Shown one piece after another: positions 1-64,000 of a stretch of DNA of 64,000 bases. This DNA comes from an uncultured bacterium (lineage in GTDB: Bacteria > Actinomycetota > Acidimicrobiia > Spongiisociales > ZC4RG35): NCBI GenBank assembly GCA_963825585.1, contig CAWGTX010000008.1, positions 107,908 through 171,907 of the forward strand, read 5' to 3'. The notes under the pieces were generated by a model. That model was not told the origin of the DNA, searched no databases, and was given only the letters and a program-made list of their open reading frames with translations. The position numbers were made by a program, and so were the translations under genes. Position 1 is the stretch's first letter; each line of letters begins with the position of its first letter.

Positions 1-813
1 CATCGACTGGCCGGTGTTGGTGGGGGTGGTGTGGTCGTGGCGGAACTCGACCACGTCGCGACCGAAGGCGGACCCGGTCATGATCCCGGCGAAGATGCCG
101 ATCATGAAGTTGAGGCCGGCACCCTTGTAGCCGCCGATCGGGACCAGGAACCCCTCCTCGGCCTTGTTGGGGTCGGTGATCGGGTTGCCATTCATGTCGA
201 TCACCCAGCCCTCGGGCATCTGTCGACCGGCCTGGGCGGCGACCTTGATGGTGCCGTGCGAGGCGACGGTGGTGGCGATGTCGAGTTGGAAGGCCGGCTG
301 GTTGCGGGCCGGGACGGCGATGGCCATCGGGTTGGTGCCGAGCAGCTTCTCGCGTCCACCCCACGGCGGCGTACCGTTGCCGTTGGCGACGGCGAAGTAC
401 ATGGCGCCGAGACCGTGCTCGAGCGCCATCGCCGGGTAGATCCCGGCAGCGCCGGCGTGATTCGAGTTGGTGGTCGCCACCCATCCGATACCGTTGGTGG
501 TTGCCTTCTCGATGGCCACTGCCGCCGCCTTGGTCATCACGACCTGGCCGATGCCGTTGTCGCCGTCGACCAGGCAGCTCACCGGGGTTTCCTTGACCAA
601 CCGGATGTCGGGGTCGAGGTTGTAACCGCCCGCCTGGATCCGCTTGGAGTAGAGCGGGAGTCGGATGAGCCCATGTCCGGAGCGGCCACGGAGGTCGGCC
701 TCGACGAGTCGTGCGGCGGTGACCTGAGCGTGCTCGGGCTTCACACCCTGAGCGGTGAGCACCGAGACGACGAACGAGGAGAGTCCGTCGACGGCGAAGC
801 GGGGATCGCTCAC
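1..813 (-). CDS. Ldh_2 family (malate/L-lactate/sulfolactate-type) dehydrogenase; 3-prime end lies outside the window
   Basis: Not in the ORF track because it runs off the edge. My minus-strand translation from GTG at 813 reads VSDPRFAVDGLSSFVVSVLTAQGVKPEHAQVTAARLVEADLRGRSGHGLIRLPLYSKRIQAGG...TNSNHAGAAGIYPAMALEHGLGAMYFAVANG...HGTIKVAAQAGRQMPEGW. GTGA overlap with the cupin stop (810-813). Confidence 0.8.
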   Translation of the reverse strand, partial: MSDPRFAVDGLSSFVVSVLTAQGVKPEHAQVTAARLVEADLRGRSGHGLIRLPLYSKRIQAGGYNLDPDIRLVKETPVSCLVDGDNGIGQVVMTKAAAVAIEKATTNGIGWVATTNSNHAGAAGIYPAMALEHGLGAMYFAVANGNGTPPWGGREKLLGTNPMAIAVPARNQPAFQLDIATTVASHGTIKVAAQAGRQMPEGWVIDMNGNPITDPNKAEEGFLVPIGGYKGAGLNFMIGIFAGIMTGSAFGRDVVEFRHDHTTPTNTGQSM

Positions 814-1202
814 TTCGTGATCCTCCCGAACTGGTCGACCGTCTCACCGGTCTCGAAGAACGTGCGGGTCACATAGGTCGACCCGTACACCCACAGGATC
901 CGCATGGGGGTGTCGCCGGTGTTCACCCACCGGTGCCACACGCCGGCTGGGACATCGCTGGTGTCGTACGGCACCACGTCGTACTTCCTGCCGTCGACCT
1001 CGGCCATCGCCTCACCCTCCAACAGGGTCACCTGTTCGACGGTGTTGTGGCAGTGCAACGCCAGCCCGGTGCCCGGCGGGAACGACGTGGTGCCCATGAT
1101 GAAGGTCTGACCGTCCACCGGTTCCGGCGTCAGCTGCACGCTGACGATCTTGTCCCCCCGCTCGATGAGCGGTGCTTCTGCGTATCGAATCAGTTCAGGC
1201 AT
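810..1202 (-). CDS. cupin domain protein
   Basis: ORF track, 130 aa. Cupin-like motifs GLALHCHNTVEQVTLLEGE and PAGVWHRWVNTGD. Translationally coupled to the downstream Ldh_2 gene. Confidence 0.75.
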   Translation of the reverse strand: MPELIRYAEAPLIERGDKIVSVQLTPEPVDGQTFIMGTTSFPPGTGLALHCHNTVEQVTLLEGEAMAEVDGRKYDVVPYDTSDVPAGVWHRWVNTGDTPMRILWVYGSTYVTRTFFETGETVDQFGRITK

Positions 1203-1226
1203 GTTCGAACCTTTCTACCGGACGGT

Positions 1227-1333
1227 GCAGCGAGGAGCGAGGAGCGAGGAGCCGGAAACCCGTTGGAACGAGATCAGCGCTCACCTCGGACGGACCGGAT
1301 TGTCGGCGTTCTGGCTCCTCGCCCCTCGCCCCC
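1227..1333. repeat. heptamer-armed hairpin element: (CGAGGAG)3 left arm, inverted CGAGGGG/CGAGGAG right arm, about 60-nt core
   Basis: Left arm gcagcgaggagcgaggagcgaggagcc (1227-1253). Right arm ggctcctcgcccctcgccccc (1313-1333). The arms are reverse complements with one mismatch near the loop. Confidence 0.8.
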
Positions 1334-1348
1334 GACTCCTTACAGGCG

Positions 1349-2098
1349 TCACCCCATGTACCTCCCGCCGTTCACCCCGATCGTCTGGCCGGTGGCGAAA
1401 CCGGCCTCGGCGGTGGCCAGGAAGAGGATCCAGCTGGCGAGCTCGTCCGTCTGCTGATAGCGACCCATGGGGATCGACCGTGCGGTGGCCTCACGCTCGT
1501 CTTCGTCGCGGAGTTGGATGATGCGCTCGGTGAGCACCGCCGACGGGGCGATGGCGTTCACGGTGATGCCTTCGGCGGCGAGCTCTGATGCCATCACCCG
1601 GGTGAGGGAGTGGACACCGGCCTTGGCGGCCGCGTAGGGCGGTGAGGTGCGGTAGGAGGTGAGCTGGCCTGCCAGCGAGCCGATGTTGATGATCCGACCG
1701 GACTCGGACTTGCGAAGCATCGGCACCGCCGCACGCGACATCATGAACACCGAGGTGAGGTTGAGGTGGATCAGCTTCTGCCACTCGTCGAGGCCCATCT
1801 CCTCGGTGGTCCGTTGGGTTCCGAATCCGCCGGCATTGTTCACCAGCACGTCCAGGCGGCCGTGGGCGGCCTCGATCGTTGCCAACGCTTCGGTGATCGA
1901 GTCGGCCGAGGTGACGTCGCAGCGCAGGAACGTGCCCACCCCGTCGGCAGCGGCTCGGCCGTTGGTCTCGTCGATGTCGAGCAGGTAGGTGTCGGCGCCT
2001 GCGGCCGAGAACGCCTCGGCGGCTGCCTTGCCGATGCCGATGGCGGCGCCGGTCACGGCCACCACCGTGCCGTCGAAACGGAACTGAAGATTGCTCAC
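1349..2098 (-). CDS. SDR family oxidoreductase
   Basis: Inner part of ORF 1349..2185. GTG at 2098 is preceded by GAGGAGAG. TGAAIGIGKAAA glycine motif, NNAG, and YxxxK (YAAAKAG). Confidence 0.85.
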   Translation of the reverse strand: MSNLQFRFDGTVVAVTGAAIGIGKAAAEAFSAAGADTYLLDIDETNGRAAADGVGTFLRCDVTSADSITEALATIEAAHGRLDVLVNNAGGFGTQRTTEEMGLDEWQKLIHLNLTSVFMMSRAAVPMLRKSESGRIINIGSLAGQLTSYRTSPPYAAAKAGVHSLTRVMASELAAEGITVNAIAPSAVLTERIIQLRDEDEREATARSIPMGRYQQTDELASWILFLATAEAGFATGQTIGVNGGRYMG

Positions 2099-2221
2099 GG
2101 ACTCTCCTCGAATCGGCCTGTGCCGCGGGTCTCTGTTATACAGACATCGGCGTGCGTTACATGGACTGGATCGTATATGATGCACGATCTAGATGAAGGT
2201 CGCGTAAGGGAGCCTGTGCAC

Positions 2222-3451
2222 ATGTCCGATACGCCGTGGAAGACCGATCAGTGGTTCTCGAGCCCGTGGAACTACCTGCCAGAGGTCACCGAGGGATTCC
2301 AGATCCCGAACGAAGTCCAGGTTCACGACGTCACCCTGCGTGACGGTGAACAGCAGGCCGGGGTCGAATTCTCGTCCGACGACAAGGTCCGGATCGCCGA
2401 GGCACTCGCCGAATCCGGTATTCATCGCATCGAAGCCGGTCTTCCCGCCGTCTCGCCCGCCGACCGGGCTGCCATCGAACGGATGGTGGAGCTCAACCTC
2501 CCCACCGAGATCTACGCCTTCTCGCGTTGCATGGTCTCGGACGTCGACCTCGCCATCGCCTGCGGTGTCAAAGGTGTCGTCATGGAGGTGCCGGCCAGCC
2601 ATCACCTCATCGAGAAGGCATACAAGTGGCCGATCGAAAAGGCCATCGACGCATCGATCCAGTCCACCAAGCACGCCCACGAGAACGGCCTGCAGGTCAC
2701 GTTCTTCCCGATCGACGCCACCCGCGCTTCGATGACCGAACTGCTCGACGACCTGGAGACGGTCGCCACCCAAGGACATGTCGACAAGATCGCCCTCGTC
2801 GACACCTTCGGCGTCACGTCGCCCCACGCCATCAGCTACTACACCAAGCGGGTGCGCGAACGCCTCAACGTGCCGCTCGAAACCCACTTCCACATGGACT
2901 TCGGCATGGGTGTCGCCAACACCGCGTTGGCCGTCGCCGAGGGCGCGTCGGTGATCCACACCACCGTCAGCGGCATCGGCGAGCGGGCGGGTAACGCCCC
3001 CACCGAAGAGACGGTGTTGGCGCTGCTCACCATGTACGGGATCGACATGGGGATCGACACCACCAAGTTCACCAGCATCGCCCGCCTCGTCGCCGAACTC
3101 TCAGGCGTGCAGCAGCCCGCCAACCGGCCCATCACCGGCGACATGCTCTACAACGTGGAGTCGGGCATCATCACCACCTGGGTCAAGAACGTCGGCGACG
3201 ACCTGCTCGAGCCGTTCCCCTACCGGCCCGAACTGGTCGGCCAGGCCCCGCCGAAGATCGTGCTCGGCAAGGGCTCGGGACTCGACTCGGTGGCGATCTG
3301 GCTGGGACACCATGGCATCTACGACGCCGAGACCTCCGACATCGAGACCATCCTGGCCGAGGTCAAGGGCGTCTCGCTCGCCAAGAAGGGTTTGCTCACC
3401 GAGGACGAGTTCCTCGACATCGTCCGGGAAGTCCTCCCGGGTCGTGTCTGA
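2222..3451 (+). CDS. HMGL-like (DRE-TIM metallolyase) enzyme, homocitrate/2-isopropylmalate synthase-like
   Basis: Inner part of ORF 1766..3451. ATG 2222 is preceded by TAAGGGAG. Motifs [27 protein letters not shown] and [13 protein letters not shown]. Confidence 0.8.
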
Positions 3452-3499
3452 GCACCGCAGGTTGCACGCACAGGACGGCAAGGAAAGGAATACCACGGT

Positions 3500-4738
3500 A
3501 TGAGAGAGGCATTCTTCGGCCTCAGCACCGACTGGAAGGAAGGCATCAACTGGGCGAACGTCCGGGATTGGCGCCTGAAGCGGGCCCATGCGGAGATGGA
3601 GAAGGCCGGCCTCGGTGCCCTCCTTCTCTTCTACGACGAGAACATGCGCTACGTGTCCTCGACGCTGACCCCGGGCTGGAACCGGCTCAAGCAGGGTCTG
3701 CGCTACGTGGTCCTTCCCGCCGGCAAGGCCCCCATCGTCTACGAGCAGGGTGACATCGGTTTCCACCTCAAGGTCCACAACCCGTGGATCCCCGAGGAGA
3801 ACATCCGTCACTCCTACGTGTGGATCAAGGGCGCGGTCGGACCGGCCGCCGAGCAGCAGGTGAACAAGTTCGTCAACGCGTTGATGAACGACCTGGAAGA
3901 AGCCGGTGTGTCCGACAAGCCGATCGGCGTGGACTTCATCGACATCAACCTGATGCGTGAGTTCGAGAAACGCAACATCAGCTGGACCGATGGCATGACG
4001 CCGATGATGAACGCCCGGGCCGTCAAGAGCCCCGACGAGATCAAGGCGTTCTCGATCGTCGGTGCCATCTGCGACTACGTGCACTACGAGATCACGCACT
4101 TCATCAAGCCGGGCATGACCGAGAATCAGGTCGCCGCCTTCGGTTTCGAGAAGCTCTACTCGATCCCGGGTATGGAGGATGTCGAGGACGTCATCGTGTC
4201 GTCGGGCCCCAACGCCTGGCCGAACTGGCGCAACTTCTCCGACCGGATGATCCGACCGGGAGAGTTGGTCATCGTCGACCTGGCCGCACTCACCTGGAAC
4301 GGCTTCAAGTCGTGCTGCTATCGGACCTACTGCGTCGGTGGCAAGCCCACCGACGAGATGCAGGCCACCTACGACGCCGCTCACACGTGGCTGTGGGACT
4401 CCATCGAGATGGTCAAGCCCGGTGTGACCACCAAGGACGTGGCCGAGAAGTGGCCATCGGCGCAGGAGGCCTGGGGTTATCACGAAGAGGATCAGGCTGC
4501 CGCCAACAACTGGGGCCACGGCCTCGGTTTGGCGCAGTACGACCCACCCGTGATCAGCCGCATCTGGTCGCTCGACCATCCGGTCGAGATCCTCGAAGGT
4601 ATGACCTTCGCCCTCGAGACCCAGAACGGCAAGCTGCATGACCATGGCGTGCGCCTGGAGGAGATGCTCTACGTGACCAAGACCGGTTACGAGATGGTCA
4701 CCACGTACAAGCAGCACGAGATCATCTGCACCGACTGA
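3500..4738 (+). CDS. M24 family (creatinase / Xaa-Pro peptidase / DddP-like fold) hydrolase
   Basis: ORF track, 412 aa. Pita-bread fold signatures: KSPDEIKAF, HGLGL, and GMTFALET...RLEEMLYVT. Paralogous to 21693..22913. Confidence 0.75.
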   Translation: MREAFFGLSTDWKEGINWANVRDWRLKRAHAEMEKAGLGALLLFYDENMRYVSSTLTPGWNRLKQGLRYVVLPAGKAPIVYEQGDIGFHLKVHNPWIPEENIRHSYVWIKGAVGPAAEQQVNKFVNALMNDLEEAGVSDKPIGVDFIDINLMREFEKRNISWTDGMTPMMNARAVKSPDEIKAFSIVGAICDYVHYEITHFIKPGMTENQVAAFGFEKLYSIPGMEDVEDVIVSSGPNAWPNWRNFSDRMIRPGELVIVDLAALTWNGFKSCCYRTYCVGGKPTDEMQATYDAAHTWLWDSIEMVKPGVTTKDVAEKWPSAQEAWGYHEEDQAAANNWGHGLGLAQYDPPVISRIWSLDHPVEILEGMTFALETQNGKLHDHGVRLEEMLYVTKTGYEMVTTYKQHEIICTD

Positions 4739-4764
4739 TCCGGTTTCGGATCCAGAACCGAAGA

Positions 4765-4797
4765 GGGCCGCCTGCCGTCCGGCAGGCGGCCCTTTTG
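4765..4797 (+). terminator. rho-independent terminator
   Basis: gggccgcctgcc-gtcc-ggcaggcggccc gives a perfect 12-bp stem followed by TTTTG, 27 nt after the stop at 4738. Confidence 0.8.
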
Positions 4798-5012
4798 TGT
4801 CACAGCTCGTGCTTCCCTGCAAGACGTCCGATCCTTGACCTGTTCGACGGCAGGATCGACCCGGACAGGCCAGTGCGACCCGCTTCGCTCAGCGGCGTCC
4901 CCGCTATCGACCACGTTGGAAACGAACAACCCCATGCTGATTCCGGGGAGAGCCGCAGGCTCACCCGCCCGCGTCTTGTGGGGGGAGGGGCGGGCGCGTA
5001 TGGTCGTGGGCC

Positions 5013-6722
5013 ATGGAGACGATCCCACCTGCCGCTGCCGAGATCTCTCGATACGAGGTGCTCGACCTCGACGATGTGAGATGTCTCGACCCTGGAGTGG
5101 GTGGGGCCAAGGCAGCGTGGTTGGCGAGGGGAAAGCAGGCTGGGCTGGCGGTTCTTCCGGGGGTGGTGGTGCCGGCTCCGGCCTCGAAGAAGCCGATGGC
5201 GCATGGCGTCGAGGTGATGGGAATGCGGGGGTCGGGTGGCGCAAGGCTCGCCATGAGTCAGGAGCCGCTCGCCATCGGGTTGTCGGAGGCGATTCTCGCC
5301 GCCACCGCCGACATGCCGGAGCCGATGGTGGTGCGCTCGTCGAGCATTCTCGAGGGCACGGGTGAATGGTCGGGTGCGTTCACGTCGTATCTGGAGATCT
5401 TCCACGGAGAAGTCGAGACGGCGGTCCGGGGATGCTGGGCGTCGGCGTTCACCGTGCACACGTTGGAACGGTACGAGGCGGCCCGGCTGGAGCCGGGGTC
5501 GGCGCCGATGGCGGTGCTCATCCAACCTGCGCTGGTTCCCGATTTCGGGGGTACGGGGCGTCTGAGCGGTGATGACGTGATCGTGGTTGGTGTGGCCGGT
5601 TCGCCTGCGCCGCTCGTGCAGGGTTGGGAGCCGGGGGTCCATGCCCGTGTGGCCGTTTCGGGCGCCGTGTCGGGTGAGCCGGCGGTGGATCTGATGGGGG
5701 CGGCTCTGCTCGCCGATGTGGCCGCTCTGATGCGGCGTGCACACGAACTGGTGGGTGCCAACACGATGGAGTGGGCCGTGGTGGGCGACGACCTGTGGGT
5801 GCTGCAGCTGATGCGTGCTGCCGAGAGTGCCGACGACGCCATCGACATGCCGGCCGAACTGGCGAGTCCAACTGCCGCTCGTCTCGCCCGGGCGGTGCGC
5901 CGGGCGCCCGGGCCGTTGGGTGAGGCGTTGGTGCTTCCGTGGGCGATCGCCGATCCGGAGCGTTTCCTCGAGCCCGTCGAGCCGATCGACATCGACCCGG
6001 TCGAGGCCCTTCGTGAGGCGCTCGAACATTCGAGGGCGCTGACGGCCGAAGTGTGGGGGGTGGCCAAGCCGATCGCCGTCTCACGGGCGAGCGACACCCT
6101 GCGTGGTCTGCGCAGCAGTGAGCCCGGCGAGGCCCTCGCCGCCGTCGAAGCGTTGCGTCCCCCTGACCCGGAGCGTGCCCTTCTCGTGTTGGGGATGTTG
6201 GCACAGGTTCGGCGTACGCTCGTGGCCGCCGGGGCGGTGAGCCGCCCCGAACTGGCCTGGCACGTGGAACTGAACGACATCGGTCGGATCCTCGCCGCCG
6301 GCAGGGCCGACAAGCTGCGTGACCGAATCGGGTTCGATCGATGGGAGCCTTTCGATGTCGCCGTGGTGATGAGCCACGGGTCGTTCAGCGAGGGTTTGGG
6401 CGCAGCCCCGGGCCTGGCGGTTGGTCGTCTCTGTTTCGTGTCGGACCCCTACGACGTCCCGCACTTCCGCCCGCGTGACGTGGTCGTGGGGACCCACCCG
6501 CTGCCGAACCTGGCCGCGCTGTTGTGGGACGCTTCGGCACTCATCACCACCGGTGGAGGCCCCGGCGCCCACCTGTTCGAGTCGGCCAGGGCGTTGGGGA
6601 TTCCCGCGGTGTGTGCCGTCCATCTCGACGAGGCGCTCGGCTCGGATCTGGGAGTTGCGAACGAGAGATTCTCGGTCGCCGTCGACGGCACCACCGGGCG
6701 GGTCGCAGTCACCCGCTGGTGA
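5013..6722 (+). CDS. PEP-utilising enzyme family protein (ATP-grasp-like PPDK_N region plus C-terminal swivel phosphohistidine domain)
   Basis: ORF track, 569 aa. N-terminal GGAKAAWLARGKQAGLAVLPG. C-terminal TTGGGPGAHLFESARALGIPAV (conserved His). Possible promoter: TTGTGG 4976-4981, 17 nt spacer, TATGGT 4999-5004. Confidence 0.7.
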   Translation: METIPPAAAEISRYEVLDLDDVRCLDPGVGGAKAAWLARGKQAGLAVLPGVVVPAPASKKPMAHGVEVMGMRGSGGARLAMSQEPLAIGLSEAILAATADMPEPMVVRSSSILEGTGEWSGAFTSYLEIFHGEVETAVRGCWASAFTVHTLERYEAARLEPGSAPMAVLIQPALVPDFGGTGRLSGDDVIVVGVAGSPAPLVQGWEPGVHARVAVSGAVSGEPAVDLMGAALLADVAALMRRAHELVGANTMEWAVVGDDLWVLQLMRAAESADDAIDMPAELASPTAARLARAVRRAPGPLGEALVLPWAIADPERFLEPVEPIDIDPVEALREALEHSRALTAEVWGVAKPIAVSRASDTLRGLRSSEPGEALAAVEALRPPDPERALLVLGMLAQVRRTLVAAGAVSRPELAWHVELNDIGRILAAGRADKLRDRIGFDRWEPFDVAVVMSHGSFSEGLGAAPGLAVGRLCFVSDPYDVPHFRPRDVVVGTHPLPNLAALLWDASALITTGGGPGAHLFESARALGIPAVCAVHLDEALGSDLGVANERFSVAVDGTTGRVAVTRW

Positions 6723-6730
6723 CCCCACAG

Positions 6731-6847
6731 CGAGGGGTTGGGAGCGAGGGGCGAGGGGAAGACCGGCACGCTCTTTGCAGCACGTCAACGTGGCCGGGGC
6801 GCCGGCAGCCTTCCGCCTCTTCGCTCTCAGCTCCCAGCCCCTCGCCG
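6731..6847. repeat. heptamer-armed hairpin element (CGAGGGG type) between convergent genes
   Basis: Left arm gcgaggggttgggagcgaggggcgagggg. Right arm cgctctcagctcccagcccctcgcc. 14 of 15 positions are complementary in the best segment. Confidence 0.7.
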
Positions 6848-6857
6848 TCGCCGGCGG

Positions 6858-7841
6858 TCAGCTGTCGAGCTTGCGCAGCTCGGGCAGGACTTCGGTCTTC
6901 ATGATGTCGAGTACACGGTCGGGGTTGGTCGAGGCGACCTGGATCGACACGTAGTCGGCGCCCACATCGGTCACCAGTTCGGCGTAGGCGTCGATGAGAC
7001 CGCCGACGTCATGGACGATGGTGTACTTGTCGAGGATCTCGTCACGGTCCATTGCGTCGGCCCGTTCACGCAGCACCATCGGGTCGACCGCCTCCAGCCT
7101 GCCCTCGGCACGCAGGCCACGCATGGTCCCCAGCGCCTCCCACGCCTCGTTCCGGTCCTCGGCGAACACGGTCCAGCGGGTAGCCAGCACCGTCCCGGCG
7201 TTGCCATGCTCTGCCGATGAAGCCTTGAACGGGTCGATGACCTTCTCGATGGTCTCGGCCGGGTTCTTCACCGAGGTGATCAGACCGTCGGCCCGCCGTC
7301 CCGCGAAGGTGGCCGACTGTGGCCCACCGGCTGCCATCAGGATGGGCAGCTTGCCCAGCGGCGGCGAGTAGAGCTTGGCCTTGTCGGTGGTGTACCAGTC
7401 GCCCTGGAAGTCGAGCTTCTCGCCGGCGAAGAGGCGGTGCATGATCTCGAGCGCCTCCCGCATCCGGTTGATGCGCTCTTTGTAATCGCCGAACTCGTAT
7501 CCGAGCGGGCCTTCGTTGATGTTCTCGCCGGTGCCGACACCGAGCAGGAACTTGCCACCCGAAAGCCGGTCCACGGTGGCGGCCGCCTGGGCGATCAGGC
7601 CCGGGTGGTAGTGGTACAGCGGGCAGGTGACAGAGGTGGCCATCTCCAGATCGGTCCGGGCGGCGACGGTGCCGAGCCAGGTCCACACGAACCCGGCGGC
7701 GGACTGGTCGTCGACCCAGGGGTGGAAGTGGTCCGACGCCAGGACCATGTCGAAGCCGGCCTCCTCGGCGCGGACCGCCTGGTCGACCAGCACTTCGGGC
7801 TGATACGACTCGTGGCTGCACAGCCAACCGAACTTCACCAT
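6858..7841 (-). CDS. LLM class F420-dependent oxidoreductase (G6PDH-like subfamily)
   Basis: ORF track, 327 aa. MVKFGWLCSHESYQPEVLVDQAVRAEEAGFD...SDHFHPW...LGVGTGE are typical luciferase-like monooxygenase motifs. Confidence 0.85.
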   Translation of the reverse strand: MVKFGWLCSHESYQPEVLVDQAVRAEEAGFDMVLASDHFHPWVDDQSAAGFVWTWLGTVAARTDLEMATSVTCPLYHYHPGLIAQAAATVDRLSGGKFLLGVGTGENINEGPLGYEFGDYKERINRMREALEIMHRLFAGEKLDFQGDWYTTDKAKLYSPPLGKLPILMAAGGPQSATFAGRRADGLITSVKNPAETIEKVIDPFKASSAEHGNAGTVLATRWTVFAEDRNEAWEALGTMRGLRAEGRLEAVDPMVLRERADAMDRDEILDKYTIVHDVGGLIDAYAELVTDVGADYVSIQVASTNPDRVLDIMKTEVLPELRKLDS

Positions 7842-7921
7842 CAGGGCCTCCTTGGACGTTGACGAACGAGCCTATCGGCGGATCGTTTCCTGGAAACAAT
7901 CCGAAACGGCGAGGGGTATGG

Positions 7922-8176
7922 TCACTCGCCCCCGACCAGCTCCCGGTACTTCTCGAGTGCCTTGCGGTGGCTCTTCGCCCCCGACCCCAGCATTCCGCCG
8001 CTGCGAACCTCCTTGGCGACGTCCTCGAGATGCTCCAGCATCTCGTAGACATCATCCATCGGCCCCGCGGTGCTCACCCGTTGCACCGCCTCGAGCACCC
8101 GCCCGTACTGCTCACGGAAATTCTCGTACTCCTGCTCCACGTTCCGGCGGGCATCTTCGATCGCTGGATTCGACAT
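7922..8176 (-). CDS. small conserved-looking hypothetical protein (84 aa, helical)
   Basis: Inner ATG at 8176 of ORF 7922..8320. MSNPAIEDARRNVEQEYENFREQYGRVLEAV... A TATGGT -10-like hexamer ends 7 nt before the ATG, so the mRNA may be leaderless. Confidence 0.5.
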   Translation of the reverse strand: MSNPAIEDARRNVEQEYENFREQYGRVLEAVQRVSTAGPMDDVYEMLEHLEDVAKEVRSGGMLGSGAKSHRKALEKYRELVGGE

Positions 8177-8276
8177 ACGCGAACCATACCGCCGGGCGAG
8201 CCTGGCGGCTCGCCCACGCGTGGAGTTACGTGGGGCCTCGCACACGTCTGATGGCGTGCGGTGGCCCGTACAGGAA

Positions 8277-8390
8277 GCGAGCCCCTGGGCGAGCGACCGA
8301 ATACAGCTCGGCGAGTGCAACGAGCCGGCGAATACAGCGAGCCCCTCTGGGGCGAGCGAATACGGCGAGCCCGCCAGGGCGAGCTACGCG
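8277..8390. repeat. four tandem direct repeats of about 30 nt (GCGAGCCC-N-GGCGAGCGAATACRG)
   Basis: Units at 8277-8306, 8307-8337, 8338-8365 and 8366-8390. The last unit overlaps the cyclase stop codon. Confidence 0.7.
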
Positions 8391-9070
8391 ACGATGGCTA
8401 CCGCCCGCGTGGGGCCGCCGTGGGCGCCGATGACTTTGAGGGGGAATCCGGCGAAGGTGAAGCGGGTGCCGACGACTTCGGTGAGGATCAGGTTCTCGTA
8501 GTGGGTGATGTGTTCGCGGCGGCACATCATGTGGACGGGGTAGCTGTTGGAGGTGGGGTTGTCGGGGGTGGGGGAGTCGACCCCGAACGTCTTGATTCCC
8601 TTGGCGACGATCCATTCGGCAGCTTCGGCGCCGAGTCCGGCGAAATTGGAGAGGTACTCCTTCTTGCCGGCGTACTTGTCGTAGGTGCCGGTGTAGAAGA
8701 AGCACATGTCGCCGGGTTGCACTTCGAGTCCCGCTTTGGCGAGCCCGGCCTCGATGTCGGCGACGGTGATGTCGGTCTCCTCTGCAACGCCGGAGACGTC
8801 GATGCAGAGGGCGGGACCGTAGAACAGGTCGAGGGCCATCTGGTCGATGGTGGGAGCGGAAGGGTCGGGGTCGAGGTGGCTGAACGAGTCGACGTGGGTC
8901 GGCCCGTTGTCGTTGAGCATGAAACCGAGCGTCTGGAAGCTGAACCCGCCCACAAACCGGGGTGCCGTCTCCTCATGGGTTGCGTGCTGGAAGGTGACGG
9001 TCTTCAGATGCCCCGGGTACACCTTCATCTCTTCGTAGATCGGCTGCGATAGATCGATCAGTCTGCTCAT
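8384..9070 (-). CDS. cyclase family protein (kynurenine formamidase-like fold)
   Basis: ORF track, 228 aa. GPTHVDSFSHL metal-binding-type motif. Confidence 0.8.
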   Translation of the reverse strand: MSRLIDLSQPIYEEMKVYPGHLKTVTFQHATHEETAPRFVGGFSFQTLGFMLNDNGPTHVDSFSHLDPDPSAPTIDQMALDLFYGPALCIDVSGVAEETDITVADIEAGLAKAGLEVQPGDMCFFYTGTYDKYAGKKEYLSNFAGLGAEAAEWIVAKGIKTFGVDSPTPDNPTSNSYPVHMMCRREHITHYENLILTEVVGTRFTFAGFPLKVIGAHGGPTRAVAIVA

Positions 9071-9166
9071 TGCGTTCTCCTTGCCTTGTGTCTTCCTGCC
9101 AGCTGCCAGCTGTTAGCTGCCAGCCAGACTCGAACTCGCTCCTCGCCAGTAGCCAGTAGCTGCTCT

Positions 9167-9940
9167 CTAGTACATCACCGCTCCGGCGTTCACGTTCAGG
9201 TCGATGCCGGTGATGCCGCTCGCTTCCCGTGAGGTGAGATAGACCGAGGCGTTGGCCACGTCGACCGGTGACGTGAGCCTGCCCAACGGTGAGTGGGCTT
9301 CGAACTCGGCGCGGACCGCCTCCTCGGTGATGCCCCGGGCCTTGGCCTGGGCACCGATGACCCAGTCGATCCGGGGGCCTTCCACGAACCCGGGTGAGAT
9401 GAGGTTCACCCGGATGTCGTGGGCGCCGGCTTCGAGGGCCAGGGTTCGGGTGAGTCCCACCAGTGCCAGTTTGGTGGAGGTGTAGGGGCTGCGGCCGTAG
9501 AGGGGGCGTTTGCCCGAGATGGACCCGATCACCACGATCGAGCCTCCACCGCGCTGGATGAGCGGCGGCACGATGGCGCGGGCGCAGTGGAAGACACCTT
9601 TGACGTTGACGTCGAAGGTCTCGTCCCATGCGGCCGGGTCCACCTCCCACAGCACGCCGCTGGGCCCGCCGATCCCGCTGTTGGCGATGAGATGATCGAC
9701 CCCACCGAAGCGCTCGACCGTGGCGGACACCATCGCCTCCACACTGGCGAGCGACGTCACATCGGTTTCGACCACCAGTGGCTCCCCGCCCGCTTCCGTG
9801 ACCGCTTCGGCCGTCTCCTCCAGATTGGCGGCGTTGCGCGCCGCCAGCACGACTGCGTCTCCCCGCCTACCGAACACCCGAGCGATCTCCCTCCCGATCC
9901 CCTGACTGGCGCCGGTGACGATCGTGACCTGCCGGGTCAC
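9167..9940 (-). CDS. SDR family oxidoreductase
   Basis: Inner GTG at 9940 of ORF 9167..10024; the upstream part of that ORF only translates the GGTGAAC repeat. TGASQGIGREIA, NSGIG and YTSTKLAL motifs. Confidence 0.8.
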   Translation of the reverse strand: MTRQVTIVTGASQGIGREIARVFGRRGDAVVLAARNAANLEETAEAVTEAGGEPLVVETDVTSLASVEAMVSATVERFGGVDHLIANSGIGGPSGVLWEVDPAAWDETFDVNVKGVFHCARAIVPPLIQRGGGSIVVIGSISGKRPLYGRSPYTSTKLALVGLTRTLALEAGAHDIRVNLISPGFVEGPRIDWVIGAQAKARGITEEAVRAEFEAHSPLGRLTSPVDVANASVYLTSREASGITGIDLNVNAGAVMY

Positions 9941-9953
9941 AACCAACCCCGAC

Positions 9954-10003
9954 GGTGAACGGTGAACGGTGAACGGTGAACGGTCGCGGCTGAACAGTGA
10001 ACC
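9954..10003. repeat. (GGTGAAC)4 tandem heptamer plus degenerate copies
   Basis: ggtgaacggtgaacggtgaacggtgaac at 9954-9981, followed by ggtcgcggctgaacagtgaacc. Intergenic within a minus-strand gene string. Confidence 0.85.
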
Positions 10004-10004
10004 T

Positions 10005-11294
10005 TCATAGAAGCTCCAAGACATCCGGGTAGTACTCGGGATTGAGCCGCAGTCGGCAACTGATGGCGTGTCCTTCCATCAGTTCGGCGTCGGCGACCAC
10101 CGCCGAGTGCTCGGCCACCTGCATGGAGCCTTCGGCGGTGCAGCGTTGGGTGGTGACCGTCTTGAGGAACTTCCCGACCCACAGCCCGCCCGTGTACCGG
10201 GCGGCCCGCTTGGTGGGCAGGGTGTGGTTGGTGCCGATCGCCTTGTCGCCATAGGCGACAGTGGCGTGCCGACCGATGAACAGGCCCCCGTAGTTGGTGC
10301 AGCGTTGCACGAACCAGTCGGGATCGGCGGTGTGGACTTCGAGATGCTCCGGGGCGATGTCGTCGGCGACCTTCAAGAGCTCCTCGTCGTCCTCGACCAG
10401 GATGACCGTGCCGAAGTCGCGCCAGGCGGCGCCGGCGATCCGGGCGGTGGGCCAGCTCTCGAGCCAGCGGTCGACTTCGCGGATGGTGGCGAGACCGATC
10501 TCTTTCGACGACGTCGCCAGGATGGCGGGCGAGGTGGGACCGTGCTCGGCCTGCCCGAGGAGGTCGCAGGCGAGGATCGCCGGGTCGGCCGTTTCGTCGG
10601 CGATGATCATGATCTCGGTGGGTCCGGCGAGCAGGTCGATGCCCACGGTGCCGAACAGCTGCCGTTTCGCCTCGGCGACGTAGGCGTTGCCGGGGCCGAC
10701 GATCATGTCGACCGGGTCGGCATCCTCGAGGCCGAACGCCATGCCGGCCAGCGCCTGCACACCGCCGACGCAGAAGATCTCGTCGGCTCCCGATTCCACC
10801 ATGGCCCACAGCTGGGGCCGGTGCATGCCGCGTTCGTCCCGGGGCGGAGCGGCCGCCATCACCCTCGGCACCTCGGCGACCTTGGCGACTGCCACGGTCA
10901 TCACCGCCGAGGCGATGAGTGGATAGGCGCCACCCGGTGAGTAGGCGCCGACCGAACCGACCGGGATCCACTTCTGGCCGAGGATCACGCCGGGCAGGGT
11001 CTCGGTCTCGAAGTCGACGAGGGTCTCGCGCTGGAGACGGGCGAAGTTGGTGACCTGGTCGATGAGGAACCGGGAGCTGACGGCCACCGACTCCTCCATC
11101 TCGGCGTAGGCGGTGTCGATGGTCTGCTGTGACACCCGAAACGACTCGGGTGCCCACTTGTCGAACTGCTCGGAGTAGCGACGAACGGCGGAGGTGCCCT
11201 CACGGGACACGTCGGAGATGATTCGGCTAACCGTGTCGCGGATCTCCTGGGTCACCTCCTCGGGCGTCGGGTTCGGCTGCTTGAGGTATTCCAT
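10005..11294 (-). CDS. histidinol dehydrogenase family oxidoreductase (catabolic paralogue likely)
   Basis: ORF track, 429 aa. GAYSPGGAYP, CVGGVQALAGMAFG, VGPGNAYVAEAKR, GQAEHGP. Confidence 0.8.
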   Translation of the reverse strand: MEYLKQPNPTPEEVTQEIRDTVSRIISDVSREGTSAVRRYSEQFDKWAPESFRVSQQTIDTAYAEMEESVAVSSRFLIDQVTNFARLQRETLVDFETETLPGVILGQKWIPVGSVGAYSPGGAYPLIASAVMTVAVAKVAEVPRVMAAAPPRDERGMHRPQLWAMVESGADEIFCVGGVQALAGMAFGLEDADPVDMIVGPGNAYVAEAKRQLFGTVGIDLLAGPTEIMIIADETADPAILACDLLGQAEHGPTSPAILATSSKEIGLATIREVDRWLESWPTARIAGAAWRDFGTVILVEDDEELLKVADDIAPEHLEVHTADPDWFVQRCTNYGGLFIGRHATVAYGDKAIGTNHTLPTKRAARYTGGLWVGKFLKTVTTQRCTAEGSMQVAEHSAVVADAELMEGHAISCRLRLNPEYYPDVLELL

Positions 11295-11382
11295 TGTTCT
11301 CCCGGGGTATGACCAGGACGATCATATATCCTGCAATGTGCCGCGGCCGGCCGAACGGGCATGTCGAAGCCACAACTGCGAG

Positions 11383-13809
11383 TCACGCCCCAGCTTGCTC
11401 GAGTGCCTCCACGATCCGCTCGGGGGTGGCCGGAAGGTGGCGCATGCGAACACCGAACGGCTCCAATGCGTCGTCGATGGCTGAGAAGATGGCTCCCGGC
11501 GCCATCATGCGACCTCCCTCGCCGCCCCCTTTGATCCCGTATGGCGTGTACGGAGATGGTGTCTCGTGATGCCCGCACTTGACGTGAGGGACGTCCATCG
11601 AGGTGGGGATGAGATAGTTGAGGAGCGTGCCCGATTGGAACGTCCCCTGGTCGTCGTAGACGAATTCCTCCAAGAGGGTCGATCCGATCCCTTGGGCGGT
11701 GCCACCGATCATGTGTCCCTCCAACGACCGTGGGTTCACCATGGTGCCGCAGTCGTGGACCGCCACGTAGTCGAGGAAGTCGACCTTGCCGGTGTCGATG
11801 TCGACCTCGATCACGCAGACGTGACACGCGTGGCCCATGAACGGGTAGAACACTCCGAGGTCGGTGCGATCGGGAGACGGCATGGTCGTATAGGGGTGGT
11901 CGTGGACCTGACTCGCCTCGAGTCCGGATTCGATGTCGTCTGGCAGGGAGTGTTTGAAGAGGTGCGCCATGATGGCGACCTCACCGAGCGTCTTGCGTGC
12001 GTTCGGGCTGCCCTTGACCTGGATGCCGCCGTCGACCCATTCCAGATCCTCCACCGAGACCTCGAGGAGATGGGAGGCGATCCGGAATGCCTTGTGCTTG
12101 ATCTTGGCGGCGGCGCCTTCGACGGCTCCGGCGATCATCACTGTGAACCGACTACCGCCGGGCCCCGTGGCCGGTAGACCCTGTCCGGTTCCGGCGTAGA
12201 CCACACTCACCGACGACGGATCGACGTCGAACTCCTCAGCCACCAACTGGGCGGTCATCGTCTCCGGTGAGTTCCCCCAGAAGGCACAGGAGTACAGGGT
12301 GGCCGTGATGTTGCCGAGCGCGTCGACGTCGAGTGTCACGCTCTCGGGCATCGACGTGACCGGTGCCCCCGGCTCGTCGAACCAGAACCAGAACTCGGTG
12401 GCGCTGAAGACGCTCCGCTCCTGGCAGGACACCAACCCGAGTCCGATGTATCGACCCTCTGGACGCAACCGCTCCTTCTCGGCCTGCCAATGGTCCCAGT
12501 CGGCCATCTCCAACGCCGTGTCCAGTACCGGCTCGTAGTCCCCTGAGTCGTACACGTTGCCTGTCGGGATGAAGTACGGGAACTGCTCGGGCTGGATGAA
12601 GTTCTTGCGTCGGATCTCACGGCGGTCCATGCCCAGCTGTTTTGCAGCGAGGTCGACCATCCGTTCCAGCATCCAATTGTTGACCTCGGATCCGAACCCG
12701 CGGTAGGCGCCTTGTTGATTCTTGTTGGTGAGCACCGCCTGCAACCCGTACTCGACGGCGCCGATCCGGTAGGGACCGGTGACCTGAGCAAGGGCGTTTC
12801 CGTGGTGGCCGACGCCGAACTGGATATAGGCGCCGTAGTCCTCGATCGTTCTCAGCGAGAGCCCGGTCAGAATTCCGTCGTTGGTGACGCCCAACTTCAC
12901 GTAGTAGATCCGGTCCGACCCCGAGTGGTCGTTGTTGGCGAGCGCATCGTGGCGGTCTTCCATGTACATGGCAGGCCGCCCGGTGAGCTTGGACATCATT
13001 CCAGCGATCGCAGCCGGCTTGACCGCCCACAGCTTGGAGCCGAAGCTCCCGCCGGCCGGGACAGGGTGGACGTCAAGCCGGTTCGAGGGGATCTTGAGCG
13101 TCCCGGCCAGCATGAAGAGGTAGCTGGTGAAACTCAGCGAGTTCTCCCAGATCGTCATCTGACCGGTGCCGGTGTCGAACGAAGCGATGGCGCCCACCGG
13201 CTCGATCGGCTGGGAGCCTGATCGGCCCCAATGCAACCGGTCCTCCACGACGAGGTCGGCCTGGGCGAATGCCGCTTCCACGTCACCGAACTGGAAGGTG
13301 CGCTCGTAGGCGACATTGGTGCCCAATGGATCGTGAACGAGGGGAGAGCCCGGCTTCAGCGCCGCTTCCGGGTCGACGATCGGGGGAAGCTCGTCGTAGT
13401 CGACCCACACCAGCGAGGCGGCGTCTTCAGCGATGTAGCGGGACTCGGCGACCACCGCCGCCACACCTTCACCGACATACCGGACCTTTTCGTGGGCCAG
13501 TACTCGCCAGGTGTGCTTGGACGGATCCGGTCCGAAGTCGGGCAATGGGTCACACAGTTCGGCCGCTTCGGCACCGGTGACGATCGCCACCACCCCGGGG
13601 AGAGCACGGGCTTCTCGAGTGTCTATCGACTTGATGACTGCGTGTGCGTATGGCGACTTCACCAGGGCGATGTGCATCATGCCCGGGAGGGCCCGGTCGG
13701 CGATGTAGCCACCCTTGCCCCTGAGGAACTTGGGGTCTTCGATCCTGCGGATGGACTTGCCGACCCAATTGGTTTCCTTGGTGTGCTCTCTGACGTCCGG
13801 AATGCTCAC
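11383..13809 (-). CDS. molybdopterin-dependent hydroxylase large subunit (xanthine dehydrogenase / CO dehydrogenase family)
   Basis: ORF track, 808 aa. N-terminal GKSIRRIEDPKFLRGKGGYIAD, GAYRGFG, GGGEGG near the C-terminus. Confidence 0.9.
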   Translation of the reverse strand: MSIPDVREHTKETNWVGKSIRRIEDPKFLRGKGGYIADRALPGMMHIALVKSPYAHAVIKSIDTREARALPGVVAIVTGAEAAELCDPLPDFGPDPSKHTWRVLAHEKVRYVGEGVAAVVAESRYIAEDAASLVWVDYDELPPIVDPEAALKPGSPLVHDPLGTNVAYERTFQFGDVEAAFAQADLVVEDRLHWGRSGSQPIEPVGAIASFDTGTGQMTIWENSLSFTSYLFMLAGTLKIPSNRLDVHPVPAGGSFGSKLWAVKPAAIAGMMSKLTGRPAMYMEDRHDALANNDHSGSDRIYYVKLGVTNDGILTGLSLRTIEDYGAYIQFGVGHHGNALAQVTGPYRIGAVEYGLQAVLTNKNQQGAYRGFGSEVNNWMLERMVDLAAKQLGMDRREIRRKNFIQPEQFPYFIPTGNVYDSGDYEPVLDTALEMADWDHWQAEKERLRPEGRYIGLGLVSCQERSVFSATEFWFWFDEPGAPVTSMPESVTLDVDALGNITATLYSCAFWGNSPETMTAQLVAEEFDVDPSSVSVVYAGTGQGLPATGPGGSRFTVMIAGAVEGAAAKIKHKAFRIASHLLEVSVEDLEWVDGGIQVKGSPNARKTLGEVAIMAHLFKHSLPDDIESGLEASQVHDHPYTTMPSPDRTDLGVFYPFMGHACHVCVIEVDIDTGKVDFLDYVAVHDCGTMVNPRSLEGHMIGGTAQGIGSTLLEEFVYDDQGTFQSGTLLNYLIPTSMDVPHVKCGHHETPSPYTPYGIKGGGEGGRMMAPGAIFSAIDDALEPFGVRMRHLPATPERIVEALEQAGA

Positions 13810-13821
13810 TTCTGGCCCCTT

Positions 13822-14292
13822 TCAGGTCTCGACCGAGAGGCGGTCGGCGGCATCGAGAATCGACTCGACGATGAATTGGTACCCGGTACACCGGCACAGA
13901 TTCCCGGCGATGGCCTCTCGGACGCTCTCGGCGCTGGGATGGGGGTCGGTATCCAGGATCTCCTTGGCCCGCATCAGCATCCCCGGGGTACAAAAGCCGC
14001 ATTGGAGACCCTGCTGGGCCCAGAAGGCCTCCTGGAGGGGATGCAGATCCGGTCCAGACGCCAGACCCTCGACCGTGGCCACCTCACAGCCATCGGCCTG
14101 AACAGCCAGCATGAGACACGACAGCACCGACCTGCCATCGACGAGAACGGTGCAGGCTCCACAGACGCCCTGCTCGCACCCGGTGTGGGTACCGGTGAGC
14201 CCGAGACCGTCACGTAGGTGATCGACCAACGCCACTCTCGGGTCGACGTCCCGATCCCACGCCACCCCGTTCACCGTGATCGTCGTTCTCAT
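13822..14292 (-). CDS. (2Fe-2S)-binding small subunit of the Mo-hydroxylase
   Basis: Inner ATG at 14292 of ORF 13822..14508. GCEQGVCGACTV and CGFCTPGM...CRCTGY cysteine motifs. Confidence 0.9.
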   Translation of the reverse strand: MRTTITVNGVAWDRDVDPRVALVDHLRDGLGLTGTHTGCEQGVCGACTVLVDGRSVLSCLMLAVQADGCEVATVEGLASGPDLHPLQEAFWAQQGLQCGFCTPGMLMRAKEILDTDPHPSAESVREAIAGNLCRCTGYQFIVESILDAADRLSVET

Positions 14293-15155
14293 CCATTTCC
14301 TCCTGCGCCATTCACTGCGGCCGCCAGAGCCCGCCGGGTGTAGGCCCGGCCGACTCTCACTCGATACGCTCCCGATCCATGTACGTCCGCCGGTGGGTTC
14401 AAACCAGCCACGGCCGCCTCGGCCGCCTCGGCCAGTACCTCGGGTGTGGGCTGACGCCCCAGAAGCGCATCGGACGGCGCAACGATCGGAGTTCCTGCCA
14501 TTCCGCACATCCCGATCGACGCTCGGTCGACCTCACCGTCGGTCAGGTGGATGGCGGCTCCCACGCCGACGACGGGAAAGCCGTGATAGATCCGGCTGAA
14601 CTCGGTCCATGCGAACCCGGTTCCATCGGGCCACACCGGGAACCGCACCTCGACGATGATCTCGTCGTCGGAGAGGGCGGTCGAGAACGGTCCGGTGAAG
14701 AGGTCGATCGCCGGAATCTCTCGCTCTCCTCTCGTCGACCTTGCGAGTACCGATCCGCCCATGAGTCGGAGCACCGCCGGCACTTCTGCCGAGGGATCGG
14801 CATGGGCAACACTGCCCGCGATCGTGCCCCGGTGACGGATCTGCGCGTGACCCACCCATTCCAAGGCCGACACCAACAGCGGGGCGGAGACGGCGGCGAT
14901 CTCTGAGCCGAGCACGGTCTGTTGCCGAGCGGTGGCGCCAACCGTCAGGTTCCCGTTGGCGACGCCGATCCGGTCCAGCTCATCGATGCGGTTCACGTCG
15001 ATCAGGTGATCGGGCATCGCCAGCCGGTAGTGCATGAGGGGCATGAGACTCTGCCCACCCGCCAGGATGCGCGCCTCAGCTCCCAGTTCGCCTTTCAGGG
15101 AGATGGCCTCATCGAGGCTCGAAGGCCGGTGGTATTCGAAGGGTGCCGACTTCAT
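14289..15155 (-). CDS. FAD-binding medium subunit of the Mo-hydroxylase
   Basis: Inner ATG at 15155 (GGGAGA upstream) of ORF 14289..15230. ILAGGQSL and RHRGTIAGS motifs. ATGA overlap with the small subunit. Confidence 0.85.
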   Translation of the reverse strand: MKSAPFEYHRPSSLDEAISLKGELGAEARILAGGQSLMPLMHYRLAMPDHLIDVNRIDELDRIGVANGNLTVGATARQQTVLGSEIAAVSAPLLVSALEWVGHAQIRHRGTIAGSVAHADPSAEVPAVLRLMGGSVLARSTRGEREIPAIDLFTGPFSTALSDDEIIVEVRFPVWPDGTGFAWTEFSRIYHGFPVVGVGAAIHLTDGEVDRASIGMCGMAGTPIVAPSDALLGRQPTPEVLAEAAEAAVAGLNPPADVHGSGAYRVRVGRAYTRRALAAAVNGAGGNG

Positions 15156-15400
15156 GGGTCTCCCATCGTCCAGGCGGCACAAGCCGGGGCCTTGGTCACC
15201 GCATCTCGGGCTGAGCCGCCTCGACCGCACGGCCCAGGGTTCGCTACTCAGGTATACACCGGGCCGACCTGAGCGGCGCCTCCCCTATCGGAAAGAAATC
15301 GCGAACCGGCCGAGAAGCATCACCGGTTCGAGGATTCGCAGGTACGTGGCGTACCGCAACGGATCGGTCCAACCGGTGTGGTAGCGATACAGTCCGGCCG

Positions 15401-16246
15401 ATGGACACCACGGAAGTCATGGTCAACGGAGCGCGGTTCGTGGTCTCGAGCATCGGGTCCCCCGCCTTGCCCAGCGTGGTGGTGCTGCACGGATTCCCCG
15501 ACGATCGGATCGGCATCTCGGATCTCGCCGGCCGCATCGCCGACGGGGGCTTCCGCTGCATCGTGCCCGACCAGCGGGGTTGTGGCGCGAGCGACGCTCC
15601 GGCGGATCCAGAGTCGTATGCCACCAACCGGCTGGTCGATGATGTCGAGGGCATCCTGGCGGCGATGGGAGCGGAGCGGGCCCACGTGGTCGGCCACGAT
15701 TGGGGTGGAGCGGTGGCGTGGACGGCGGCGATGCAGCACCGGCCGTGGCTCGACCGACTCGTGGCGATCAACGTGCCTCACCCTTCCAGCTTCCTCGTCT
15801 TCGCCCGCCGTCAGCCCCACCAGCTCATGAGGAGCTGGTACATGGCCTTCTTCCAGCTTCCGCGACTGCCCGAGTGGGTGCTGGGTCGGAAGGACTTCCG
15901 GCCGCTGGCGGCCACCCTCCGTTCGACCGCCGCCGACGGCGTGTTCGATCGTGCCTCCCTCGACCGGTACCGGGCGGTATGGGCGCGCCCGGGGGTCATC
16001 ACGGGGATGCTCAACTGGTACCGGGGCGTTCGTCACACCCCGCCCCCGACCGGCACCAGGGTCGACGCACCCACGCTCGTCATATGGGGTGACGGCGACG
16101 CCGTGCTCGACGCCCGGTTGGCCGACCTGAGCGCTGGGCGCTGCATGAACGCCCGGGTAGTGCACCTGCCCCGGCTCGGTCATTGGCCGCATCTCGAGTC
16201 CCCCGAAGAGGTGGCCTCTCTCATCGTCGAGCATTTACAACCGTGA
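15401..16246 (+). CDS. alpha/beta hydrolase (epoxide hydrolase / haloalkane dehalogenase-like)
   Basis: ORF track, 281 aa. LHGFPD and VGHDWGG nucleophile-elbow motif, C-terminal GHWP. Confidence 0.85.
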   Translation: MDTTEVMVNGARFVVSSIGSPALPSVVVLHGFPDDRIGISDLAGRIADGGFRCIVPDQRGCGASDAPADPESYATNRLVDDVEGILAAMGAERAHVVGHDWGGAVAWTAAMQHRPWLDRLVAINVPHPSSFLVFARRQPHQLMRSWYMAFFQLPRLPEWVLGRKDFRPLAATLRSTAADGVFDRASLDRYRAVWARPGVITGMLNWYRGVRHTPPPTGTRVDAPTLVIWGDGDAVLDARLADLSAGRCMNARVVHLPRLGHWPHLESPEEVASLIVEHLQP

Positions 16247-16875
16247 CGCCGCTCACCGATGAGTCGTTCTCGGCAACGGTCGACCTCCTCTGTTCCGTCG
16301 ACGCTCGGCTCGCGGCGGTGGTCGATGCCCATGGCCCACCTCCCTTCTGGACCCGCTCGCCCGGGTTCGCAACGCTGGTGCTCCTGATCCTCGAGCAGCA
16401 GGTGTCGCTGGCTTCGGCTGCGGCCGCCTTCCGCCGACTCGAGGAACGGGTGGGAGGGGTGACACCCCATGGCATCCTCACCTCGAGCGACGAGGCGTTG
16501 CGCGCCGACGGCTTCTCCCGCCAGAAGTCTGCCTATGTCCGGGGGCTGGCCGAGGCGGTGAACTCGGGCCGCTTCGACCTGGAATCGATTGCCGGCCTGA
16601 GCGACGAGCAGACCCGGTCGGCCCTCACGGCCCTGCCGGGTATCGGGCCATGGACGGCGGATGTGTACCTGCTCTCGTGTCTGCGCAGGCCGGACGTGTG
16701 GCCGGTCGGGGACCGGGCGCTGCAAGTCGGGGCGGCAGAAGTCTGCGATTTGGCGGCAATACCGACGGCAGAGCATCTAGCCTCGCTGGGCGAGCCGTGG
16801 CGCCCTCACCGGTCGTCCGCGGCCCGCATCCTGTGGCACGGATACCTGTGTCGAAGGGGGCGGAGCACCATTTGA
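16243..16875 (+). CDS. HhH-GPD superfamily DNA glycosylase (3-methyladenine glycosylase II-like)
   Basis: GTG 16243 overlaps the preceding stop (GTGA). LPGIGPWTADVYLL helix-hairpin-helix and VWPVGDRAL. Confidence 0.75.
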   Translation: MTPLTDESFSATVDLLCSVDARLAAVVDAHGPPPFWTRSPGFATLVLLILEQQVSLASAAAAFRRLEERVGGVTPHGILTSSDEALRADGFSRQKSAYVRGLAEAVNSGRFDLESIAGLSDEQTRSALTALPGIGPWTADVYLLSCLRRPDVWPVGDRALQVGAAEVCDLAAIPTAEHLASLGEPWRPHRSSAARILWHGYLCRRGRSTI

Positions 16876-16995
16876 CCGACCCCGAGATACTACGTACTCT
16901 ACATAATGCACAGTTGCCCGCGAAGCGTGTTGTCACACCGATCGCACGGTTCCGGGTCGACCATATGAACACGGCACCGACAGAGGGAGACTGAC

Positions 16996-18351
16996 GTGAT
17001 GGCTGGTTCGAGGAAAGGAGTCCCCAACGGGGACTCGAAGCGAATGGACGTGAGGAAGCTCCTCGCACTGTTCGCAGTACTGGCAATGGTGATCGCCGCC
17101 TGTGGCGGTGGTGACGATGCCGTCGAGACCACGGCCGGCGCTGGTGGAGACGCTGGTGGCGACGGCGAGCAGATCGAGCTGCTCGTGTGGGCGTCGCGCG
17201 ACTGGTACGCAGTGCCCGACGATTTCGCAGCCTTCATGGAGGCGAACCCCAACGTCACCGTGACCCAGGACGTCCAGGGCAACGACGACATCCTGCAGCA
17301 GCTCCAGCGCATGAAGGATGCCGGTCAGCGCATGCCCGACATCGTCAATGACGACAACTTCCTGATGGAGGCCTACGTCGCCGGCGGGTTCGTGCTTCCC
17401 TTCGACGAGTGGAAGGACAAGTGGGAGGCTGAGTACCCAGACGAGTACAACAACATCCTCCCGGTCGCCTGGGAAGAGAACACCATCGACGGTCAGGTCT
17501 GGGGCGTGTCGCTCACAGCCAACTTCGACGTCCTCTACTACAACGTGGAGCACATCGAGGCTGCCGGTGTCGACCCGACCGCCATCAACTCGCTCGACGG
17601 TGTGCTCGATGCGATGCGGGCAGTCAAGGCGTCGAATCCCGACGTCATCCCGCTGACGGTGCAGGCGCTTCCTGGCCAGGGCGTCACCACACTGAAGACG
17701 GTTCTGGCTGCGGCCGGCGCCCCGTTCGACGGTGCGGTTCCCGACCTCACCAGCCCCGGTGGCATCTACTCGCTGAACTGGTTCATCACCGCTGCCAACG
17801 AGGGGCTGTTGCCCCCCGAGGCGATCGCATGGGGTGAGGGCGAAGCACGTGGCGCCTTCCTGGGCAAGAACGCAGGGTTCATCCTCGACGGCTTCACCGT
17901 CGCCGGTGACTTCGCCGAAGAGGAGGGCTTCGACCTCGGCACGGTGTGGGGTGTGTTCCCCGTTCCGGCCAGCCAGACCGGCGCCCAGAAGGATGGCAAC
18001 CAGGTGTCCGCCTCCCGGGCGTGGTTCATCAACGCCGACACCGAGCATCCTGAAGAGGCCTTCCAGGCCATCCGCGAGGTGCACAACACGCTGCTCGATC
18101 AGGCCGAGAACGGTGGCGTGCCCATGCGGAACAGCGAGTTCCTCGCCGATCCACGCCTGGAGACGCTGTGGCCGTTCTTCGACGACACGCTCCGTGCGGC
18201 ATACGCCGGCTCCGCGACAACGCCTGCCGGTCTCAACGGTGGCGAAGTCGAGGGTGTCCTCGAGGAGCTGTTCGGTGAGATCGTCATCGGCACCGACAAG
18301 AGCGCCGAAGACCTGGCTGCCGAGTATCAGGAGATCCTCAACGGCCTGTGA
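16996..18351 (+). CDS. ABC transporter substrate-binding lipoprotein (CUT1 sugar type)
   Basis: ORF track, 451 aa. Signal peptide with lipobox LAMVIAACGGG. Followed by two MalF/MalG-type permeases. Confidence 0.85.
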   Translation: MMAGSRKGVPNGDSKRMDVRKLLALFAVLAMVIAACGGGDDAVETTAGAGGDAGGDGEQIELLVWASRDWYAVPDDFAAFMEANPNVTVTQDVQGNDDILQQLQRMKDAGQRMPDIVNDDNFLMEAYVAGGFVLPFDEWKDKWEAEYPDEYNNILPVAWEENTIDGQVWGVSLTANFDVLYYNVEHIEAAGVDPTAINSLDGVLDAMRAVKASNPDVIPLTVQALPGQGVTTLKTVLAAAGAPFDGAVPDLTSPGGIYSLNWFITAANEGLLPPEAIAWGEGEARGAFLGKNAGFILDGFTVAGDFAEEEGFDLGTVWGVFPVPASQTGAQKDGNQVSASRAWFINADTEHPEEAFQAIREVHNTLLDQAENGGVPMRNSEFLADPRLETLWPFFDDTLRAAYAGSATTPAGLNGGEVEGVLEELFGEIVIGTDKSAEDLAAEYQEILNGL

Positions 18352-18389
18352 TCTCACCGATCACATGACGACGACATGACCCGCCTCGA

Positions 18390-18428
18390 GTTTGTCTCTC
18401 CCCCGGCCCCGCCGGGGGAGAGACAAAC
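18390..18428 (+). promoter_or_regulatory. intercistronic stem-loop (perfect 17-bp stem, 5-nt loop, no U tract)
   Basis: gtttgtctctcccccgg-ccccg-ccgggggagagacaaac, between the binding-protein gene and the first permease gene. Confidence 0.7.
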
Positions 18429-18470
18429 CGGGAGGGTCGATCCATCAGGCGATTTTCGAGGAGCGGCCAG

Positions 18471-19424
18471 GTGACGGCGACCGCAGAACGGACCAAGAGT
18501 CCCAAGCAGCGTCGGAAGAAGACCGACGAAGTCCAGCAGAACAGCGCCCTGATTGGCCACAGTAAGGCACTGCCCTACTTGTTCTCGATGCCATCGATCC
18601 TGGTCGTGACGGCGATCCTCGCCTTCCCGGTCCTGTACGGCACCTGGCAGAGTTTCTACCGGCCCGAGATGCTGGGCGCCACTGCCGAGTGGGTGGGGTG
18701 GCAGAACTACCGGACCATGTTCGCCGACCGCGACTTCCTCAACTCGTTGTGGCGGACGTTTCAGTTCACGTTCGGTGTGCTGGTGGTGGGCACGGTGCTC
18801 GGCCTGTTCTTCGCCGTCGCCCTCTACAACGCCGCCGGCAAGCTTCGTTTCCTCCGTGCCGTCACCCTGGCGCCCTACCTGATCTCGAACGTGGCGGCCG
18901 CCGTGATGTTTCGGATCCTCTTCAACAACGAGTTCGGCATGGTGAACGCCGGTCTCCGCCTCATCGGGATATCGGAACCTCCCGTCTGGTTCGCCGACCA
19001 GACCTGGGCGATGGGCGTCATCATCTTCGCCCAGGTGTGGACCGACCTCCCGCTCACAATCCTGCTCCTACTGGGCGGTCTCATGACGATCGACCGCTCT
19101 TACATGGACGCAGCACTCGTCGACGGCGCCTCACCATGGCAACGGGTGCGCTATCTGACGATCCCATTCCTGGCACCACAGATACTGATCAGCACCGTGT
19201 GGCTCAGCTATTCGACGCTGACCGGCCTCGGAGTGGTGTTGGCCATGACCGGCGGTGGTCCACTGAAGGCAACCAACACCCTGGCGATGCAGATGTACAC
19301 CGTGGCGTTCCGGAACCTGAAATTCAACGACGCCCTCGCCATCGCCACCTTCATCCTGATCATCAACGCCATCCTGACCCTCGCCTATGTGGCGATCGCC
19401 CGCAAGAACGAAGTGGAGGTGTGA
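18471..19424 (+). CDS. carbohydrate ABC transporter permease (MalF-like)
   Basis: ORF track, 317 aa. GTG start after GAGGAG. Multiple hydrophobic spans. Confidence 0.85.
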   Translation: MTATAERTKSPKQRRKKTDEVQQNSALIGHSKALPYLFSMPSILVVTAILAFPVLYGTWQSFYRPEMLGATAEWVGWQNYRTMFADRDFLNSLWRTFQFTFGVLVVGTVLGLFFAVALYNAAGKLRFLRAVTLAPYLISNVAAAVMFRILFNNEFGMVNAGLRLIGISEPPVWFADQTWAMGVIIFAQVWTDLPLTILLLLGGLMTIDRSYMDAALVDGASPWQRVRYLTIPFLAPQILISTVWLSYSTLTGLGVVLAMTGGGPLKATNTLAMQMYTVAFRNLKFNDALAIATFILIINAILTLAYVAIARKNEVEV

Positions 19425-19425
19425 C

Positions 19426-20322
19426 ATGGCGACCAGACCCATCGACGCCAATACCGCAACCACCGGTCACGTTCCTGCAGGAAGGTCCTACTCGCCGTTC
19501 ATGAAGGCTCTGAGGGCCGTGGGCCGGGGATTACCACTCACGCTGTTGGTGCTGTGGACCGTCGTACCCTTCCTGGTCACGATCTCGATCTCGCTCAAGA
19601 CCAAAGGTGAGACGTTCGCCAACTACGGGCTCATCCCCGAGAACCCCACGATCGAGGCGTATCAACTGATCATCGCCGACCCCGACTTTCGGGGGGCGTT
19701 CCTGAACTCCATCATCGTGGGGTTGGGCACGGCAGTGATCAGCATCCTGATCGCGTTCCCGGCCGCCTACGCATTCGCCCGGTTCAACTTCAAAGGCCGG
19801 CACTTCCTGCTCCTGTTCACGCTCCTGCCACGGCTGGTGCCGAGCATCGGGATCATGGTCCCCATCTACCGGCTGGCGGTCTCCTCCGGCCAGCTCGACA
19901 AGCGGTCCACCCTGATGATCGTGTACGCCGGAATGCTGTTGCCGCTTGCGGTCTGGCTCATGGTCGGGTTCTTCCAACAGATCCCCCGCGACATCGAAGA
20001 AGCCGCCAACGTCGACGGCGCCACGTTGATGGACCGGATGAGACACATCGTGGTGCCCCTGGCGGCGCCGGCACTCATCACCATCGCCGTGCTCGCCTTC
20101 CGCGAGGCGTGGAACGAGTTCACGCTGGTGCTGGTGCTGACCACCACTCCCGGCAAGCGCACGTTGCCCTTCGAGTTGTTCATGCTCCAAGCAGCCGAAG
20201 GCGTCCAGAACTTCCCCGGAGAGGCAGCGTTCGCCCTGCTCTCGGTCCTCCCGTTCATCCTCGTCTACACCAGGATCGAGCGCTACGTCGTCGCAGGACT
20301 GACGGCGGGAAGCTCCAAGTAG
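19426..20322 (+). CDS. carbohydrate ABC transporter permease (MalG-like)
   Basis: Inner ATG 19426 after GGAGG, within ORF 19387..20322. EAANVDGATLMDRMRHIVVPLAAP EAA-loop motif. Confidence 0.85.
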   Translation: MATRPIDANTATTGHVPAGRSYSPFMKALRAVGRGLPLTLLVLWTVVPFLVTISISLKTKGETFANYGLIPENPTIEAYQLIIADPDFRGAFLNSIIVGLGTAVISILIAFPAAYAFARFNFKGRHFLLLFTLLPRLVPSIGIMVPIYRLAVSSGQLDKRSTLMIVYAGMLLPLAVWLMVGFFQQIPRDIEEAANVDGATLMDRMRHIVVPLAAPALITIAVLAFREAWNEFTLVLVLTTTPGKRTLPFELFMLQAAEGVQNFPGEAAFALLSVLPFILVYTRIERYVVAGLTAGSSK

Positions 20323-20367
20323 AACCGGGCTCCATCGTGGGTGTACCCCTGGGCCCGCGCCCGGGGT

Positions 20368-20513
20368 ACAACGTAGAACGTAGAACGTACAACGTACTGC
20401 TGGCCTCGAGGGCTCTCAGGATCCTCGTCTCTACCGTCCGGCATTCGTCGGCCCCAGTAGTCCCAGCGGGATCGGGTTGCCGGACCTTGAACGTTCTACG
20501 TTCTACGTTCTAC
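20368..20513. repeat. heptamer-armed hairpin element (CGTAGAA type)
   Basis: Left arm acaacgtagaacgtagaacgtacaacgtac (20368-20397). Right arm gaacgttctacgttctacgttctac (20489-20513). The right arm supplies the last codons (VERRT) and the stop of the ADH gene. Confidence 0.8.
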
Positions 20514-21455
20514 CGGTGTGAGCACGACCTTCAACCGCCCCACCGCCGGCTTGGCAGCCAACTCGTACGCCTCCTGCATACGTTCCAAGGGGAGCACGTG
20601 GGTGACGTAGGACTTCATCATGCCCGGGTAGCGCTCGGTGTAGGTCATCGAGCGGAGCATCGCCTGGCGACGGACCTTCTGCGGGGTGCGACCGGCGTGG
20701 AGGATGACGTCCTTGTCCATCATGCGGCCGAAGTCGACGGGGTAGTAGCGATCGTCGGGATTTCCGAAGTACACCACCGTGCCGCCGGGGGCGACCACGT
20801 CGATGGCGTCCTGCATGGTTCCCACCTGGTGGCCGACGGCTTCGATCACCAGGTCGAACCGATCCAGGTTGGCGGACGACCATGCCCGTCCGATCACGGT
20901 CTCGGTCTCGTCGAAGCCGAACGCCGAAGCCACCGTGGTGCGGTCAACCAGGTCGATGCCCGTGATGTGGGCGACACCGCGGTCCTTGAGAGCGTGGCCA
21001 TAGAGCAACCCGATCGGGCCCATCCCGATGACGGCCGCCCGCAGCCCCGTCAGGTCGCCCAGCCGCGTCATGGCGTGCAGCACACACGCCAACGGCTGGA
21101 GGGGTGCCGCCTCGATATCATCCATGTCCGGGTGTGCCGGCGCCAGCGCCTCGGCTTCGGTCACTATGTACTCCGTGAGCCCCAGACTGCGACCGACCCA
21201 GCCCACCACCCGCTCGCCGACGGGTAGGTCGGAGCGGGTGGCGACCACGTCGCCGACGATCTCATGCAGCGACAACCCGAATGGGCCGGGACGGGCGACG
21301 GAGCCACCGTCGAAGCAGCGGGCGATGTCACTCCCGCAGATCCCCCCTGCTCGAAATCGGAGGACGACGCTCCCGTCGGGAACGTCGTCCATGCTCGGCT
21401 CCGGGATGTCGTGACGGGAGAACGTGAGCGGACCGTCCAGGCGGTAGGCCCACAT
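20496..21455 (-). CDS. Zn-dependent alcohol dehydrogenase (MDR family)
   Basis: ORF track, 319 aa. GGICGSD, GHEIVG-like LHEIVGDV and VIGMGPIGL Rossmann motif. Confidence 0.8.
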   Translation of the reverse strand: MWAYRLDGPLTFSRHDIPEPSMDDVPDGSVVLRFRAGGICGSDIARCFDGGSVARPGPFGLSLHEIVGDVVATRSDLPVGERVVGWVGRSLGLTEYIVTEAEALAPAHPDMDDIEAAPLQPLACVLHAMTRLGDLTGLRAAVIGMGPIGLLYGHALKDRGVAHITGIDLVDRTTVASAFGFDETETVIGRAWSSANLDRFDLVIEAVGHQVGTMQDAIDVVAPGGTVVYFGNPDDRYYPVDFGRMMDKDVILHAGRTPQKVRRQAMLRSMTYTERYPGMMKSYVTHVLPLERMQEAYELAAKPAVGRLKVVLTPVERRT

Positions 21456-21510
21456 CAGACGGGCGAACCGGCAGAAGAGGGGATTTGCCTGAGCGTGTGG
21501 TGGTCATCTG

Positions 21511-21691
21511 CAGAACGCAGAACGCTGAACGCCGAACGCCCGAACCCAGGAACAGAACGCAGGTCGACGAACGACGAAGGTCCACGCCGCGTCGTCATGT
21601 GACTCAGCTCAGAGTGTGCTCTCGCAAAACGTCTGATCATGACGACGCGTGTTTGGGCGTTCCGCCTTCTGCGTTCTGCGTTCTGCGTTCG
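21511..21691. repeat. nested long hairpin element (CGCAGAA-type arms plus an inner 11-bp stem)
   Basis: Outer arms 21511-21562 and 21655-21691. Inner stem gcgtcgtcatg / catgacgacgc (21589-21599 / 21638-21648). Confidence 0.75.
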
Positions 21692-21692
21692 A

Positions 21693-22913
21693 TCACAGCA
21701 TCAGCCTCTCTTCGTACTCCACCCGAGACAGCAGGTGCGGGTCGCCTTCGGTGATCAGGACCATGTCCTCGATCCGCACGCCGCCACCACCGCGAACGTT
21801 CGGGACCCACACCAGTGGCTCCACTGCGAACACCTGGTTCGGCTGGAACTCGTAGGTGGTGGCGCCGGGGAGGGTCTCACCGATGTAGGGAGGTTCGTTG
21901 GAGCCGATGCCGATGCCGTGGCCGATGAACAGGCTGAACATGTTCTCGGCGAGGCCGTAGTCGCCGATCTTGTTGATCATGGCGTCGGCGGCGTCCTTGT
22001 TGGTCTTGCCAGGACGCATCTGGGCGATGCCCGCCATCAGGCCTTCGTAGACCGCCGTGTAGATCGTCTTCTGCTGTTTGGAGGGCTTGCCGACGATGGT
22101 GGTGCGTCCGATGTCGGCGAAGTAGCCGTTCCACATGGCACCGATGTCGACGAAACACATGTCCTGGTTGCGGATGAGCTTGTCGGTGGCGAGGCGGTGG
22201 GGTGGCGACATGTGCTCACCCGAGGCGAAGAACGGGGTCATGACGTGTGCCATCTCGCCGCCCAGATAGAACAGGGTCTGCATGGCGTCACCGGCCACCT
22301 CGAGCTCGCGGCGGCCGGCCTTGGCGCCGTCGAGGGCACGCTGGGTGACCGAGTCGCCGATGGCGCACGCCTCCTCGATGACGGCGACTTCGATGTCGGT
22401 CTTGAGCCAGCGGGCGCTTTGCATGATGGTGTCGCCGTCGACCAGTTCCAGGTCGGGGAGGTGCGTCCTCATCGACTGCATGAAGGAGATGTTCGCCTGG
22501 TCCACACCGAGCTTGCCCGAGAGCAGACCGCGGGCCGAGAGGATCGGGGTGAGGATGTCCTTGACGAATCCGTCGACCAGTTCGCGCTGTTCCATGATGG
22601 GCACGGCGTGGGCTTCGCCGATCCAGCTCATCCCGAACTTGGCCTTGTCGATCTCTCCGCCCGATCCGAGCAGCACGGGGTCGCCGGTCGCCGTGAGGAA
22701 GGCGCCGTTGAGCGAGGTGGTCTTGCCCGCCAGGAGCTGGGCGCGCAACGAGGTGATGTAGCGGACGTTTTCGTCTTTCCACACCAGGATGGCGTCGGCC
22801 TCCGAAGCGGCGATCGCCGCCTGGGCCTTCGCCACGCGCTGGCGGCGGAGCTCGGCAAAGTCGTACCGGTCTTCCCAATCGACCGCGAACGGCCCCTTCG
22901 CATATCCGCTCAT
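21693..22913 (-). CDS. M24 family metallohydrolase (Xaa-Pro peptidase / creatinase / DddP-like)
   Basis: Inner ATG 22913 (GGAGAGAGA upstream) of ORF 21693..23033. Canonical ligand positions are visible: VDIGAMWNGYFADIGRT, GHGIG, FAVEP and VRIEDMV. Confidence 0.8.
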   Translation of the reverse strand: MSGYAKGPFAVDWEDRYDFAELRRQRVAKAQAAIAASEADAILVWKDENVRYITSLRAQLLAGKTTSLNGAFLTATGDPVLLGSGGEIDKAKFGMSWIGEAHAVPIMEQRELVDGFVKDILTPILSARGLLSGKLGVDQANISFMQSMRTHLPDLELVDGDTIMQSARWLKTDIEVAVIEEACAIGDSVTQRALDGAKAGRRELEVAGDAMQTLFYLGGEMAHVMTPFFASGEHMSPPHRLATDKLIRNQDMCFVDIGAMWNGYFADIGRTTIVGKPSKQQKTIYTAVYEGLMAGIAQMRPGKTNKDAADAMINKIGDYGLAENMFSLFIGHGIGIGSNEPPYIGETLPGATTYEFQPNQVFAVEPLVWVPNVRGGGGVRIEDMVLITEGDPHLLSRVEYEERLML

Positions 22914-23065
22914 GACTGCTCTCTCTCCGACGGTGTTGAGACACTGCGTTCTATATTCGGTATAATACAGACCGTACAGTCGGGCACCAAGCCGCCCGGC
23001 ATTCACAACCCGTGGGGCGCGCCGCCGTATCATCGCCCTTTCGGGCCACGAGCATTGGGGCGAAT

Positions 23066-23731
23066 GTGACGATCGAAGGGTTCCAACTGGACTCGAGTAG
23101 GACCAAACGGGTCACCGCTGTCGACCTGGTCCGAGACGTGCTTCGCAACGCCATCATCCGCGGCGACCTTCCTGGCGGATCGCGGCTCGTCCAAACCGAC
23201 ATCGCCGCCCAGCTCAACGTGAGTACGACGCCCGTCCGTGAGGCGATGCGTGACCTGGCCAGTGAAGGGCTCATCACCCTCGACAGCCACAAGATCGGCA
23301 TCGTGCGGGGGCCTGACTGGGCCGAGATGGTCGAGATCGTCGAGGTGCGGACCGCACTCGAACCGGTGGCGCTGGCGCACGTGATCGCCAACATCACCCC
23401 AGACGAGCTGGCCCAGGCCAGGGTCTACGCCGAGCAGATGGCGGCCGACAGTGACGTCGGGACGTGGGTCCAGACCAACACCCGCTTCCACACCATCTTC
23501 CATCGTGCCACCCGTACCCAGCGGCTCGCCACCATGCTGGTCACCCTCGAGGAGGCGAGCGGGGTGTTCGTCGCGCAGACCCAGACCTATCACCCCCAGA
23601 CCCGACGCCGCGCCATCGAGGATCACTTCGCCTTGCTCGAGGCCGTCGAAGCCAAGGACATCGACCAGGCGCTGGCAGTCCAGCGGCGCCATCTCCAGCT
23701 TCCGCTGGAGAGTCACGCCTTGGACGTGTGA
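23066..23731 (+). CDS. GntR family transcriptional regulator (FCD/FadR-like C-terminal domain)
   Basis: GTG 23066 within ORF 23012..23731. LRNAIIRGDLPGGSRLVQTDIAAQLNVSTTPVREAMRDLASEGLI winged-helix motif. Divergent from the M24 gene. Confidence 0.85.
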   Translation: MTIEGFQLDSSRTKRVTAVDLVRDVLRNAIIRGDLPGGSRLVQTDIAAQLNVSTTPVREAMRDLASEGLITLDSHKIGIVRGPDWAEMVEIVEVRTALEPVALAHVIANITPDELAQARVYAEQMAADSDVGTWVQTNTRFHTIFHRATRTQRLATMLVTLEEASGVFVAQTQTYHPQTRRRAIEDHFALLEAVEAKDIDQALAVQRRHLQLPLESHALDV

Positions 23732-24410
23732 CGCAGAAGGCCCAGAGGTACAACGTAGAACGTACAACGTAGAACGTACCGGAACCCGGCCCTCAGCCAC
23801 CGTTGACCCCTGAACCGTCGGCTCGTACACGTGGCAACAGTAAACCAAAGCACTTCACACCCTCGGCCAAGCACGACTCACCCAGTACCAGTACCGGCGG
23901 GGGGTCGAAGGGGGGTCGTCCCCCCCTGGGCATTAAACCGAACGCAGAACGCCAGAGGTACAACGTAGAACGTAAAGCGTAGAACGTACCGGAACCGTTC
24001 ACAGTTCACCGTCGGAACGTGGCAACGGGCCACGACCAACCTTCACACCCTCGGCCAAGCGCGAGTGCACTCCACCCCAGCAACGCAGAACGCCCAGAGG
24101 TACAACGTAGAACGTAAACCGTAGAACGTCCCAACCAGGTATCGACGCAGTTCACAGTTCACCGTCGGAACGTGGCAACGGGCCACGACCAACCTCCACA
24201 CCCGCAGTCACGAGTGCACTCCACAACCAGCACCGGGGGGGTCGTCCCTCGAGAACCGTTGACGCAGAACGTGGCGACCTGAATGCCGGTCGGGCACCTC
24301 CACACCCTCGGCCAGGCCCGCGATTCGTCGTGGGCATTACCGGCGGGGGGTCGAAGGGGGGTCGTCCCCCCTGGGAATAGTCGTCCCCCCTGGGCATGAC
24401 TGGGCATCAA
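23731..24410. repeat. 680-bp non-coding composite tandem array (about 3.5 units of 141-211 bp)
   Basis: Units start at 23731, 23942, 24083 and 24262, each opening with acgcagaa(c/g)g(c)ccagaggtacaacgtagaacgta. They share the internal blocks ccgtcggaacgtggcaacgggccacgaccaacc and accggcggggggtcgaaggggggtcgtcccccc. Confidence 0.8.
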
Positions 24411-24414
24411 CTCC

Positions 24415-25186
24415 TCACCACAGGTCGCTGAACTGCTCTTTCACCTTCACGAGTCCGGCCGTGACCAGCTTCACGTCGTTGGTGGGGCAGATGAGGGTGC
24501 AGCCCTTCTCGGCCACCAGGGTTGCGAACGCCGGGGTGGGGGTGACGGCGCCCCACGTCTTCCCGTTGGCTTTACAGGCAGCGGCGACCCGGTCGATGGC
24601 GGCGATCGAGTCTGGATGCATGAAGTCACCGGTGATGCCGAGCGCCTGGGTCAGGTCGGAGGGGCCCACGAACAGCAGGTCGATGCCGTCTATTGCGGCG
24701 ATGTCCTCGACCTGGGCGATGGCGCCGGCGGTTTCGATCTGAACGGCGACGAATGTCTCGCGGTTGGCCTTCTCGGCGAACTCGGCGAGCGGGATCGATC
24801 CGATAGGCGCCGTCGTAGCCGAGCGGGTTGAGGCCCCGATGACCACGGGGAGCGAACTTCGACCAGCGGACGAACTCCTCGGCGTGCTCGGCCGAGGTGA
24901 TCTGGGCAGCCATCACGCCGCCGGTGCCGCTCTCGAAGCACCGGGTGACGGTGGCGTAGTCGGTCGGTGGGACCCGGACGAACGTGTCGAGCCCGTGGGC
25001 CCGGCCGGCCATCACGGCCACCTCGACGTCGGCGGTGGTGAGACCGGAGTGTTCGGTGTCGATCCAGAACCCGTCGAAGTCGCCCGTCATCCCCAGGTAC
25101 TGGATGATGTTGGGATGGAACATGCGTCCCACGGCAAAGACGACCAGCTTCTCGCCGTTGGCGAGTCGGTTCTTCATGGACTCCAT
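24415..25186 (-). pseudogene. HpcH/HpaI family aldolase, one frameshift near 24802 (or a sequence error)
   Basis: ORFs 24626..25186 and 24415..24846 are the N- and C-terminal halves of one protein (...NPLGYDGAY | [23 protein letters not shown]...). An extra base sits in tat-c-gga. Confidence 0.7.
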
Positions 25187-25254
25187 GGCGCTCCTCGATC
25201 CCAGGGTCGGCTGATCAGATAGATTGCATCCTGCATGCTATCGACTGTGAATGT

Positions 25255-26269
25255 ATGGAGGTCGTCGTGGCAGTGATCGACACCCACGCCCACGTCTCAC
25301 CGGAACGGTTCAAACGTGCCGTCAAGACCGAGGGCACCTGGTACGGGTTGGGGCCGGCCGCCGGAGAGTTGCACCTGGGAGGCTTCGACCAGCCGCTCGA
25401 GGTGCGCCTGGCCGAGATGGACGCCTGGGGAGTGGACATGCAGGTGCTGACCCCCAACGTGGGGTTCTACCAGTACACCAACGACCTCGACGTGACGGTC
25501 AAGAATCGCCCGGGAGTGCAACGACGAGATCGCCGAGATGGTGGCAGAGCACCCCACCCGGTTCTCCGGGATGGGGACACTGCCGATGCAGGACGTGCCT
25601 TCGGCGATCGCGGAGCTGGAACGGATCATGGGCATGGGACTCAAGGGTGTGATGGTGAATGACCATGCCGCCGGCAGGACCTATGACGAGGCGGAGTTCC
25701 GCCCGTTCTTCGAAGCCGCCGAGGCGGCGGGTGCGGTGGTGTTCTTCCACCAGGGTGGTGGCACCTGCGCCGACGCCCGCATCAAGCGTTACAAGCTCGG
25801 TAACTCGGTGGGCAACCTTGCCGAGCGGGCGCTGGTGTTCGGGGCATTGGTGTTCGGGGGCGTCCTCGATCGTTACCCAGATCTCAAGCCGTTCCTGGCC
25901 CACGCAGGCGGGGCGACCACTTTCGCCATCGTCCGGATGGACAAGGCCGCCGGTGCCCTCGACCCCCGGGGCCCTGCCGGTGAGCTGGTCCCGCCCTTCG
26001 GTCCGCAGCCCGACGACCTCTACGCGTTGGGGACGCCCCCGTCCGACTACCTCACCCGGTTCTGGTACGACTGCTGCACCTACAGCGGCCCGATCCTGCG
26101 GTTCGTGATCGACACCGTGGGCATCGACCGGGTCGTGCTCGGCACCGACTATCCGGCACCGATGGTGCTGGCCGACGCCGTCAACTGGGTGATGGACCTG
26201 CCCGAACTGTCGAGGTTCGAGAAGGAAGCGATCCTGTCGACCAATCCGGCCACGCTGTTCGGGTTATGA
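25255..26269 (+). pseudogene. amidohydrolase_2 (ACMSD-like decarboxylase/hydrolase) family, one frameshift near 25505
   Basis: ORF 25255..25662 (VIDTHAHV...) continues in ORF 25538..26269 (IARECNDEIAEMVAEHP...). The real start is possibly GTG 25267 after GGAGG. Confidence 0.7.
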
Positions 26270-27268
26270 GCGGCGACCGGCTCGGCTGGGGCGTCATCGG
26301 GATCGGGAACATCCTCACCACCACCATCGCCCCGGCCATGGCGGCCGAGCCGACGTGTGATCTGGTGGCGGCGGTGAGTCGGCGAGCAGAGTCGGGCCGA
26401 CAGCTTCGCCCATCTCTTCGACGTCCGCCACGCCACCACCTCCTACGACGAGATGTTGGCGAGCCCCGAGGTGGAGGCGGTGTTCATCGCCACGCCCAAC
26501 GACCAGCATGCCGCCCAGGTGATCGCCGCTGCCCGCGCCGGGAAACACGTGTTGTGCGACAAACCGCTCGCCACCTCGACGTCGACGACGCCCGCGCGGC
26601 GGTGGCGGCGTGCGACGAGGCCGGGGTCAAGCTGGGTATCAACTTCCACAACCGGTTCCTCCCGTGGGTGGGAGAGTTGCGTCGAATGGTGGCGGCCGGT
26701 TCACTGGGTGACGTCGAAGTGATCAGCGCCGAGGTCGGGTCGGGGCCGCGTGCCTATACGAACTGGCGGGCGGACCCGGCCATGGCCGGACTCGGTTCGG
26801 TCTACAACGTCGGCGTTCACGTGCTCGACTTCATCGGGTGGGTGCTCGGTGCCGCTCCCATCGAGGTGATGGCGATGTTCGATCGGACCGACCTCGTCGA
26901 GATGCTGGCGATGGTTCTCCTCCGCTACGACGACGGCACGATGGTCCATCTCAACTGCAACGAACGTCTTGCCCGGCCGCACAACGACATCGTGATCCAC
27001 GGAACCGAGGGACGGGTGGTGGCACGCCAGCTCACCCGGGCGAGATCCGACGGGACCGTCGAGGTGGCGATCGGCGACACGGTGGTCGAGACCTTCCACG
27101 CCGCCCCGGAGGCACACCGGCTGTCGGTGGCGGAGTTCACCATCGCCGTGCTCGCCGGACAGCGAACCGGAACCGTCCGGTCGTGACGGGCTGGCCAGCA
27201 TGGTGCTGTGTGACGCCATCGCCCGTTCGGCCCGGGAACGGCGGCTGGTCGAGGTCGCGGCCCCGTGA
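26266..27268 (+). pseudogene. Gfo/Idh/MocA family oxidoreductase with three frame changes (near 26383, 26575 and 27160)
   Basis: The ORF 26266..27186 stays open, but codons from about 26383 to 26575 are out of frame. The genuine text SRADSFAHLFDVRHATTSYDEMLASPEVEAVFIATPNDQHAAQVIAAARAGKHVLCDKPLA is in the 26453 frame. The real C-terminus (...GRDGLASMVLCDAIARSARERRLVEVAAP) is in a third frame and ends at 27268. Confidence 0.7.
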
Positions 27269-28345
27269 CCGCCGTCGAACCGAACCTCGACCCGAGCGAC
27301 CTGGTGTCGATCGACCAGCTGATCGCCCGGGCCATCGCCAACACCGAGCCTGGTTTGTTCGGCTGGGCGGCTGCCGCCGCCGGCGAGGAGGTGACGATCG
27401 CCCGCAACGCCATCGCACTCAACCGACTGGCGCTGGTGTCGCGGGTGATGCGTGGCGTCGGATCGGTCGACACCTCGACCACCCTGCTCGGCGTGCTGCT
27501 GTCGGTCCCCGTGATCATGGCCCCGGTCGGTGCGTTGTCGCTCTACCACCCCGACGGCGCCATGGGTTCTGCTCGGGCAGCGGCCGAAGCAGGGACCACC
27601 GCCTTCTGCGGGATGCTGGTGTCCGAGCCGTGGGAGGATCTGGCCGCCACCGCCCCGGGCCGCAACTTCTTCCAGCTGTACGTGGGCGGGGACCGGGGCT
27701 GGCTTGGCGGCATCATCGAGCGTATCGAGTCGGCCGGATTCGCCGGACTGTGTGTCACGGTGGATACCCCGGTCATCGGCCGTCGTGACCGCAGCCTGGT
27801 CGACGGGTTCATCTGGAGCGCCGAACGGCACGAGAGCCCGTTCAACCTGGCTCGCCACGGCGGGGCCGACATGGTGAACCGCAAACGGTTCACGTGGGAC
27901 GAGTTCGAGTGGATCTGTACCCACACTCGCCTGCCCGTGATCGTCGAAGGGCGTGTTGAACCCGGCCGACGCCGCCCGTGCGGTCGAGGTGGGGGCGGCT
28001 GCGGTGTACGTGTCGAACCACGGTGGCCGGGTCATCGACCACAGCGTGAGCAGCATCGAGATGCTTCCCGAGGTGGTGGACGCGGTGGCGGGACGCGCCC
28101 AGGTGATCGTCGACAGCGGGTTCACCCGCGGCCCCGAGGTGATCAAGGCGCTCGCCCTGGGCGCCACCGCCGTGGGTCTGGGCCGCATGCAGTGTTGGGG
28201 TCTGGCGGTGGGCGGACGGGCGGGCGTCGCTCGCCTCCTGGCCATCCTCCGCCAGGAGATCGAGATCACCATGGCCAACCTGGGGGCGGCGAGCGTGGCC
28301 GAGCTGACGCCCGACTTCGTGCGATGGTCGTTTCCGACCCGCTGA
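27265..28345 (+). pseudogene. FMN-dependent alpha-hydroxy-acid dehydrogenase (LldD / glycolate oxidase family), one frameshift near 27946
   Basis: ORF 27265..28416 is good up to ...THTRLPVIV. It continues in ORF 27953..28345 (KGVLNPADAARAVEVGAAAVYVSNHGGR...). Confidence 0.7.
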
Positions 28346-28352
28346 GCGCGCC

Positions 28353-29291
28353 TCACAGCACGCGGATGGGGCTTCCGGCCCGCCACGCCTCGATGTCCTC
28401 GACCGCTTCGGGGTAGAAGATCTCGTAGGTCTGTTCGGTGACGTAGCCGATGTGGGGCGTGGGCAGGATCTTCGGGTGATGACGCAGCGGGTGATCGACT
28501 GCGAGTGGCTCGGGTTCGAACACGTCGAGGGCAGCCCCGGCGATGGCGCCCGCATCGAGTGCGGCCACCAACGCCTCGGTGTCGACGAGTGGCCCGCGGG
28601 AGGTGTTCACCAGGTAGCCGGTGGGTTTCATGATGAACAGGTCGGCGGCGCCGATCACGCCAACAGAGCGTGGACCCAGCTTGAGGTGGAGGGTCACGAA
28701 GTCCGAGCTGGTGAGCAGCTCCTGTTTGGTGACCTGGCGGACGCCGATCGTCTCGCACCGCTCGGCGGTGAGGTTCTGGCTCCAGGCGACCACATCCATA
28801 CCGAAGGCCAACCCATAGGCGGCCACCTGGGACCCGACCCGACCCAGCCCGACCACACCCAACACCGCGCCCTTCAGGTCGCGGCCCAGACCCAGCTGCC
28901 ACTCGCCGTTCCGCACACCGGTGATCTCACCCATGAGGTTGCGGGCCAGCATCTGGATGAGCGCGAACGACAGCTCCGCGGTGGCGTGGCCCGACGAGGC
29001 GGTCCCACACACCAGCACCCCCAGCTCCTTGGCGGCGTCCATGTCGATGGCCGAGTTTCGTGACCCGGTGGTGACCAACAGTCGCAGATTCGGGAGCGCC
29101 GACAACAGCGGTCGGTCGAACGGCGTGCGTTCGCGCATGGCAACGATCGCATCGAAGCCGGATAGGCGGTCGACCAATGATGCGTGGTCGTCGAGGTGAT
29201 CGGAGAAGAACACGACCTCGCCGCCGAGCCGTCCCCAGTCGGCCAGACCGGCAGCCACCTGCTGATAGTCGTCGAGCACAGCAACCCGCAT
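28353..29291 (-). CDS. D-isomer-specific 2-hydroxyacid dehydrogenase
   Basis: Inner ATG 29291 of ORF 28353..29552. GVVGLGRVG Rossmann motif, NTSRG, and HIGY near the C-terminus. Confidence 0.85.
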   Translation of the reverse strand: MRVAVLDDYQQVAAGLADWGRLGGEVVFFSDHLDDHASLVDRLSGFDAIVAMRERTPFDRPLLSALPNLRLLVTTGSRNSAIDMDAAKELGVLVCGTASSGHATAELSFALIQMLARNLMGEITGVRNGEWQLGLGRDLKGAVLGVVGLGRVGSQVAAYGLAFGMDVVAWSQNLTAERCETIGVRQVTKQELLTSSDFVTLHLKLGPRSVGVIGAADLFIMKPTGYLVNTSRGPLVDTEALVAALDAGAIAGAALDVFEPEPLAVDHPLRHHPKILPTPHIGYVTEQTYEIFYPEAVEDIEAWRAGSPIRVL

Positions 29292-29415
29292 GGCGCCATT
29301 CATGCAGGTATTGCCGCCCGGGGCAAGAACCGCCGGTTGCCCTCGCGGGCCACGAGCACGACCGGTAGTCTTGCAATCGATTGTCGCTACCCCTCGTAGG
29401 AAAGAGAACGACCCC

Positions 29416-31121
29416 GTGACCATCGGCATCGAACATGGCGGAACCGCTTTGGTGGAGCTTCTCGTGGCACACGGGGTGAAGGTGGTGTTCGGGCTCCCGG
29501 GAGGCCAGACCGCCGCCCTGTACGACGCCATCGAACGTGACGATCGCATCACCCACGTCGGCGTCCACGACGAACGATCGGCCGCTTACGCAGCCGATGC
29601 ATACGCCCGCCTCACCCGCACGGTCGGTGTGTGTGATGCCACGGTGGGCCCCGGTACCGCCAAGTTGCCATCGGGGTTGGGTGAGGCGTTCAATTCGTCG
29701 ATCCCGGTGCTCGCTCTGGTGAGCGAACTCCCCACGTCCACCGAGGCCCGGTGGCACCGCGGCGCCACCTCGCAGGCACTCGACCAGGAAGCGCTGCTCG
29801 TTCCGGTGACGAAGTGGGTGGGTACCGTCCGCAGGATCGACGACCTTGGACCGATGGTTCGGCGGGCGTTCCGCGAAGCGACCACCGGGCGCCCGGGACC
29901 GGTGGCGCTCATCATCCACCAGGACATCCTCGACGGCCCGGTGCCGATCGACTCGCAGGCGACCGACCCCCAGGCGGCCCGGTTCGGAGCCTTCCCCGCC
30001 ACCTCGCCGGCGCCGGACGATAGTGATCTGGCGGCTCTCGTCCAGTTGCTCGAACGCGCCGAACGCCCGCTGCTCGTGGTGGGAGGCGGGGCGGTCGGGC
30101 CGGGCTCGAACGCGGTGTTGGCACGCGTCTCGCCGACGCCGGTATCGCAGTCGCAACGACCCTGTCGGGCAAGGGCGCCATCGACGAACGCCATCCCATG
30201 GCGGTGGGCGTGCTCGGGTCGCTCGGCACCCCGGCGTCACGGGCGATGGCATTCGAGGCCGACCTGTTGGTGGTGGCAGGCTCCAAACTCGGAAGCGGCA
30301 CCACCCTCGGCTGGTCGTTGCCGGGGGAACACCATCGGGTCGTACAGATCGACATCGATCCGGTAGAACTGGGCCGCGACCGACCGGTCGATGTGATCAT
30401 CCATGCCGACGCCCTCGCCACTCTCGCCGCCCTGCAGCCGGCTGAACGCGAGCGAGGCTCATGGCGAGCTGCAGTCGCCGAGGCGCGGGCTGAGTGGTAC
30501 GAGCAGCGATCGGTCATGTGGTCATCGGCCGAAACGCCCATCGACCCGCAACGGGTGATGGGCGAGCTGCAACGACTGCTGGGCGACGGTCACGTGGTGG
30601 TGGCGGACGCCAGTCTGTCGAGTGGCTGGGTGGGGGCGTTCCTCGAATCCGACGCCGGCCTCCGAACCCTGTTCCCACGCGGACTGGCCGGGCTCGGCTG
30701 GGCGATTCCGGCGGCGGTGGGAGCCGTCGAGGCCGGAGTCCCGCGCATCGTCGCCGTGATGGGAGACGGCGCCGCCCCCTACGCCATCGGTGAACTCGCC
30801 ACCCTCACGCGCCAGGGTGCACCGGTGGTGATGGTGGTCCTCAACAACAGTTCGTTCGGGTGGATCCGCTGGTACCGACGCCTCACCTTCGGGCGTGGGT
30901 GGGAGGAACCCGATCTTCCGCCCACCCGCTTCTCCGACGTCGCCGCCGCCTATGGTCTGCACGCCGAACGCGTGGAGGACCCCGACCGCCTGGCAGGCGC
31001 CTTCGCCGAAGCCTTCGCCATCGGCGGCCCCTCGCTCATCGAGGTGGTGACCTCGGTGTGGGAAACCCCGATCGTCGCTCACCGGGAAGCGCTCGAGAAG
31101 CAGGAGGTCGCCGACTACTGA
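29416..31121 (+). pseudogene. thiamine-diphosphate enzyme (acetolactate synthase-like), one frameshift near 30128
   Basis: GTG 29416 within ORF 29290..30366 (VFGLPGG...). Continues in ORF 30198..31121 (LADAGIAVATTLSGKG..., GDGAAPYAIGELATL..., NNSSFG ThDP motif). Confidence 0.7.
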
Positions 31122-31123
31122 AG

Positions 31124-31157
31124 CTCCTTGCTCCTCGCTCCTCGCTCCTCGCTCGCC
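31124..31157. repeat. tandem heptamer (CGAGGAG on the minus strand), three or more copies
   Basis: ctccttgctcctcgctcctcgctcctcgctcgcc, immediately after the stop at 31121. Confidence 0.75.
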
Positions 31158-31189
31158 CACGACTCACCGACACACCCAGGAGGACCCCT

Positions 31190-31972
31190 GTGGATCACCC
31201 GCTCCTACTCCACAACATGACCCAGCCCGATGCGGCCGCGGCGCTCGCCAAGGGCACCGCCATCGTGGTCACCGGCAGCGTCGAACAGCACGGCGGCCAC
31301 CTGCCGCTGGGGACCGACGCCTTCGCCGCCCTCACCGTGGCGCTGCGGGTGGCCGACCGCATCGGCGCCCCGGTGCTTCCCGTCTCGCCGGTGGGCGTCG
31401 CCCCCTATCACCTGCCCTGGCACGGGTCGCTGACGCTGCGGCCCCGCACCCTCATCGACCTGATGCTCGACTGCGTCGGCGGGCTGGCGGCGGCCGGAGC
31501 GCGCCGGATCCTGGTGGTGAACTGGCACGAGGGCAACACCCCCACCATCCGTCTCGCCGCCGACGAGATCCAGCGGGCGTTCCCGGTGCGGGTGGTGGTG
31601 GCCGAGACCCACATCATCACCAACTCGCTGTTTCCCGCCGAGATGGAGTTCACCCACGCCGGGTCGATGGAGACGGCGGCGGTGCTGGCCCACGACGAGA
31701 ACCTGGTGCATCTCGACCGGATGCTCGACGGAGACCCGGTGGAGTTGGGCAACGACGGCCACGCCCTGTTCCGTCGCCGCGACGTGTTCCCGGTGATGAA
31801 CGACTTCCGCGAGGTGGCCGCCACCGGTTGGTACGGGTCGCCGGGTGCGGTGAGTACCGACCGGGCGAAAGAGATCATGGAGGCGGTCGCCGACCACGTG
31901 GTCGCCTCCTTCGAGGAGATCATCGAAGCCATCGACGCCAGGGTGGCCGTGATCGGGGAGGTGCAGCGATGA
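31190..31972 (+). CDS. creatininase family amidohydrolase
   Basis: GTG 31190 after AGGAGGA, within ORF 30860..31972. GSVEQHGGHLPLGTD motif. Confidence 0.8.
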   Translation: MDHPLLLHNMTQPDAAAALAKGTAIVVTGSVEQHGGHLPLGTDAFAALTVALRVADRIGAPVLPVSPVGVAPYHLPWHGSLTLRPRTLIDLMLDCVGGLAAAGARRILVVNWHEGNTPTIRLAADEIQRAFPVRVVVAETHIITNSLFPAEMEFTHAGSMETAAVLAHDENLVHLDRMLDGDPVELGNDGHALFRRRDVFPVMNDFREVAATGWYGSPGAVSTDRAKEIMEAVADHVVASFEEIIEAIDARVAVIGEVQR

Positions 31973-33013
31973 AGGCGGGAGTGCTGGTCGGATACAACGA
32001 TCTCCGGGTGCAGGAGGTCGAGGACCCGGTACCCGGACCGGGTGAGATCCTGGTGAAGGTGTCGGCGTGCGGGTTGTGCGGCACCGACCTGAAGATGGTC
32101 CACGGCCACTTCCAGGAGCGGGGCTGGCCGCCGTCGCTGCCGTTCATCATGGGCCACGAATGGTCGGGCACCGTCGCCGGGTTCGGTCCCGGCGTCACCC
32201 GCACCGACCTCCAGATCGGCGACCGGGTGGTGGCCGAGAACCACGTCGGATGCGGAGCCTGCTCGAACTGCCGGACGGGCCGCTACAACCTGTGCATCAA
32301 TGCCGGCGCCACCGAGTTCAAGCTCTACGGCCACACCGCCCCCGGCGCCCTCGCCGAGTACGCCGTTCGGCCCCAGGTGATGTTGCACAAGATCTCCGAT
32401 TCGATCGGCCCGATCGCCGGAGCCCTCGTCAACCAGGGTGCACTCACCGTGCACGCCATGCGACGGGTCGCCTTCGACCCCGGTTCCACCGCGGCGGTGT
32501 TCGGCCCCGGTCTGCTCGGGCTGCTGTCCACCGCCGTCGCCAAGGCCTCCGGTGCCGCCAAGGTCATCATGGTGGGCCGGGGCGAACGGCTGGCGCTGGC
32601 CGAGCAGATGGGCGCCGACGAGATCGTCGACTACGAGAAGGAGGACCCGATCCAGGGCATCCGCAGCCGCACCGGCGGACTGGGTGCCGACTACGTGTTC
32701 GACTGCTCGGGCAACGTCGACGTCATCGGCCAGGGCCTGTCTTCGGTGCGGCGCGGCGGCAAGATGGCGCTGCTCGGCCTCAACGGCGGCAAAACCGCCC
32801 CGGTCATCCCCGACAAGCTCACCCTCGACGAGATCGACCTGGTGGGCATCCGATCCAGCCCCAACGCCTACCCGGCGATGATCCGGCTCATGGAGACGGG
32901 AGCCGTCGACGTCACCCCGCTCCTCACCCACGTCTACCCCATCGACCGGGTGGCCGAGGCGTTCGCCGCCCTCGAATCCCGGTGCCGCCATCCGACCGAT
33001 CGTGGAGTTCTGA
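31969..33013 (+). pseudogene. Zn-dependent alcohol dehydrogenase (MDR); a one-base shift near 32982 fuses it to the next gene
   Basis: ATGA overlap with the creatininase stop. GLCGTDLKMVHG, GHEWSG and CGACSNCRTG motifs. After ...AFAALESR the plausible C-terminus AAIRPIVEF-stop (33011-33013) lies in the +1 frame. Confidence 0.65.
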
Positions 33014-33015
33014 TC

Positions 33016-33483
33016 ATGCTCGAAGGAACACATGTCTCGATGTTCGGGACCGGCCCCGACGACCGCACCTACACCGATGAGGAAGCCCGCAACCTCGACG
33101 TGGTGGCCCGCTACCGGGTGGCCAAGGTGTCGGACCGTGGCCAGTTCTGGGCGCCCGGGTTCAAACGTCACCGTGCCGGGTTCCTCAACATCGCCGAGAT
33201 GATGGGCGGCGCCGCCGGCATGACCGACGACTCGATCGCCGACAAGCAGATCGTGATGCTCCACTTCGACGCCAAGGGCGACACGGTGTGGGGGATCTGG
33301 AAGATCCTCGGACGTCACACCGGTGAGCTCTATGGCCTCCCCGCCACCAACAAGGAGATGGACGTGATCGAAGTGGGTTTGTGGAAGCTGGTCGACGGGC
33401 TCATCACCGAAGCCTGGTACTTCGGCGACGATCTGGGCCTGCTCCGCCAACTCGGCCTGGCGCCGACGATCCGAGGGAGCTGA
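33016..33483 (+). CDS. SnoaL-like / ester cyclase-like small protein
   Basis: ATG 33016 lies 2 nt after the shifted ADH stop. 155 aa, MLEGTHVSMFG...VWGIWKILGRHTGELYGLPATNKEMDVIEVGLWKLVDGLITEAWYFGD. Confidence 0.6.
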   Translation: MLEGTHVSMFGTGPDDRTYTDEEARNLDVVARYRVAKVSDRGQFWAPGFKRHRAGFLNIAEMMGGAAGMTDDSIADKQIVMLHFDAKGDTVWGIWKILGRHTGELYGLPATNKEMDVIEVGLWKLVDGLITEAWYFGDDLGLLRQLGLAPTIRGS

Positions 33484-33485
33484 CC

Positions 33486-34296
33486 ATGGACCTGGGAATC
33501 GCCGGACGTACCGCACTGCTCACCGCCTCGAGTCGCGGGCTCGGCAAGGCGTGTGCCATGGCACTCGCCGCCGAAGGCGTCAACGTCACCATCAACGGGC
33601 TCGACCAGTCGAACCTCGACGCCACCGCCGCCGAGATCGAGGCATTGGGTGTGTCGGTGACCGCCGTCGCCGCCGACATCAACACCCATGAGGGCCGGGC
33701 GACGCTGCTCGAAGCCTGCCCGGACCCCGACATCCTCGTCAACAACAACTGGGGCCCGCCCCCCGGCGACTGGCTCAGCTTCGAATACGAGGACTGGCTG
33801 AAGGCGGTCGAGTCCAACATGCTCGCACCCGATCATGATGATCAAGGCGGTGGTGCCGGGCATGCGGGAACGCAAGTTCGGCCGCATCGTCAACATCACC
33901 AGCCAGATGGTGAAGTCGCCGTTCTCGGTGATGGGTCTGTCGGCGGGAGCCCGCTCGGGTCTCACCGCCGCCTGCAAGGCGTTGTCGCGTGACGTCGCCG
34001 CCGACAACATCACCATCAACAACCTGCTGCCCGAACGGATCGACACCGAACGCCAGGTGTTCATGGCGCAACGCCGCGCCGCCTCCTCCGGCATGAGCTA
34101 CGACGAAGCCCACGCCGAGATGGTCGAGAGCATCGCCGCCAAACGCATGGGTCGCCCCGAAGAGTTCGGCAACATGTGCGCCTACCTGTGCAGTGCCCAC
34201 ACCGGATACATCTCCGGGCAGAACATCCAGTTGGACGGCGGTTCGTACCGCGGAGACGTTCTAGGAAGGCCGGGGCCGGAGCAAGGAGAACGTTAA
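33486..34296 (+). pseudogene. SDR family oxidoreductase, one frameshift near 33831
   Basis: ORF 33381..33992 (TASSRGLGKACA...) continues in ORF 33835..34296 (IMMIKAVVPGMRERKFGRIVNITS...). Confidence 0.7.
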
Positions 34297-34341
34297 GGTA
34301 GAACGTAGGAGCGCGTCGTGAGGTGGTCGTAGGCTGAGGAC

Positions 34342-35440
34342 GTGCGACTAGGTGTGACCTCAGCGCTCGTGGACGGTGACATCGTTCCAGGAGATGTCGA
34401 GGTCGTCGATGGTGAGTATGGCTGCGGTCGGTCTGACGCCAGCCGGACGCTCGGGTTTGGCGGTTCCGGGGTTCGTGGATGTGCAGGTGAACGGGTTCGG
34501 CGGGGTGGACTTCGCCACTGCTGATGTCGATGGGTATCGGCGGGCTGCCGAGGCGATGGCACGGACCGGGGTGACCACGTTCCTGCCGACGATCATCTCG
34601 TTGCCGACCGACGCCAGGGTCGCCGCCCTTCGGGCGTTCGAGGCGGCACGTCCGCACGTGGCGTCACACATGCCGGGGATGCACCTGGAGGGGCCGTTCC
34701 TGTCGCCGCTCCGGTGCGGGGCGCACGACCCCGCCAACATGGCAGAGCCTTCGATCGAAGTGGTCGATCGACTGCTGGCTGCCGGGACGATCGCCCACAT
34801 GACACTCGCCCCCGAGCGGCCGGGCGCGCTCGACGTGATCCAGCGACTGGTCGCCGCCGGGGTGACGGTGGGGATCGGCCACTCCGATGCCACCGCCGCC
34901 GAAGCTCACGCCGCCTTCGATGCCGGTGCCCGCTCGGTCACCCACCTGTTCAACGCCCAACGTCCCTGGAGTCACCGTGATCCGGGCATCGCCGGCGCAG
35001 CCCTGGTGCGCGACGACGTGTTCCTCACCGTCATCGTCGACGGCGTCCACCTCCACCCCGACGCCGTGCGGCTGGCCGCCCGCTGCGCCGGCGACCGACT
35101 GGTGCTGATCACCGACGCCATCGCCGCCACCGGCATGGGCGACGGCACCTACCCGCTCGGCGACCGAACCGTTTCCGTCGAAGGGACAGAGGCCCGCCTC
35201 GAGGACGGCACCCTGGCAGGGAGCGTCCTCACCATGGACCAGGCCGTTCGCAACCTCATCGACCTCGGCCTCGATCCGGTCAGTGCCATCGCCGCCGCCA
35301 CCACCGCCCCCGCCGCCCTGATCGGCCGCACCGCCTCACTCGCCACCGGGAACGTCGCCGACCTCGGTCGTCCTCGACGACGCCTTCGAAGTGGTGGCGA
35401 CCTACATCGGAGGTTCGAGGCGTGGTCCGCCGATACCTGA
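34342..35440 (+). pseudogene. nagA: N-acetylglucosamine-6-phosphate deacetylase-like amidohydrolase with two or more frameshifts
   Basis: N-terminus in ORF 34342..34524 (RLGVTSALVDGDIVPGDVEVVDGE). The body is in ORF 34376..35440 (PGFVDVQVNGFGG, HLEGPF, GHSDAT, THLFNA). C-terminal ADL|VVLDDAFEVVATYIGG is again out of frame near 35367. Confidence 0.7.
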
Positions 35441-35820
35441 CGCCCCGGCCGTCTGCTGCGGTCGGCGACGCGTTCTGTCTGATCGTCTGCTCGGCCCCCG
35501 GACGGGGAGACTCCGGCGTCAGCCGGGAGGGCAGCGGCACGTTCTGCCGACGCGAACGGAGTCGAATGCGCCCCGGATTGTGCGGCGCCGACGCCGGTCG
35601 AGGCGTGGCAGCTTTGGCCGAACAGGCTGGACACCCTGGCGGAGATCGTCCGGCGTTCGGCCTGACGCCCCTACCCGGTCGGAGTCAATGCGGATCTCAG
35701 ACGTCGGGTTAGCTGGCTGTGTGTCCTGCGGGTGTGAGGGGTTCCGTGCGAATACCCTGGTGATCAACAACTCTGATGTGAACGTCCGGGTCTACAACGT
35801 GGCTTTGGAGGGGACCTGAC

Positions 35821-36597
35821 ATGGTTGACACGACATCTCTCGGTGCACGGCGGTGGTTGCGCACCTGTGCGCTGTTGGCGGCTGTGAGCGTCATGCTCAC
35901 CTCGTGCGGGTCGCCTTCAAGCGAGTCGCCGACGACGATCGGGCCCGAGACTCCGACGGCACCGGCCAGCTCAGTGCCCGTCGACGGGGTCACGGATTCG
36001 TCGTCTCATTCGAGCCCTGCTCTCTGCCAACTCAACGTCAACCTGAGACGTGGGCAGGCCGCCGTCGAGGGGACGTTGGTTGGTATGGAAGGGCCGTACG
36101 TGCGACCATCGCCTGGGGAGGGGCTCCCGGATCGCGAGTACTGGCTCGTCACCGTGCAGGCGGAGCGGGTTCTGGAGGGTTCGACGTTCGAGGCCGACCT
36201 GGGTGTCTTGGGATCGGCCGTCAAGATGCCCCCCGCCGATATCGGGGGGGAGTTGACGCTTGTTGAGTACACCGACGGCGGTGCTGTCGAAACGCTGCAG
36301 GCCGCTACCGAGAACAAAGGACGAGGAGTTGCCCTGTTGACGGCCGGATTCCACGGGACCGAAGGAGACCCGGAGTTCGTCTGGGGGTTGCGTCGGTTCG
36401 GGCAGGTCGAGGAAGGCAAGGCGATGTTCCACGGCGATTGCGGCGAAGAGCTTTCCGCCCAGTTCTCCGGTCTCGCTGAGGCGCTGGGCCGCCCGGCGGA
36501 CCTCGAGTTGTTGTCCGAGTTGGTGAGCGAGCTGATCGTCAACCGGGACTCGCTGGGGACGGTGGGCCCTTTGGAGTCCGCCATCCCGTTCGGTTGA
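35821..36597 (+). CDS. hypothetical lipoprotein
   Basis: ORF track, 258 aa. GGAGGGG RBS. Signal peptide with lipobox VMLTSCGS. Confidence 0.6.
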   Translation: MVDTTSLGARRWLRTCALLAAVSVMLTSCGSPSSESPTTIGPETPTAPASSVPVDGVTDSSSHSSPALCQLNVNLRRGQAAVEGTLVGMEGPYVRPSPGEGLPDREYWLVTVQAERVLEGSTFEADLGVLGSAVKMPPADIGGELTLVEYTDGGAVETLQAATENKGRGVALLTAGFHGTEGDPEFVWGLRRFGQVEEGKAMFHGDCGEELSAQFSGLAEALGRPADLELLSELVSELIVNRDSLGTVGPLESAIPFG

Positions 36598-36603
36598 AGT
36601 CTT

Positions 36604-36790
36604 GGGTAGGGGCGGGGCGAGGCTCTGCGAGTCCGCCCAAACCCGATGGCGTTCACTCGCTCGGTCAGTTCCAGCGCGGTCTTTGGCCGGTGGCAGGGTG
36701 CCGAGTCCCCCATCGTGGATCACAGGTTCGGCCGCAGGGGTCTGGGCGGCCTCGCAGAGCCTCGTCCGGTCGCTTCGATCGGCCGACCCT
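36604..36790 (+). repeat. copy A of a palindromic 145-nt element with 25-nt terminal inverted repeats (core 36619-36763)
   Basis: gaggctctgcgagtccgcccaaacc (36619-36643) pairs with ggtctgggcggcctcgcagagcctc (36739-36763). Confidence 0.8.
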
Positions 36791-36863
36791 ACGCGGCGTG
36801 GCGCCGACCGTTCGGTGTTCGGCAACCCTGAACTGGTATGCCTGGCTGGGGTGGGGCCTAGCG

Positions 36864-37045
36864 CGGGTAGGGGCGGGTGAGGCTTTGTGAGTCCGCCCAA
36901 ACCCGATGGCGTTCACTCGCTCGGTCAGTTCCAGCGCGGTCTTTGGCCGGTGGCAGGGTGCCGAGTCCCCGATCGAGGATGACAGGTTTGGCCGCAGGGG
37001 TCTGGGCGCCCTCGCGGAGCCTCGGTCGCCCCTACGCGCGTGGCG
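36864..37045 (+). repeat. copy B of the same element (core 36879-37023), 260 nt downstream of copy A
   Basis: gaggctttgtgagtccgcccaaacc (36879-36903) pairs with ggtctgggcgccctcgcggagcctc (36999-37023). The interior is nearly identical to copy A. Confidence 0.8.
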
Positions 37046-37127
37046 TCGCCTCGAGTCCCCATCGGGTCCAAGTCCCGATCCAGACTGGTCGCAGCAGTGA
37101 ACGGTGAACGGTCGACGGTGAGCGGCT

Positions 37128-37550
37128 TCAGTGCTCCGGGAATTTGTAGAAGAACCCTTCGGCGGCGTTGCGCTCCTCGTCTTCGTTGACGACTTCGGTG
37201 AGCAGGACGTTGGCGTCGATGCCGCGGGGGATGCCGGCGTAGAGGGCGACCTGGGCGATGATCTCGGCGATCTCGCGCACCGAGTAGCCGAGGTTGCGGA
37301 GGCCCTGCATGTAGAGCTTGGCCTCGGGCTGGTAGCCGAGGGCGACCATGGTGGCGAACGTCACCACCGCCCGTGTCTTGAGGTCGATGGTCTGGTTGCT
37401 CATCAACGCACCCTGGGCGGCGGAGATGGGCTTGAACGCCTCCACCGTCTCGGGCAGCCGGGGGAATGGCGGCAGGAAGTCGGGCCCCCAGATCTGGCGG
37501 AACACGTCCACAGCGACCGGGTCGTAGGTGATCTTCTTCTCATCCGACAT
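37128..37550 (-). CDS. carboxymuconolactone decarboxylase (AhpD-like) family protein
   Basis: Inner ATG 37550 (AGGAGATA upstream) of ORF 37128..37664. 140 aa with a CMD-like helical core ...TRAVVTFATMVALGYQPEAKLYMQGLRNLGYSVREIAEIIAQVALYAGIP. Confidence 0.7.
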   Translation of the reverse strand: MSDEKKITYDPVAVDVFRQIWGPDFLPPFPRLPETVEAFKPISAAQGALMSNQTIDLKTRAVVTFATMVALGYQPEAKLYMQGLRNLGYSVREIAEIIAQVALYAGIPRGIDANVLLTEVVNEDEERNAAEGFFYKFPEH

Positions 37551-37628
37551 CGATCTATCTCCTGAATCTGGAAGGTCGAGTATCGCCTGGGCCGACCCGG
37601 CGTGCGTCGCAGAGATACCCTCGCATGC

Positions 37629-38620
37629 ATGAAATCCGCACCCACTGTCGACGTCCACGCCCATGCCATCCCGCCCGTCTTCAGAGCAGTGGGCCGACGG
37701 CGGGGAGACCCGGTTCGGCGTCGACTTCGGACGGGACGAGCAGGGGGCGATGGTGTACCGGGTGGGGGAGAGGTGGTCGCCGCTGCTGCAGGGCCCGGTG
37801 TACGAGGAGACGCCCCCAGGAGCGCGCCGACCGGCTGACGACCTGGCGGGTCGACGTCGCCGTGTTGTCGCTCAGCCCGAGCCTTCATCTGCACACCATC
37901 GCCGACGGAGCCGGCTACGCCCGGGCCGCCAACGACTCGCTCGCCGAGTACGCCGCCGGTGCCCCCGGACGGTTCCGCTGCCAGGCGTTCCTGCCGCTGG
38001 AGAATCCCGTAGCCGCAGCCGCCGAGCTGGAACGGGTGATGGGTCTGGGCTTCGACGGCGCCATCGTCTCGACCCACGTCAACGGCACCGACTGGGATGC
38101 CCCCGAGCTGGAACCGGTGCTGGCCACCGCCGAGGAGACGGGGGCGATGGTGTTCATCCACCCGGCCGGTGTCCGTCCCGGGCAGCTGCTCGGCAAGTAC
38201 CACCTGCGCAACCTGATCGGCAACCCGCTCGAGTCGACCATCGCCATCGCCTCGCTCATCTTCGGAGGCGTGCTCGACCGTCACCCCGACCTGAAGCTCC
38301 TGTTCGCCCACGGCGGCGGCTACTCGTGCTGGGCGGCCGGACGATTCGACCACGGCCACCGGGTGCGAGCGGAGGCGTCGTCGGCCGGTTTGCCGTCTGA
38401 TTACCTGAAGCGCCTCTACTTCGACTGCCTCACCCACAACGAGTCGGCTCTCCGCCACCTCATCGACGAGGTGGGCATCTCCCAGGTGATGCTCGGCACC
38501 GACGACCCGGCCGACATGCTGCAGGAAGATCCGGTGAGCTGGCTCGAGAGCCTCGACACGGTCGCCGACTCCGAACGGGAAGCGATCGTGGCCGGCAACT
38601 ACGCCCGGCTGATGGGCTGA
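37629..38620 (+). pseudogene. amidohydrolase_2 family protein with two frameshifts (near 37682 and 37814)
   Basis: MKSAPTVDVHAHAIPPVF (frame of ORF 37602), then EQWADGGETRFGVDF...VYEETP (frame of ORF 37663), then QERADRLTTWRVDVAVLSLSP... to the end (ORF 37625..38620). The second shift lies in a C5 run at 37812-37816. Confidence 0.7.
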
Positions 38621-38644
38621 CCCAGCCGATGTGACCCAAGTCGT

Positions 38645-39019
38645 TCATCGCCAGGCGTGGACGACAGGGCGTGGTCCGGGGAGCACGGCGACGAGCCTGC
38701 CGATGTCGGCGGTGTCGCCGGTCATGATCGGCTGCGAGATCCTCACCGCGGTCACGACGAGATGGGCGTCGACCACGTCGTTCGTTCCAGCGCGGGCCAG
38801 GAGTGAGCCAACCGTCCGGCCGTCGTCCATCGGGTGAAGCTCGATCGCTTCGAGCAGCCGGGCGAGGCGTGCTTGTCGAGATCCGTCGCGCCAGACCTGC
38901 GCCAGGACGGGGTGGGTCGAGTGGAGCTGTCTGCCCTTTGACTGAGCCGCTGTCAGGAACTCGCGGGCTCGACGCTCACCCCGGTCGACGGAGACGAAGA
39001 ACCCGGCATCGAGGATCAC
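38645..39019 (-). CDS. vapC: PIN-domain toxin (VapC-like)
   Basis: GTG 39019 overlaps the antitoxin stop (GTGA). VILDAGFFVSVD...DVVDAHLVVTA...IMTGDTADI acidic PIN residues. Inner part of ORF 38645..39085. Confidence 0.75.
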   Translation of the reverse strand: MILDAGFFVSVDRGERRAREFLTAAQSKGRQLHSTHPVLAQVWRDGSRQARLARLLEAIELHPMDDGRTVGSLLARAGTNDVVDAHLVVTAVRISQPIMTGDTADIGRLVAVLPGPRPVVHAWR

Positions 39020-39243
39020 AGCCCGTACTCGTCGATCATCCGGTCGACGGCGGCTCGGTCGACAGGGCCGTCCTCCAACTCCCATTCGGCCAGCAACTCG
39101 GCGAGGGCGGCTTGTCGGGCCGTGTTGGCTGCCAGCAGGCGAAGTCCTGCTCGGAGGGCGCCCGAACGACCGCCATGGACCTCGGCGAGTCTGTCGAGTG
39201 TCTCCTCCTCTTCCGGATCGAGCCTCACGGTTGTGGTGGACAT
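39016..39243 (-). CDS. vapB: ribbon-helix-helix (CopG/VapB-like) antitoxin
   Basis: ORF track, 75 aa. MSTTTVRLDPEEEETLDRLAEVHGGRSGALRAGL is typical of an RHH N-terminus. Confidence 0.7.
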   Translation of the reverse strand: MSTTTVRLDPEEEETLDRLAEVHGGRSGALRAGLRLLAANTARQAALAELLAEWELEDGPVDRAAVDRMIDEYGL

Positions 39244-39304
39244 GGTTCGAATGTACTACGAACGTGCTACATCCGGAAGTCGTCTGTCGCGTACCCTGGA
39301 TGAC

Positions 39305-39541
39305 ATGAAGGTACGGCTCATCTGGATCGGGCTCGGCCTCGTGACAGCCGCCATCCTCGGCCTGTACGTGGCGATATCCGGATCGCCGATCCGGACGTCG
39401 GCCACGATCGGAGGTGCCTCACTGCTCGACGACAACCGCATCGAGGTGTACCTCGACTGCGGTTCCGACGTCGTGTGGGACGTCGACGAGTCTCCGGACC
39501 GGGTGGCTGGCGGACGTTCGCATGTTCCACCGACCGGGTGA
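39305..39541 (+). CDS. hypothetical membrane-anchored small protein (possibly frameshifted and longer, to about 39642)
   Basis: ATG 39305 within ORF 39122..39541. MKVRLIWIGLGLVTAAILGLYVAI TM helix. Protein-like text (LGDRPLIDAATGDEVEVGNR-stop) continues in another frame to about 39642. Confidence 0.35.
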   Translation: MKVRLIWIGLGLVTAAILGLYVAISGSPIRTSATIGGASLLDDNRIEVYLDCGSDVVWDVDESPDRVAGGRSHVPPTG

Positions 39542-39648
39542 CTGCTCTGCCGGGGCCATCATCGAACTCGCAGGCGCCGCTCGGCGATCGCCCCCTCATC
39601 GACGCCGCCACCGGTGACGAGGTCGAGGTGGGGAACCGCTGACACGAG

Positions 39649-39849
39649 TCAGTCCCCGGGAGCGGGTTGTCGGTCGAGCCACCGCTGGAGCGTGTCGGTG
39701 GTCCAGGTGGCGACCCCAGAGCCCAGGAAATCACCATCGTTGGTCCAGATTGCGGCAGAGAGCACCAGCGCCGAGGCGACGACAGGCCAGTCCGAGGGGT
39801 GACGGAGGCAGTGCTCCCTCGCCACGTCGTTCTGGGCAAGTAGAGAGAA
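39649..39849 (-). pseudogene. C-terminal remnant of a PIN-domain toxin
   Basis: My translation, with no start codon so not in the ORF track: ...AQNDVAREHCLRHPSDWPVVASALVLSAAIWTNDGDFLGSGVATWTTDTLQRWLDRQPAPGD-stop. Lies downstream of the orphan Phd/YefM gene on the same strand. Confidence 0.45.
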
Positions 39850-40122
39850 TCACGTTCGTCTCGATGGCCTGCAGGCAGGATTGCGTGAGGCGTTGGCCAT
39901 CTCGTGGTAGAGACGGTGGCGTCGAGCGAACGACGGTCGTCTGGCACAATGAGGCTTAGCGGATAGGGGTGGCGGACGCCCCCACACAGTGGGGAGGGGG
40001 CCGTCCGGCGCAAGCGCCGGGCGACGAAGGAGCGGGGTAGGGGTCGAGAGTCCACGAGACCAACTCCGCACACGTTCCGGAACGCCCCTTCATGCTCGCG
40101 AGGGATAGGCCCCCCTTTTCGA

Positions 40123-40305
40123 CTACCTGATCGACGGCCCGTCCCAGCCGAGTCCCAGCGCGTCGGCCCCGGCTTCGCGGTCGACGGCGACGATCGGCAC
40201 GAAGAACCCGATGGGCTCACCGTGGCGCTCGACGATCAGCGTCTCGCCGGACGCCATCAGCTGAGTGGCCTGATCCCTGAACTCCCTGATCCCGATCGAC
40301 CGCAC
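40123..40305 (-). CDS. Phd/YefM-type antitoxin (orphan)
   Basis: GTG 40305 lies 7 nt after AGGAGG. VRSIGIREFRDQATQLMASGETLIVERHGEPIGFFVPI. Inner part of ORF 40123..40470. Confidence 0.65.
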   Translation of the reverse strand: MRSIGIREFRDQATQLMASGETLIVERHGEPIGFFVPIVAVDREAGADALGLGWDGPSIR

Positions 40306-40374
40306 TTCCCGACCTCCTGGGACCACAAGTGTAGCCACTTTGAACCCAGGTGCCAGCTTCCAGCTAGCGAACGC

Positions 40375-40854
40375 TGCCAGGTGGGCCACTGGGAAGGTGA
40401 CCTGATCGTCGGTGCCTACTCCCAAACCAGCATTGTCACCCTGTATGAACGAGTGACACGACTCACCCATCTCATCGCTCTTCCCAACGGCAAGACCGCT
40501 CTGGCAGTCTCAGCAGCACTCGCTGCCTGGCTTCTCACCCTGCCCCCAGACCTACGACGTTCCCTCACCTGGGACCGGGGAGCCGAAATGGCGCACTGGC
40601 AGAACCTTGAAGACCTGCTCGAGCTGGGTGTGTACTTCGCTGACCCCCACGCCCCCTGGCAGCGGGCAGGGAACGAACAGAACAACGGCATCCTGCGCCG
40701 CTGGTTCCCCAAAGGCACCAGCCTGGCCGACCCCGACAACACTCGCATCCCCCGAGTCCTACACATCATCAACAACCAACCCCGCAGAAGCCTCGACTGG
40801 AAAACCCCCAACCAAGCCCTCAACACCTACCATCAACTCCACTTCGTGCACTGA
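40375..40854 (+). mobile_element. IS30 family transposase remnant (catalytic DDE domain only, N-terminal DNA-binding region missing)
   Basis: ORF 40222..40854. Homology text starts at GHWEGDLIVG, then LTWDRGAEMA and PWQRAGNEQNNGILRRWFPKG. The upstream part of the ORF only mirrors the antitoxin gene. No inverted repeats were recognised. Confidence 0.75.
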
Positions 40855-40945
40855 CCGTTAGAACCAGCGCCCTTCCCCCTCTCGCAAGCTCGAGGGGGAC
40901 AAAGCTGTTCCCTATCCACGCGACCTATTGTGCAAAACGTGGAAA

Positions 40946-41066
40946 CTCGCTCGTCGCTCGTCGCTCGTCGCTCGTCGCTCGTCGCTCGTCGCTCGTCGCT
41001 CGTCGCTCGTCGCTCGTCGCTCGTCGCTCGTCGCTCGTCGCTCGTCGCTCGTCGCTCGTCGCTCGT
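40946..41066. repeat. about 17 near-perfect tandem copies of the heptamer GCTCGTC (CGACGAG on the minus strand)
   Basis: The read-through is unbroken from 40946 to 41066 and abuts the formamidase stop codon at 41067. Confidence 0.9.
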
Positions 41067-42056
41067 TCAGAACTCGAGAGCGCTCTTCGCCAACATCATG
41101 TGACACCCTTTGTTGACGTTGACGAGCTGGCTGATGCGGACGTCGGCGGCGAGGCTGCACAGGGTGTAGGCGTCCTCGGCTGACAGGTCGGTGAGCTGTC
41201 GGATCAGGGTGATCATCTCGCGGATCGCCTGGCGGGCGGCGTCGTCGAGGTCCTGGTCGATGCCGATGGTGATGTGGTGGGTGGGCGGTCTCGGCCCGGG
41301 GCATCCAGGTGCGGAGGTCCTTGCGAGACGTGCACCTCGAAGGTGCCGCTCAGCGACGGTCTCCGCCGCCGACAGGCAGCTCTCGCCGTCACCCTGGATG
41401 GCGTGGCCGTCACCGACCATCAGACCGGCGCCCTCGGTTGAACACCGGCAGGTACAGGGTGGAGCCGGGGCGGAGCTCTTTGATGTCGAGGTTGCCGCCG
41501 TGCGCCTGCGGGGCGATCGAGCTGATCGTGCCCCACTCGGCGGGCGGAAGGGTTCCGATCACGCCGAAGAACGGATCGAGGGGGATGGCACCGCCCCACG
41601 GCATCCGGGCCACCATCGCCTCCCGGTCGAGCTCGATGCCGAGGATGCGCCGGTCGGGGAAGTGCCCCCTACCCGCAAGCGGGTCCCTTCCCCCCTCGCA
41701 AGCTCGGGGGGACAAGACTCACGGCCGCAGCGGCATGATCATGTTCCACGCCCAGTCCTGACGCAGGCGAACGTCGAGCACCCGCACCTCCAGGGTGTCA
41801 CCCGGCTCGGCGCCGCGCACGTGGATGGGGCCGTTCATGATGTGGCCGGGAAGATCGGCCGGTGGGTGTCGAGGAACTCCCGGTGCTCGGGCAGCAGACG
41901 CGCCCAGTACTCCTCGGGGAACTGGCCGGGTCCGCCGTGGACGTTGTCGATGTCGACGACGTCGCCCGAATCGATGGTGAGGACCGGCTCGAACCCTGCC
42001 GAGAACGCTCCCCACTTCAACTGGTCGGGGATCGCCGGCAGGTGGTGGCGGGTCAC
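41067..42056 (-). pseudogene. acetamidase/formamidase family gene with several frameshifts, an in-frame stop and an inserted repeat
   Basis: Fragments are spread over ORFs 41067..41420, 41213..41413, 40912..41304, 41410..41715, 41719..42015 and 41835..42575. Examples: LKWGAFSAGFEPVLTIDSGDVV, GHIMNGPIHVRGAEPGDTLEV, GGNLDIKELRPGSTLYLPVF, MVGDGHAIQGDGE, RISQLVNVNKGCHMMLAK. Confidence 0.75.
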
Positions 42057-43700
42057 TCGGTGACGGCCCCCGGTGCGACTGCTTCGATGTCGGTGACGAC
42101 GTCGATCACCACGGGGCGGTCCATCTTCAAGCGCCCGTTCCATCGCCGGCTTGAAGTCGGAGGCCTTCTCGACCCGGATGCCCGACGGCGCCCATGCTCT
42201 CGGCCACCGCCGCGAAGTCGACCTCGGTGAACACCCACAGCTCCTGGGCCTGTTCGGTCTGCTTGCCGCCGTAGGCGCGGTCGAAGCCGCGCATCGACTG
42301 GTTGCCGGAATGGTTGTCGTTGACCACGGTGACGGTGTTGATGCCGAAGCGGACGGCGGTCTCGATGTCGCCGACGTGGTACCAGAAGCCCGAGTCGCCG
42401 GTGAAACACACCACCGGCCGGTCGGGTGCTCCGCACTTGGCGCCGAGCGAGGCGGGAAACGCCCAGCCGAGATGGCCGGCAGAACGCATGTAGCTCTGGG
42501 TTGGGGTGCGCAGATCGTAGAAACCACCCATCCACATGCCGGCGTGGCCGGTGTCCACCACCACGATGCCGTCATCAGGCACCACGTCGGTGAGATCGGC
42601 GCACATCCGCTCGGGCCGGATCGGCACGTTGTCGGATCCCATCAGCGGGGCGTACTCGTCGTACCAGGCTGCCACGATGCCCCGGCAGTGCTCCACCCAT
42701 CCCGACCGGGCGGAGGCCGACGCCGAGTCGGACAGCTCCAGCATCCGCCGCAGCGTCTCCTTGGCGTCGGCGTTGATGCCCACCAGCGGCGGGTAGTTGC
42801 GTCCGATCGCCTCGGGTTCGATGTCGATCTGGATGGTGCGGGCGTCCGAGCGCCGGGAACCTTCCAGAAGTGGGTGGTCATGCCTCCGGTCTCGGTGCCG
42901 ATGTAGACGACCAGGTCGGCCCGGTTGACGGTGCGGTTGGCGGACGCCCGCGAGTACGTGCCCACCACACCCACCGACAGCGGATGCACACCCGGAATCG
43001 TGTCCTTGGCGTTGAGTGAGGTGGCGACCGGGATCTGGAGCCGTTCGGCCAGCGCCACCAGCTCGGCCCCGGCGCCCGAGGCGCGGACGCCGCCACCGGC
43101 CACGATCACCGGACGTTCGGCGGCTTCGATGAAGCCGAGCGCAGCACGCACCGACTCGTCGTCGGGAAGGGGACGGTACGGCGGGACCGCGGCGAACTGG
43201 GCCTCGACCCGGCCATCCATCTCGGCCTCGTCGAGGTCGATCTGGCCCTCGTTGCCCCGGAACTGCAGGTGGACCGGCCCGGGTGCGCCGGTGGTGGCGA
43301 CCCGGAACGCCTGACGGAGCATGTCGGGAATGCGCTCCACCGAGTCGATGGTGGCATTGAACTTGGTCACCGGCTCGAAGGCGGGAACGTCGTCGATCTC
43401 CTGATACACCTTTCGGAACTTGGTGCTCGGGTCGCGTCCACCGGTCATGGCGATCACGGGGGAGTGCGCCAGGTAGGCGTCACGCAGCCCGGCCGCCAGG
43501 TTGAGGGCGCCGATCACCTGGGCCATGCACACGCCGGGGCGACCCGAGGCCCGGGCGTAGCCGTCGGCCATGTAGGCCGCCGGCTTCTCGCCGTGCGGAC
43601 GGATCCGCTTGATCCCGGTCCGTGCCTCGATCTCCACCATGGTGCGGCGGACGACGGCCGGGACGTGGAAGACGTGACTGACCTCGTAGGCCTCGAGCAT
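42053..43700 (-). pseudogene. thiamine-diphosphate enzyme (acetolactate synthase / sulfoacetaldehyde acetyltransferase-like) with two or more frameshifts
   Basis: N-terminal two thirds in ORF 42642..43700. The ThDP-binding part is in ORF 42127..42783 (GDSGFWYH...VNDNHSGNQ). The C-terminus is in ORF 42053..42535 (DRPVVIDVVTD). A further shift is possible at the extreme N-terminus (ATG 43739). Confidence 0.7.
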
Positions 43701-43727
43701 CTCGGCGAGGAGCGACGGCTCCGGTCG

Positions 43728-44124
43728 TCATGTCGTCACCTCGAAGACGGCGGTACCGGTGGTGGTGACGGTGCCGTCCGCCTTCCGGATCCACACTTCG
43801 GTGGTCACCTTGGAACTCCGTCGGTCTCGATGATCGTACCGCCGCAGTCGAGCGAGTCGCCCAGGTATGCGGGGGCGAGGTGCTGGTAGGTGATCGACGC
43901 TGAGCCGGGCCCTCGATCCCAGCGCCTGTTGGACGGCCTGGACCATGTAGGTGCCCTGGAGGGGACCGTGGACGAGCAGGCCAGGGTGGCCGTCGTGTTC
44001 GGTGGTGAAGGGGAGGTCGTAGTGAATGCGGTGGATGAGCCACGACGCGCCGCTGAACATGAACAGGTCGATCGGCGTCGGGTCGGTGACGGTTGGGACT
44101 TCGACTCCGGCGATAGGCGCTCAT
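43728..44124 (-). pseudogene. MaoC-like (hotdog) dehydratase subunit with multiple frameshifts
   Basis: ATGA overlap with the upstream gene. Readable pieces: IAGVEVPTVTDPTPIDLFMFSGASWLIHRIHYDLPFTTEHDGHPGLLVHGPLQG and VTTEVWIRKADGTVTTTGTAVFEVTT. Confidence 0.6.
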
Positions 44125-44610
44125 CGGTAGATCCTCGTGAATTCCTCGCGGGCGACCACGTCGCCCTGCTGGTTGGTGAAGGTGAACTCCATCTTCACGA
44201 ACACCAGGGTGCCGCTGCGCCCTTCCTTCTCGAACAGGTCGGTGATGCGTTTGGTCGACGGTGACCACGTCGCCGGCAACGATCGGCTCGCCCAGCTCGA
44301 TGGTGATCTCGCCCGCCATCGCCCGGGTGGTGGGCAGCGGGGGAACGTCGGCGCTGGCCGACCCGTCCGGCTCCAGCTGGTCCTGGCCAACCAGGTGTGA
44401 TGCGTGCATGCGGATCACGTACGGGAAGAAGGGCGGTGCCACGATGTCGGCGTATCCGGCTTCGGCGGCGGCGTCCGGGTCGAAGTGGATCGGGTCGGTT
44501 TCACCGATGGCGTGGGCGTACTTCTGGATGTCCCGCCGGCCAACGTCGAAGACGTAACGGGGGAATCCGCTCTGCGCCCATTGCCTGGCTTCTTCGGTGA
44601 TGACTCCCAT
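44121..44610 (-). pseudogene. MaoC-like dehydratase N-terminal-type subunit, one frameshift near 44255
   Basis: ATG 44610 after AAGGAGGA. MGVITEEARQWAQSGFPRYVFDVGRRDIQKYAHAIGETDPIHFD... continues in ORF 44121..44390 (ITDLFEKEGRSGTLVFVKMEFTFTNQQGDVVAREEFTRIYR). Confidence 0.65.
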
Positions 44611-44629
44611 CAGGCGATCCTCCTTCTGT

Positions 44630-44741
44630 GCACGAGGCGAGGGGCGAGGGGCGAGGGGCCGGAAATCTGAAACCCCCAAGCTCGACCGCATGACATGGCG
44701 TTCATGGTCTGGCTCCTCGCTCCTCGCTCCATGCCCCTCGC
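44630..44741. repeat. heptamer-armed hairpin element (CGAGGGG left arm, inverted CGAGGAG right arm)
   Basis: gcacgaggcgaggggcgaggggcgaggggcc (44630-44660) and ggctcctcgctcctcgctccatgcccctcgc (44711-44741). The core shares ggcgtt..ctggctcctcg with the elements at 1227 and 59038. Confidence 0.75.
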
Positions 44742-44748
44742 TGATTCA

Positions 44749-45893
44749 TCAGAGCCCCATCGTCTTGGCGATGATGTTGCTTCTGGATGTCCGACGTCCC
44801 GGCGCCGATCACGCCGAGCCGGGACTCGCGGTAAGTGGCGTTGGAGGTCGTACTCCATCGTGTAGCCGTACCCGCCCAACACCTGCAGACCCATGTCGGC
44901 CACCTGCTTGTAGGACTCGCAGGCGTACAGCTTGAGAATGGCCGCGTCGCGGGTGGTGGCCTTGCCCTTGTCGAGCCGGGCGGCGTAGCGGTACACGAGC
45001 ATCTCGGAGATCTCGGTCATCACCTGCATCTCGGCGAGACGGTGGGAGACGGCCTGGAAGTTCGAGATCGGCTGGTCGAACTGTCTTGCGGGTCTTGGCG
45101 TAGTCGAGTCGAATCGGCCAGGGCGGCCTTGGCGGCGCCGGTCCGGGCGGCCGACAGGCACAGGCGCTCGTAGCGGAGATAGACGCCCAGGTCGTTCCAA
45201 CCGTTGTGCAGGTGCCGAGCATCCGGCTCGGGCACCCGCACGTCGGTGAAGGTGAGCATTGCCGGTCCCGAGCGGCCAGTGGCCGAGGGTCTCGATCGGA
45301 TGCCACTCGAGGCCGGGCGTGTCGCAGTCGACCAGGAAGTTGGTGATGCCGTGGTGCTTCTTGCCCTCAGACGAGGTGCGGGTGGCGACCACGTCGAGGT
45401 CGGACGCCTTGAAGCCCGACGTGAACACCTTCTGGCCGTTGAGGATGTAGTCGTCGCCGTCCTGTTCGGCTTTGAGCGAGATCGAGGCGGCGTCGGAGCC
45501 GGCGTCAGGTTCGGTGAGCGAGAAGCACACCGACAACTCGCCCGATGCGACCTTGGGAAGTAGTTCTTGCTTCTGCTGCTCGGTTCCGTCACGGCTGATG
45601 GCGAGGCCACCCCAGGTCACGGCCCGGAACACCCAGAAGGCGAGATCGAGGAACGACTCGCCCAGTTCCTCGAGCAGGATCGCTACCTCGACGGCCCCGC
45701 CGCCGGCGCCGCCGTTCTCCTCGGGGATGTTGATGCCGAGCCAGCCCTGCTCGCCCAGCTTCCTGTACAGCTCGGTGGGTGGGCGGCGATCTCGGTCGCA
45801 CTCACGGACGTACTCGCGGGTGATCTCCCGGTCGCAGAAGTCGCGAACGGTGGACCGGAACAGTTCCTGTTCGGGCGTGAACTCGATGTCCAT
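44749..45893 (-). pseudogene. acyl-CoA dehydrogenase with three or more frameshifts
   Basis: ORF 44610..45911 starts well (MDIEFTPEQELFRSTVRDFCD..., LTEPDAGSD) and goes out of frame after ...IETLGHWP. It is back in frame at PISNFQAVSHRLAEM. The C-terminus (YRESRLGVIGAGTSDIQ, then NIIAKTMGL-stop at 44749) is split over two more frames. Confidence 0.7.
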
Positions 45894-45961
45894 GGATGGC
45901 AGGCCTTCCACTCGGGCCGGGCCTCGAGGGTTTCCCCGACCGATTCATTGGGCGTGAACTG

Positions 45962-45978
45962 TCTCACTTGGCGAGACG
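45962..45978. promoter_or_regulatory. 17-nt palindrome GTCTCACTTGGCGAGAC (candidate operator, copy 1)
   Basis: GTCTC-N7-GAGAC inverted repeat, 69 nt upstream of the ACAD start (45893, minus strand). Confidence 0.55.
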
Positions 45979-46049
45979 TGTATTGAAATGAGGGTACCGA
46001 CGGCCGTGTTCGAATGTCAACTGGGATTCTCTGGAAGGGCCGGAATCTG

Positions 46050-46079
46050 TTGACAGCACGGGCGCTACGACCGTAAGGT
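46050..46079 (+). promoter_or_regulatory. candidate sigma-70-type promoter TTGACA-N18-TAAGGT
   Basis: TTGACA at 46050-46055 and TAAGGT at 46074-46079. It faces the 46140 operon. Confidence 0.5.
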
Positions 46080-46096
46080 TGGAGCGTTCCGACCAC

Positions 46097-46113
46097 GTCT
46101 CACTTGGTGAGAC
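46097..46113. promoter_or_regulatory. 17-nt palindrome GTCTCACTTGGTGAGAC (candidate operator, copy 2)
   Basis: Differs from copy 1 at the central base only. It starts 18 nt downstream of the -10 hexamer and ends 27 nt before the TTG start at 46140. Confidence 0.55.
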
Positions 46114-46139
46114 GCCGCGGCCACAGTGGAGGTGTCCCC

Positions 46140-47111
46140 TTGTCAGAATCACCCACCATCGAGACCATCCGCGCCCAGATCGAGCGCCACGGCAATTGGG
46201 GGCGTTGGGGCGACGAGGACGAGAAGGGCACCCTCAACCTGGTCGGTCCCGAGCAGGTGCTCGCCGCTTCGAAGCTGGTCAAGCGGGGCGTCACCATCTC
46301 GATGGCTCTCCCCTACGACGAGGCCGGCCCCCAGACCGGCAACCTGGGCCGATTCAATCCCATCCACCTCATGATCCGTGACGGTTCGGATGTCATCTCC
46401 GGTGCATCGGTCAGAGACTTCTACGGCGGTGTCGACAAACACTTCCGTGGCACCGACGATCTCATCATCATGCCGCTGCAGAGCGGTACCCAATGGGACG
46501 CCCCCGGGCACGTGGTGTTCGAGAACAAGATCTACAACGGCTTCGGCGCCGAGATGGTCAGCAGTAAGGGCGCTCTCCGTGGCTCTGTCAAGAACGCCTG
46601 CGACTCCATGGTGGGACGTGGCGTCCTGCTCGACATCCCGCGGGCGCTCGGCGTCGAGTGGCTCGAACCGGGATACCCCATCACCGGAGACGACCTCGAC
46701 CGGGCCGCCGAGATGGGTGGCATCGAGGTGGGCGTGGGCGACTTCGTGTTCGTGCGCACGGGGGCTATGACCATGGCCCGGGCCGCCGGCACCTGGGGTG
46801 ACTATGCCGGAGGCGACGCCGCCGGACTGGGGATCGCCAGTGTCGACTGGATCGCCGAGCGGGACGTGGCGGCGGTCGCCACCGACACCTGGGGCCTCGA
46901 GGTCCGACCCAACGAGACTCCCGACGTCTCCCAACCGCTCCACATCGTCTTCATCCAGGCGATGGGTCTGTGGCTGGGCGAGATCTTCGACCTCGACCCG
47001 ATCGCCGACGACTGCGCGGCCGACGGCGTCTACGAGTTCATGTTCGCCGGGCCGCCGCTTCCGTTCACGAGAGCGGTCGGCTCGCCGCTCAACCCGATGG
47101 CAATCAAGTAA
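46140..47111 (+). CDS. cyclase family hydrolase (kynurenine formamidase-like fold)
   Basis: TTG 46140 lies 8 nt after GGAGG, within ORF 46104..47111. The start is uncertain. QSGTQWDAPGHV motif. Confidence 0.75.
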   Translation: MSESPTIETIRAQIERHGNWGRWGDEDEKGTLNLVGPEQVLAASKLVKRGVTISMALPYDEAGPQTGNLGRFNPIHLMIRDGSDVISGASVRDFYGGVDKHFRGTDDLIIMPLQSGTQWDAPGHVVFENKIYNGFGAEMVSSKGALRGSVKNACDSMVGRGVLLDIPRALGVEWLEPGYPITGDDLDRAAEMGGIEVGVGDFVFVRTGAMTMARAAGTWGDYAGGDAAGLGIASVDWIAERDVAAVATDTWGLEVRPNETPDVSQPLHIVFIQAMGLWLGEIFDLDPIADDCAADGVYEFMFAGPPLPFTRAVGSPLNPMAIK

Positions 47112-47136
47112 CCGACACAGGAAGGTACACACCGTC

Positions 47137-48033
47137 ATGGAGGCACTCCGTTCGATGCTGTTCACGCCGGGCCACCGGCGCGACCTCATCGAGAAGGCGA
47201 TCAAGTCCGGCACCGACGCCGTGATCATCGACATCGAGGACGCGGTAGCCCTCGACCAGAAGCCGGTCGCCCGGGAACTGCTGGCTGATCTGCCGCCCTC
47301 GCCGATCCCGCTGTACGTGCGAACCAACGCGGTTGAGACCGGGATGATGTGGGACGACATCGTCGCTGCCGGCAAGGCCGGTGTCACCGGTCTGGTCATC
47401 CCCAAGGCCGAACAGCCGGGTGTGATCAAGGAGATCGACGGAGCCCTCACCGCCCTCGAGATGGCCTTCGGCCACGAGGTCGGGAAGATGGAGATCATCC
47501 CGCTCATCGAAAGCGGACTCGGCGTCCGCAACACCTACGACATGGCCACGGCCAGCGCCCGGGTGGAATGCATGATGTTCGGCGGCGGCGAGCAGGGCGA
47601 CCTGGTGGCCGACCTGGGCTGCGAGTGGACGCCGGAAGGAACCGGTCTCATGCAGGCCCGCTCCCAGATGCTGATGGAGTCCCGGGCAGCCGGCATCCAG
47701 CACCCCTTCGAGGCGGTGTTCATGGACTTCCGCAACCTCGACGCCCTCCGGGTGGAGAGCGAGCTGGCCCGCACCCTCGGATACGTGGGCAAGGTCGCCA
47801 TCCACCCCGCCCAGGTGGCTGTGATCAACGACGTCTTCACCCCTACGCCCGATGTGGTGGCGTACCAGCGCAAGGTGCTGGCCGCCTTCGAGCAGGCGTT
47901 GGAGGAAGGGTCGGCCTCGATCGCCGTCGACGGTCGGATGGTCGACTACGCAGTGGCCCGGGTGGCCCGGGTGGTCATCGCCCGAGCAGAGGCGGCGGAG
48001 CGGGCACAGGCCCGGTTGGAGAACAACGGATGA
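47137..48033 (+). CDS. HpcH/HpaI aldolase / citrate-lyase beta subunit-like (CitE-like acyl-CoA lyase)
   Basis: ATG 47137 within ORF 46798..48033. MLFTPGHRRDLIEKAIKSGTDAVIIDIEDAV and IPLIES motifs. Confidence 0.8.
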   Translation: MEALRSMLFTPGHRRDLIEKAIKSGTDAVIIDIEDAVALDQKPVARELLADLPPSPIPLYVRTNAVETGMMWDDIVAAGKAGVTGLVIPKAEQPGVIKEIDGALTALEMAFGHEVGKMEIIPLIESGLGVRNTYDMATASARVECMMFGGGEQGDLVADLGCEWTPEGTGLMQARSQMLMESRAAGIQHPFEAVFMDFRNLDALRVESELARTLGYVGKVAIHPAQVAVINDVFTPTPDVVAYQRKVLAAFEQALEEGSASIAVDGRMVDYAVARVARVVIARAEAAERAQARLENNG

Positions 48034-49124
48034 GCAGGCCACGTTTCATCTCCGACGGCGTCGGTGTCGCCGTCGTCGGCGCAGGCACCATCGGGTCGCT
48101 GCGGGCCGAGATCGCCCACCGTCACCCCTCGGTCGACTTCCTGGCCGTGGCCGACATCGATGAGCAGAAGGCTCGCCGCCTTGGCGACTCGTGCATGGCC
48201 GACGTGATCGCCACCGACGCCATGGACGTCGTCGCCCGTGACGACGTCGACGCCGTGATCATCGCCTCCACCGAGAACGCCCACTACGAGCCGGCGATGG
48301 CGGCCATCCAGGCCCGCAAGGCCGTGATGATCGAGAAGCCGTTCACGATCGAGGAGGACGAAGCCCACAAGCTGATGGCCGCCGCCGACGAGTACGGCGT
48401 GCGTATCTACACCGGCTTCACCCAGCGCTTCCGTCGCCGCTACCTGGCCATCAAGGAGCACATGCTCAAGGGCTACGTCGGCGAGGTGACCAGCGCCAAG
48501 GCAACCATCTACCTGGCCGACTCCGTGGCCCGATCGGTGATCAGCCGGGCCAACTCCACCACCCCGTCGGTCAACACCATGACCTACCTGTTCGACCTGC
48601 TCAACTGGTACCTACCCGATCAGCGCCCCACCAGCGTCTACGCCGCCGGCTCCACCAAGGGCAAGATCTACGAGGAGTACGGGGCGCTCGACTCCACCTG
48701 GTGTGTGATGACCTACGACGACGGCACCGTCGCCAACCTGGGCGTCAGCTGGGAGCTGCCGTACTTCTGGCCCGCCTACGTGGCCAGCATGGACTTCGAG
48801 GTGTTCGGCCGTGAGGGCACCATCAGCGTCAAAGACGACCACCGCGACGTGCTGATGGCCTCCACCAAGTCGATCCCCTCACCGTACGTGCCCGACGCCA
48901 CCATGAACGTGGCCATGCTCGGGTCCTACATGCCGGGCGACTGGGCCCTCGGCGAGCACTTCGGCGCCATGCAGGAAGAGACTCACGCCTTCATCAACGC
49001 CGTCGGTCAGAACCGCCAGGACCCCATCCTCGCCACCGGCCAGGAAGGTCTCGACGTGCTCAAGATCTCCCGCGCCGTCGACCTGTCGGCGAAGAGCCGC
49101 GAGGTGGTGAAGCTCGAATGGTGA
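48030..49124 (+). CDS. Gfo/Idh/MocA family oxidoreductase
   Basis: ATGA overlap with the previous gene. VGVAVVGAGTIGS Rossmann motif and MIEKPFT. Inner part of ORF 47349..49124. Confidence 0.85.
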   Translation: MSRPRFISDGVGVAVVGAGTIGSLRAEIAHRHPSVDFLAVADIDEQKARRLGDSCMADVIATDAMDVVARDDVDAVIIASTENAHYEPAMAAIQARKAVMIEKPFTIEEDEAHKLMAAADEYGVRIYTGFTQRFRRRYLAIKEHMLKGYVGEVTSAKATIYLADSVARSVISRANSTTPSVNTMTYLFDLLNWYLPDQRPTSVYAAGSTKGKIYEEYGALDSTWCVMTYDDGTVANLGVSWELPYFWPAYVASMDFEVFGREGTISVKDDHRDVLMASTKSIPSPYVPDATMNVAMLGSYMPGDWALGEHFGAMQEETHAFINAVGQNRQDPILATGQEGLDVLKISRAVDLSAKSREVVKLEW

Positions 49125-49196
49125 GCGAAGGGAATTCCACGAATTTGGGTTGGGGGCAAACACCCGTCGATGAACTTGTCGCGCGGGTCAGGCCAA

Positions 49197-49260
49197 CCCC
49201 CCTACCCCGCTCCTTCGTCGCGGGGGCCCCTTCCCCCCTCGCTTCGCTCCGGGGGACAAG
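49197..49260. repeat. GC-rich double-hairpin repeat (family with 41668-41724, 40869-40903 and 40021-40043)
   Basis: cccccctaccccgctccttcgtcgcgggggccccttcccccctcgcttcgctccgggggacaag. The 23-mer cccctaccccgctccttcgtcgc is identical to the reverse complement of 40021-40043. Confidence 0.8.
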
Positions 49261-49266
49261 ATCATC

Positions 49267-50463
49267 ATGTTGAAGGGTGTCACCGTCATCGAGCTCGGGC
49301 AGGTGATCGCCGGGACGTACGGTGGCGCGATCCTCGCCGAGCTGGGGGCCGAGGTGATCAAGGTCGAGCCGTTCACCGGTGACACGGCCCGCAACCCCAA
49401 GATCGCGCCGTTCGGGGATCAGAGCGCCATCCACCTGTTCATGAACCGGGGGAAGAAGAGCGTGGTGATCGACCTCAAGAGTCCCGAAGGGCTCGAGGTG
49501 TTCTACAAGTTGGTCGACACCGCCGATGTGGTGGTCGACAACTTCCGGCCCGGTGTGATGAAGCGGCTGGGCATCGATCACGAGACACTGAAGGCGCGCA
49601 ACCCCGACATCATCACGGTGTCGGTGACCGGGTTCGGTGAGTACGGGCCGGCCCGCGACAAGGCGGCGTTCGACCTGGTGGTGCAGGCCTATTCGGGGCA
49701 CATGGACATCACCGGCGAGGCCGACGGCCCGCCCGCCCGGGTGGGGATCCCGATCGCCGACATCTCGGCCGGCATTTTCTGCTGCATCTCGGTGCTGGCG
49801 TCACTCGCCGGACGTGGGATCAACGGCGGTGGGCGTCACGCCGACGTGGCCATGCTGGACTCGTTGGTGTCGATGTTGAGCTACGACGCCCTCGACCACC
49901 TGAACACCGGCAAGGCCGTCACCAGGTACGGCACCGCCCACGCCCACATGGTGCCGTGGCAGGCCTTCGAGACCAGCGACGGCTACGTGGTGGTGGCGGC
50001 TCGGGACGAGAAGTTCTGGCGGAACCTGTGTGATGCCATCGGACGTCCCGATCTGAAGGACGACCCCAAGTGCGTCGACAACGCCACCCGTCTCAAGAAC
50101 CGCGACTACGTGGTGCCGATCCTGGAGGAGGCGTTCAAGACCAACACCAAGGGCGAGTGGGCGCGGATCCTCGACGAGTTCGACATCCCCTCCGCCCCGG
50201 TCAACGATTTCGAAGAGGTGTTCTCCGACCCGCAGACCCAGGCCCGGGGGATGGTGGCGAGCTACCAGCACCCGACGCTGGGTGAGGTGAAGTACCCGCC
50301 GTCGCCGGTGAAGTTCAGCGACTGGGAGATGCCTCGCAACCCTGCACCGATGCTGGGCGAGCACACCGCCGCCATCCTCACCGACCGTCTCGGGATGAGT
50401 TCCGAGGACGTCGCGCGGCTCGCCGCCGACGAGGTGGTGAAGGTGTGGGATCCACAGGCGTGA
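49267..50463 (+). CDS. CaiB/BaiF family (class III) CoA-transferase
   Basis: ORF track, 398 aa. LKGVTVIELGQVIAGTYGGAILAELGAEVIKVE and FDLVVQAYSG are typical motifs. Confidence 0.9.
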   Translation: MLKGVTVIELGQVIAGTYGGAILAELGAEVIKVEPFTGDTARNPKIAPFGDQSAIHLFMNRGKKSVVIDLKSPEGLEVFYKLVDTADVVVDNFRPGVMKRLGIDHETLKARNPDIITVSVTGFGEYGPARDKAAFDLVVQAYSGHMDITGEADGPPARVGIPIADISAGIFCCISVLASLAGRGINGGGRHADVAMLDSLVSMLSYDALDHLNTGKAVTRYGTAHAHMVPWQAFETSDGYVVVAARDEKFWRNLCDAIGRPDLKDDPKCVDNATRLKNRDYVVPILEEAFKTNTKGEWARILDEFDIPSAPVNDFEEVFSDPQTQARGMVASYQHPTLGEVKYPPSPVKFSDWEMPRNPAPMLGEHTAAILTDRLGMSSEDVARLAADEVVKVWDPQA

Positions 50464-51647
50464 GTGACGACGAGCGGGTCGGGCTGGTCAACCGGCCGGT
50501 CCCGACCCTGCTCGCCACCACCCTCTCGATCATCCTGGGGGCACTGCCGATCTTCACGACCGGCGCCATGGCGGTGTTCATCCGTCCCGAGCTCGGTTTC
50601 GGGGAGACGGCCCTCGGAGCGCTCGCCACCCTCTACTACATGGCCTCGGCCAGCACCACCATGTTCGGTGGCCGTCTGGCTGAGCGGCTCGGTGGGCCCC
50701 GGGCGATGTCGGTGGCGGCGATGCTCAGCATGGTCACCTCGTTCGGCATCGCCATCTTCGCCACCAGTTGGACCTGGCTGGCAGGCTTCCTGATCGTCGC
50801 CGGAGTCGCCAACGGGATCGCATTCCCCGCCTCCAACCTGGCCCTCGCCCGCGGGTTCCCGCTGCGGCGCCAGGGCGTCGGCTTCGCCATCAAGCAGTCG
50901 GCGGGGCCGTACGCCACCATGCTGGCCGGGGCGGCGGTGCCTCTCATCGGACTCACGGTCGGTTGGCGGTGGGCGTTCGTGGCCGCGGGAATCGCCGCCA
51001 TCCCCATCATCGCCGGGTGGAACGTGGAACAGGGCGGTGGACGATTCACTCGCGGACTCCGGTCGGACGTCCCGGGCCGGGCGGTGTGGATCCTGGCGCT
51101 GTCCGCCTTCTTCGCCGTCAACGCCTCCGCCTCTCTGGGCGCCTTCTACGTGGAGTCGGCGGTGGCGGGCGGCATCAGCCCCGGCGTCGCCGGGACCTTC
51201 CTGTCGATCGGGAGCGGACTCGGCATCCTCATCCGCATCGGATACGGCTGGATCGGCGACCGTCACCCTCCCATCCACTTCAGGATGCTGACGGTCATGA
51301 TGGCGGCGGGCTGCTTCGCCTTCCTCCTGATGGGATTGAGCTGGTCCACTGTCGGGCTGTTCTTCGTCACGATCTTCGTGTTCGGCACCGGCTGGGCCTG
51401 GCCCAGCCTGCTCAACTTCGCAGTGGTACAACGCGTCCCCAAAGCCCCCGGCATCGCGTCCGGCATCCTCGGCGCCGGTCAGTACGGCGGCGGCATCCTC
51501 GGCCCGCTGACCTTCGGTCTGCTGGTGGAACGGGTTTCGTACCAGGCTGCCTGGACCACCTCCGGGGTGATGGTGGCGCTGGCGGCGGTGTGCGTGTTCA
51601 TCGGGGGGCTTGCCCTCGAAGCGGCAGTCGAAAGGAGCGATACATGA
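50460..51647 (+). CDS. MFS transporter
   Basis: GTG 50460 overlaps the previous stop (GTGA), within ORF 50445..51647. About 12 hydrophobic spans. Confidence 0.8.
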   Translation: MSDDERVGLVNRPVPTLLATTLSIILGALPIFTTGAMAVFIRPELGFGETALGALATLYYMASASTTMFGGRLAERLGGPRAMSVAAMLSMVTSFGIAIFATSWTWLAGFLIVAGVANGIAFPASNLALARGFPLRRQGVGFAIKQSAGPYATMLAGAAVPLIGLTVGWRWAFVAAGIAAIPIIAGWNVEQGGGRFTRGLRSDVPGRAVWILALSAFFAVNASASLGAFYVESAVAGGISPGVAGTFLSIGSGLGILIRIGYGWIGDRHPPIHFRMLTVMMAAGCFAFLLMGLSWSTVGLFFVTIFVFGTGWAWPSLLNFAVVQRVPKAPGIASGILGAGQYGGGILGPLTFGLLVERVSYQAAWTTSGVMVALAAVCVFIGGLALEAAVERSDT

Positions 51648-52603
51648 GATTCGGAACGTTCGTCCCGCAGGGTTGGAAGATGGATCTGGTGGGCGTCCCG
51701 CTGGACAGCCAATGGGATCTGATCACGGCAACGGCCTCGACCATCGAGGACCTGGGCTACGACTCGATCTGGGTGTACGACCATTTCCACACCCATCCGG
51801 TGCCGTCACAGGAGTCGGTGTTCGAGGCGTGGACGCTGATGGCGGCGCTCGCCGCCACCACCAGCCGTGTACGGCTCGGACAGATGTGCACCTGTGTTGC
51901 GTACCGGAACCCGGCGCTGCTCGCCAAGATCGCCGTCTCGGTCGACGCCATCGCCAAGGGACGACTCGACGTCGGCATCGGTGCCGGCTGGTCGGTGGGG
52001 GAGTTCAAGGGCTACGGCTACGACTACCCCTCCGACAAGGTGCGTCTCGACATGCTCGAAGAGGCGGTCCAGGTGATGAAGGCCATGTGGACTACCGACG
52101 TCGCCCACTTCACCGGCGAGCACTACCGGCTGGACGGGGCGATCACCCATCCCAAGCCGATGCAGGATCCGCATCCACCGCTGTGGATCGCCGGTGGCGG
52201 CGAGAAGCGGACCCTGCGGATCGTCGCCGAGCACGGCGACTTCGCCAACTTCTCGGGTGACATCGACACCTACCGGCACAAGTCCGAGGTGCTGGCCGGG
52301 CACTGTGAGGCGGTCGGCCGCGATTTCGCCGAGATCGGACGCTCGGTGCATCAGATGACCATCATCGGCCGCGACGAGGCCGATCTGGTCCGCAAGCTCG
52401 ACGTGGCCGGAGAGCGGCGTAACTGCACGGGTGCGGAGTTCGCCGAAGAGCATTTCGCCGTCACCGTCGACCAGGCGGTCGACATGCTGGGCGAGTACAA
52501 GGCGGAGGGTTGTTCCGACATGATCCTCTACTTCTACGACATGGGCCGGTACGACAGCCAGGAGCTGTTCGCCGCCGAGGTCATGCCACAACTGCGGGGC
52601 TGA
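51644..52603 (+). CDS. LLM class F420-dependent oxidoreductase
   Basis: ATGA overlap with the MFS stop, AAAGGAG upstream. MRFGTFVPQGW...DSIWVYDHF...GIGAGW. Inner part of ORF 50768..52603. Confidence 0.85.
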   Translation: MRFGTFVPQGWKMDLVGVPLDSQWDLITATASTIEDLGYDSIWVYDHFHTHPVPSQESVFEAWTLMAALAATTSRVRLGQMCTCVAYRNPALLAKIAVSVDAIAKGRLDVGIGAGWSVGEFKGYGYDYPSDKVRLDMLEEAVQVMKAMWTTDVAHFTGEHYRLDGAITHPKPMQDPHPPLWIAGGGEKRTLRIVAEHGDFANFSGDIDTYRHKSEVLAGHCEAVGRDFAEIGRSVHQMTIIGRDEADLVRKLDVAGERRNCTGAEFAEEHFAVTVDQAVDMLGEYKAEGCSDMILYFYDMGRYDSQELFAAEVMPQLRG

Positions 52604-52609
52604 ACCAGG

Positions 52610-54649
52610 ATGCAACGACTTCTCGGACCGACGTCGGTCGCCATCGTCGGGCTGTCCGCCGACCCGGCCAAACACGGGGGCCGCGTGCTCGGCAACCTCC
52701 GTCGCCTCGGATTCTCGGGCCACGTCTGGGGTGTGAACCCTGGTCGACCAGAGGTGGACGGTGTGGAGGTGTTCTCCTCGCTCGAGGACCTCCCCGGTTC
52801 GCCCGACCTGGTGGTGTGTGCCGTACCGGCTGCGGTCATCCCGGCCACGGTCAGGTCGGCCGGCGCAGTCGGTGCCGGTGGAGTGGTGGTGTTCGCCGGC
52901 GGCTTCGCCGAGGTCGGCGCCGACGGTGCCCGTCTCCAAGCCGACCTGGTCGACGCCGCCCGGTCCTCCGGGGTCCGGGTCCTGGGACCCAACTCGGGTG
53001 GGATCATTCGGCCCGGACTGGGACTGGCGGCCAGCTTCCTCACCTGTCTCGACCGCCCTGCCCACGAGATGCGAACCGGCCCGGTGGGTCTGGTCACCCA
53101 GAGCGGCGGCACCGGCAGCTACGTCCACAACATTGCCGCCGCCAATGGCGGCGGTCTGGCGGTTTCGATCTCCACCGGCAACGAAGCCGACCTGGGCATG
53201 CCCGACGGCATCCAGGCGCTCATCGAGCTCGACGAGGTGAAAGCCGTCGCACTGGTGATGGAGACCGCCCGCGACGGGGCCGCATTCATCGACGCCGTCC
53301 GCCGGGCGCACGCCGCCGGGAAGCCGGTGGTGGCCTGTCGCATCGGTTCCAGCCGGCGCGGCCAGAGCCTGATGTCGACCCACACCGGGGCGATGGCGGC
53401 TCCCGCCAAGGTGCTCGACGGGGTGTTGGACTCACTGGGCGTGACCATCGCCGAGACCCCCGAGGAGATGTGGGCGATCGCCGAGGTCATGGCCCGAACC
53501 CCCGCGCTGGGTGGAACCCGGACCGGCATCGTCACCCACTCAGGTGGCATCGCCATCATGCTCACCGACCTGGCCGAAAAACACGGTCTGGGGCTGCCCA
53601 CTCCGAGCGACGCCCTGCGGGCAGAGTTGGAGCCGTTGCTCCAGCTGGGCTCGTCGGACAACCCACTCGACATGGGTGGCATCATCGGTGGCGCCGGTCG
53701 GTACGCCGAAGTGGTAGACCGCTTCGCCAGTTCCGGGGACTACGACTGTGTGCTGGCGGTGTCGACCGCCCATCCCCGCGCCCACACGGTCGAACGGGTC
53801 CAGGGACTGCTGGCGCTCGACACCCCGGTCCCGGTGGTCCATCTGTGGATGGCGGGCGACGTGGGTGAGGCCGGACTCACCATGCTGCAGGAAGCCGGCA
53901 GCCCGCTCACCACCGAGCCGAGAGCGGCGATCCGTGCCCTGGTGGGGATGTGCCGATTGGCGGAAATGGGGTTCGAGCCGACCAACGGCCTCGAGGCTAC
54001 GCCCGTGACGCAGCCACCGCGGACCGAGCATGAGGCCAAACAACTGGTTGCCGGCTGGGGGCTACCGGTTGTGGATGGCGGTCTCGCCACCGCCGCCGAG
54101 GAAGCTGCGGAGTTGGGTGAACGCCTCGGTGGTCGACTGGTCATGAAGATCAGTTCGCCCGACATCGCTCACAAGACCGAGGTGGGTGGAGTGATCCTCG
54201 GCATCGAGGGCGCCGAGGCCTGTCGCCAGTCGTTCGACACGATCATGGCGAAGGTGGCCCACGCCAGCCCGACGGCCACCCTGGAAGGTGTCCGCCTGGA
54301 ACGGATGTCATCGGGGGTGGAGGTGATCATCGGCATGGTGATCGACCCCATCTTCGGCCCGATGGCACTGGTGGGTCTGGGCGGCGTGGCGGCCGAAGGC
54401 CTGGGCGCAGAACGAATGGCCCCCGCTCCGGTGCAGCTCAGCCAGGCGATCCGTATGGTGGAGTCGATTCCCGGTCTCGAGGTGTCGTTGCGTCGACGAG
54501 GCGACGACGGGCGGGCGGCCGGTGAGTTGGCCGGGCTGGTGTGTGAAGCCGGGCGGCGCTTCGTGGCGTCGGGGCTCACCGAGTTCGAGATGAACCCGGT
54601 GGCCTGGACCGGAGACCACTGGGAGATACTCGACGTGGTGATGAGGTAG
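52610..54649 (+). CDS. ADP-forming acyl-CoA synthetase (CoA-binding plus succinyl-CoA-synthetase-like plus ATP-grasp domains)
   Basis: ORF track, 679 aa. VAIVGLSADPAKHGG, GPNSGGII, and the C-terminal ATP-grasp text EAKQLVAGWGLPV...VMKISSPDIAHKTEVGGV. Confidence 0.85.
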   Translation: MQRLLGPTSVAIVGLSADPAKHGGRVLGNLRRLGFSGHVWGVNPGRPEVDGVEVFSSLEDLPGSPDLVVCAVPAAVIPATVRSAGAVGAGGVVVFAGGFAEVGADGARLQADLVDAARSSGVRVLGPNSGGIIRPGLGLAASFLTCLDRPAHEMRTGPVGLVTQSGGTGSYVHNIAAANGGGLAVSISTGNEADLGMPDGIQALIELDEVKAVALVMETARDGAAFIDAVRRAHAAGKPVVACRIGSSRRGQSLMSTHTGAMAAPAKVLDGVLDSLGVTIAETPEEMWAIAEVMARTPALGGTRTGIVTHSGGIAIMLTDLAEKHGLGLPTPSDALRAELEPLLQLGSSDNPLDMGGIIGGAGRYAEVVDRFASSGDYDCVLAVSTAHPRAHTVERVQGLLALDTPVPVVHLWMAGDVGEAGLTMLQEAGSPLTTEPRAAIRALVGMCRLAEMGFEPTNGLEATPVTQPPRTEHEAKQLVAGWGLPVVDGGLATAAEEAAELGERLGGRLVMKISSPDIAHKTEVGGVILGIEGAEACRQSFDTIMAKVAHASPTATLEGVRLERMSSGVEVIIGMVIDPIFGPMALVGLGGVAAEGLGAERMAPAPVQLSQAIRMVESIPGLEVSLRRRGDDGRAAGELAGLVCEAGRRFVASGLTEFEMNPVAWTGDHWEILDVVMR

Positions 54650-54657
54650 GAGGCTCG

Positions 54658-55443
54658 ATGAGTGACCTGACCGGAAAAGTGGCTGTCATCTCGGGTGGCA
54701 GCAAAGGGATCGGGGCGGCCATCGCCCGGGCCCTGGCTGCCGAGGGCGTCGACTGTGTCCTCGCCGCTCGCAACGAGGACGCCCTCAGGGCAACCGCCGA
54801 ATCGATCACATCCGAAACCGGGCGTCGGGTGCAAACCGTGGCAGCCGACCTGGCCACGGTCGAGGGTTGTGAAGCCGTCCACGCGGCGGTGAGCGCCGAT
54901 CCGGGCCGAGTCGACATCCTCGTGAACAACGCCGGCTCCACCAAGTCCGGCCCGTTCCTGGGTCTGCCCGACGAGGACTGGGTGGACGGCATGACCTTGA
55001 AATTCCACGGCGCGGTGCGTCTGTCCCGGCTGCTGTGGCCACTGCTCAAGGAGTCGCACGGCACGGTCATCAACGTGATCGGCGGTGCGGCGCGCACCCC
55101 CTCGGCCGATGCCATGATCGGAAGCGCCGTGAACGCCGCCATGGCCAGCTTCAGCAAGTCGCTCGCCGCCCAGGGTCTGGCCGACGACGTCAACGTCAAC
55201 GCCATCCACCCGGGGCTCACCCGCACCGAACGCTTCCACACCCTCATGCAGGCCCGCGCCGACACCGCCGGCGTGCCCAAGGAAGAGTTCGAGCAGAACA
55301 TCATGAAACGCCAGGGCATCCGCCGTCTCGGCGAGGTCGAGGACGTCGCCAACCTGGCCGTCTTCCTGTGCCGCCCCGAGGCCCGGCACATCAACGGCAC
55401 GGCGATCGCGGTGGACGGTGGGGGCACCCCGGGGCTGTATTGA
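54658..55443 (+). CDS. SDR family oxidoreductase
   Basis: ORF track, 261 aa. SGGSKGIGAAIA and NNAG motifs, and NAIHPG. Confidence 0.85.
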   Translation: MSDLTGKVAVISGGSKGIGAAIARALAAEGVDCVLAARNEDALRATAESITSETGRRVQTVAADLATVEGCEAVHAAVSADPGRVDILVNNAGSTKSGPFLGLPDEDWVDGMTLKFHGAVRLSRLLWPLLKESHGTVINVIGGAARTPSADAMIGSAVNAAMASFSKSLAAQGLADDVNVNAIHPGLTRTERFHTLMQARADTAGVPKEEFEQNIMKRQGIRRLGEVEDVANLAVFLCRPEARHINGTAIAVDGGGTPGLY

Positions 55444-55546
55444 GGGGGTGAGCGGGATCCGGAGGGCTCGCAATCCGATCGTCTCGACTCGGAGGGCGCC
55501 GGCGCCACACGCGTCACTGCCGTTTCGTTTCTCTCAAGGCGAGTCG

Positions 55547-56800
55547 GTGGTGCCCGATACCTCTCACCATGGAGGGTCCTCGTTGAGCGCAGCCCAGACA
55601 CCGGCCGACGAACAGCGTCGACTGGCTGAACTCGAAACATTCCGCATCCTCGACACCATGGCCGAGGACAGTTTCGACGCCATCACGCTGCTCGCATCCC
55701 AGATCTGTCGGACACCGATCGCGCTCATCAGCCTCATCGACAACAGCCGCCAATGGTTCAAGTCACGGGTTGGACTGGGAACGGCCGAGACGTCGCGCGA
55801 TCTCGCCTTCTGCGCTCATGCGATCACCCAGCCCGACGAAGTCATGGTGGTCCGGGACGCAACCCAGGATGTCAGGTTCGCCGCGAACGCGCTGGTCCTG
55901 GGTGACCCCAACATCCGTTTCTATGCCGGTGCGCCCATCGTCACGGCCAGCGGCAACGCCCTCGGCACCTTGTGCGTCATCGACCGGGTTCCCCGCGACT
56001 TGAATGCCGATCAGGAACGGGCGCTGGCGGCCCTGTCGACCCAGGTGATGGCTCTCCTCGAGTTGCGTCGCACCGTCGACACCCTGACGCTCAAGCAGAT
56101 CGAGGTCGAGCGCCTCATGAGACAGCGTGAGACCTTCATGGCGACCGTTTCGCACGAGATTCGAAGCCCGCTCACAGCCGTAGCGGGATTCCTCGAAATG
56201 GCCGAGTCCGAGCGTCGGCTCTCCACCTCCGAGCGTCGAGAAATCGTCGCTGCCGCCGGGCGTCAGGCACAAGATGTCATTGCCATTCTCGACGACCTGC
56301 TCATCGCCGCCAAGGTCGAATCCGAGACGATGCGAGTCGAATCGGTGGCGCTCGACCTGGTGTCCCAGATCTATCAAGCCCTGGAGGGAGTCGATCAGGT
56401 GTTTGCCTCGTCGGTGCATGTGGATACCCGCGATCGTCGGGTCCTCGGCGATCCCGTCAGGCTCCGCCAAATCTTGCGGAACCTTCTCACGAATGCTCAG
56501 AGATACGGCGGCCCCGATGTCCGTGTTGCCGTGGTCCCAGGCGATGTCCGGTGCGCGGTCGAGGTGAGTGACGATGGCCCGGGGGTTCCCGGCTCGGAGA
56601 CTGCTCAGGTGTTCGAGAGCTTTCACACCGCCTCGGGGTCGAGGTATTCCCCCGACTCGATCGGTCTGGGATTGCCCATCTCGAAGCGATTGGCCGAGAT
56701 GATGGGTGGGGCGCTGCGATATTCGAGGCGCGAGGGGCGCAGCGTCTTCACCCTCGAGGTCCCGAGCGCGCCGCAACCAGCGATCGTTGCAAGCCACTGA
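55547..56800 (+). CDS. GAF-domain sensor histidine kinase (no cognate response regulator adjacent)
   Basis: ORF 55418..56800. The start is uncertain (GTG 55547/55550). GAF text FCAHAI...RFYAGAPI, H-box ATVSHEIRSPLTAV, N and G boxes LLTNAQRYG, DDGPGV and GLGLPISK. Confidence 0.8.
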   Translation: MVPDTSHHGGSSLSAAQTPADEQRRLAELETFRILDTMAEDSFDAITLLASQICRTPIALISLIDNSRQWFKSRVGLGTAETSRDLAFCAHAITQPDEVMVVRDATQDVRFAANALVLGDPNIRFYAGAPIVTASGNALGTLCVIDRVPRDLNADQERALAALSTQVMALLELRRTVDTLTLKQIEVERLMRQRETFMATVSHEIRSPLTAVAGFLEMAESERRLSTSERREIVAAAGRQAQDVIAILDDLLIAAKVESETMRVESVALDLVSQIYQALEGVDQVFASSVHVDTRDRRVLGDPVRLRQILRNLLTNAQRYGGPDVRVAVVPGDVRCAVEVSDDGPGVPGSETAQVFESFHTASGSRYSPDSIGLGLPISKRLAEMMGGALRYSRREGRSVFTLEVPSAPQPAIVASH

Positions 56801-57101
56801 TCCTCCCGGGTCGCGCCGGGACCGGGTTGTACGGGGCAGGTAGCTCAGCGGACGAACAGGTCGAGAAGGGGTCAGGCCGAGGGCGTGCGGGTCTCGGTGT
56901 TCGCGACATCCCAGGCGACCGCATCGGTTACGAGATCGGCCGGGTGGCGTGCGCCCCACAGCCGCTGAGTTCGGGCATACCGGGTGTGATGAACTCGAAG
57001 CGGCCGGCAACGGGGTGGCGTTGCAGGCGGTGACCAACATCGCACCGAGGAGCAACATCGACGCCCGAGCCATGTGCCAGCGTACGACGTAGAGTCATGC
57101 C

Positions 57102-58085
57102 ATGACCTTGCGCCTCGGCCTTCTCGCCGCCTCCCGGATCACCGAGGACGCGGTGGTCAAGCCCGCCCGTGAGATCGACGGCGTCGAGATCGTTGCGGTG
57201 GCGGCCCGCCAGCCAGATCGTGCCCACCAGTTCGCCGAGCGGTGGGGGGTGGGTCGGGCGTGTGGCTACGAGGACCTCATCGCCGCCGACGACATCGACG
57301 CCGTCTACATCGCCACCCCCGCCGCCCTGCACCGGCCGTGGACCCTGGAGGCTCTGAAGGCCGGCAAACACGTGCTGGTCGAGAAGCCGCTGGCCGCCAA
57401 CGCCGACGATGCCCGGGTGATGGCCGATGCCGCTGACGCGTCGGGGCTGGTGGTGATGGAGGCGTTCCACTGCCTGTATCACCCGCTCTTCGCCCAGATG
57501 CGCCAGGTCCTGGATGGTCTGGGGGCGGTCGAACGGGTGGAGGCGTCGTTCGAGGTGGCGGCCGTCAACATCCCTCCCACCGACATTCGCTACGACCTGT
57601 CGCTCGGCGGCGGGTCACTGATGGACATCGGCGTGTACCCATTGCGGTGGGTGACCTGGGTGCTGGGTTCGGCCTCGGTGGTTTCCGCCCGGGCGGAGTG
57701 TCCGACACCTGGGATCGACGGCTCTCTCAGCGCCGATCTCGTCGGACCCGATGGTGCCACCGCATCGGTCACCTCGTCGATGATCGCTGGAGGCGACGAT
57801 TGGGTGTCATCGCTGGTGGTCCACGGATCGAACGGTGTGATGCGGGTGCGGAACCCCCTGGGTCCGCAGCACGGATCCGACATGGTGGTCGAAACCTCGG
57901 GCGCTCGGGTCGAACACCCGGTGAGCCGGGACGCCACCTATCTGCATCAGCTGCGGGCGTTCCGCGGCGCGGTGATCGAAGGCGCCGACTATCCCACCAC
58001 CGCTCGAGCCGGTGTCGATGTCATGGCCTTGATCGACGACTGCTACCGGGCCGCAGGGATGGATCCGAGGCCGAGCTGGCCGTGA
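57102..58085 (+). CDS. Gfo/Idh/MocA family oxidoreductase
   Basis: ORF track, 327 aa. LVEKPLA motif and an N-terminal Rossmann fold. Confidence 0.85.
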   Translation: MTLRLGLLAASRITEDAVVKPAREIDGVEIVAVAARQPDRAHQFAERWGVGRACGYEDLIAADDIDAVYIATPAALHRPWTLEALKAGKHVLVEKPLAANADDARVMADAADASGLVVMEAFHCLYHPLFAQMRQVLDGLGAVERVEASFEVAAVNIPPTDIRYDLSLGGGSLMDIGVYPLRWVTWVLGSASVVSARAECPTPGIDGSLSADLVGPDGATASVTSSMIAGGDDWVSSLVVHGSNGVMRVRNPLGPQHGSDMVVETSGARVEHPVSRDATYLHQLRAFRGAVIEGADYPTTARAGVDVMALIDDCYRAAGMDPRPSWP

Positions 58086-58103
58086 AGGCCGGGCGCGACG
58101 CGC

Positions 58104-64000: not shown

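Follow-up and report, generated by a model that had tools for sequence, protein, structure and literature searches.

The 64,000-nt stretch of DNA analyzed here (hereafter the window) belongs to an uncultured soil or sediment actinobacterium of the class Acidimicrobiia and carries period-7 tandem arrays at about 12–13 or more intergenic loci. The reading that we favor, with roughly even confidence, is that these arrays are selfish or near-neutral, lineage-specific insertional intergenic repeat DNA of the known heptanucleotide-repeat class. The elements are real and fast-changing, yet their kind has already been described in Xanthomonas, cyanobacteria and Geobacter. The observations behind this reading are the anatomy of the elements, their excess over chance, their multi-copy state, arms that are inverted duplicates of each other, one presence/absence polymorphism and the turnover of units at conserved sites. 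The lineage offers a natural experiment, as several unit families occur in one genome and a ~90%-identical sister lineage lacks or replaces individual elements.

Heptamer Arrays in the Window

Exact period-7 arrays of at least 2.5 units numbered 9 (9–10) in the window, compared with 0.0 in dinucleotide shuffles. The same count revealed no comparable excess at periods 5, 8 and 9–15, while period 6 was slightly raised (4 exact arrays vs. 0.7 in shuffles). TRF reported 23 period-7 arrays of 2.1–17.1 copies in the window, and by both approaches the arrays consist of 7-nt units in tandem, head to tail, with at least 2–3 units each. These counts bear out the proposal of a first-pass annotation that one non-random intergenic family of related heptamers is present, and every tract listed there was recovered at or within a few bases of its place. 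Its consensus, CGNNGAR, was only partly adequate: (CGNNGAR)3 with at most one mismatch gave 31 matches at about 12 loci of the window (0.32 expected), although it is a loose description that CGAGGGG and CGTACAA do not fit. One of its tracts, described as CGCAGAA from 23731 onward, amounts to merely 1–2 units.

The units fall into two sets, CGAGGAG/CGAGGGG/CGACGAG and CGTAGAA/CGCAGAA/CGGTGAA, related mostly by 1–2 substitutions (Table 1). Period-7 arrays of unrelated units were also found at E3 (CTGCCAG and GCCAGTA) and at E9 (CCTGATC), and for the latter, given its unrelated unit, membership of the family is doubtful. Array length in the window ranges from 2 to 17 units; point variants of the unit occur within arrays, and inner units are degenerate while outer units are perfect. 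The non-coding mosaic of 684 nt harbors three direct copies (23731–23780, 23941–23990, and 24083–24132) of a module composed of ACGCAGAAcGCCCAGAG and (GTACAAC GTAGAAC)x2, together with a CAGTTCA array (24148–24162) and further repeated modules. The 32-nt higher-order module (GTACAAC GTAGAAC)x2 is thus found at three sites of the 23.7–24.1 kb mosaic and, with a rearranged order of units, in the left arm of E5. A search of the whole window against Rfam 15 at gathering score gave 0 matches and a tRNA/tmRNA search gave none, so the heptamer elements do not belong to a known RNA family.

Table 1. Heptamer elements of the window, with their units, genomic surroundings and predicted folds (z, relative to shuffles).
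Element	Type	Position	Strand	Arms, units and core	Genomic context	Fold
E1	Hairpin	1227–1333		Left arm (CGAGGAG)x3.5, 1227–1253; core 1254–1312; right arm CTCCTCG/CCCCTCG, 1313–1333	Between SDR stop (1349) and cupin start (1202), both minus strand	MFE −65 kcal/mol; z −4.1; 27 arm-to-arm pairs
E2	Hairpin	6731–6845		Left arm CGAGGGG-type, 6731–6759; right arm 6810–6845	Between convergent genes, stops 6722 and 6858	z −4.5
E3	Direct-array mosaic	9096–9160	+	(CTGCCAG)x4; 1.5 units CTCCTCG; (GCCAGTA)x2.3	Between SDR stop (9167) and cyclase start (9070), both minus strand	
E4	Single array	9952–9984	+	(ACGGTGA)x4.7	Between histidinol-dehydrogenase-like stop (10005) and SDR start (9940)	
E5	Hairpin	20366–20513		Left arm GTACAAC/GTAGAAC, 20366–20397; core 20398–20486; right arm (GTTCTAC)x3, 20487–20513	Between convergent permease (stop 20322) and ADH (20496–21455, minus strand)	z −5.8
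E6	Hairpin	21510–21690		Left arm GCAGAAC-type, 21510–21562; core; right arm (TGCGTTC), 21651–21690	Between M24 peptidase stop (21693) and ADH start (21455)	z −6.5
Mosaic	Non-coding mosaic, 684 nt	23731–24414	+		Between convergent GntR (stop 23731) and gene ending at 24415	
E7	Single array	31123–31154	+	(GCTCCTC)x4.6	Starts 1 nt past TGA stop (31121); ends 37 nt ahead of following GTG start	
E8	Single array	37097–37125	+	(GTGAACG)x4	2 nt from stop (37128) of CMD-family gene, minus strand	
E9	Weak array	40269–40297	+	(CCTGATC)x4 with indels	5' edge of IS30 transposase fragment	
E10	Array	40947–41066	−	Perfect, 17 units as assembled, CGAGCGA/CGACGAG	Directly after TGA (41067) of formamidase gene fragment	
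E11	Hairpin element, 139 nt	44608–44746	−	Inverted pair 44630–44742; arms 44630–44660 (CGAGGGG) and 44711–44742	At overlapping stop/start of two genes	
E12	Hairpin	59036–59144		Arms 59036–59065 and 59114–59144	Between divergent genes, AraC-type regulator (58548–58964, minus) and large SARP/BTAD-kinase ORF (from ~59300, plus)	z −4.3

Hairpin Architecture

At about half of the loci two inverted arrays enclose a core, and the other half are single arrays without a hairpin. The six inverted pairs (E1, E2, E5, E6, E11, and E12) fold with 25–32 arm-to-arm pairs, minimum free energies of −59 to −96 kcal/mol and z values of −3.6 to −6.5 relative to shuffles, in agreement with the long hairpins anticipated from the letters. 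As the two arrays flanking a core are inverted duplicates, a hairpin of 25–32 bp is possible from either strand. The arrays of E4, E7, E8, and E10 do not fold alone, and neither do single arms. Irregular units recur at matching positions of both arms, namely [T/C]TGGGAG in E2 and the 8-nt GCCC[G/A]AAC in E6, which identifies the arms as inverted duplicates rather than independently grown arrays. Across all loci, 19 adjacent array pairs are inverted and 8 are direct, six of the latter being interrupted arrays with gaps of at most 18 nt. The purine-rich arm is the 5' arm in all six window hairpins and in 16 of the 19 inverted pairs. The marked strand asymmetry of the units, pointed out previously, is a trivial consequence of arm composition where arms are paired, whereas the constant position of the purine-rich arm is not trivial.

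The cores are locus-specific and measure 50–95 nt, not 60–115 nt as had been estimated. A common boundary had also been suggested for three of them, and it is real: E1, E11, and E12 share ..GCGTTC..CTGGCTCCTCG, and the boundaries GAGCCAGAACGC ... CCGGC of E12 are common to E1 and E11. What these three have in common is the asymmetric inner boundaries (10–15 nt) and the tail; the rest of the cores is not shared. A boundary-specific 22-mer, GKTCTGGCTCCTCGCYCCTCGC, gave 0 matches among JGI metagenome contigs, so this subfamily is not traceable there. Hairpins of the form (CGAGGGG)n-core-(CCCCTCG)n do recur in metagenome contigs of 45–69% GC, often wedged between stop codons. Potential for a G-quadruplex (at least four G-runs of three or more per array) was seen only in the left arm of E2 (6734–6758), and quadruplex formation is impossible for GAACG-type and CGAGGAG units; the family as a whole is not a G-quadruplex family.

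Presence/Absence Polymorphism at E11

A ~90%-identical lineage, found in four unrelated metagenomes (X3, X4, X7, and X8) from sediment, freshwater and rhizosphere, lacks exactly the E11 segment. In one contig from each, position 44607 is joined to 44747 with 0 letters between and 5 fitting both sides, and the element is present whole in X1, which is the same strain as the window. Two copies of CATCAG in direct orientation flank the element (44608–13 and 44747–52); the duplicated CTGATG that bounds it in the window is the overlapping stop/start of the two neighboring genes, which in the sister lineage simply overlap. Precise absence together with the duplicated hexamer is the signature of a target-site duplication. 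The comparison of orthologous intergenic regions recommended in the first-pass annotation has thus led to a presence/absence polymorphism, apparently one clean insertion between translationally coupled genes, with the element supplying a new ribosome-binding site, as its tail contains the Shine-Dalgarno (SD) sequence GAAGGAGG of the downstream gene. This is the only clean empty site found, and it may reflect either an insertion in this genome or an exact deletion from the sister lineage; a homologue search with the downstream gene, intended to provide an outgroup, gave no match at E ≤ 1e-80. At the other five hairpins, candidate target duplications were 5-mers at chance level and relatives showed other sequence rather than empty sites. 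A GCCTG duplication at E1 was rejected, because relatives keep the same ATG behind different upstream sequence.

It is conceivable, though rather unlikely in our judgment, that the hairpins represent an unrecognized, very small (110–230 nt), non-autonomous mobile element characterized by a duplication of ~6 bp, location at gene junctions, an outward ribosome-binding site, a 5' purine arm and exchange of units. Such an element would insert at gene junctions, including overlapping stop/start codons, and the units of its arms would be exchanged between loci; the outward-facing ribosome-binding site would keep the downstream gene translated. Like MITEs, the window elements are small, non-coding and multi-copy with long inverted arms, and one copy, E11, combines a 6-bp target-like duplication with an empty site in a relative. 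Unlike MITEs, E11 has no terminal inverted repeat: its extreme ends are not complementary and its arms are subterminal, beginning 6 and 24 nt inside the CATCAG-bounded segment. The cores are locus-specific with 0x extra depth, and no parent insertion sequence was seen in the window. The only transposase of the window is an IS30 fragment (~40330–40854), and no candidate mobilizing enzyme was seen; IS30 itself was rejected as the mobilizer, the fragment having no link to the heptamers. Target duplications of the IS30 family are shorter than the 6 bp seen at E11. A search for a RAYT (IS200/IS605-like Y1) transposase found 0 among the ~35 window ORFs scanned (64 kb of genome).

If this mobile element were real, the same mechanism could explain the heptanucleotide excess and the convergent pairs in Xanthomonas, cyanobacteria and Geobacter, and could extend to the metagenomic contigs with (CGAGGGG)n-core-(CCCCTCG)n hairpins. 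Some of these observations also count against the insertional repeat DNA that we favor: a single clean empty site, the lack of a terminal inverted repeat at the very ends of E11, a window in which no candidate mobilizing enzyme was seen, and cores that differ from copy to copy, an unusual property in a transposed element. A genome-wide comparison of the two lineages could distinguish spread by insertion, by recombination or by slippage, and could equally tell whether the purine-arm-first topology reflects mechanism or selection.

Position Relative to Genes

All arrays of at least three units lie outside Pfam-supported coding sequence, except for the last five codons of the ADH gene, where the right arm of E5 encodes the C-terminus VERRT and the TAG stop (homologues end ..VVLSG*). 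At 11 of 12 loci the arrays are 0–21 nt past a stop codon, and one array supplies the stop codon. Both stop-codon contacts noticed earlier were verified, the ADH TAG lying inside the E5 array and the 17-unit array of E10 directly following a TGA. The adjoining genes are ordinary and functionally unrelated, and single arrays are of mixed orientation relative to transcription.

Arrays that hug stop codons equally fit a role at transcript 3' ends. The hairpins could in that case be functional RNA, either bidirectional terminators devoid of a U-tract or 3'-end stabilizers or processing sites, with selection on structure rather than on sequence, an explanation to which we assign a rather low probability. 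In its favor, five of the six hairpins start 2–15 nt past a stop codon or overlap one (E5), two (E2 and E5) separate convergent genes, and those in metagenomes are often found between stop codons. The ADH/permease hairpin is kept in relatives (L201–L204, JGI and Logan contigs) that build it of other units, with an entirely different arm sequence. A purine arm placed first would also leave a pyrimidine-rich arm to be transcribed last from either direction, and the RNA of this arm could form a weak hybrid with its template and so substitute for a U-tract. The Xanthomonas repeats, according to the account in PMC4692102, are transcribed, and their mean distance from the upstream ORF is 28 nt.

Against an RNA role, no T-run follows the arms at any hairpin (direct reading of the flanks; a consensus terminator scan of 18000–25000 also gave 0). 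The hairpins of intrinsic (Rho-independent) terminators are present and the U-run is missing, which, with the lack of Rfam matches, upholds the earlier opinion that the elements are neither canonical REP nor canonical terminator sequence. E1, E6, and E11 are located inside apparent operons, 19–55 nt ahead of the following start codon, and ending transcripts there would do harm. E12 stands between divergent genes, half of the loci have no hairpin at all, and the sister lineage dispenses with E11 while its genes overlap. Differences between the arms of E1 are G.U-compatible on the transcribed strand; in E11 this compatibility falls on the other, wrong strand, and the mismatches on the transcribed strand are of the C-A type. 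Finally, compact spacers of ~25–80 nt suffice in most relatives, and no RNA run was found to contain the sequence. The mixed orientation of single arrays, the hairpin between divergent genes and the G.U differences on either strand do not fit a strand-specific RNA function. On the favored reading, the hairpins probably share transcripts with the genes on either side and may incidentally stabilize or end them, without this being the reason for their existence. Sequestration of the downstream ribosome-binding site by CUCCUCG arrays was considered and was not predicted by minimum-energy folds.

Copy Number and Turnover in Related Strains

In related metagenome strains, depth over the arms exceeds that of the genes beside them 50–150-fold, and the arms adjoin many different sequences to the left and to the right. 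The cores are single-copy, with zero extra depth. These depth ratios pool every array-carrying organism in a community. The array of E4 reaches 440–1100x against flanks of 5–8x, again with many different flanks (runs X3, X4, X7, and X8), and the arms of E6 reach 200–680x against a core of 0x and flanks of 5–8x. The 684-nt mosaic likewise presents high multi-copy depth in metagenomes. Confinement of the tracts to the window, which had been named as an outcome that would speak against such a family, is therefore not seen.

Individual sites differ in how well they are conserved. Array and site of E4 are conserved in the X7 strain, and the X3 strain keeps the arms of E5 around a core of 21 nt. At the site of E6, the X4 and X5 strains have 74 letters instead of 231, and at that of E1 related strains have a different sequence of 76 or 169 letters, in which a CGGTGAA/CGGTCAA-type array adjoins the SDR stop. 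Replacement of units at the same intergenic site was observed at three sites in total (relative to L201–L204 and the X3–X5 strains). L202 and L203 differ by the inversion of one array segment, and L201 and L204 by unit-level changes at one site. Relatives at 73–85% protein identity mostly have compact spacers (~25–80 nt) without arrays, and their array density is 7 in 1.22 Mb as against 9–10 in the 64 kb of the window.

According to the favored reading, selfish or near-neutral insertional repeat DNA, the elements would arrive as small insertions, at least one of which would have made a 6-bp target duplication, and would settle directly past the stop of the preceding gene, in a place free of required sequence. 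Replication slippage would grow and shrink the arrays (2 to 17 units) and inverted duplication would shape the paired arms. Quick over-writing, by re-insertion or by recombination between arrays, would allow a site to persist while its unit changes. The mode of spread, the role of slippage and the neutrality of the elements are what we infer from the comparisons above. Two features are not predicted by a neutral model, namely the purine-arm-first bias (16/19) and the fact that (CGAGGGG)n-core-(CCCCTCG)n hairpins recur across contigs of 45–69% GC.

Alternatively, the arrays could be simple-sequence repeats grown in place, by slippage from a chance two-copy seed, with pairs arising through local template switching and without any movement between loci. 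Perfect arrays that range widely in length (2 to 17 units), point variants with degenerate inner and perfect outer units, and the unit-level differences between L201 and L204 at one site are all in line with such growth. We nevertheless find it unlikely, and slightly more so than the mobile element or the RNA role, given that a few units are found over and over, at dozens to hundreds of places, that a 14-nt higher-order module is found at three sites of the mosaic (23.7–24.1 kb) and rearranged in the left arm of E5, and that E1, E11, and E12 have non-repeat boundaries in common. E11, moreover, represents the gain or loss of a discrete 139-nt segment with a duplicated 6-mer, rather than an altered number of units.

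It is very improbable that the arrays serve as binding sites of a sequence-specific protein, whether a nucleoid or regulatory DNA-binding protein or one that, like a cold-shock protein, would bind single strands with a 7-nt footprint. Three heptamers would span 21 bp, i.e., two helical turns, and the set of related units is limited. Cold-shock proteins bind heptamer repeats with one protein per unit (reviewed in PMC4679880), and SARP regulators recognize heptameric direct repeats, by the description in PMC5930380, with E12 located directly upstream of a SARP/BTAD-type gene. On the other hand, close relatives carry different units at the same site, orientation relative to the genes is mixed, the arrays are established at gene 3' ends and not at promoters, and the genes nearby are ordinary ones with unrelated functions. 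The spacing of SARP sites is about one helical turn, as opposed to the contiguous heptamers found here. An artefact of long-read assembly has next to no probability: single-base indel errors do occur at 44779, 44832, and 45084/5 relative to all short-read contigs, but independent short-read contigs, from the X1 strain and from relatives, contain the arrays and hairpins, as do the JGI and Logan contigs L201–L204, so the elements as such are not artefacts, and the X1 short-read Logan contigs cover E11 whole and the core and right arm of E1 and E6, which excludes the assembly artefact that the first-pass annotation had allowed for.

Comparison with Known Repeat Systems

REP/BIME/REPIN elements of Proteobacteria are hundreds of short intergenic repeats, mostly past gene 3' ends, which often form inverted doublets folding as hairpins with a less conserved spacer. 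They combine with other motifs into mosaics and show turnover from species to species. The mosaic at 23731–24414 resembles REP/BIME mosaics. The REP unit is an imperfect palindrome of 20–40 nt and REPINs depend on a RAYT transposase; the units of the window form tandem heptamer arrays and are not palindromes. CRISPR was rejected, the heptamer units being contiguous and without spacers. Integron attC sites, which are hairpins after gene cassettes with 7-bp core sites and arms that are not tandem arrays, were also rejected, as the units here do not fit RYYYAAC/GTTRRRY and the arms are tandem arrays.

The closest parallels are found among intergenic heptanucleotide repeats, and the earlier opinion that the elements match no described family is not supported: such repeats are known from the accounts in PMC4692102, PMC4679880, and PMC2700814, and convergent inverted pairs near gene 3' ends from PMC4692102. 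Over-represented intergenic heptanucleotide repeats were described by Mrazek and co-workers in 2007, as summarized in PMC4679880 and PMC4692102. From the same summaries, long heptanucleotide simple repeats and the cyanobacterial STRR heptamers (Calothrix/Nostoc) are phylogenetically scattered and mainly non-coding, and cyanobacteria possess several heptamer unit families per genome. By these secondary accounts, Mrazek-type long repeats and STRR are classes set up on statistical or descriptive grounds, and no element anatomy is defined for them. Such accounts describe excess intergenic heptamers, to which no function has been assigned, in Xanthomonas, Nostoc, Geobacter, Chloroflexus and Beggiatoaceae.

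The best documented case concerns the GGGAATC repeats of Xanthomonas campestris/axonopodis and the GGGGA(C/T)T repeats of Nostoc PCC 7120 (Rehm et al., 2015; PMC4692102). As presented there, they have a purine/G-rich strand and 2–26 units, occupy ~180 loci per genome and are 89–93% intergenic. In Xanthomonas their distance to the 3' end of the upstream ORF is shorter than that to the following gene, they are rarer than expected between divergent genes, and they form 70–75 convergent opposite-strand array pairs per genome; two species occupy the same intergenic sites with different length and sequence, and a function was not found. On this description, the window elements have in common with the GGGAATC repeats tandem heptamers, a bias to gene 3' ends, convergent inverted pairs and site-conserved variation. 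They differ from those of Xanthomonas and Nostoc, as far as that source describes them, by having several unit families, most of them incapable of forming G-quadruplexes, and by their host, an uncultured member of Acidimicrobiia. Neither an empty-site polymorphism with a duplicated 6-mer nor inverted-duplicate arms, both found here, appear in the consulted part of PMC4692102.

Geobacter metallireducens has the heptamer families GGGACCG x4 (49 copies) and MTYCTGA x5, proposed to be regulator sites or RNA elements (PMC2700814). Like the window, it carries multi-copy arrays of four or five units, and MTYCTGA is displayed looping across both strands, apparently indicating inverted pairing. Unlike the window, the copy number is fixed, some copies are intragenic, and both the units and the phylum are others (PMC2700814). 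TAACTGA direct repeats are known from marine Beggiatoaceae and some Cyanobacteria and Bacteroidetes (PMC4679880). They resemble the window elements by their sets of 2–6 heptamers, overwhelmingly intergenic location and patchy phylogeny, with close relatives having shorter spacers without repeats, but they are mostly just upstream of start codons and in one orientation, with 1 indirect repeat in 170 sets (PMC4679880).

In practice, heptamer arrays of this kind break short-read assemblies and inflate intergenic regions. For instance, the gap occupied by the 684-nt mosaic measures ~25 nt in most of the GTDB relatives shown and 60 nt in one.

Period-7 Arrays and Hairpins

The heptamer feature described by the first-pass annotation is real, striking and well described. 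Within the window, period-7 arrays number 23 by Tandem Repeats Finder. A separate count of exact arrays with 2.5 or more units covered all periods from 4 through 15, with dinucleotide shuffles as control: period 7 gave nine arrays (312 nt) vs. 0.0 in the shuffles, periods 5, 8 and 9-15 were at background and period 6 was in slight excess (4 vs. 0.7). The motif (CGNNGAR)3, allowing up to one mismatch, has 31 matches at about 12 loci of the window (0.32 expected). Every tract listed in that annotation lies where it had been placed, with some details amended: CGAGGGG and CGTACAA do not fit the CGNNGAR consensus proposed for all units, CGCAGAA from 23731 onward amounts to just 1-2 units, and the cores between paired arms measure 50-95 nt instead of 60-115 nt. 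A small number of period-7 arrays of unrelated units are also present (CTGCCAG and GCCAGTA at 9096-9160, CCTGATC at 40269-40297).

Heptamer-repeat loci of the window and the arrangement of their arrays
Locus	Position	Arrangement	Structure
E1	1227-1333	two inverted arrays, same unit	folds as hairpin
E2	6731-6845	two inverted arrays, same unit	folds as hairpin
E3		direct mosaic	
E4		single array, unpaired	
E5	20366-20513	two inverted arrays, same unit	folds as hairpin
E6	21510-21690	two inverted arrays, same unit	folds as hairpin
E7		single array, unpaired	
E8		single array, unpaired	
E10		single array, 17 perfect units	
E11	44630-44742	two inverted arrays, same unit	folds as hairpin
E12	59036-59144	two inverted arrays, same unit	folds as hairpin
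684-nt region	23731-24414	direct mosaic	

At least six inverted arm pairs had been predicted to form long hairpins, and the folding check proposed with that prediction bears it out for six, with 25-32 arm-to-arm pairs, an MFE of -59 to -96 kcal/mol and z of -3.6 to -6.5 vs. shuffles. In E1, (CGAGGAG)x3.5 at 1227-1253 faces a complementary CTCCTCG/CCCCTCG arm at 1313-1333 across a 59-nt core. Irregular units are common to both arms (8-nt GCCC[G/A]AAC in E6, [T/C]TGGGAG in E2), and paired arms are therefore inverted duplicates of each other and not arrays grown independently. The common boundary noticed in three cores also holds: E1, E11 and E12 share the asymmetric non-repeat boundaries GAGCCAGA[A/C]C ... 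TTCCGGC and similar tails (GCAC plus a purine run), their difference being confined to the central ~30 nt.

Across all sequence compared, neighbouring same-unit arrays form 19 inverted and 8 direct pairs, and six of the direct pairs are interrupted arrays. The purine-rich arm is 5' in 16 of the 19 inverted pairs and in all six hairpins of the window, where random inverted duplication would predict 50:50; as this topology is identical on both strands, it is not a reflection of transcription direction. At least 120 JGI metagenome contigs contain (CGAGGRG)3; among the matches listed GC ranges over 44-72%, and many show (CGAGGGG)n, a unique 40-60 nt core and (CCCCTCG)n, often wedged between stop codons.

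Gene Context

According to Pfam and NCBIfam, the neighbouring genes are ordinary metabolic or regulatory ones (SDR, cupin, M24 peptidase, Zn-ADH, ABC permease, GntR, acyl-CoA dehydrogenase, histidinol-dehydrogenase-like and TPP enzymes). Flanking genes are co-directional at E1, E3, E4, E6, E7 and E11, convergent at E2, E5, E8 and the 684-nt mosaic, and divergent at E12 alone, where an AraC-type regulator lies on one side and a SARP/BTAD-kinase ORF on the other. Nearly all arrays start 0-21 nt past the upstream stop codon and leave 19-60 nt to the next start. Both reported contacts with stop codons are confirmed: at 20496, E5 replaces the final ADH residues (..KVVLTPVERRT* vs. ..KVVLSG* in homologues), and E10 begins directly after the TGA at 41067. 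Rfam and tRNA searches of the window gave no matches. The ORF beside E12 (59300-64000, plus strand, >1500 aa) runs off the window end; its translation, read by eye only, suggests a SARP/BTAD-like N-terminus and, after it, a Ser/Thr protein kinase domain. An ordinary, heptamer-free perfect hairpin, GTCTCTCCCCCGGC..GCCGGGGGAGAGAC at 18390-18428, separates solute-binding protein and permease genes; unlike the fast-turnover heptamer elements, its sequence is kept in the equivalents of two relatives (L201, L202).

Relatives and Metagenome Populations

When each species is represented by a single genome, the top relatives of the M24 peptidase all come from uncultured Acidimicrobiia (73-85% protein identity), and their 80 syntenic loci (1.22 Mb) have compact intergenic spacers and merely 7 exact period-7 arrays. 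The gap between GntR and the next gene is 684 nt in the window vs. ~25 nt in most relatives shown and 60 in one. Closer relatives were found through the ADH gene: four contigs (L201-L204, 82-89% identity, gene order kept) bear heptamer arrays or hairpins at two intergenic sites that also hold them in the window, built from different units, namely GCAGAAC and GTAGAAC in the window, CGGTGAA/CGGTCAA in L202/L203 and GCCGGAR/GCASGAG in L201/L204. Between L202 and L203, an array segment of ~40 nt is in opposite orientation. Two further contigs, L205 (81%) and L206 (74%), are without arrays.

The Zn-dependent ADH gene itself (20496-21455, minus), flanked by the M24 peptidase and ABC permease genes, is restricted to a sub-clade that coincides roughly with the heptamer-rich genomes; many species-representative genomes are without it, and in these M24 and permease converge directly at a distance of 31-84 nt or enclose a different gene. 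Relatives also have short-period arrays of their own at the ends of genes, including an octamer (GACCTGTT)x3.4 beside the GntR stop (L202, 3-29), (CCGACTT)x11 downstream of the M24 gene (L041, 11378-11456) and TACTGAG/TACTGAC/TACTGAT arrays with inverted partners (L059, 2418-3031).

Regarding public metagenome runs, the strain in X1 looks the same as that of the window, and X3, X4, X5, X7 and X8 hold a sister lineage ~90% identical to it. Word depth, which pools every array-carrying organism of the community, is 200-680x for the E6 arms and 440-1100x for the E4 array, vs. 5-8x for flanking genes and 0x for the E6 core. Dozens of contigs carry varied sequence on either side of the arrays; together these data indicate that arrays are highly multi-copy and cores locus-specific. 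The E6 site of the sister lineage has 74 letters vs. 231 in the window, one strain has both arms of E5 around a core of 21 nt vs. about 90, and the E1 site is occupied in sister strains by 76 or 169 letters of different sequence, with a CGGTGAA/CGGTCAA array adjoining the SDR stop.

Filled and Empty Alleles of E11

Orthologous comparison, suggested earlier as a check for presence/absence, shows E11 filled in the window and X1 and empty in the sister lineage. In the empty allele, represented by one contig each in four unrelated metagenomes, 44607 is joined straight to 44747, with 139 nt absent, no intervening letters and 5 letters fitting both sides. In the window, CATCAG stands at either edge of the segment (44608-13 and 44747-52); on the coding strand it reads CTGATG, in which the TGA stop of the acyl-CoA dehydrogenase overlaps the ATG start of the downstream gene. 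The empty allele has a single CTGATG and the genes overlap; the filled one has two, one serving as stop and the other as start, and the E11 tail supplies GAAGGAGG, a predicted new ribosome-binding site for the downstream gene. Whichever allele is ancestral, the duplicated CTGATG looks, in sequence, like a target-site duplication.

Compared with every short-read contig, including those of X1, the window has single extra bases at 44779, 44832 and 45084-45085. In the sequence as it stands, the ORF of the acyl-CoA dehydrogenase continues through E11 as far as 44610; taking out two bases puts the TGA at 44749-44751 in frame. A long-read assembly that still contains indel errors is the probable source of the window, and apparent frameshifts elsewhere in it thus call for caution. 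One TPP-dependent enzyme (42127-43700, minus) has its N-terminal/middle and C-terminal parts in different overlapping frames. In another (region 29290-31121, plus), ORF 30198-31121 has no more than the last portion of the middle domain plus the C-terminal domain, the N-terminal part presumably being in the overlapping ORF 29290-30366. Assembly indels are more likely than pseudogenes for these split frames.

Origin of the Arrays

Heptanucleotide repeat excess is documented in many prokaryotes, according to two accounts (PMC4679880, PMC4692102). For GGGAATC in Xanthomonas, Rehm et al. (PMC4692102) give ~185 arrays in each of two genomes, 89-93% intergenic, at a mean distance of 28 nt from the upstream ORF and 160 nt from the following one, with 70-75 cases of two convergent arrays on opposite strands; arrays are rare between divergent genes and mostly occupy the same gene pairs in both species, differing in length and sequence, and they report no function for them. 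The window elements are objects of this kind. In Geobacter metallireducens, heptamer families of four and five units occur in multiple copies (PMC2700814), and their MTYCTGA class, displayed looping across both strands, we read as inverted pairing; (GATAGRA)n occurs in Chloroflexus and TAACTGA sets in Beggiatoaceae and cyanobacteria (PMC4679880). The family is hence not undescribed, as had been supposed, but belongs to a known kind whose function is unexplained. It was rightly set apart from ordinary REP or terminator sequence: the unit is not palindromic, and no T-run follows any arm. Behaviour resembles that of REP/REPIN and MITE elements, although, unlike in REP/REPIN, the heptamer is not itself a palindrome and, unlike in MITEs, the inverted repeats lie away from the ends and the cores lack conservation.

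We give roughly even credence to the arrays being heptanucleotide-class insertional repeat DNA that is selfish or near-neutral. Small elements would insert at gene junctions, array length would rise and fall by slippage, and arms would arise as inverted duplicates. Arrays may be over-written at a site by re-insertion or inter-array recombination, so that the site persists and the unit changes. They would expand as far as the stop codon, since no sequence is required in that place, but would spare the ribosome-binding region of the next gene.

The main rival, that the hairpins are bidirectional terminators without a U-tract or 3'-end stabilisers, is unlikely; proximity to stop codons, retention of the hairpin through sequence change and the purine-first topology speak for it, but a strand-specific RNA role fits poorly with single arrays in mixed orientation, the segment flipped between L202 and L203, one hairpin located in a divergent promoter region, the placement of G.U-compatible arm differences, which is the transcribed strand in E1 and the wrong one in E11, and the dispensability of E11. 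Pure in-place slippage we consider quite doubtful. That the arrays bind protein is very improbable; SARP domains bind heptameric direct repeats (PMC5930380), and the position of E12 just upstream of the SARP/BTAD ORF is probably coincidence. An artefact is hardly conceivable; E11 is contained in X1 contigs and is therefore not an assembly product. What the analysis adds is evidence of a discrete insertion accompanied by target duplication, the turnover of units at sites that are conserved, and a topology bias, which together make repeat origin testable in the pair of window and sister lineage.

Other Repeats and Apparent Gene Remnants

A second, unrelated repeat family consists of a small G/C hairpin, CCCTTCCCCCCTCGCAAGCTCGGGGGGACAAG, at 40868-40902, 41681-41717, 49224-49261 and 40021-40043 (minus), which in run X8 is also joined to a GTTCCCTATCC motif. 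A formamidase/acetamidase (41067-41715, minus) retains the C-terminal part only (profile ~203-363 of 373) in two frames, with a REP-like hairpin upstream and the 17-unit heptamer array downstream; it appears to be a gene remnant amid junkyard sequence. Nearby, an IS30-family transposase (40330-40854, plus; NCBIfam NF033563, 128-267 of 267, E 9e-47) is missing its N-terminal half. The 20-mer GTTCCCTATCCRCGCGACCT occurs twice, at 40907-40926 and 59180-59199 (0.01 expected), each copy followed by ATWGTGCARA and lying 10-35 nt from a heptamer array; it may be an operator/promoter or a mobile-element end. A palindrome, CTGCACATTGTGCAG, lies at ~59232. A 34-nt exact repeat (23892-23925 and 24338-24371) contains GGGGGGTCGAAGGGGGGTCGTCCCCCC, a G6/C6 hairpin, and metagenome depth of 50-200x in the bins around it marks another multi-copy intergenic element. 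The 530-nt gap that contains E8 also has a MITE-like non-coding unit of 161 nt, present as direct copies at 36604-36764 and 36865-37024 with 94% identity and ending in a perfect 14-nt inverted repeat, CGAGGCTCTGCGAG ... CTCGCAGAGCCTCG. Finally, a near-perfect palindrome (93%) of 30 nt is located at 4764-4793, between two plus-strand genes.
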